A stretch of 16,957 nucleotides of DNA from Nitrososphaerota archaeon (GTDB lineage: Archaea > Thermoproteota > Nitrososphaeria > Nitrososphaerales > UBA57), in assembly GCA_013378385.1 (NCBI GenBank), contig JACAFS010000020.1, positions 1-16,957 of the forward strand, in the 5' to 3' direction. The notes below the pieces were generated by a model. That model was not told the origin of the DNA. It saw nothing but the letters and a program-made list of their open reading frames with translations, and searched no databases. This document shows, one piece after another, positions 1 to 16,957 of this stretch. Positions within the stretch are counted from its first letter, which is position 1; every line of letters begins with the position of its first letter. A program made the translations under genes and the position numbers.

Positions 1-264
1 ATTGTTTTTTTTAAGGTCGTAGTTACAGCTTATCGAAAACAGCCCAGTATCAGATACGAGGTCAATCCCAGCAGCAACCGCTACATTCCGACAGCAGTAA
101 GGGAAGCAGTCTCAATTCGAGATAATTATCGTTGTGTCAAGTGCGATAGCCAAAAGGATTTGCAGTTTGACCACATTGTGGCTGTTGTTTACGGTGGCAG
201 CACACCACCGTCGGACCTGCAATTGCTTTGTGAGAAATGTAATTTGAAGAAAGGTGTGAGTTAG
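1..264 (+). CDS. HNH endonuclease (5' end outside window)
   Basis: Frame 1 is open from nt 1 to TAG 262-264; it is absent from the ORF track because it has no start in the window. The translation ends ...RYIPTAVREAVSIRDNYRCVKCDSQKDLQFDHIVAVVYGGSTPPSDLQLLCEKCNLKKGVS. CxxC...DH...N...CxxCN is an HNH/McrA-type signature. The last 61 aa align without gaps to the ORF ending at 11808, 36/61 identical by hand count. Confidence 0.85.
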   Translation: MVFFKVVVTAYRKQPSIRYEVNPSSNRYIPTAVREAVSIRDNYRCVKCDSQKDLQFDHIVAVVYGGSTPPSDLQLLCEKCNLKKGVS

Positions 265-313
265 AGTTAATCCAATTAATGCTTTCGTTTCGGTGTGTGT
301 AATCCGGGCAGGT

Positions 314-378
314 GATATCATTGATTTGCTGCAATTTACACAAGTAAAACAATATAACTGAATTATATCTGTATAGAT
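314..378 (+). promoter_or_regulatory. 5' module copy 1: conserved 65-nt upstream block with TATA-like AATATAA (351-357)
   Basis: GATATCATTGATTTGCTGCAATTTACACAAGTAAAACAATATAACTGAATTATATCTGTATAGAT abuts ATG 379. It recurs at 2582-2647 with 3 substitutions and 1 indel. The TATA-like box is centred ~25 nt before the ATG, which fits a leaderless archaeal-type promoter. Confidence 0.6.
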
Positions 379-1854
379 ATGACTCAATGGAAGTCGTTCC
401 TAGTTGTGGCGCTTTTTTTAGTTGGTTTAACGCCTACAGCAACGTCTCAAGCTGCTGTTGCTTATTCAATTAGTTTCACTGATGGACTAATTCAATTGGA
501 TGTTGGGCCAGATTCAGGGAGGTACCATTCAAATTTTGTTACTAATGAGGAATCAAGGTTTGAATTTAATGATTCTATGAAAGATAATGAAAGTATAACG
601 TACACAAACAATGCAGATATTGAAAATAACCAAAAAATTCTTTATTTAACAATTCAAGTAGACTGGTCAATAGAAAATTGGACATATACTAACGAGTTTT
701 CTATGAATGCTTTTGGCTTATCTAAATCTTCATCTGAACAATCTGATTCGATGGAATTGACTTGGCATGTAAATGAAAATTTGACCGTTGGAAGCGTTGC
801 AACGGGTGAAGCACAAAATGAATCTGATTTTGAGAGCTCATTTTTGAAAAATGCACCTTCACTATCAATGTCATTTGATTTTACTGAAGGGTCTTCATTT
901 AATCTTAGTGAAGTATATTTTGAGGTTACTACAAAGATAGTAACATGGGATTTTACTGGTATTGCTGCCGGTGGAGGAATTGATTGTACTGAGATGGTTA
1001 TTTCCAATGAAGGTCAGGCTACAGTTGATATAGATGTTGCTCTGAGTGGAGATGGTGTTACGGTTTCACCCGGAGCTGTTTCAGTCACACTTGCATCAGG
1101 CGAATCTATCGAAGTGCCAATTTGTGTTTTAGCTTTAGCACAGTCATTATACAAAAGTGTTCAAGTTAGTGCATTAGCTGAGGGCCGTGAAACTAATACA
1201 CAATTAAACCAAGTTAGCAAAAATGCAGGTTTTGCAGTTGTTATTTTACAATATGCTAGCTTATCAGTTTCAAGCGCTCCTGCACATTTACTTGAATGCA
1301 ATAAGATTGCCGAAATTATTTTCACAGTAATCAACAATGGTAATTATCAAGATACAGTAGCAGTTAACATTGCAAATCTTCAAGAACTGGAAGAAGCAGG
1401 TTTTGTTGTAGCACTTTCAGCAGTACAATTTTTGATTGATGCAGGAGGCGAACAGCCAGTTCAAGTTTGGGTGGGTTCCACGAATGTTAGTACGAAATCA
1501 GATTATCCTTTAACATTGAATGTTAGTACTACACTGCAAGGTGAAACTGAAAGTGCTAAAAGTACTACAGTAATGAAATTTGTAGATTGCCAAAAAGAAA
1601 CCGAAGATAAAGACAAAGATGACACAACCGGTTCCAATGAGAGCAAGATGTACGAAGGTGATGATCCTGGTGAATGTTCTGATGAGTCTGATAACGATAG
1701 AAATGGACTGTTTGACTGTGATGATGAGGGATGTTCTGGTTCTCCTGTATGTAAGGCCAGTGATCCAACAGAAGTTGATTCCCGTTTATCATCATTATCG
1801 CTACTTACGGTAATAACAATGCTCGGAATAATATCTATATTGCGAAGAAGATGA
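379..1854 (+). CDS. secreted surface protein, CARDB/Ig-like repeats, C-terminal membrane anchor ending RRR
   Basis: 491-aa ORF starting directly after the 5' module. It has a signal peptide (MTQWKSFLVVALFLVGLTPTATSQA). Some segments resemble CARDB/NEW3-type beta-sandwich repeats (VISNEGQATVDIDVALSGDGVTVSPGAVSVTLASGESIEVPICV; IIFTVINNGNYQDTVAVNI). An acidic Cys-rich stalk is followed by the C-terminal helix LSSLSLLTVITMLGIISILRRR-stop. Confidence 0.85.
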   Translation: MTQWKSFLVVALFLVGLTPTATSQAAVAYSISFTDGLIQLDVGPDSGRYHSNFVTNEESRFEFNDSMKDNESITYTNNADIENNQKILYLTIQVDWSIENWTYTNEFSMNAFGLSKSSSEQSDSMELTWHVNENLTVGSVATGEAQNESDFESSFLKNAPSLSMSFDFTEGSSFNLSEVYFEVTTKIVTWDFTGIAAGGGIDCTEMVISNEGQATVDIDVALSGDGVTVSPGAVSVTLASGESIEVPICVLALAQSLYKSVQVSALAEGRETNTQLNQVSKNAGFAVVILQYASLSVSSAPAHLLECNKIAEIIFTVINNGNYQDTVAVNIANLQELEEAGFVVALSAVQFLIDAGGEQPVQVWVGSTNVSTKSDYPLTLNVSTTLQGETESAKSTTVMKFVDCQKETEDKDKDDTTGSNESKMYEGDDPGECSDESDNDRNGLFDCDDEGCSGSPVCKASDPTEVDSRLSSLSLLTVITMLGIISILRRR

Positions 1855-2537
1855 GTGAAGAAGAGAAAAATATTTTAGTTACCAAAAGAAAATATTGGAC
1901 TAAATTCATGAAATATAATTTGGTAGGTACTATTTTTCTTGTAATCTATTTTTTCGTATTTAGAATGCTCTTTCATTCAGATATAGGGCTCTTTCCAGAG
2001 GCTCCAAGGATTATCTCAGAATCTTTATGGGTTGTTGGTTCGATATGTATGATTTCCCTTTTCATCGCTTGGCCATTATCGTTTATAATATATGGCTATC
2101 AAAGTTTTAAAATTTATAAAATAAACAGGAAGGAATTGTCAGAGCAACATGAGGCATCGAAGGATTTAACTTCAGTTTCTTCTACCTTTGCAAAAATGGG
2201 CCAAGAAACGAGAAAAGAAATTGGAGATGTATTAGACAAAAAGGAAGATATAGATGAAAACATAAATGAAAACAAAGTAACAAACCCCAAAGAAATAACC
2301 GAATTCCAAGAGTCTAAAGCTGTTTTTTCAGCAGGTATCTTTCTCATGGCAATTTATGCTATTTCTATTCTTTTCATAGACAATCCGTATGCAGCTTGTA
2401 TAGATAGTAACATAGAAGAAATGGCAGATTGTATGAATCGGGCGAATTTATTCTTCAAGGGTTTGTCATTTGTGGGTGCAATCGGCCTTATTCTTTCCCT
2501 AATTGGAATTTATACAAAACCCCCCCGTTTGATGTAG
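1851..2537 (+). CDS. integral membrane protein (about four TM helices), unknown function
   Basis: 228-aa ORF. ATGA overlaps the upstream stop (1851-1854), implying co-translation with 379..1854. Hydrophobic segments are LVGTIFLVIYFFVFRMLF, LWVVGSICMISLFIAWPLSFIIYGY, AVFSAGIFLMAIYAISILFI and LSFVGAIGLILSLIGIY. The last codons (KPPRLM-stop) lie inside the 3' repeat module. Confidence 0.75.
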   Translation: MSEEEKNILVTKRKYWTKFMKYNLVGTIFLVIYFFVFRMLFHSDIGLFPEAPRIISESLWVVGSICMISLFIAWPLSFIIYGYQSFKIYKINRKELSEQHEASKDLTSVSSTFAKMGQETRKEIGDVLDKKEDIDENINENKVTNPKEITEFQESKAVFSAGIFLMAIYAISILFIDNPYAACIDSNIEEMADCMNRANLFFKGLSFVGAIGLILSLIGIYTKPPRLM

Positions 2538-2584
2538 AGGGGGCCTCCTTCCATAGCGATTCAGGATCGTCTGCGCAGCGCGAT
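2519..2584. repeat. 3' module copy 1 (C-run/G-run hairpin + shortened core + relic gene end)
   Basis: AACCCCCCCGTTTGATGTAGAGGGGGCCTCCTTCCATAGCGATTCAGGATCGTCTGCGCAGCGCGAT matches 4949-5013 apart from one C indel and two substitutions. C-run 2520-2526 and G-run 2539-2543 can pair around a 12-nt loop. The shortened core TTCCATAGCGATTCAG lies at 2549-2564. Confidence 0.9.
2561..2584 (-). pseudogene. relic 3' end of a lost minus-strand surface-protein gene (…IALRRRS-stop)
   Basis: The reverse complement of 2561-2584 is ATC GCG CTG CGC AGA CGA TCC TGA = I A L R R R S stop. This matches the last 7 codons plus stop of 4990..8079 (ATC GCG CTG CGT AGA CGA TCC TGA) at 23 of 24 nt. Homology stops abruptly at 2584, where the 5' module begins. 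Confidence 0.75.
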
Positions 2585-2647
2585 ATCATTGATTTGCTGC
2601 AATTTACACAAGTAAAGCAATATAACTGAATCATATCTGTACAGCAT
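2582..2647 (+). promoter_or_regulatory. 5' module copy 2 with TATA-like AATATAA (2619-2625)
   Basis: GATATCATTGATTTGCTGCAATTTACACAAGTAAAGCAATATAACTGAATCATATCTGTACAGCAT abuts ATG 2648 and is near-identical to 314-378. The TATA-like box is centred 26 nt before the ATG. Confidence 0.6.
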
Positions 2648-4948
2648 ATGCATCCATTGAAATTGTCTCTATTTGCGCTGTTGTTATTGGCAGTTTTTAG
2701 TATACAATCTGTAGAAGGTTCACCTCAAGCTACTATAGAAAGTATAGAACCCCAAATACTTAATCTGGATGATTTTGTTGAAGAAGTTGATTGGATAAAC
2801 AATTCATATATATATGAAAATCATAATAGTTTTACTCCATCAAATCATACTTGGACACATAACTACACCGAACCTGGTGAAAGCTGGAAGTTGCCAAATC
2901 CCGTTTGGAACCTGTCTCAAGGTCAAGCGCAGCAAGATGTTGATAGGAATCAGATTTGGGGTCCAGCTTTAAGTTGTGAAGGGGAAAATGGAACACACAA
3001 TTCAGAATTTTGTATGTATTATGAGGGGGGTTCTGGCTCATTGTTTACAGAAAATTATGATGTGTCAGATTTATCTTATAATATTTCGTTGTATCTAAGT
3101 CATAGATACAACTTCGATTATTACGCTGGTTATCCCTCATATAATGGAGGCCAAGTTAGAATCAGTACTGATAACGGCACCACCTGGTCTCTCCTTTACC
3201 CTGATGGAGGCTATCCTGGCACAATACATGATGATGAGTCACATGGCAATCCTTTGTATGGCCAAGAGGGCTTTGTCCATTGCGGAGACTGTTCAGGCGT
3301 AAGTGGTTCGGCAAGTGATAATCAAGATAAATGGATTACAACTATATTCGATTTAAAACCATATTTTAACACCGAATATGTTAAATTTCAGTTCATAGTT
3401 GGGATGTATGGTTATCAATGGCCAGGTGACGGAGAACATTGGTACATTGATGAATTTCATATAGCTGAAAGCCCTGAATATCTGTACTTCTTGGGTAATG
3501 CAAGTGACATCGATGGCAACATTACGGATTATCAGTGGAATTCAACCATAGATGGAAATTTTGGTAACACTGAAAACTTAACGTTTATTTTGAATAGTTT
3601 TCAACGATTATCTATTGGAAATCATACGATATCTTTTACAGCTCGAAATGAGGAAGGCAATTGGTCTGATGAGGATTATTCCTGGTTATTAATCTTAAGA
3701 AATCCAGGTATTGAATGGATTAATGTTCCTGACGATTTTTCAACTGACGTGTCTCCATTTATAGAATTCAGTATAACAACGCCAGTTAATTTCTCAACCA
3801 GGTGCAAATTAGATGAGGAAGAATGGTACGATTGTGACTCGACAAATAATTTTTCCAATCTTACTCAAAGAGAACATTCGTTTGCAGTTAATGCAACTGA
3901 TGAATTTGGATACTATAATCTAAGTTATTTCAATTGGACGGTAATTAATAATCCTCCAAATGTGGATTACTCAGTATCCGAAACGCCAATTCGACAATAC
4001 CATCCGTTATCCGTTAGCTGTTCTGCGTCTGATTCTGATGGTTATATTGTAAAGTACAGATGGGCTTTAGTTGATTCATCTGACAGGCAAAATACCAGTA
4101 AAGATTTTGTCCTTTACGAAGGTGAAAATCCTAATACTACTTTCTCGAATATAACTGTAGGTAATCATTGGATAACTTGTAGAGCTTTTGACAATGATGG
4201 TGATTGGAATTGGGTTCAGGCAATAACAAGCATTTATATTAAAAATAACACCAAGCCACAAGCTGACATAGAAGAGATAGTACCTGATTTAGCAGAATAC
4301 GGAAGGTCTGTAGAATTCTATGGTAATGCCTCAGATGACAATTTTACTATCGAAAAGTATGAATGGAGCTCTAATGTAGATGGAACCCTTTCGAACACTC
4401 GTAATTTCACAACATCATCTTTGGGTGCTGGCTGGCATACCATATATTTCAGAGTTCGTGATTCTGAGGGTCTTTGGAGTGATAATGCAAGTAAAGATTT
4501 GTTTGTCAATATTATACCCACGGCTTATGCTGGGGAAAATGTGTCTACTACTCCGAATGTTCCAATTCAATTTAATGGTCAAGGAGAAGATGAAGATGGC
4601 AACATTACCAAGTACGAATGGGATTTTGACGGTGATGGAATTTACGACTGGGCTGATGAATTCAATGGTAGAGAATTGAATTTGTATAATAATGCAGGAA
4701 CATATACTGCAGTTCTTAGAGTAACGGATAATGATGGTTCAACTAGTACGGATGAGGTTACTGTCAAAGTTACTGAAAAAGATGTAGTTATTGACCTAGG
4801 AGATGGTGAAATTGATGTTGATAATGGTACTATTGAAATGGAGAATGGTAGTTTTGATTTAATAGAGACTGAGGAAGGAATCCCTAGCATTGGAATTATT
4901 GCTGCAATGGTATCAATAGGATTGATTGCAAGGTTCAGAAGAAGATAG
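2648..4948 (+). CDS. secreted, heavily sequon-bearing surface protein with PKD/Ig-like repeats and IPS-helix-RRR C-terminal anchor
   Basis: 766-aa ORF with signal peptide MHPLKLSLFALLLLAVFSIQSVEG. There is a clear PKD domain near the C-terminus (NITKYEWDFDGDGIYDW...GTYTAVLRVTDNDGSTSTDEVTV). Upstream PKD-like repeats read NITDYQWNSTIDG, IVKYRWALVD and TIEKYEWSSNVDG. I counted 31 N-x-S/T sequons by hand. The C-terminus is EEGIPSIGIIAAMVSIGLIARFRRR-stop. Confidence 0.9.
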   Translation: MHPLKLSLFALLLLAVFSIQSVEGSPQATIESIEPQILNLDDFVEEVDWINNSYIYENHNSFTPSNHTWTHNYTEPGESWKLPNPVWNLSQGQAQQDVDRNQIWGPALSCEGENGTHNSEFCMYYEGGSGSLFTENYDVSDLSYNISLYLSHRYNFDYYAGYPSYNGGQVRISTDNGTTWSLLYPDGGYPGTIHDDESHGNPLYGQEGFVHCGDCSGVSGSASDNQDKWITTIFDLKPYFNTEYVKFQFIVGMYGYQWPGDGEHWYIDEFHIAESPEYLYFLGNASDIDGNITDYQWNSTIDGNFGNTENLTFILNSFQRLSIGNHTISFTARNEEGNWSDEDYSWLLILRNPGIEWINVPDDFSTDVSPFIEFSITTPVNFSTRCKLDEEEWYDCDSTNNFSNLTQREHSFAVNATDEFGYYNLSYFNWTVINNPPNVDYSVSETPIRQYHPLSVSCSASDSDGYIVKYRWALVDSSDRQNTSKDFVLYEGENPNTTFSNITVGNHWITCRAFDNDGDWNWVQAITSIYIKNNTKPQADIEEIVPDLAEYGRSVEFYGNASDDNFTIEKYEWSSNVDGTLSNTRNFTTSSLGAGWHTIYFRVRDSEGLWSDNASKDLFVNIIPTAYAGENVSTTPNVPIQFNGQGEDEDGNITKYEWDFDGDGIYDWADEFNGRELNLYNNAGTYTAVLRVTDNDGSTSTDEVTVKVTEKDVVIDLGDGEIDVDNGTIEMENGSFDLIETEEGIPSIGIIAAMVSIGLIARFRRR

Positions 4949-5013
4949 ACCCCCCGTTTGATGTAGAGGGGGCCTCCTTCCATAGTGATTCAGGATCGTC
5001 TACGCAGCGCGAT
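4949..5013. repeat. 3' module copy 2 (spacer between convergent genes plus last codons of 4990..8079)
   Basis: ACCCCCCGTTTGATGTAGAGGGGGCCTCCTTCCATAGTGATTCAGGATCGTCTACGCAGCGCGAT is the counterpart of 2519-2584. C-run 4950-4955 and G-run 4968-4972 can pair. The shortened core lies at 4978-4993, and its TCA (4990-4992) is the stop of the minus-strand gene. Confidence 0.9.
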
Positions 5014-8000
5014 GATTCCGATGGCAGCGATTGAAGAGATCAAAGATACTGAAGGTATGCCTTCTTCATCTTCTCCTGCATCTGTAACCGTAACATTGCC
5101 TTCATCGTCAATCTGAACCTTCTTCTCTGATATTGTGATTTCTACTGTATCAGTGTCTGTGAATCCATCATTATCTGTTACACGCAAGGTTGCAGTATAT
5201 GTTCCTTCATTATTGTAAATGTTCAACTCACGGCCATTTTCAGTAGATGACCATTCAAAGATACCATCTCCATCAAAGTCCCATTCATAGAGAATAACGG
5301 TTCCATCCTCATCTGTAGCCGCACCACTGAACTGTAACGGAACTCCAGGCGTGCCCGTTGAATCTTGACCAGCTATTGCAACAGGTGATACATATATCCA
5401 CAATTCTTGAGATACTGAAGAACTCCAAACCCCATCATTGTCCAACACCTGAAGGGCGATAATATGATAGCCAATTGATAAATCACTTGCACTAAAATTT
5501 CTTTGCTCACTTAAATTCCCATCAATCGTTGATTTCCATAAGTAGGATACAATGGTAAGATTATCATCAGTTCCAGTGCTGTTGAAGAATACAGTGATTC
5601 CTGCCTCTGCTGGTGAAGGGGAAATGGAATCTATTATTCCAACAGGTTGGGAATTAGGAGTTACGATTAGAACCGCAGTAACCCATTCTGACCATCTCTT
5701 TGGAAAAATGGTATCATTGTCCAGCACTCGGAAAGAGATAGAGTGGTTTCCGGCAGTCAGACCTGTATGATAGAAATCTTCTTTATCACTCAAAAATCCA
5801 TCTATGTCTGAGATCCATTCATACGCGGAGATTGTTCCGTTGTTATCAGTTCCACTTCCATTAAAAGAAATTATCCTGTCAAACCTAACTAATGACGGTG
5901 TAATAGAGTCGATTACTGCGACTGGAGGTATATTGGGATTAAAAACCTGCACCGTTGCTACACCTATTTCTCTCCCATTTTCTTTGTCATCATCGACACG
6001 AAAACTTATGAAATAGCTACCTTCTTCTGTTGGTACCCATTGTGTATCAGTCTCATTGGAGATAACTCCAGATTCTACATACCAAGTGTAAGTTGTAATA
6101 TTTCCACAACCTCTGACCGCGCTGCCGTTTAGCCAAACAGTCTCACCAATTGCAACATAAAGTGGTTCTGCGCTTGCAGATATGGTAGGTGGCACATCCG
6201 AAACTACTTTGATGTTGATGGATAGCTTTGAACTCCAAGTTCCATTATTGTCTTGAACCTCCAGTTTAATCTGATAGAAGGCGCCTGCATCGAAAGAAGT
6301 TGTCCAATTGACCTCTTCGGATACAAGTTCATTGTTAAACCACCAGCGATAAGCAACTATCGTTCCGTCTGGATCCGAAGAATTTCTGGCTGAAAAAGTA
6401 AGATTCCAACAATCGCAATATTCTGGTGTAAGACCGCCTAGTGAATCTGGTGAGATTGTTATTGCTGCCGTTGGGCCTATGTTGGAAACAACTTCAATAT
6501 ATTTGTCATTATCATATTGGTTGTTCGTGTCGTCCCATTCAAGGATTTCTTCATCCCTGTCAACCCAAGCATAAAACTCATAGACACCTAATTTAGTTGG
6601 AGTCCAGGCGTACTCGAAGATAGTAGTATCTGGCGTGAGCCCAACCGTCTTGGAATCATCAATCTTGAACCAGCTGGTCACCGTATCTTCCGGATCTTTA
6701 ATCCTGATAAAAACGTCAACGTCATCAGCTATTCGGTCTCCTAAATCAGTCTGAGACACTGCGACCTGAATCGTTCTTGTTTCATCTACAAAGACTTCGC
6801 CTGTCCCCTCATCAATATCAGTTACAATCAAATCCGGCCTTGTTTCTTTCAATTCGAAATATTCAGCGTAGACAGTATACCAATCCAGATTGTTATTATC
6901 TTCGTCCGTTTCTTCGATTACATCCTCTCCATCGACAACAATTCGAACATTCCAAAACCCAGCATCATCAGAGGTTGTACTCCAGTTGACAGCTAGAATA
7001 TCATCCGATGTGAAAACCTCGCCACCTTCTATAGTAGTTCTAACGGACTTACTTTGATTGGTATAGGTCCATGATTGTCCTGAACAGTCTCCATCTGGGC
7101 ATTTCATGACCTCGAGATGCATGACTAACCAACCATCTCCGGGCTCGGGTGGTTCTGCATCTCCTTCACCTGTGTTCTCAATCGAATATTTGAAAGATAC
7201 TGTATCACCACCTACAGGATCGAGAGGTTCGCAGCTTATCGAATCGATACCATTATCCCAAACCCGAAGATCAGGGTCACTACAATCTCCCACACAAACT
7301 TCCCACACATCTACATTATTATCTAAATCGGGATCTTCTTCGGTGTTGTTCTCATCCGAATCAATGATAACTGTGAATTTGTACTCTCCATCTTCAGTGT
7401 CACTAGGAATTGTATATGACCATTCCATAGTCTCTGGTTCTGGTGGTGCATCAGGAGAAGGCGGGCTTATGTAGGCAAAAGTGTATGGCGTTGGATCAAA
7501 ATAATTGGTTGGTTCTTCATCTACCTCATCAAAATAGGCCATTATAGTTACAGGATTCAGAGTACTGACGTCTCCTTCATTTCCATACTCGAAAACTACC
7601 TCGACGCTTTGGCCTGCAGAAAACTCATCACCATCTATATCAAAATCAACGAAAAGATCAGCATCACCGGTTTCAGGTTCAACATTGATATAATTCTCAA
7701 ATATACCATAATCACTACTGGAATAATAAATAGTCGCAGAGTAGCAAACTTCTCCAGTCTCATCAAAAGTAATCTCCAGAGTTACAGTATCTGATTCGCC
7801 GGCCCCCATTGTAATTGTATCAGACTCGTCTGCTAAATCATCCTGATCACAATCAGAAAAAAGGCGTACGGTTGCATCGTAAGAATCATCACCATTATTT
7901 GACCATTCTGCTATAATTTCATATTCAACATTTGCCCTTGGAGGCGGTGTACCAGCTGGCCCATATAGATTGACAACCTCCAAATCGTCTTCTGGTCCGG

Positions 8001-8079
8001 CCTGAACAGATGTAGATGCCATGGTAGTCAATACCATCATAAAAATGATAAAAGCCGAGAGAAATCGCCAACCTTTCAT
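4990..8079 (-). CDS. large secreted surface protein: N-terminal CARDB-like repeats, C-terminal PKD repeats, IPS-helix-RRRS anchor
   Basis: 1029-aa ORF with signal peptide MKGWRFLSAFIIFMMVLTTMASTSVQA. Repeated CARDB-like units begin with DLEVVNL..., DLFVDFDI..., PDLRVWDNG... and PDLIVTDIDEG.... PKD units include VILYEWDFDGDGIFEW...GTYTATLRVTDNDGFTDTDTVEI. The C-terminus is EEGIPSVSLISSIAAIGIIALRRRS-stop. TATA-like CTTATTAC (complement of 8100-8107) lies 21-28 nt upstream of the ATG. Confidence 0.92.
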   Translation of the reverse strand: MKGWRFLSAFIIFMMVLTTMASTSVQAGPEDDLEVVNLYGPAGTPPPRANVEYEIIAEWSNNGDDSYDATVRLFSDCDQDDLADESDTITMGAGESDTVTLEITFDETGEVCYSATIYYSSSDYGIFENYINVEPETGDADLFVDFDIDGDEFSAGQSVEVVFEYGNEGDVSTLNPVTIMAYFDEVDEEPTNYFDPTPYTFAYISPPSPDAPPEPETMEWSYTIPSDTEDGEYKFTVIIDSDENNTEEDPDLDNNVDVWEVCVGDCSDPDLRVWDNGIDSISCEPLDPVGGDTVSFKYSIENTGEGDAEPPEPGDGWLVMHLEVMKCPDGDCSGQSWTYTNQSKSVRTTIEGGEVFTSDDILAVNWSTTSDDAGFWNVRIVVDGEDVIEETDEDNNNLDWYTVYAEYFELKETRPDLIVTDIDEGTGEVFVDETRTIQVAVSQTDLGDRIADDVDVFIRIKDPEDTVTSWFKIDDSKTVGLTPDTTIFEYAWTPTKLGVYEFYAWVDRDEEILEWDDTNNQYDNDKYIEVVSNIGPTAAITISPDSLGGLTPEYCDCWNLTFSARNSSDPDGTIVAYRWWFNNELVSEEVNWTTSFDAGAFYQIKLEVQDNNGTWSSKLSINIKVVSDVPPTISASAEPLYVAIGETVWLNGSAVRGCGNITTYTWYVESGVISNETDTQWVPTEEGSYFISFRVDDDKENGREIGVATVQVFNPNIPPVAVIDSITPSLVRFDRIISFNGSGTDNNGTISAYEWISDIDGFLSDKEDFYHTGLTAGNHSISFRVLDNDTIFPKRWSEWVTAVLIVTPNSQPVGIIDSISPSPAEAGITVFFNSTGTDDNLTIVSYLWKSTIDGNLSEQRNFSASDLSIGYHIIALQVLDNDGVWSSSVSQELWIYVSPVAIAGQDSTGTPGVPLQFSGAATDEDGTVILYEWDFDGDGIFEWSSTENGRELNIYNNEGTYTATLRVTDNDGFTDTDTVEITISEKKVQIDDEGNVTVTDAGEDEEGIPSVSLISSIAAIGIIALRRRS

Positions 8080-8124
8080 AATGTTCTAAATAATGGAAAG
8101 TAATAAGGATTTGCGAAATACTTC

Positions 8125-8149
8125 ACTCCACAATAACATAGTGATTCGG
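8125..8149. repeat. core repeat, full copy 1
   Basis: ACTCCACAATAACATAGTGATTCGG is 22/25 identical to 8896-8920 and 23/25 to 10438-10462, in the same orientation. It lies 45 nt upstream of the minus-strand start at 8079. Confidence 0.9.
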
Positions 8150-8171
8150 CATTGAAAATAGATAAGTAACA

Positions 8172-8891
8172 ATGTATGTTCCGCTTCATATGAGCAAAAC
8201 CTACTTGGTAATATTTTGTTTGCTTGCTACGTCCCTGGCCGGATGCTTATCTGGGGATACAGGTACAGACGTTATTCCGTACGAACCTGGGAGTGCAACA
8301 CTAATACAATCGGAATGGACAATGACAGAACATAACGTATATTTTCAACAATTTACAGCACCGAGTACTGGTGAGTACACTGGTATGACTATCATTACCG
8401 TGTCCACTTATGGATATTCTAGTTGTTCAGAGTATAGTGGAGTTCTTGGAGTTGCCGTATATTCACATAATGCCACCGATTCTAGAGCTGGTGCGCCTAG
8501 TGAATTAATTGCGCAGGGAACTTTATCATTAGATAATGTTAGTGCAAAGAACGGATACTTAAGCCATGCAATACAATTTGATGATTCTGCAGATTTGAAA
8601 TCTAATACAATATATTGGGTTGCTATTGCATCCGAATCTCCGATTGACTCGTGTCGTTTAGAGTTAGGTTATTACGGAGGTTATTATATTGTTGAAACTG
8701 ATAGGTATGGCAGTACCTCTAAGGTTGATTTTATTCCACCGAGTAACGATTATGGATTAGTGAAGTATATGAACTCAAACAGTTATGATGGCAATGTTAC
8801 GGGTTTTTCAGCCAGTGGAGGGTTTCCCACAAGTCTTGGTGAATATAGTTTATCTAGTGGAGAATATGCTTATTGGTATCGTATATTCTGA
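8172..8891 (+). CDS. putative lipoprotein, unknown function
   Basis: 239-aa ORF. The N-terminus ...MSKTYLVIFCLLATSLAGC carries a lipobox-like LAGC. There is no C-terminal anchor. An in-frame ATG at 8190 is an alternative start: the A/T box AAAATAGATAA (8155-8165) would then sit 25-35 nt upstream, as at other genes here. Confidence 0.8.
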   Translation: MYVPLHMSKTYLVIFCLLATSLAGCLSGDTGTDVIPYEPGSATLIQSEWTMTEHNVYFQQFTAPSTGEYTGMTIITVSTYGYSSCSEYSGVLGVAVYSHNATDSRAGAPSELIAQGTLSLDNVSAKNGYLSHAIQFDDSADLKSNTIYWVAIASESPIDSCRLELGYYGGYYIVETDRYGSTSKVDFIPPSNDYGLVKYMNSNSYDGNVTGFSASGGFPTSLGEYSLSSGEYAYWYRIF

Positions 8892-8895
8892 GACT

Positions 8896-8920
8896 ATTCC
8901 ACAACAACATAGTGATTCAG
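8896..8920. repeat. core repeat, full copy 2
   Basis: ATTCCACAACAACATAGTGATTCAG starts 4 nt after the lipoprotein stop codon. Its TCA (8917-8919) is the stop codon of the minus-strand gene 8917..10395. Confidence 0.9.
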
Positions 8921-10395
8921 TATCGTCTACGCAGCGCTATCAACCCAATCGATATCAAGGCAGGAATAAGGGATATTGAAGGAATCCATCCTGAATCATT
9001 TATGTCTCCAGGTTCGCAGTCCATTTCTGTACAAGACCATTCACCTTCGCTACAGACACATTGATTGCAACCATCATCTGCCATTTTAATATATCCATTC
9101 TGGCAAAGGTCAGATTCATCTTCTGTATTCGAGGCTCCCTCTTCTAGCTTTGGAGATTCCTCTCCTATATTTTCATCATCTAGCATATTCTCAAACAGGT
9201 AGACTGTATCTTGGGTGGTAACAATAACATACTTACCATTCGTAGACATTTCTATATGTTCAATGGATATTCCTATGTTGTACTCCCAAAGCAGGGTCTT
9301 ATTCTCTGTTGCAAGTGTGAAAACATATCCATCCTTGAAGCTCGCGATGTACTTACCGTCATTTGAAATGACAGCCTGAGAGACTTCCTCTTCTGCGTCA
9401 TATACCCAAATTGGACTATTGCTGTCTCTATGAAAAAGATAGATTTTACCATCACTTGCACTTGCGGTAATGTATTGCCCGTCACTTGACATGGCGATTG
9501 AATTGAAAAATGTCCCACCATCTGTCGGAGTATATTCCCAAACAGTTGCATTGCTTTCCTTATTAAATAAATAAATCTTAGAAGAGCCACAATCACCATT
9601 GCAATCATGTCCTTCCCCCTTCGCTATAGCGATAAACGTCCCGTCTTCCGAGATAGAAACGTGCATTTCAGGTCCCTGAAATGTAATGCTATTTCGTATA
9701 GGCATGAACCTGTATTCCCACAAAGGCGTACTATTTTCTTTGGAAAAGAAGGTAATTTTCCCTTCAGCAGATTCGTTTGCATGCTGTATAGCATAGCCGG
9801 CAACGACGAAGTACCCTCCGTCCGCCGAGATAGCGAATGATCCACCTCGATTTATATCTAGAGTATAGTTACTGATTAGCGTACCGTTACCACTTCTCAA
9901 CAAATGTAGGCCACTCACTAATATATGTTCTCCGTCAGCAGTAATGTCATGCACTCGCGACGATCCTGAAACATTCCATTCCATTTGCCAAAGTGGTGTA
10001 CCGTTTTCACTTCTAAAAACTGAAAAGTAAGGTGGACAGTGTGCGTGGTCATTTGGATCCATCTCACATTGAGCTCTTGCATGATGGACGATTACGTAAT
10101 CTCCATTCTCAGATATGAGAGAGTTCTTCGCAGTATCTCCTTCCGTATAGTTCCAAAGAAGCGTATTATTTCTAAACAAATAAACTACTCCATCACTATT
10201 CCTTCCAGAGTCCCTTCCTGCAGAGACAATCACATATTCGCCATCTCCAGAAATGGTAGCTGAAAGCTGCTCCGGACTAGATGGAATTTCAGGAGTAAAG
10301 GTCCATACGGGCTCTTTCCCCGCATCCACTTCCCCCGCCATCAGCACCAGCGCGAAGCCGGCAAGTAGCAAAAAAAGAAGGGAACGCATTGTCAT
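8917..10395 (-). CDS. secreted beta-propeller-repeat protein with Cys-rich module and IPS-helix-RRRY anchor
   Basis: The ORF track extends to 10452, but a signal peptide begins at MTMRSLLFLLLAGFALVLMAGEVDA (ATG 10395; a second ATG at 10389). About seven repeats end in a W-x-Y/W motif (LLWNYTEG, PLWQMEW, PLWEYRF, TVWEYTP, PIWVYDA, LLWEYNI), typical of PQQ/WD-like propeller blades. The C-terminus is CQNGYIKMADDGCNQCVCSEGEWSCTEMDC...SGWIPSISLIPALISIGLIALRRRY-stop. TATA-like CTTATTAC (complement of 10411-10418) matches the spacing at 8079 best if 10389 is the start. Confidence 0.88.
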   Translation of the reverse strand: MTMRSLLFLLLAGFALVLMAGEVDAGKEPVWTFTPEIPSSPEQLSATISGDGEYVIVSAGRDSGRNSDGVVYLFRNNTLLWNYTEGDTAKNSLISENGDYVIVHHARAQCEMDPNDHAHCPPYFSVFRSENGTPLWQMEWNVSGSSRVHDITADGEHILVSGLHLLRSGNGTLISNYTLDINRGGSFAISADGGYFVVAGYAIQHANESAEGKITFFSKENSTPLWEYRFMPIRNSITFQGPEMHVSISEDGTFIAIAKGEGHDCNGDCGSSKIYLFNKESNATVWEYTPTDGGTFFNSIAMSSDGQYITASASDGKIYLFHRDSNSPIWVYDAEEEVSQAVISNDGKYIASFKDGYVFTLATENKTLLWEYNIGISIEHIEMSTNGKYVIVTTQDTVYLFENMLDDENIGEESPKLEEGASNTEDESDLCQNGYIKMADDGCNQCVCSEGEWSCTEMDCEPGDINDSGWIPSISLIPALISIGLIALRRRY

Positions 10396-10435
10396 ACTCA
10401 AATGTAGTTTGTAATAAGTGTTTTTCTTTGTGAAA

Positions 10436-10654
10436 TCATTCCACAATAACATAGTGATTCAGTACTATTATTTGGCAATCCGGGCAGGTAACATCCTCCA
10501 ACTCTTCCGTTACATTGAAACCCCATATTCCACAAAGTGTCCGATTAGTATCCTCATCATTGCAATGAACATGGAAAAGATCATCATGCATCGCGCAGGG
10601 ATGGAAAATCCGCAAGTAATCATTACCTTCCCAGTAACAGTCAGGACATTTCAT
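10436..10654 (-). CDS. small zinc-ribbon protein (CPDC...CPDC); may be the C-terminal part of a longer or degraded gene
   Basis: From ATG 10654: MKCPDCYWEGNDYLRIFHPCAMHDDLFHVHCNDEDTNRTLCGIWGFNVTEELEDVTCPDCQIIVLNHYVIVE. It has two CPDC pairs plus extra Cys/His. The same frame stays open upstream to 10915 with no ATG (the track uses TTG at 10834), so the true 5' end is uncertain. Confidence 0.5.
   Translation of the reverse strand: MKCPDCYWEGNDYLRIFHPCAMHDDLFHVHCNDEDTNRTLCGIWGFNVTEELEDVTCPDCQIIVLNHYVIVE
10438..10462. repeat. core repeat, full copy 3
   Basis: ATTCCACAATAACATAGTGATTCAG lies 42 nt upstream of the start at 10395 and overlaps the last codons of the zinc-ribbon ORF. Confidence 0.9.
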
Positions 10655-11106
10655 TGGTAGACCCCGAAAATATCGAGCCTGTCGGCTATTGGGTTTTTGG
10701 CGAGTGTAGTTTGTTTGTGGTAATTCATTTGTTGGCGTTTCCTGCGTCAGGAAGGCGCGGCGGAGCGTTGGCTGACGGTTATACTTCAGACAGTAGAATT
10801 CGACATAGCGTTGGCTCTGCAGTTGCGTTCCCAAAACATCTCGCTGATAGCCGAGGCTCTCAGCGATATCGAAGACGTGACGTGGAAGGTAATAAAGGTG
10901 GCGGCGAGCAAGATTTCAACGACCGTTAGAATCATTCGGGAAAAAATCGAAAATGTTAGTTTTCCGTAGGGTAAAGTACATTTTCGCACATCAATTTGGG
11001 GCTATTTTGCCAGTAAAAGACCTATTTAGGGTGAAAAACAGCGATTTCGCCCCAAATATTTGGCTGAACAGGAGTGTTGAGGGATGCCCAAAGGCACTGA
11101 GACGTG

Positions 11107-11135
11107 CTAGCATACCAATGGATTAGTGATGCTAG
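11107..11135. other. hairpin, 7-bp stem (CTAGCAT/ATGCTAG), 15-nt loop
   Basis: Read directly from the sequence, in an ORF-poor stretch. Confidence 0.5.
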
Positions 11136-11147
11136 GTATCCTTACCT

Positions 11148-11165
11148 CCTATGTGTACACATAGG
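11148..11165. repeat. 18-bp perfect palindrome CCTATGTGTACACATAGG
   Basis: The sequence is self-complementary across all 18 nt and is non-coding. It may be a protein-binding site. Confidence 0.8.
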
Positions 11166-11170
11166 CTTTC

Positions 11171-11190
11171 CATGAAACTACATGAAATTA
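11171..11190. repeat. tandem 10-mers CATGAAACTA/CATGAAATTA
   Basis: Two adjacent 10-nt units, 9/10 identical, start 6 nt after the palindrome. Confidence 0.6.
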
Positions 11191-11453
11191 ACAAAGAATT
11201 TAACAAATTATTACTAACAACACATTACAGAAGTACTACGCCAATCATCAACCAATAATCGCCACGGCGTCCTAAATTTCAGTTTGACGTAATCAGGCCT
11301 TTTCAAAAAGACCGTCACGACGATAGCCATTTTGAGAATCAGCTTTGAAAAAGGGTGAGCGGGCTCATTTCATATTTTTCTTCAATTCGAGTCATTTTTT
11401 GGAAATACCGTACGGTAAAATAGTTTGAAATGGCTTAGATTTTCATCCCCAAA

Positions 11454-11462
11454 TTTTATATA
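11454..11462 (+). promoter_or_regulatory. TATA-like box TTTTATATA for the HNH gene
   Basis: It lies 26-34 nt upstream of ATG 11488, the same geometry as other genes in the window. Confidence 0.5.
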
Positions 11463-11487
11463 CCTTCAAGAAAAAAGACTTGGTTAT

Positions 11488-11808
11488 ATGCGTAAAAATC
11501 ATAAAAAAGATATAGATAGTACGAAAGACTTCATCAGAAAGGCAGCTAAGTTCATCAATAAGGTGGATCGAAAATTTCGCAAATGGACCCGTTTCAAGAA
11601 TGAGTACCGGCCAGCCAATAAGCGCTATATTCCAAAGCCGACACGAAAGGCGGTCTTAATTCGAGATAACTATAGTTGTGTCAAGTGCGGTAACCAGAAG
11701 GATTTGCACATGGACCATATTATCCCGGATTCCAAGAATGGCAGTAACGAGCTGGAGAATTTGCAGGTCCTTTGCAAAGATTGTAATTTGAGGAAAGGTG
11801 TGAGTTAG
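11488..11808 (+). CDS. HNH endonuclease
   Basis: The track ORF starts at TTG 11425; I prefer ATG 11488 (MRKNHKKD...) because of the TATA spacing. The C-terminal half, CVKCGNQKDLHMDHIIPDSKNGSNELENLQVLCKDCNLRKGVS, is a canonical HNH motif. It is a paralog of 1-264. Confidence 0.9.
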   Translation: MRKNHKKDIDSTKDFIRKAAKFINKVDRKFRKWTRFKNEYRPANKRYIPKPTRKAVLIRDNYSCVKCGNQKDLHMDHIIPDSKNGSNELENLQVLCKDCNLRKGVS

Positions 11809-11813
11809 GCAAA

Positions 11814-11829
11814 GATCTAAATGTAGATC
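11814..11829. other. hairpin GATCTA-AATG-TAGATC between HNH and the downstream gene
   Basis: A 6-bp perfect stem with a 4-nt loop lies 6 nt after the HNH stop. Its function (attenuator, processing or binding site) is unknown. Confidence 0.4.
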
Positions 11830-11847
11830 CGACATAAGCAATATCCT

Positions 11848-12708
11848 ATGGTTGAAAAATTGGATTCTTTCTATGTAATCCCAGGTTACACATTTTTCTA
11901 TTGGGGATTCACACTTCCTAAGAAGCATTATGAGGAATTCATAGATTTTTTTAATTTCAATGATGATAAATTATTAGACAAAATAACTTTAAAAATTGAT
12001 GGTAAGAAATATCCTGCTAAAATCCGAATGGCTCGGATTAATAATAAAGGAACAATGAAAGGACGTTCAAATGTGAAATATCCTGAAAGAGAAGTAATTC
12101 AAATTTTCTGGGATAAGGAATATGAAACATTGAAAGCTCTTCGTAAATTTTTCATTTACAGTTACGCATCAACAATAGACAAATCTAAGCCTAAATTGAA
12201 GGAAGTGATGGAATTAATTCATGTCAAAAATAATGAATTTAGAATAAAATCAATATCTAGGCAAGAAACCGATTTTGATGCCATGTTAAAATTTATGGAG
12301 GATAAGAATTTGTTTGGATTTTGGAGAGAAGAAATCTCTAAGAAAAAGAGAAAGCGTAATATTTTTGTCGATTATTCAAGGAAATGGATTCCAGCTTCTA
12401 AAGTTAAAGATTATAGTAATCGAAATCATATAATTTATCTACTATATCACTCGGAAAAGAAACAATTGTATGTTGGAAAAGCGAACATAATGGGCGATAG
12501 AGTTCAGCAAGGTAAAGGCCGTATTGGGCTTGACAAAGATTGGGATAAATTCATGTTCTTTGAGATTCATCCTGAGTTTAGCCATTTCATAGAACAGATT
12601 GAAGCTTTTACGATTCGCTCATTTGCAGCATTAGTGGATAATGATGTTGATATTACACCACTTGTTGATAGAAATATTAAGTTGGTAAACCGGCAGTTGA
12701 AGAAGTAA
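11848..12708 (+). CDS. two-domain protein: unknown N-terminal domain + C-terminal GIY-YIG-like nuclease domain
   Basis: 286-aa ORF. NHIIYLLYHSEKKQLYVGKANIMGDRVQQG fits the GIY-x(~10)-YVG-x-A-N-x3-R pattern of GIY-YIG nucleases. A downstream Glu-containing helix (FIEQIEAFTIRSF) sits where the catalytic Glu is expected. The N-terminal ~170 aa are unassigned. Confidence 0.6.
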   Translation: MVEKLDSFYVIPGYTFFYWGFTLPKKHYEEFIDFFNFNDDKLLDKITLKIDGKKYPAKIRMARINNKGTMKGRSNVKYPEREVIQIFWDKEYETLKALRKFFIYSYASTIDKSKPKLKEVMELIHVKNNEFRIKSISRQETDFDAMLKFMEDKNLFGFWREEISKKKRKRNIFVDYSRKWIPASKVKDYSNRNHIIYLLYHSEKKQLYVGKANIMGDRVQQGKGRIGLDKDWDKFMFFEIHPEFSHFIEQIEAFTIRSFAALVDNDVDITPLVDRNIKLVNRQLKK

Positions 12709-12711
12709 GGA

Positions 12712-12741
12712 TGGATGCTTTGTATGAGACGGTAGCATCCA
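12712..12741. terminator. hairpin between convergent genes (8-bp stem TGGATGCT/AGCATCCA, 14-nt loop)
   Basis: It lies in the 64-nt spacer between stops at 12708 (+) and 12773 (-). A terminator role is inferred only from its position. Confidence 0.3.
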
Positions 12742-12772
12742 GACCGCTTTGAGTCGGTGAGACTTCTTGGTT

Positions 12773-14413
12773 TTAGTTTATTGCTTTCAAATTGTGTCGA
12801 GCCATCTCCCTGTAAATTTTATCCTTTATTGTTTTCTCAGGAGTTTTAACATGTATGGAGATGTAAGTGGATAGTTCATCAATCATATGATTTTGATGCA
12901 GGCCAACTAATTTCTTGTTTCCTAATTTTGCAGCTTCTTTGTAGTAAGCATGACTTGCATTTGATACAATGTGTAATACTTGAAGTCTAGGATACAGAAT
13001 TGAATACTGTTCATATTTCCCTAATTCTTGAACATCATGTTCAATTTTGATTGATTTTGCTGACTTAGGTAGCCGGAAAGCCTCTTTACTTTTCCTTTTA
13101 CGATCATTTGTAGTTATGCCTTTGACAACTTTCTTTTTCAAATCAATAGGAACCGATTTACGAATAAGCTTGTCAACTTCTCCCGAATCCATATGATCGT
13201 CTTCAGAAGACTCTTCCATTACTTCTGAAGACATTTTCAAATTTTCGAGTTCATTAAACTCTAAACATGACACAGTTTTTGACAAATAATCTTCAATTTT
13301 TCTCGTTTCTCTTTCCACACTCTTAGGGGGCTTATATTTGCCATTAGAAAGAATTCTTCTAGCAAATTCGACTACAGGATCAAATAATTTCATCAAGTAG
13401 TTATTCAAATGATTATATTCCAAACTTTTACGATCTAATTTGGTTTTTTGATAGTTTACTGAGAAGTTTTGCTCAACATTCACTTGCCCGTATAATCTTG
13501 CCCTGTTTGCTCCCACTCCAATTCTACTATTCGATTCTACCAATCGACCGTTTAAGAAAATATCAATTCCATCATGCTTTTGATTGTGTTCTTTTTGAAT
13601 TCCAATATACCCTGAGATCTTGAAATGATTATTCTTTCCAGCAACTATTTTGGTATCAAAATCCTCAAATATTTTTACTTTTTTAGCCTTAATATTGTAT
13701 CTTTTCTTTACTTCGGGCTGATCAACAATTTCAAAAATCTCAGGTTCTTTCCAATAAAGTTGCTTTCCTTCAAAGAAAATATCAAGATTTTTACTGCACA
13801 TCTTGTAATATGTCCTTGATAAGTTATCAAAAATCTGTTCAAAATCGGGTTCTTTTATATGGCAATCTGTTATCAGAATCTTGGTAAAATGATCTTTTTT
13901 AGAAAGTCCACTTTTTTGTTGCAAATCTAATTCCCAATCACCTTTTTTCTTCACTGCATCACAATCGAATGGAATAGTTGTTGCATAATCTTTACCTTCA
14001 CTTTTTGTTCTAATAAAAATATGATTTCCTAGTTCCAGTGTAGAATTCTTCAACCCTATACCAAATCGTCCAATGCTCTTCTTCTTTTTTGATGCGCCCG
14101 CAATCCAACACGTTTCAGGATTCAATATTCCTGATCCTTCATCAGAAATTAACCATCCTTCTTCACCTTTATATCTTGCGAATTCATGTGTTTTCTTTAT
14201 CTTTGATGGAATCGAATGCCATTTAACAGAAATAGCATTTTTTTGGTACAATATTTTGTACGTATCTTCGGTGTATCCAGCATCTATAGAATTATCTATC
14301 AAATCTGATAGACTTTGTTCTATTTCTCTGCCACCGCTTCTCCAACTTTCAATTATGTTGGTGTCTGGCGTTATGTTTATTTTTTTCTTTGTTACTTTTC
14401 CCAATTTAATCAC
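12773..14413 (-). CDS. GHKL-superfamily ATPase, MORC-like (HATPase_c_3 type)
   Basis: 546-aa ORF with a GTG start. Bergerat-fold motifs appear in order: N-box SLSDLIDNSIDAG, G1 box LISDEGSGI, G2 box SIGRFGIGLKNS. The S-x-GRFGIGLK form is characteristic of the MORC/HATPase_c_3 branch. The C-terminal ~350 aa are unassigned. Confidence 0.8.
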   Translation of the reverse strand: MIKLGKVTKKKINITPDTNIIESWRSGGREIEQSLSDLIDNSIDAGYTEDTYKILYQKNAISVKWHSIPSKIKKTHEFARYKGEEGWLISDEGSGILNPETCWIAGASKKKKSIGRFGIGLKNSTLELGNHIFIRTKSEGKDYATTIPFDCDAVKKKGDWELDLQQKSGLSKKDHFTKILITDCHIKEPDFEQIFDNLSRTYYKMCSKNLDIFFEGKQLYWKEPEIFEIVDQPEVKKRYNIKAKKVKIFEDFDTKIVAGKNNHFKISGYIGIQKEHNQKHDGIDIFLNGRLVESNSRIGVGANRARLYGQVNVEQNFSVNYQKTKLDRKSLEYNHLNNYLMKLFDPVVEFARRILSNGKYKPPKSVERETRKIEDYLSKTVSCLEFNELENLKMSSEVMEESSEDDHMDSGEVDKLIRKSVPIDLKKKVVKGITTNDRKRKSKEAFRLPKSAKSIKIEHDVQELGKYEQYSILYPRLQVLHIVSNASHAYYKEAAKLGNKKLVGLHQNHMIDELSTYISIHVKTPEKTIKDKIYREMARHNLKAIN

Positions 14414-14429
14414 CTTTTGGTTTGGTTCA

Positions 14430-14741
14430 TTAGAATCCTACTCCTCTCATGATAATCTCTCCTCTCTTGATCTTGTATGAGAATTTGTGATGATTGTTTG
14501 ACCCTCTTGCTTTCGTAGCATTAGAAATCATCTTAGCTTTTAGATGCGCTCCTTTGATTAACGTGTTATTAGAAATTTCTTCCCCTTCAAACGTTGTTCT
14601 TTTTTGAGGAGTTACAACCCCTATTGGGACTCTTACCAGAGAGCCGCGTTTGATTTCTTTGACCGATATCGGAAATTTAGTTGATAAGACAATTGAGTCA
14701 AAGCTCAATTTTGAGTTGAAAGGCAATTGACCGCAGATCAA
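14430..14741 (-). CDS. hypothetical 103-aa protein, middle gene of the GHKL operon
   Basis: The TTG start overlaps the upstream stop (TTGA at 14738-14741), and the ORF ends 16 nt before the GHKL start. I recognise no motif. Confidence 0.55.
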   Translation of the reverse strand: MICGQLPFNSKLSFDSIVLSTKFPISVKEIKRGSLVRVPIGVVTPQKRTTFEGEEISNNTLIKGAHLKAKMISNATKARGSNNHHKFSYKIKRGEIIMRGVGF

Positions 14742-15697
14742 TTTTCCTCCCTGACCATTGCATTAAAGACATCAGATTCTGCGTTAGGATTTTTGTTGTA
14801 AACTCTTTTAATCCTTCTGACTCCTGGTTTAGGATATCTTTTAGCTTTTGATTTTAACGTAATAAGTCCATCAAGGAATTCCAGTTCTTGCTTAATATCT
14901 AGTACAATTATTTTGTCAACTGCATCTTTGATTTCATCGATTTTGCTAAAATCATAATCCCTAATTGAAATATAAAACTCATCGGTTTCTTCAGAACTAC
15001 TTTTGGAAGGTTTTACTTGCGATTCCCAAAGTCTATCTTCTACTTCGATTATCCTCTCAATTATGTTGTTCTTTGATTGATGCTTCTCAAATTTTTCAGC
15101 AACAGTTGGCTTTTTCTTGGGGATATAGGATCGCTCAGTCTGAACAAATCGTACCAGGTTCTCTCCTCTTTCTCCCACGGCCTTTTCTTGGGTCCACTTC
15201 TTTCCAGTTATTTTACCAAGTCTTCTCATGAATGAAGAACTGATGACAGTGGTACTGCTGTCAGTGTCATTAATCTTAATCAAACCATCAGGATTGTCTG
15301 GCGTAGACCCAAACATTTTCTTTAGCCTAGTAACTTTTACGTATTTTCCCTCAATGGAACTAAAGTATTCTTCTAATTCTCCATCCGTGATTTTCTGATT
15401 TTTTCGTACGGGGCGTGGCTTTCCGCCTTCATAAGTGGCTTCTTCCAGGTGGTGAACTCTCCAAAGTTCATCTAGTCGGGATAGATATTTTTCCGATTCT
15501 TCGTATCCAGCATGGCAGTCCATACAGTACCAGTTTCCGCTTTCTTCATCCAGATCTACACGGTGCACGTCTTCTTCATGTTCAAAAGGACACGTGTAGA
15601 ACGGGTCATTAGGGGCTTGGTGTTTTGGTACGCCAAGTGCTTTTCTGATTCTGTCACGAGCTTGTAGTAGTATTCCAGCCAGTTCGGGTTTTCGCAT
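14738..15697 (-). CDS. hypothetical protein with N-terminal CHC2-type (primase-like) zinc finger
   Basis: 319-aa ORF. CPFEHEEDVHRVDLDEESGNWYCMDCHAG resembles the DnaG/P4-primase zf-CHC2 pattern CPFH-x-E...(~17)...C-x-x-C-x-x-G with one extra residue. I see no Toprim or primase catalytic motif in the remainder. TATA-like TTTTAATA lies 22-29 nt upstream. Confidence 0.7.
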   Translation of the reverse strand: MRKPELAGILLQARDRIRKALGVPKHQAPNDPFYTCPFEHEEDVHRVDLDEESGNWYCMDCHAGYEESEKYLSRLDELWRVHHLEEATYEGGKPRPVRKNQKITDGELEEYFSSIEGKYVKVTRLKKMFGSTPDNPDGLIKINDTDSSTTVISSSFMRRLGKITGKKWTQEKAVGERGENLVRFVQTERSYIPKKKPTVAEKFEKHQSKNNIIERIIEVEDRLWESQVKPSKSSSEETDEFYISIRDYDFSKIDEIKDAVDKIIVLDIKQELEFLDGLITLKSKAKRYPKPGVRRIKRVYNKNPNAESDVFNAMVREEN

Positions 15698-15718
15698 AAT
15701 CTGAGAGCCTGTTGAGGG

Positions 15719-15726
15719 TATTAAAA
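15719..15726 (-). promoter_or_regulatory. TATA-like box (TTTTAATA on minus strand) of the GHKL operon
   Basis: It lies 22-29 nt upstream of ATG 15697. Confidence 0.5.
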
Positions 15727-15736
15727 CGTTTCTTTT

Positions 15737-15776
15737 CGCACTTTAGTGCACCTCATTGCACCTTAATGCACCTTAA
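15737..15776 (-). promoter_or_regulatory. four tandem 10-bp repeats (minus sense TTAAGGTGCA TTAAGGTGCA ATGAGGTGCA CTAAAGTGCG)
   Basis: The plus strand reads CGCACTTTAG TGCACCTCAT TGCACCTTAA TGCACCTTAA. The period is exactly 10 nt, and the array lies immediately upstream of the TATA-like box. Confidence 0.7.
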
Positions 15777-15854
15777 CGGTATTTTTTCAGTTTATGCCCT
15801 TTTTTAACGCATCTTGAGGTAGGCCGAGATAGAGCTCCGCTAGCCCCGAATCCA

Positions 15855-16331
15855 CTAGATATTTTTCATTTTGAGATACGTTTTAATCTCAGTTTTTACA
15901 GTTTCTAAATCCAATTTTTCAGTTGAAACCCAGGTTCGATCCTCAAATCTGTAATAAAATTTCTTTTTTTGACCCTGGTCTGTTGCTATGAAAAGTACCG
16001 GTTTTTTATTCTGTTGTTCATCCAGCTTATCTTTTTCAGTTTGGTCATATTTTTCCTCACTTATAGACCTTCCACTTCTAAAATAATATCTTTTATTTTT
16101 AGGAGAATCATGTATCTTTTCCAATATTTGTCTTACACTCAGTTGTAATATGATCTCAGTAAATGCCCAAATAAAAAAGAGAGTAATTATCCAATTCCAC
16201 CAATTTAATTCATCATAGTAATAATACAAAAGCAATGGTATGGAGACTAAAATGGCTGATATCTTTATGAAAAGTTCAGCATTACTTCTTTCGGAAATAA
16301 GCATTCCATTTTTTCTGTCGGGTTCTATCAC
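15855..16331 (-). CDS. small membrane protein (two TM helices), unknown function
   Basis: 158-aa ORF with a GTG start at 16331; ATG 16304 is an alternative. The hydrophobic segments are FIKISAILVSIPLLLYYYY and WWNWIITLFFIWAFTEIILQL, followed by a Lys/Glu-rich soluble tail. Confidence 0.6.
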   Translation of the reverse strand: MIEPDRKNGMLISERSNAELFIKISAILVSIPLLLYYYYDELNWWNWIITLFFIWAFTEIILQLSVRQILEKIHDSPKNKRYYFRSGRSISEEKYDQTEKDKLDEQQNKKPVLFIATDQGQKKKFYYRFEDRTWVSTEKLDLETVKTEIKTYLKMKNI

Positions 16332-16438
16332 AGAAAGCCCATACCCTCTCCAGATTTATGCCTATTTGTCAAAACTCAGGCTTCCCACCTCCGTGAACCT
16401 CCTTGGTATGGAATCCTGTCAGACGCGTATTATGTATA

Positions 16439-16717
16439 TCACTTACTACTTCCGAAGTCGAGCCATTTGAACATTGTTATGCGGTTATCTTCCCCCATAT
16501 TTTGCCAGAATTCCTCATCCGCAGAGACTTCTCTTGCTCCATCCCTAATCCAGTCTAGCATGGTTTTGTGGCTACAGATCCCGGGTCCAATATCATCTAC
16601 CCAGCATATGTCAATAGGTAATCCAGTAGAAGAATAGCCTTCAATATCATATATTACTCTCCAGAAAGAGTCTTTGAGCCAGCAAGTTCCAATCTTCAAA
16701 TCCTCTCGTTTTACCAT
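16439..16717 (-). CDS. hypothetical 92-aa protein
   Basis: ATG-initiated ORF, divergent from the RHH gene. I recognise no motif. Confidence 0.5.
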   Translation of the reverse strand: MVKREDLKIGTCWLKDSFWRVIYDIEGYSSTGLPIDICWVDDIGPGICSHKTMLDWIRDGAREVSADEEFWQNMGEDNRITMFKWLDFGSSK

Positions 16718-16828
16718 TCCTGCCTTCTACAACACCAGACGCGTGCCTGATTTAAATTTTTACAGTCAAATATTACTATAGTATTACTCTAAGAATATTA
16801 TTATATACACACTCGGCCCACTTAGAGA

Positions 16829-16957
16829 ATGCCTAAGATCAGTTTAGACATGCCTGCTGAGCTAATGAATGACCTCAAAGAACACACTGGGGACGACACG
16901 AAATTTATAAGTTTAGCAGACGCAGTAAGGACTGCTTGTCGTAAAATGTTAGATCAA
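16829..16957 (+). CDS. ribbon-helix-helix (CopG/Arc-like) DNA-binding protein, 3' end outside window
   Basis: ATG 16829 is open to the window end (43 codons): MPKISLDMPAELMNDLKEHTGDDTKFISLADAVRTACRKMLDQ. This fits a beta-strand (KISLDMP), helix, helix layout typical of RHH regulators and antitoxins. TTATATA (16801-16807) lies 22-28 nt upstream. The ORF is missing from the track because it has no stop in the window. Confidence 0.5.
   Translation, partial: MPKISLDMPAELMNDLKEHTGDDTKFISLADAVRTACRKMLDQ

Follow-up and report, generated by a model that had tools for sequence, protein, structure and literature searches.

Hypervariable surface-protein islands are thought to drive strain coexistence and virus escape in marine archaea. 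One described example is the GI1 cell-wall island of Haloquadratum walsbyi, a flexible genomic island of surface-protein genes (PMC4535781). The island studied here resembles GI1 in several respects: both are archaeal and occupy one genomic position, both carry envelope or surface-glycoprotein genes that differ between co-occurring strains, both are diversified by recombination and mobile DNA, and metagenome assemblies break at both. Our island differs in being built of single-gene units with modular promoters and anchors, and in having a 25-nt gene-end fragment at its joints, which has no described counterpart in GI1 (PMC4535781). The VARTIG of Thermococcales (PMC8416519), which are hypervariable Ig-domain modules, also involve archaeal secreted proteins of Ig/PKD type with sorting signals. 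Shuffling from strain to strain is extensive in both, and an integrase is identified neither there nor here. The VARTIG study could not locate the recombination sites (PMC8416519), whereas the breakpoints of our island are legible to the nucleotide; our island also differs in lineage and in protein families.

Integrons, including those of archaea (PMC9668308), share with our locus a co-oriented array beside a fixed platform, a recurring joint site, and the presence or absence of individual cassettes. Unlike integrons, our island has no IntI, its site is a conserved 25-nt coding sequence in place of a structured attC of 55-140 nt, and its units, which lie in both orientations, own their promoters. 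Tandem integrative elements that use tyrosine integrases likewise have an intact target gene at the end of the array and co-oriented 3′-end repeats separating the inserts, but the inserts seen here, single genes of 0.8-3.7 kb, encode no integrase, and the relics vary in length. Homology-facilitated illegitimate recombination and the ‘minimal mobile elements’ of Neisseria are described in naturally transformable bacteria. Our locus resembles both, in that a conserved anchor lets foreign DNA join or be exchanged beside it and the joints fall at microhomologies; the operation of such a mechanism in our archaeal lineage is putative.

We analyzed a stretch of 16,957 nucleotides (the window), which is nearly the whole of its 17,044-bp source contig. 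The joints of the island, in an uncultured marine archaeal lineage, can be read as a gene-end fragment (the core), shared promoters, and shared anchor tails. Our main reading is that the core is the end of a small Zn-ribbon ORF and that the island is probably shuffled by short-homology and microhomology recombination, possibly with the aid of an HNH nuclease. The core provides a sequence tag for locating such islands in metagenomes, and with the joints readable, modular gene exchange can be pictured in concrete and testable terms.

The Core Repeat and Its Source

The initial annotation of this DNA had described five co-oriented core copies, and our pattern scan bore out both their number and their positions. 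Allowing up to two mismatches, CATAGTGATTCAG matched five times, all on the plus strand (at 2552, 4981, 8137, 8908, and 10450), against a mean of 0.70 in shuffled sequence; none of 200 shuffles reached five. Chance or an assembly artefact was rejected as the origin of the arrangement, which recurs in independent samples and assemblies. No viral contig carried a copy of the core, and among the GTDB representative genomes it was found on one contig only.

The three long copies make up repeat family D3. Copy 1 (ATTCCACAATAACATAGTGATTCAG; 10438-10462, plus strand) is attached to an intact ORF of 72 aa with two CPDC motifs (10436-10654, minus strand), the Zn-ribbon ORF. The core is the last eight codons and stop codon of this conserved ORF (10436-10462), which reads through the repeat and ends in CPDCQIIVLNHYVIVE before the stop; the core codons read L/M-N-H-Y-V-I/V-V-E and stop. 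About 33 of 50 core instances, from 40 related archaeal contigs, run on into the Zn ORF, and the remaining copies are detached 3′ fragments of it. The detached long copies match the Zn-ORF end at 22-24 of 25 positions. Copy 2 (8896-8920, plus strand) overlaps the stop codon (8917-8919) and the RRRY anchor tail of a beta-propeller gene. Copy 3 (8125-8149, plus strand), a variant ending in GATTCGG, has the promoter of a PKD gene on its left and promoter module P1 of a 239-aa gene on its right.

Both short cores lie within a duplicated plus-strand module of 64 nt (2521-2584 and 4950-5013; 97% identical, family D2) that brings together a hairpin, a short core, and the initial 20 nt of an anchor-coding gene end. 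The module at 4950-5013 contains a G/C hairpin, the short core at 4978-4993, which lacks 8 nt of the long core, and the coding end of a PKD/CARDB anchor (stop 4990-4992). In the module at 2521-2584, with its short core at 2549-2564, the anchor-coding gene end is a 20-nt relic (2565-2584) fused to promoter module P2. At 297-330 (plus strand), P2 is fused to a relic from inside the Zn ORF that codes for ITCPD and lacks the core; comparable Zn relics are found in the related contigs L016, L021, and L035.

The core varies as coding sequence does. Zn genes retrieved by protein similarity contain synonymous core variants such as CTGAACCACTATGTCCTTGTGGAGTGA, another variant core being CTGAACCACTATGTCCTTGTGGAG, and in distant homologues the core differs at synonymous sites like ordinary coding DNA. 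Changes in the Zn ORF numbered 641 synonymous vs 460 non-synonymous. Synonymous variability was 0.19 in the core vs 0.16 in the rest of the ORF, a comparison of 11 ORFs of which 8 were found using the core as search pattern. Additional conservation of the core at the DNA level was rejected: at synonymous sites it is as variable as the remainder of the ORF.

The Zn ORF is probably a small, lineage-specific gene at the fixed edge of a hypervariable surface and defence island. Scans with Pfam, NCBIfam, and PADLOC assigned its protein to no family, none of the 18 protein clusters of its homologues has a Pfam domain, and its AlphaFold2 model has a mean pLDDT of 43. A longer protein was rejected because the in-frame upstream region is without codon periodicity and carries 1-nt indels. 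The ORF is preceded by an unusually conserved non-coding leader of ~220 nt (10655-10900, minus strand), in which conservation begins at a TATA-like GTAATAAA (10889-10896); RNAalifold gave invariant pairs with essentially no covariation. A guide-RNA role was also rejected: the conserved leader or intergenic region contains no stretch of ≥8 nt complementary to the core. The window contains no tRNA and no Rfam family, and a weak match to a eukaryotic scaRNA in 10400-11500 (E = 0.057) was taken as chance.

Single-Gene Units and Their Promoters

Detached cores sit at joints between single-gene units, each with its own promoter. At the left of the window, a first copy of P2 (314-376, plus strand) drives two overlapping plus-strand ORFs (379-2537) that encode a 491-aa choice-of-anchor T family protein and a 228-aa membrane protein. 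A second copy (2582-2644, plus strand; family D4, 95% identity) drives a 766-aa PKD surface protein identified by Pfam (2648-4948, plus strand). The TATA-like AATATAAC of P2 lies ~26 nt ahead of the ATG, which suggests that the transcript may be leaderless. On the minus strand, a PKD/CARDB surface protein of 1029 aa (4990-8079; Pfam) ends in a TM-RRRS anchor. The unit between core copies 3 and 2 is a putative lipoprotein of 239 aa (8172-8891, plus strand), which likely starts at the ATG at 8200, giving MSKTYLVIFCLLATSLAGC. Its promoter module P1 (CATTGAAAATAGATAAGTAACAATGTATGTTCCGCTTCAT; 8150-8199, plus strand) also drives a heparinase-like gene in L002 and L046. The beta-propeller surface protein (8917-10389, minus strand; Pfam) has a signal peptide, a TM-RRRY anchor, and a core at each side; its start is likely the second ATG, at 10389 (MRSL...), judging from orthologues and TATA spacing. 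A gene for an HNH endonuclease (11488-11808, plus strand; Pfam) is divergent from the Zn ORF. Core copies are separated by unrelated genes, both in the window and at related loci; a lack of any such genes between copies was a case that the initial annotation had held against its own reading.

The initial annotation also proposed a double use of the core, as the 3′ boundary of a gene and as the 5′ boundary of the following one. Its positional basis is sound: the minus-strand ORFs that end at 4990 and 8917 both have the TCA of GATTCAG as their stop codon, the core lies 45 nt from the ATG at 8079 and 42 nt from that at 10395, and GTAATAAG is present at 8100-8107 and 10411-10418. A simpler cause is the compactness of the genome, in which a stop codon directly abuts the BRE/TATA of the next gene. 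Following copy 1 (10438-10462) on the minus strand, a TATA box and then the beta-propeller gene are encountered; copy 2 (8896-8920) has a convergent gene on its left and is for this reason followed by no promoter.

This spacing could alternatively mean that the core is an operator or activator site for the following minus-strand promoter, perhaps bound by the Zn protein, and that it recurs since co-regulated surface genes need such an element. The core lies 42-45 nt upstream of two starts and ~17-20 nt upstream of their GTAATAAG TATA boxes, a TATA-like element is found in most left flanks at a distance of 15-25 nt, and the core contains an imperfect 6-3-6 palindrome (CACAAT-AAC-ATAGTG, one mismatch; read directly). 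We consider this cis-regulatory explanation quite improbable. The same promoters exist without a core, right after anchor stop codons (L009, L023, L002, and L045), and several cores (window 8896, L002 2039, and the short copies) are not followed by a promoter. Left-side conservation around the core ends at the Zn stop codon and excludes the promoter, the conserved part being only ~25-27 nt, and in lineages further away the core shows synonymous changes.

Strain Comparisons at Core Edges

Related contigs were gathered using the core as search pattern, so core-less junctions are under-sampled. The initial annotation had proposed a comparison of this kind as a check on its view of the core as a cassette joint, and gene content and neighbors do change exactly at core edges. 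Where the window has one core, L020 has a 2.0-kb insert between two identical cores, and homology between the two breaks off at 10462 and resumes at 10440. The insert contains an NYN-RNase gene and a 440-aa ORF of no recognizable family, with no Zn or anchor homology apart from the two flanking cores; this is how an insert placed by site-specific recombination would look, and it counts against our main reading. A similar core-flanked presence/absence is seen in L016 vs L027. The beta-propeller orthologue in L020 is 83% identical and has different neighbors on both sides, and three units recur beside different neighbors. The core and P1 are arranged in L002 as at copy 3 (8125-8149) with a different left neighbor, and L012, L029, and L031 share a left flank and core followed by three different cassettes. 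Of the left flanks, five are each joined to more than one kind of right flank, several in all cases; altogether, 29 left and 13 right flank classes are combined reticulately. The genes of the island encode PKD, CARDB, beta-propeller, heparinase-like, HNH, NYN, type I RM, and VWA proteins. With a content of surface and defence genes that differs among related strains and with reticulate recombination, the locus behaves as a flexible island.

These comparisons also bear on a dedicated site-specific cassette system, in which the Zn-ORF end would be attI/attB, the detached copies would be cassette sites, and single-gene circles would move in and out through a putative recombinase, either new in type or with its gene elsewhere. 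As in att-site duplication, the repeats are direct, bracket the inserts of L020 and L027, and match the 3′ terminus of an intact target gene (the Zn ORF, 10436-10654) that lies at one edge of the array; occupied and empty alleles (L020 vs the window) differ exactly at the repeat. All multi-core contigs (11 of 11, the window and 10 others) have their copies co-oriented, and one unit is found in different arrays. The paired cores of the L020 and L027 inserts are identical, polymorphic positions included. At least six unrelated right flanks begin at one identical nucleotide after GATTCA(G/T), a shared boundary that is tighter than random illegitimate joining predicts and that counts against our main reading.

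Comparison With Known Mobile Systems

Despite these points, we regard a dedicated cassette system as unlikely. The initial annotation had recognized no recombinase inside the array, and Pfam searches of the window ORFs and the related loci agree that none is encoded. No intI, integrase, transposase, or other recombinase was found in the 17-kb window or in ~45 contigs, most of which are too short to rule out such a gene close by or elsewhere in the genome. Nor did the inserts contain an integrase; their contents were a single surface-protein gene, or the NYN-RNase gene with the 440-aa ORF.

The core also lacks the features of known sites. DNA folding of four copies on both strands gave no single-strand fold of attC type (z from -0.85 to +1.12 vs shuffles). 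The attC boxes R′ GTTRRRY and R″ RYYYAAC were absent from both strands of the core when read directly, the nearest match, GTTATTG, failing at the RRR positions. A dif-type site of 28 nt, with two inverted arms of ~11 nt and a 6-nt spacer, was absent, the best symmetry in the core being 6-3-6. The alternating orientation of pdif-type sites was not seen in the window or the 10 multi-copy contigs, and the MITE features of TIR and TSD were missing. The core drifts at synonymous sites, many junctions lie elsewhere in the Zn ORF or at other shared modules, and degenerate, decaying core copies occur and are not maintained. The cassette-joint reading of the initial annotation therefore holds for joint behavior and is not supported for attC or Xer/dif logic, given the lack of a fold and of arms, the co-orientation, the coding-like evolution, and the junctions at other places.

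We likewise find it unlikely that the locus is an archaeal cassette platform unrelated to integrons, with the last 25 nt of the Zn-ribbon ORF as its attachment site. On such a platform, single surface-protein and defence genes with their own promoters would be taken up, excised, and rearranged at this site. The candidate activities would be the conserved divergent HNH nuclease, the Zn-ribbon protein, and the ~220-nt Zn leader. If a dedicated enzyme does act on the core, this would be a new kind of archaeal cassette system.

Probable Recombination at Short Shared Sequences

The pattern looks more like ordinary recombination than like a dedicated cassette machine. Junctions also occur at other Zn-ORF positions and at microhomologies such as TTCAGTAT, ATGAA, and CGATACTGAA, and shared promoters and shared anchor tails likewise act as joints. 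The Zn relics at junctions have lengths of 0, ~10, 15, and 42-57 nt. Core-less and core alleles compare as CTTTG/TTCAG vs CTTTG-27 nt-TTCAG, without a duplication.

The enzymology may be general homologous recombination or homology-facilitated illegitimate recombination, perhaps stimulated by HNH breaks. We propose that the island is made of compact, promoter-bearing single-gene units, many of which have short modules in common: promoters of a few types, a signal peptide, and, at the C terminus, a TM-RRR(S/Y) anchor with its stop codon in CTGAA. Fragments of the Zn-ORF 3′ end would have landed beside these units as detached cores. Recombination between core copies or other shared modules, using the microhomologies listed above, could then insert, delete, or swap units, perhaps stimulated by breaks made by the conserved neighboring HNH nuclease. 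The joints would be sharp and at ORF edges because only ORF-preserving products survive, and sharp also because the compact genome sets a stop codon against the next promoter. A length of 25 bp is short for efficient homologous recombination, which counts against this reading.

A larger role for the nuclease, in which HNH cuts at or near the core like a homing endonuclease and repair co-converts the adjacent units, seems very unlikely to us. In the window, in L035 and L019, and in the distant L042, an HNH gene is found next to the Zn ORF and divergent from it. The Zn relic at 297-330 is separated by 35 nt from a second, paralogous HNH fragment (window 1-264). A fixed cut followed by resection to differing extents would account for a breakpoint hotspot whose relics differ in length. 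However, cleavage by HNH is putative, L012 and L026 have other genes at the HNH position beside the Zn ORF, and HNH genes are common in defence islands anyway.

Under the preferred reading of recombination at short shared sequences, exchange would extend to modules other than the core. Homology between orthologues begins precisely at start codons, as it does for the ORFs at 379-2537 when compared with L046. In L002 vs L046 a promoter has been replaced, with the core as one edge and the ORF start as the other, and chimeric Zn proteins occur.

Identity of the Core Sequence

The ~25-bp core is real and non-random. Its 13-nt right half, CATAGTGATTCAG, matched the window five times with up to two mismatches (2552, 4981, 8137, 8908, and 10450), always on the + strand, while shuffled sequence gave a mean of 0.70 matches and none of 200 shuffles gave five. 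The initial annotation had thus been correct about its recurrence in one orientation, as it was about the overlap with stop codons at 4990 and 8917, the 42-45 nt that separate the core from the minus-strand ATGs (10395 and 8079), and the neighboring GTAATAAG boxes. The three long copies make up repeat family D3, and both short copies lie within a 64-nt duplicated module, D2 (2521-2584 and 4950-5013; 97% identical). A G/C hairpin, CCCCCC-N12-GGGGG, was also seen between convergent genes at 2521-2545 and 4950-4974 and has the look of a bidirectional terminator; its first copy contains the stop codon of the 228-aa ORF.

Comparison contigs were obtained with an exact core-pattern scan, the window itself being nearly all of a 17,044-bp ENA metagenome contig. 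The scan identified the core in 39 metagenome contigs, one of them a chance match, and found two co-oriented cores in one contig (L002) of an uncultured archaeon MAG; none were found among the viral contigs scanned. When instances were aligned in core orientation, about 33 of 50 ran on rightward into one common sequence, which reads on the minus strand as ...W-G-F-N-V-T-E-E-L-E-D-V-T-C-P-D-C-Q-I-(I/A)-V-(L/M)-N-H-Y-V-(I/V)-V-E-stop. The core is thus made up of the final eight codons and the stop codon of a 72-aa zinc-ribbon ORF with two CPDC motifs (the Zn ORF; window 10436-10654, minus strand). The automatic gene call of the source contig missed this ORF and instead extended the neighboring beta-propeller ORF to 10452.

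The Zn protein family is small and comprises 18 clusters, whose members all come from contigs <2 kb and in which no Pfam domain was found. Because synonymous differences (641) outnumber non-synonymous ones (460), the Zn ORF evolves like a real protein. Leftward of the core, conservation stops at the Zn stop codon. Synonymous core variants such as CTGAACCACTATGTCCTTGTGGAGTGA occur in Zn genes retrieved by protein similarity rather than by core pattern, and synonymous variability in the core is not below that of the remaining ORF, so the core is under no special DNA-level constraint. Its identity is mundane: the last 25 nt of a gene.

Organization of the Island

The island belongs to an uncultured marine euryarchaeon and consists of compact units, mostly of one gene each. 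In the window these encode a choice-of-anchor T family protein (491 aa; 379-1854, +), a membrane protein (228 aa; 1851-2537, +), a PKD protein (766 aa; 2648-4948, +), a PKD/CARDB protein (4990-8079, -), a putative lipoprotein (239 aa; 8172-8891, +), and a beta-propeller protein (8917-10389, -). Many island proteins have a C-terminal TM helix and then RRR(S/Y), here called the anchor. Genes for an HNH protein, a GIY-YIG-like protein, and a GHKL ATPase follow rightward of the Zn ORF, along with several ORFs of unknown function. The block at 11848-16717 contains four ORFs without a family match (103, 319, 158, and 92 aa) besides the genes for a GIY-YIG-like (286 aa) and a GHKL/HATPase_c_3 (546 aa) protein; it looks like a defence island and had no match among PADLOC systems.

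Unrelated genes share short modules, namely promoters P1, P2, and P3, a GTAATAAG-type promoter, and the anchor-coding tail. P2 (314-376 and 2582-2644) drives the 491-aa and 766-aa genes; P1 (8150-8199) drives the 239-aa gene in the window and, in L002 and L046, a heparinase II/III-like gene; P3, with a leader, occurs in related contigs. The TATA-to-ATG spacing suggests that transcripts from P1 and P2 are leaderless. Where consecutive anchored genes lack a core, ACAAAGAAAAACACTTATTAC (BRE and TATA box) directly follows the stop codon. The earlier observation that one sequence forms the 3' edge of one gene and the 5' edge of the next thus holds, but as a consequence of compactness, since a stop codon abuts the next BRE/TATA even without a core. 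A regulatory role for the core has low likelihood: in many contexts a TATA-like box does follow ~17-20 nt downstream of it, but these promoters also occur without it, several cores have no promoter downstream, and homology ends at the Zn stop codon, short of the promoter.

Two large secreted-protein genes (L027 1154-1210, core-oriented; L011 990-1045) end in ...GWNIL and an in-frame TAA followed by intact anchor-coding LISSIAAIGIIALRRR*, reflecting either a recent disruption or stop-codon read-through that would give secreted and anchored forms. Mini-ORFs made of shared end modules alone (L002 40-102, L046 7254-7316, L011 74-100, and L030) are of two kinds: in MTMRSLAFLLIAVIALRRRY* a signal peptide joins the anchor, and in M-NHYVIVE* the core follows directly on the start codon of a promoter. 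They resemble units emptied by deletions between modules.

Gene Content Changes at Cores

Within this modular island of archaeal surface and defence genes, the core is a recombination joint, a reading supported by changes in gene content at cores between strains. Clustering of flanks gave 29 classes on the left and 13 on the right, combined reticulately: the Zn right flank was found beside no fewer than 20 distinct left flanks, and five left flanks each occurred with two or three different right flanks. L020 provides the clearest case. Homology between the window and L020 stops at 10462 and resumes at 10440, and in a three-way alignment the window fits one L020 junction left of the core and the other right of it. 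Opposite the window's single core, L020 therefore carries a 2.0-kb insert bounded by two identical cores. This insert contains a gene for a Zc3h12a/NYN RNase as well as an ORF of 440 aa. The beta-propeller unit left of this insert is orthologous to that of the window (83% identity); its far side has a core in both, with different neighbors.

Similar changes were found elsewhere. L012, L029, and L031 have the same left flank and core, followed by three different cassettes before the Zn ORF; L016 has one core at the site where in L027 two identical cores enclose a 3.7-kb gene; and the left neighbor of the 239-aa unit in L002 and L046 differs from that in the window. Cores were co-oriented in all 11 contigs with several of them. 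The initial proposal of a joint is thus supported; neither an absence of polymorphism at cores nor their restriction to the UTR of one paralog was seen in the related contigs. The island is most like the flexible cell-surface islands of archaea, for example GI1 of Haloquadratum (PMC4535781), and like the shuffled Ig-domain loci of Thermococcales (PMC8416519); recombination was inferred for both, and the joint sequence left undefined.

Probable Recombination at Short Shared Sequences

The array resembles integrons and tandem att-flanked insertions in layout but differs from them in site structure and in showing no recombinase among the ORFs tested, and the suggested integron attC or Xer/dif logic is not supported. 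The core has no single-strand fold (z-scores of -0.85 to +1.12 against shuffles), attC boxes, dif-like arms, terminal inverted repeats, or target-site duplication, and the alternating orientation expected of pdif modules was not seen. No recombinase domain was detected in any ORF tested, in agreement with the first reading of the array.

Several features favor general recombination between short shared sequences instead. Zn relics beside detached cores (Zn-ORF 3' fragments apart from an intact ORF) amount to 0 nt, ~10 nt, 15 nt (L002), or 42-57 nt (L016, L003/L039, L021, and L046), and window 297-330 is an internal Zn fragment without a core. Natural chimeric Zn proteins (P0014, P0017; L045 and others) join the Zn N-terminal half to a surface-protein anchor or a foreign N-terminus to the Zn C-terminal half. 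Junctions fall at microhomologies: TTCAGTAT, present in the Zn tail, the anchor tail, and P1 alike; CGATACTGAA, common to anchor tails and one Zn allele; and ATGAA, where fusion of the P3 start codon with the core gave M-NHYVIVE*. L002 and L046 are near-identical except for a replaced promoter segment, which reaches from the core to the ORF start. Degenerate cores (CCCGAAGAACATAGTGGTTCAG, CCCGAATAAGATAGATTCAG, and a version in L051) resemble decaying relics more than maintained sites. In orthologous ORFs from different contexts homology begins exactly at the start codon, which suggests that selection for intact ORFs sharpened the apparent boundaries. Window 378 and 1861 compared with L046 2064-3550 are such a case: the upstream promoters are unrelated, and module boundaries coincide with ORF boundaries.

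The mechanism is probably short-homology or microhomology recombination filtered by selection, in which units would recombine at short shared homologies or microhomologies and selection would filter the products. A dedicated cassette system acting at the core seems unlikely, given that known site-specific families fail their defining tests, even though at least six unrelated right flanks start at the same nucleotide after GATTCA(G/T), some inserts share only two cores with their surroundings, 25 bp is short for homologous recombination, and an HNH endonuclease gene lies divergently beside the Zn ORF in four independent contexts, one of them a distant lineage. A hypothetical fixed cut near the core with variable resection would reconcile this hotspot with the variable relics.

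Leader and Neighbors of the Zn ORF

The small HNH gene (window 11488-11808) is a conserved divergent neighbor of the Zn ORF in several lineages (L035, L019, and L042), and a paralogous HNH fragment lies at the window's left end (1-264), 35 nt from a Zn relic. A non-coding leader of ~220 nt upstream of the Zn ORF (window 10655-10900, minus strand) is more conserved than the ORF itself and also occurs in L006, L012, L015, L019, L026, L037, L042, and L044. Its conservation begins sharply at a TATA-like TTTATTAC (GTAATAAA on the + strand, 10889-10896). The leader contains 1-nt indels, showed no codon periodicity, no Rfam match, and almost no covariation, and may be either a long 5'UTR or an RNA of its own. 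In a distant lineage (L042 563-570), a convergent DNA-3-methyladenine glycosylase (Tag) gene ends just 6-7 nt from the Zn stop codon without an intervening unit, an arrangement that may represent the island when empty. L024 has a Tag gene between two cores.

What the first reader, a model, noticed from the sequence alone, without database searches (positions are those of the whole stretch)
8125..8920. Lipoprotein gene is bracketed by direct core copies, as a single inserted cassette would be
The cores at 8125-8149 and 8896-8920 (22/25 identical, direct orientation, 771-bp period) enclose one unrelated + strand gene (8172..8891) and its own A/T box. The gene's stop is 4 nt from the right core. 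Conceptually deleting one core plus the intervening 746 nt would join the promoter of 4990..8079 to core-TCA-RRRY of 8917..10395. That is the same head-to-tail joint architecture seen intact at 10396-10462. This is the footprint expected from recombination of a one-gene circle into a resident core, or from insertion with duplication of the core.
Basis: partly seen in the sequence, partly recalled or inferred. Interest (0 to 1): 0.8.

Follow-up and report, generated by a model that had tools for sequence, protein, structure and literature searches.

The report
Gene cassettes between zinc-ribbon-gene end repeats
The lipoprotein gene sits between two short copies of the tail end of a nearby small zinc-ribbon gene, and related marine archaeal DNA shows that whole genes are gained, lost and swapped at such copies, so this is a cassette-style variable region for cell-surface proteins, with no integrase found.

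Summary
The motif TCCACAAYAACATAGTGATTC occurs three times in direct orientation (8127, 8898, 10440), against none expected, and three independent assemblies carry the arrangement.

It is the last eight codons plus the stop codon of a conserved 72-aa zinc-ribbon gene (10436..10654, minus strand). That gene closes a ~10-kb array of surface-protein genes in an uncultured marine euryarchaeon.

Related contigs show cassette behaviour at these repeats:
- An extra 2-kb cassette lies between two cores exactly where the window has one.
- A neighbouring one-gene cassette is present or absent between 43-nt repeats.
- Three unrelated inserts lie between 99-100% identical flanks.
- One contig switches parent at the edge of core 1.

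The lipoprotein gene has a core-less chromosomal paralog beside FEN1, from which it was probably copied.

Against an integron-like mechanism:
- No recombinase was found, and the core does not fold like attC.
- Repeat lengths vary (22-69 nt), and at least one joint shows microhomology.
- The core-lipoprotein-core unit is old; relatives are 81-84% identical.
- No exact empty site was found for this cassette.

Verdict: an additive or replacement flexible island. Its insertion hotspot is the 3' end of a protein gene, and the mechanism is unresolved.

The parts
8123..8149 (-). Core 1 (TCACTCCACAATAACATAGTGATTCGG). It is an orphan copy of the last 8 codons plus stop codon of the zinc-ribbon gene. 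It lies between the promoter of 4990..8079 and the lipoprotein promoter.
   Evidence: It is identical in L003 and L040.
8150..8189 (+). Promoter and leader module of the lipoprotein gene (CATTGAAAATAGATAAGTAACAATGTATGTTCCGCTTCAT). The same module precedes an unrelated heparinase-like gene in L003/L027 and occurs there once more as an orphan copy.
   Evidence: The promoter function is inferred from the A/T box and its spacing.
8190..8891 (+). Lipoprotein gene (233 aa, lipobox LAGC; the ORF can also be read from 8172). No Pfam family was found, and there is only a weak choice-of-anchor R hit.
   Evidence: Homologs at 73-97% identity are P0001-P0009.
8896..8922 (-). Core 2 (ATTCCACAACAACATAGTGATTCAGTA). 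Its right end overlaps the last codon and stop (TAC TGA) of the minus-strand gene 8917..10395.
8917..10395 (-). Beta-propeller surface protein with a C-terminal TM+RRRY anchor. This cassette gene lies nearest the zinc-ribbon gene. In L017 its homolog (88% nt identity) has different neighbours on both sides.
10396..10435 (-). Promoter region of 8917..10395, with a TATA-like CTTATTAC.
   Evidence: Read from the sequence. This is an inference.
10436..10654 (-). Zinc-ribbon gene (72 aa, MKCPDC...CPDCQIIVLNHYVIVE*). Core 3 (10438-10462) is its coding 3' end.
   Evidence: Codon-position diversity is 0.072/0.047/0.163.
10436..10899 (-). Conserved 'Zn module' of 465 nt, running from a TATA-like ACCTTTATTACC to the stop codon. 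It is 84-91% identical in 8 loci, and the DNA on both sides varies.
4981..4993 (-). Half-core CATAGTGATTCAG directly after the stop of 4990..8079. It lies inside the 64-nt repeat D2 (4950-5013).
2521..2584 (-). Second copy of repeat D2. It holds a GC hairpin, a half-core (2552-2564) and a 24-nt 'ghost' of an anchor-gene end (IALRRRS*) with no gene attached.
301..321 (-). Exact 21-nt internal fragment of the zinc-ribbon gene (positions 37-57 from its stop, L023 variant). It is the most distal remnant and lies at the far end of the array, beside an HNH gene.
   Evidence: E = 1.6e-6.
4990..8079 (-). CARDB/PKD surface protein with an RRRS anchor. Core 1 lies about 20 nt upstream of its TATA-like box (8100-8107).

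Best explanation
The region is a cassette-type flexible genomic island of an uncultured marine euryarchaeon (Marine Group II/III-like). Its insertion hotspot is the 3' end of a small conserved zinc-ribbon gene (10436..10654, minus strand).

Each core is a leftover copy of that gene's last eight codons plus stop codon. When a gene-sized piece of DNA enters at the gene's tail, an intact tail is kept next to the gene. The previous tail is displaced outward as a short direct repeat. Successive cassettes therefore end up separated by core copies, and these copies decay with distance from the gene.

The lipoprotein gene (8190..8891) is one such single-gene cassette. It has a core-less chromosomal paralog next to FEN1, from which it was probably copied, and at least one of its joints shows microhomology.

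After capture, cassettes are lost, re-inserted and re-assorted by recombination between the 22-69-nt direct repeats and within the long conserved flanks. I think the cell's general recombination and microhomology-mediated joining are the most likely agents, under strong diversifying selection on surface proteins, rather than a dedicated integrase.

Shown here: the origin of the cores, cassette presence/absence and replacement at cores, the recombinant contig, and the core-less paralog.

Inferred: the order of insertions, the direction of copying from the paralog, the circular or Campbell-type intermediates, and the enzymes involved.
For: 1. Location of the cores. In about two thirds of roughly 30 core copies from 23 marine metagenome loci, the right flank is the zinc-ribbon gene and the core encodes LNHYV(I/V)VE*.

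2. Direction of copying. Distant homologs (41-47% identity) keep the tail ..CQxxxLN(H/Y)Y... The tail is therefore native to the gene, and the other cores are copies of it.

3. Decay with distance in the window. The series runs from core 3 (coding) to core 2 (24/25), core 1 (23/25), 13-nt half-cores at 4981 and 2552, and a 21-nt fragment at 301.

4. L017 and L006. They carry the beta-propeller promoter, a core, a 2056-nt two-gene cassette, a second core and the Zn gene. The window has a single core at that place.

5. L027/L028/L003 against L041. The first three carry a 644-nt one-gene cassette between 43-nt direct Zn-tail repeats. L041 has one repeat and no cassette, with 99.7% identical left flanks.

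6. L009, L020 and L021. They share 99-100% identical flanks but hold 1.1, 3.55 and 3.7 kb of unrelated genes between the two cores.

7. L003. It differs from L027 at 1 of 2673 nt left of the core. From the core edge onward it is 100% identical to the window, while L027 is 93%.

8. Lipoprotein contexts. Homologs are bracketed by cores with three different neighbour pairs (window; L027/28; L029). They lack cores next to Cbf5-RtcB-FEN1 in L030 and L033.

9. Signs of non-specific joining. The left lipoprotein joint shows microhomology (CTCTTCC.GTT), and a shared CTACT at the right joint is my reading from other loci's core flanks. Repeat lengths vary (22, 42, 66, 69 nt). Chimeric Zn proteins exist (P0124, P0129, P0130), as do 'ghost' genes.

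10. No recombinase domain was found in the window's called ORFs or in the cassette and flanking proteins I selected from related loci.

11. Precedent. Additive islands show a repeat of part of the target gene beside inserted cassettes (PMC4898812). Replacement islands are exchanged by homologous recombination (PMC4033161).
Against: - No locus has orthologs of both flanking genes joined by a single core, so there is no true empty site for this cassette.
- The core-lipoprotein-core unit is shared by lineages with 81-84% protein identity (L027, L029). This insertion is old, and it may never have moved as a unit since.
- At least four unrelated right-hand joints fall within 2 nt of GATTCAG|, and all repeats share the same left end at the stop codon. 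That hints at a specific cleavage or crossover site, which general recombination does not predict.
- Right-hand cores stay nearly intact in old cassettes, while L029's left core has decayed. This suggests either constraint or homogenisation.
- Almost all related contigs are short and end near the Zn module. A recombinase gene could therefore lie just outside them.
- The 20-22-nt exact-match searches bias the sample towards intact cores.
Confidence: 0.5

Rival explanations
1. A dedicated site-specific cassette system, integron-like in logic. A recombinase or nuclease encoded elsewhere recognises a site of about 28 nt (ATCACT-N12-AGTGAT-TCAG) at the tail of the zinc-ribbon gene. Candidates include the neighbouring HNH endonuclease or the Zn protein itself. 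The enzyme integrates and excises circular single-gene cassettes, each carrying one copy of the site.
For: - All cores are in direct orientation and cluster within a few kb of the Zn gene.
- Cassettes are present or absent exactly core-to-core.
- Several unrelated joints fall at GATTCAG|.
- The left edge is usually ATCACT, which forms a 6-bp inverted repeat with AGTGAT.
- Cores stay intact beside old cassettes.
- In L027 the insertion is flanked by repeats of a Zn-tail remnant, not of the live gene.
- An HNH gene lies 0.5-0.8 kb from the Zn module in the window, L016 and L023.
Against: - No recombinase domain was found in 17 kb of window or in the related loci.
- The core and its flanks fold no better than shuffled sequence (z from -1.0 to +1.0).
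- Repeat lengths vary from 22 to 69 nt.
- At least one lipoprotein joint shows microhomology.
- Breakpoints also occur elsewhere in the Zn gene (P0124, P0129, P0130).
- The Zn protein has no detectable relatives of known function, and its structure model is poor.
Confidence: 0.25
2. The core is a functional cis-element, such as a 3'-end, termination or regulatory site for minus-strand surface-protein genes. On this view it is kept by selection, and the array arose by ordinary duplication and divergence of a paralogous gene family. The lipoprotein gene then simply landed between two such elements.
For: - Anchor-protein genes often end ...TACTGA followed by a core, a half-core or a diverged core.
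- The core often lies 20-25 nt upstream of the TATA-like box of the next minus-strand gene.
- Promoter, signal-peptide and anchor modules are shared among paralogs.
Against: - Core 1 has no gene ending at it. In relatives the same position holds a 69-nt piece of Zn coding sequence.
- Five of 18 anchor-gene ends have no core-like sequence at all.
- The core has no oligo-T tract and no significant hairpin.
- The cores found are confined to the neighbourhood of the Zn gene.
- Presence/absence polymorphism occurs between near-identical flanks.
Confidence: 0.1
3. The pattern is due to chance similarity or to chimeric metagenome assembly at a short repeat.
For: - Many related contigs break at or near the core or Zn module.
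- L003 comes from a co-assembly.
Against: - No shuffle out of 200 gave a match.
- Three independent assemblies made with different assemblers agree.
- The 25-nt repeat is shorter than the final assembly k-mers.
- The same architecture recurs in more than 25 loci.
Confidence: 0.02

Closest known systems
Additive flexible genomic islands: integration hotspots at the 3' ends of tRNA/tmRNA genes, with partial target-gene repeats (Lopez-Perez and Rodriguez-Valera, PMC4898812)
   Same: The hotspot lies at the 3' end of a conserved gene, and direct repeats of part of that gene lie beside the inserted cassettes. Cassette content differs between near-clonal strains, and cassettes are shared between different arrays.
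   Different: The target is a small protein-coding gene and not a tRNA. Cassettes are mostly one or two genes (0.6-3.7 kb), each with its own promoter. No integrase was found, repeat length is variable, and the host is an archaeon.
Replacement flexible genomic islands for exposed cell structures (PMC4033161)
   Same: The content is almost entirely secreted or anchored surface proteins. Unrelated genes occupy the same slot between 99-100% identical flanks (L009/L020/L021). Exchange through homologous flanks is plausible.
   Different: The classical examples are glycosylation or O-antigen clusters swapped as one block. Here the island is subdivided by short repeats and changes cassette by cassette.
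Integrons and CALINs, including those reported in Archaea (PMC9668308)
   Same: There is an array of small gene cassettes separated by a recurring short site in direct orientation. Whole cassettes are gained or lost at the site, and no recombinase need be adjacent (as in a CALIN).
   Different: There is no IntI. The site is a 22-69-nt copy of a gene tail with no attC-type fold and no GTTRRRY. The cassettes carry promoters and lie in both orientations.
Xer-dependent modules (pdif modules / IMEX); comparison from my own knowledge
   Same: Small one- or two-gene modules are bounded by a site of about 28 bp and depend on a recombinase encoded elsewhere.
   Different: The core lacks the 11-6-11 dif architecture (by inspection), and the sites are all direct, not alternating.

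Membership tests
Integron / CALIN | IntI tyrosine recombinase (PF00589 plus the IntI-specific domain) next to the array | tested here: not met
   No recombinase family was found in the window's called ORFs or in the cassette and flanking proteins scanned from related loci. Caveat: the contigs are short, and CALINs lack IntI by definition.
Integron / CALIN | attC sites: 55-140-nt imperfect palindromes that fold as single strands, ending in GTTRRRY | tested here: not met
   DNA folds of the three cores with 15-16-nt flanks, on both strands, gave z-scores from -1.0 to +1.0 against shuffles. The sequence ends GATTCAG and not GTTRRRY.
Integron / CALIN | Cassettes mostly promoterless and co-oriented, expressed from Pc | tested here: not met
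   Genes lie on both strands. Each has its own A/T box 24-30 nt upstream of its start. Promoter function is inferred.
Integron / CALIN | Arrays differ by whole cassettes bounded at the recurring site | tested here: met
   L017/L006 against the window; L027/L028/L003 against L041; L009/L020/L021.
Additive flexible genomic island (target-gene-end hotspot) | Located at the 3' end of a conserved gene, with variable DNA beginning at the gene's end | tested here: met
   The left flank of the Zn-gene stop codon differs among loci, while the 465-nt Zn module is 84-91% identical.
Additive flexible genomic island (target-gene-end hotspot) | Direct repeat of part of the target gene beyond the inserted cassette | tested here: met
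   Repeats of 22-27 nt in the window (8123-8149, 8896-8922), 42 and 69 nt in L027, and 66 nt in L013.
Additive flexible genomic island (target-gene-end hotspot) | Different cassette sets at the same site in closely related genomes | tested here: met
   Flanks 99-100% identical with unrelated inserts. Flank 99.7% identical with and without a 644-nt cassette.
Additive flexible genomic island (target-gene-end hotspot) | Integrase or other mobility gene carried by the inserted elements | tested here: not met
   The cassette proteins are surface proteins, a NYN RNase, an amidohydrolase and similar. No integrase was found.
Xer/dif-type modules | 28-bp site with two ~11-bp inverted arms around a 6-bp spacer, and modules flanked by oppositely oriented sites | tested here: not met
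   Only a 6-bp inverted repeat (ATCACT/AGTGAT) with a 12-nt spacer is present, and all sites are direct. The dif architecture is recalled from my own knowledge.
Transposon / insertion sequence | Terminal inverted repeats, a transposase, and a fixed-length target-site duplication | tested here: not met
   No transposase was found. Repeat length varies from 22 to 69 nt. I did not search the cassette ends specifically for terminal inverted repeats; none appears among the 25 longest inverted repeats listed for the window.

The most novel reading that the evidence does not exclude
Planktonic Euryarchaeota may possess a previously undescribed, integron-like gene-capture platform. A site of about 28 nt at the tail of a lineage-specific zinc-ribbon gene would be cut or recombined by a factor acting in trans. 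Candidates are an unknown recombinase, the adjacent HNH nuclease, or the Zn protein together with its conserved 245-nt leader. The result would be stacked, promoter-bearing single-gene cassettes that diversify the cell surface.
Probability: 0.2. Interest if true: 0.85.

Novelty: new variant of a known kind. Interest (0 to 1): 0.6.

Why it matters
Marine Group II/III archaea are abundant and uncultured, and little is known about how their genomes diversify. This locus shows gene-by-gene turnover of surface proteins between nearly identical genomic backgrounds. The turnover is organised by short repeats of a protein gene's tail, with no visible integrase.

If a specific enzyme is involved, this would be a new cassette-capture system in Archaea. 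If not, it is a clear natural example of very short repeats and microhomology building and reshuffling a surface-protein island, probably under virus pressure.

In both cases the 25-nt core and the 465-nt Zn module are practical markers. They can be used to find and track these islands in metagenomes.

Tried and rejected
- tRNA and Rfam scans of the window found nothing.
- A core search in viral contigs, and searches for the Zn protein in viral contigs, phages and plasmids, found nothing. I found no support for a virus or plasmid origin.
- The search for an orthologous empty site through homologs of the 1029-aa protein failed. Its N-terminal half matches a chromosomal 952-aa CARDB protein in a housekeeping context without cores (L035). 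The closest PKD-containing homolog (L036) also lacks cores.
- Short lipoprotein contigs (783 and 909 nt) are not circles. L034 simply starts right after the left core, and L033 is the core-less paralog.
- I first read lipoprotein, core 2 and the 3' end of the neighbouring anchor gene as one inherited block. Alignment weakened this, because the anchor sequences diverge immediately after the core.
- Window 259-300 is not a diverged core (989 of 1000 shuffles scored as well).
- The Zn-module leader shows no covariation-supported RNA structure.
- The AlphaFold model of the Zn protein was too poor (pLDDT 56) for a fold search.
- A PDB profile search gave only chance-level hits.
- Contigs of the distant Zn homologs were too short to test whether their tails are also repeated.

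Full report
**1. The observation**

The two 25-nt segments 8125-8149 and 8896-8920 are 22/25 identical, direct, and 771 nt apart. The 21-mer TCCACAATAACATAGTGATTC occurs three times on the + strand (8127, 8898, 10440) with at most 1 mismatch. None was found in 200 dinucleotide-preserving shuffles.

A shorter piece, CATAG[T/C]GATTC, also occurs at 2552 and 4981. There it lies inside a 64-nt repeat (2521-2584 and 4950-5013, 97% identical).

The + strand ORF 8172..8891 ends 4 nt before the right core. Its likely true start is 8190, giving MSKTYLV..LAGC, a lipoprotein signal. Homologs start there, and an A/T box lies about 30 nt upstream.

The arrangement is reproduced in two other assemblies. L001 has 2 mismatches over the whole window. 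L040, a Logan assembly, is 100% identical over 6568-10397.

**2. What the core is**

A scan of genome and metagenome collections with the core gave one archaeal MAG contig (L003) and 23 marine metagenome contigs. A hit in a Chloroflexia MAG is a presumed chance match.

In about two thirds of the roughly 30 core copies, the sequence to the right is the 3' part of one conserved small gene. In the window this gene is 10436..10654 on the minus strand, encoding MKCPDCYWEGNDYLRIFHPCAMHDDLFHVHCNDEDTNRTLCGIWGFNVTEELEDVTCPDCQIIVLNHYVIVE*. The core is its last eight codons, and the stop codon lies just left of it.

The ORF shows the codon-position pattern of a coding gene, with diversity 0.072/0.047/0.163. 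Its only distant relatives (41-47% identity) keep the tail CQxxxLN(H/Y)Y. The tail is therefore native to the gene, and cores 1 and 2 are copies of the gene's end, not the other way round.

The gene sits in a sharply bounded 465-nt conserved module (10436-10899, 84-91% identical in eight loci). DNA on both sides of the module differs between loci.

On the right are defence-type genes. The window has HNH, a weak GIY-YIG-like match and a GHKL ATPase, L019 has a type I R-M system by my reading of its ORFs, and a distant relative has an MmeI-type methylase.

On the left is an array of genes. Most encode secreted proteins with PKD, CARDB, beta-propeller, laminin-G or BNR domains and a C-terminal TM+RRR[S/Y] anchor.

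The organism is an uncultured marine archaeon. L003 is titled 'uncultured archaeon'. Paralog contexts contain Cbf5, RtcB, FEN1 and MCM. Homolog names include 'Euryarchaeota archaeon' and 'Marine Group III'.

**3. Evidence that cores are cassette boundaries**

(a) In L017 and L006 a beta-propeller gene 88% identical to 8917..10395 is followed by its promoter and a core. Then come a 2056-nt segment with two genes (a 440-aa protein and a NYN RNase), a second core and the Zn gene. The window has a single core (core 3) at that place.

(b) In L027/L028/L003 a 644-nt segment holding one 154-aa membrane-protein gene lies between two 43-nt direct repeats of the Zn-gene tail. L041 has the same left gene (99.7% identical), one repeat and no cassette.

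(c) L009, L020 and L021 share a left flank (99-100% identical) and the Zn side (99%). Between the two cores they carry 1.1, 3.55 and 3.7 kb of unrelated genes.

(d) L003 differs from L027 at 1 of 2673 positions left of the core. From the core's left edge onward it is 100% identical to the window over 274 nt, while L027 is only about 93% there. L003 is thus a recombinant whose breakpoint lies at the edge of core 1.

(e) Within the window the Zn-tail copies decay with distance from the gene. The series runs from core 3 (coding) through core 2 (24/25) and core 1 (23/25) to the 13-nt half-cores at 4981 and 2552 and a 21-nt internal fragment at 301-321. This is what stepwise accretion at the gene's tail predicts.

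(f) L027 reads as heparinase-like gene | core+42 nt | 154-aa gene | core+69 nt | lipoprotein | core (22 nt) | anchor gene. This fits three successive insertions into the tail, each leaving the older tail behind.

**4. The lipoprotein cassette itself**

Homologs (73-97% identical) occur in four kinds of context.
- In the window and L040 the neighbours are the CARDB/PKD gene and the beta-propeller gene.
- In L027/L028/L003 the neighbours are the 154-aa gene and a different anchor protein.
- In L029 the neighbours are a metalloprotease lipoprotein and a 436-aa anchor protein.
- In L030 and L033 there are no cores at all. L030 places the gene in a housekeeping neighbourhood (Cbf5, cytochrome c maturation, RtcB, FEN1, then the lipoprotein and a subtilisin).

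The island copies keep a core on the right (0-2 mismatches). On the left they have a core (window, L003), a core plus 69 nt of Zn coding sequence (L027, L041), or a decayed version of that (L029).

Comparison with the core-less paralog dates the joints. The left joint shares CTCTTCC(A)GTT between the Zn gene and the paralog's upstream region. The right joint lies 8 nt after the stop codon; I read a shared CTACT there from the core flanks of other loci, which is weaker evidence.

In the window lineage the native promoter was later replaced by a module (8150-8189). The same module also drives an unrelated heparinase-like gene in L003/L027.

The gene was therefore probably captured from a chromosomal copy. 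The capture is old, because island copies differ by up to 19% in protein. The flanking genes have since been exchanged around it. I found no contig in which orthologs of both window neighbours are joined by a single core. The nearest case is L017, where the beta-propeller gene's tail core abuts the promoter of an unrelated gene.

**5. Mechanism**

Points against a dedicated site-specific system:
- No recombinase, transposase or integrase domain was found in the window's called ORFs or in the proteins I scanned from related loci.
- The core does not fold better than shuffled sequence.
- Repeat length is not fixed (22, 42, 66, 69 nt).
- Breakpoints also occur inside the Zn gene, giving chimeric proteins P0124, P0129 and P0130.
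- 'Ghost' genes occur, with a signal peptide fused to an anchor, or an anchor end with no gene.
- Promoter, signal-peptide and anchor modules are shared and swapped.

Points for some specificity:
- Four unrelated right-hand joints fall within 2 nt of GATTCAG|.
- All repeats begin at the stop codon.
- The left edge is usually ATCACT, an inverted repeat of AGTGAT.
- Cores beside old cassettes stay intact.

I therefore favour general recombination between short direct repeats and long flanks, together with microhomology-mediated capture (0.5). A dedicated system acting in trans remains a serious rival (0.25).

**6. Comparison with known systems**

The closest described kind is the additive flexible genomic island. 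These are hotspots at tRNA genes, where part of the target gene is repeated beside inserted cassettes and near-clonal strains differ by cassettes (PMC4898812). The surface-protein content and the slot-replacement pattern match replacement islands, which are exchanged by homologous recombination (PMC4033161).

The locus resembles integrons or CALINs in layout. It fails their defining features of IntI, attC fold and promoterless co-oriented cassettes (PMC9668308).

The differences that make it a new variant are:
- a protein-gene tail as the target;
- one- or two-gene cassettes that carry their own promoters;
- variable repeat length;
- no integrase found;
- an archaeal host.

**7. Verdict**

Interest is moderate to high (0.6). 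The most novel reading not excluded is a new archaeal cassette-capture system (probability about 0.2).

Noticed in passing
L003 38-100 (minus strand); L027 about 7250-7320; window 2552-2584: 'Ghost' genes. One is a 20-codon ORF, MTMRSLAFLLIAVIALRRRY*, that fuses the family's signal peptide directly to its C-terminal anchor. In the window, a 24-nt anchor end (IALRRRS*) has no gene attached. Gene bodies appear to be deleted or replaced between conserved ends.
   Followed up: partly
window 10655-10899: The 245-nt region upstream of the Zn ORF is as conserved as the gene. It starts at a TATA-like ACCTTTATTACC and contains a hairpin (CGCTGA..TCAGCG). It stays open in frame without an ATG in most copies, but L012 and L023 have frameshifting indels. 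RNAalifold found no covariation, so whether it is a leader, an ncRNA or an N-terminal extension is unresolved.
   Followed up: partly
window 1-264 and 11425-11808; 301-321: Two HNH endonuclease gene copies (about 80% identical at their 3' ends) lie at the two ends of the array. The left one is followed within 40 nt by a 21-nt internal fragment of the Zn gene. This suggests the unit Zn module-spacer-HNH may be duplicated or mobile.
   Followed up: partly
window 314-376 / 2582-2644 and 2521-2584 / 4950-5013: Two tandem + strand units (314-2584 and 2582-5013) each start with the same 63-nt promoter module (95% identical). Each ends with the same 64-nt GC-hairpin plus half-core module (97% identical). 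The genes between them are unrelated.
   Followed up: partly
window 4990-8079: The 1029-aa protein is a chimera. Its N-terminal CARDB half is about 70% identical to a widespread 952-aa protein encoded in a housekeeping context (L035: UDG, GTPase, acetyl-CoA carboxylase, MCM). Its C-terminal PKD domain and anchor resemble those of the convergent 766-aa gene (inverted repeat 4664-4737 / 5165-5238).
   Followed up: partly
window 11148-11165: A perfect 18-bp palindrome, CCTATGTGTACACATAGG, lies in the 525-nt non-coding spacer between the Zn module and the HNH gene. That spacer is conserved only in L023 (79%).
   Followed up: no
window 11425-16957; L019 74-5142; L038: The side of the Zn module away from the array carries defence-type genes. 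The window has HNH, a protein with a weak GIY-YIG match, a GHKL/MutL-like ATPase and several unknown proteins. L019 has type I R-M S and R subunits by my reading of its ORFs, and a distant Zn homolog sits beside an MmeI-type methylase. The Zn gene may mark the border between a surface-protein island and a defence island.
   Followed up: partly
proteins P0124, P0129, P0130, P0132; L041 2023-2445: Natural chimeras exist. One has the Zn protein's N-terminal 59 aa fused to an anchor-protein C-terminus. Others have foreign N-termini fused at HDDLFHV. One lipoprotein allele is truncated after about 132 aa by another rearrangement.
   Followed up: no
window: C-termini of 379..1854, 2648..4948, 4990..8079 and 8917..10395: There is a shared C-terminal sorting-signal-like motif, (E/G)xIPS(I/V)SLIxxIxxIGIIALRRR[S/Y]. 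It did not match PGF-CTERM or any other NCBIfam anchor model at E <= 1, so it may be an undescribed archaeal anchor type.
   Followed up: partly
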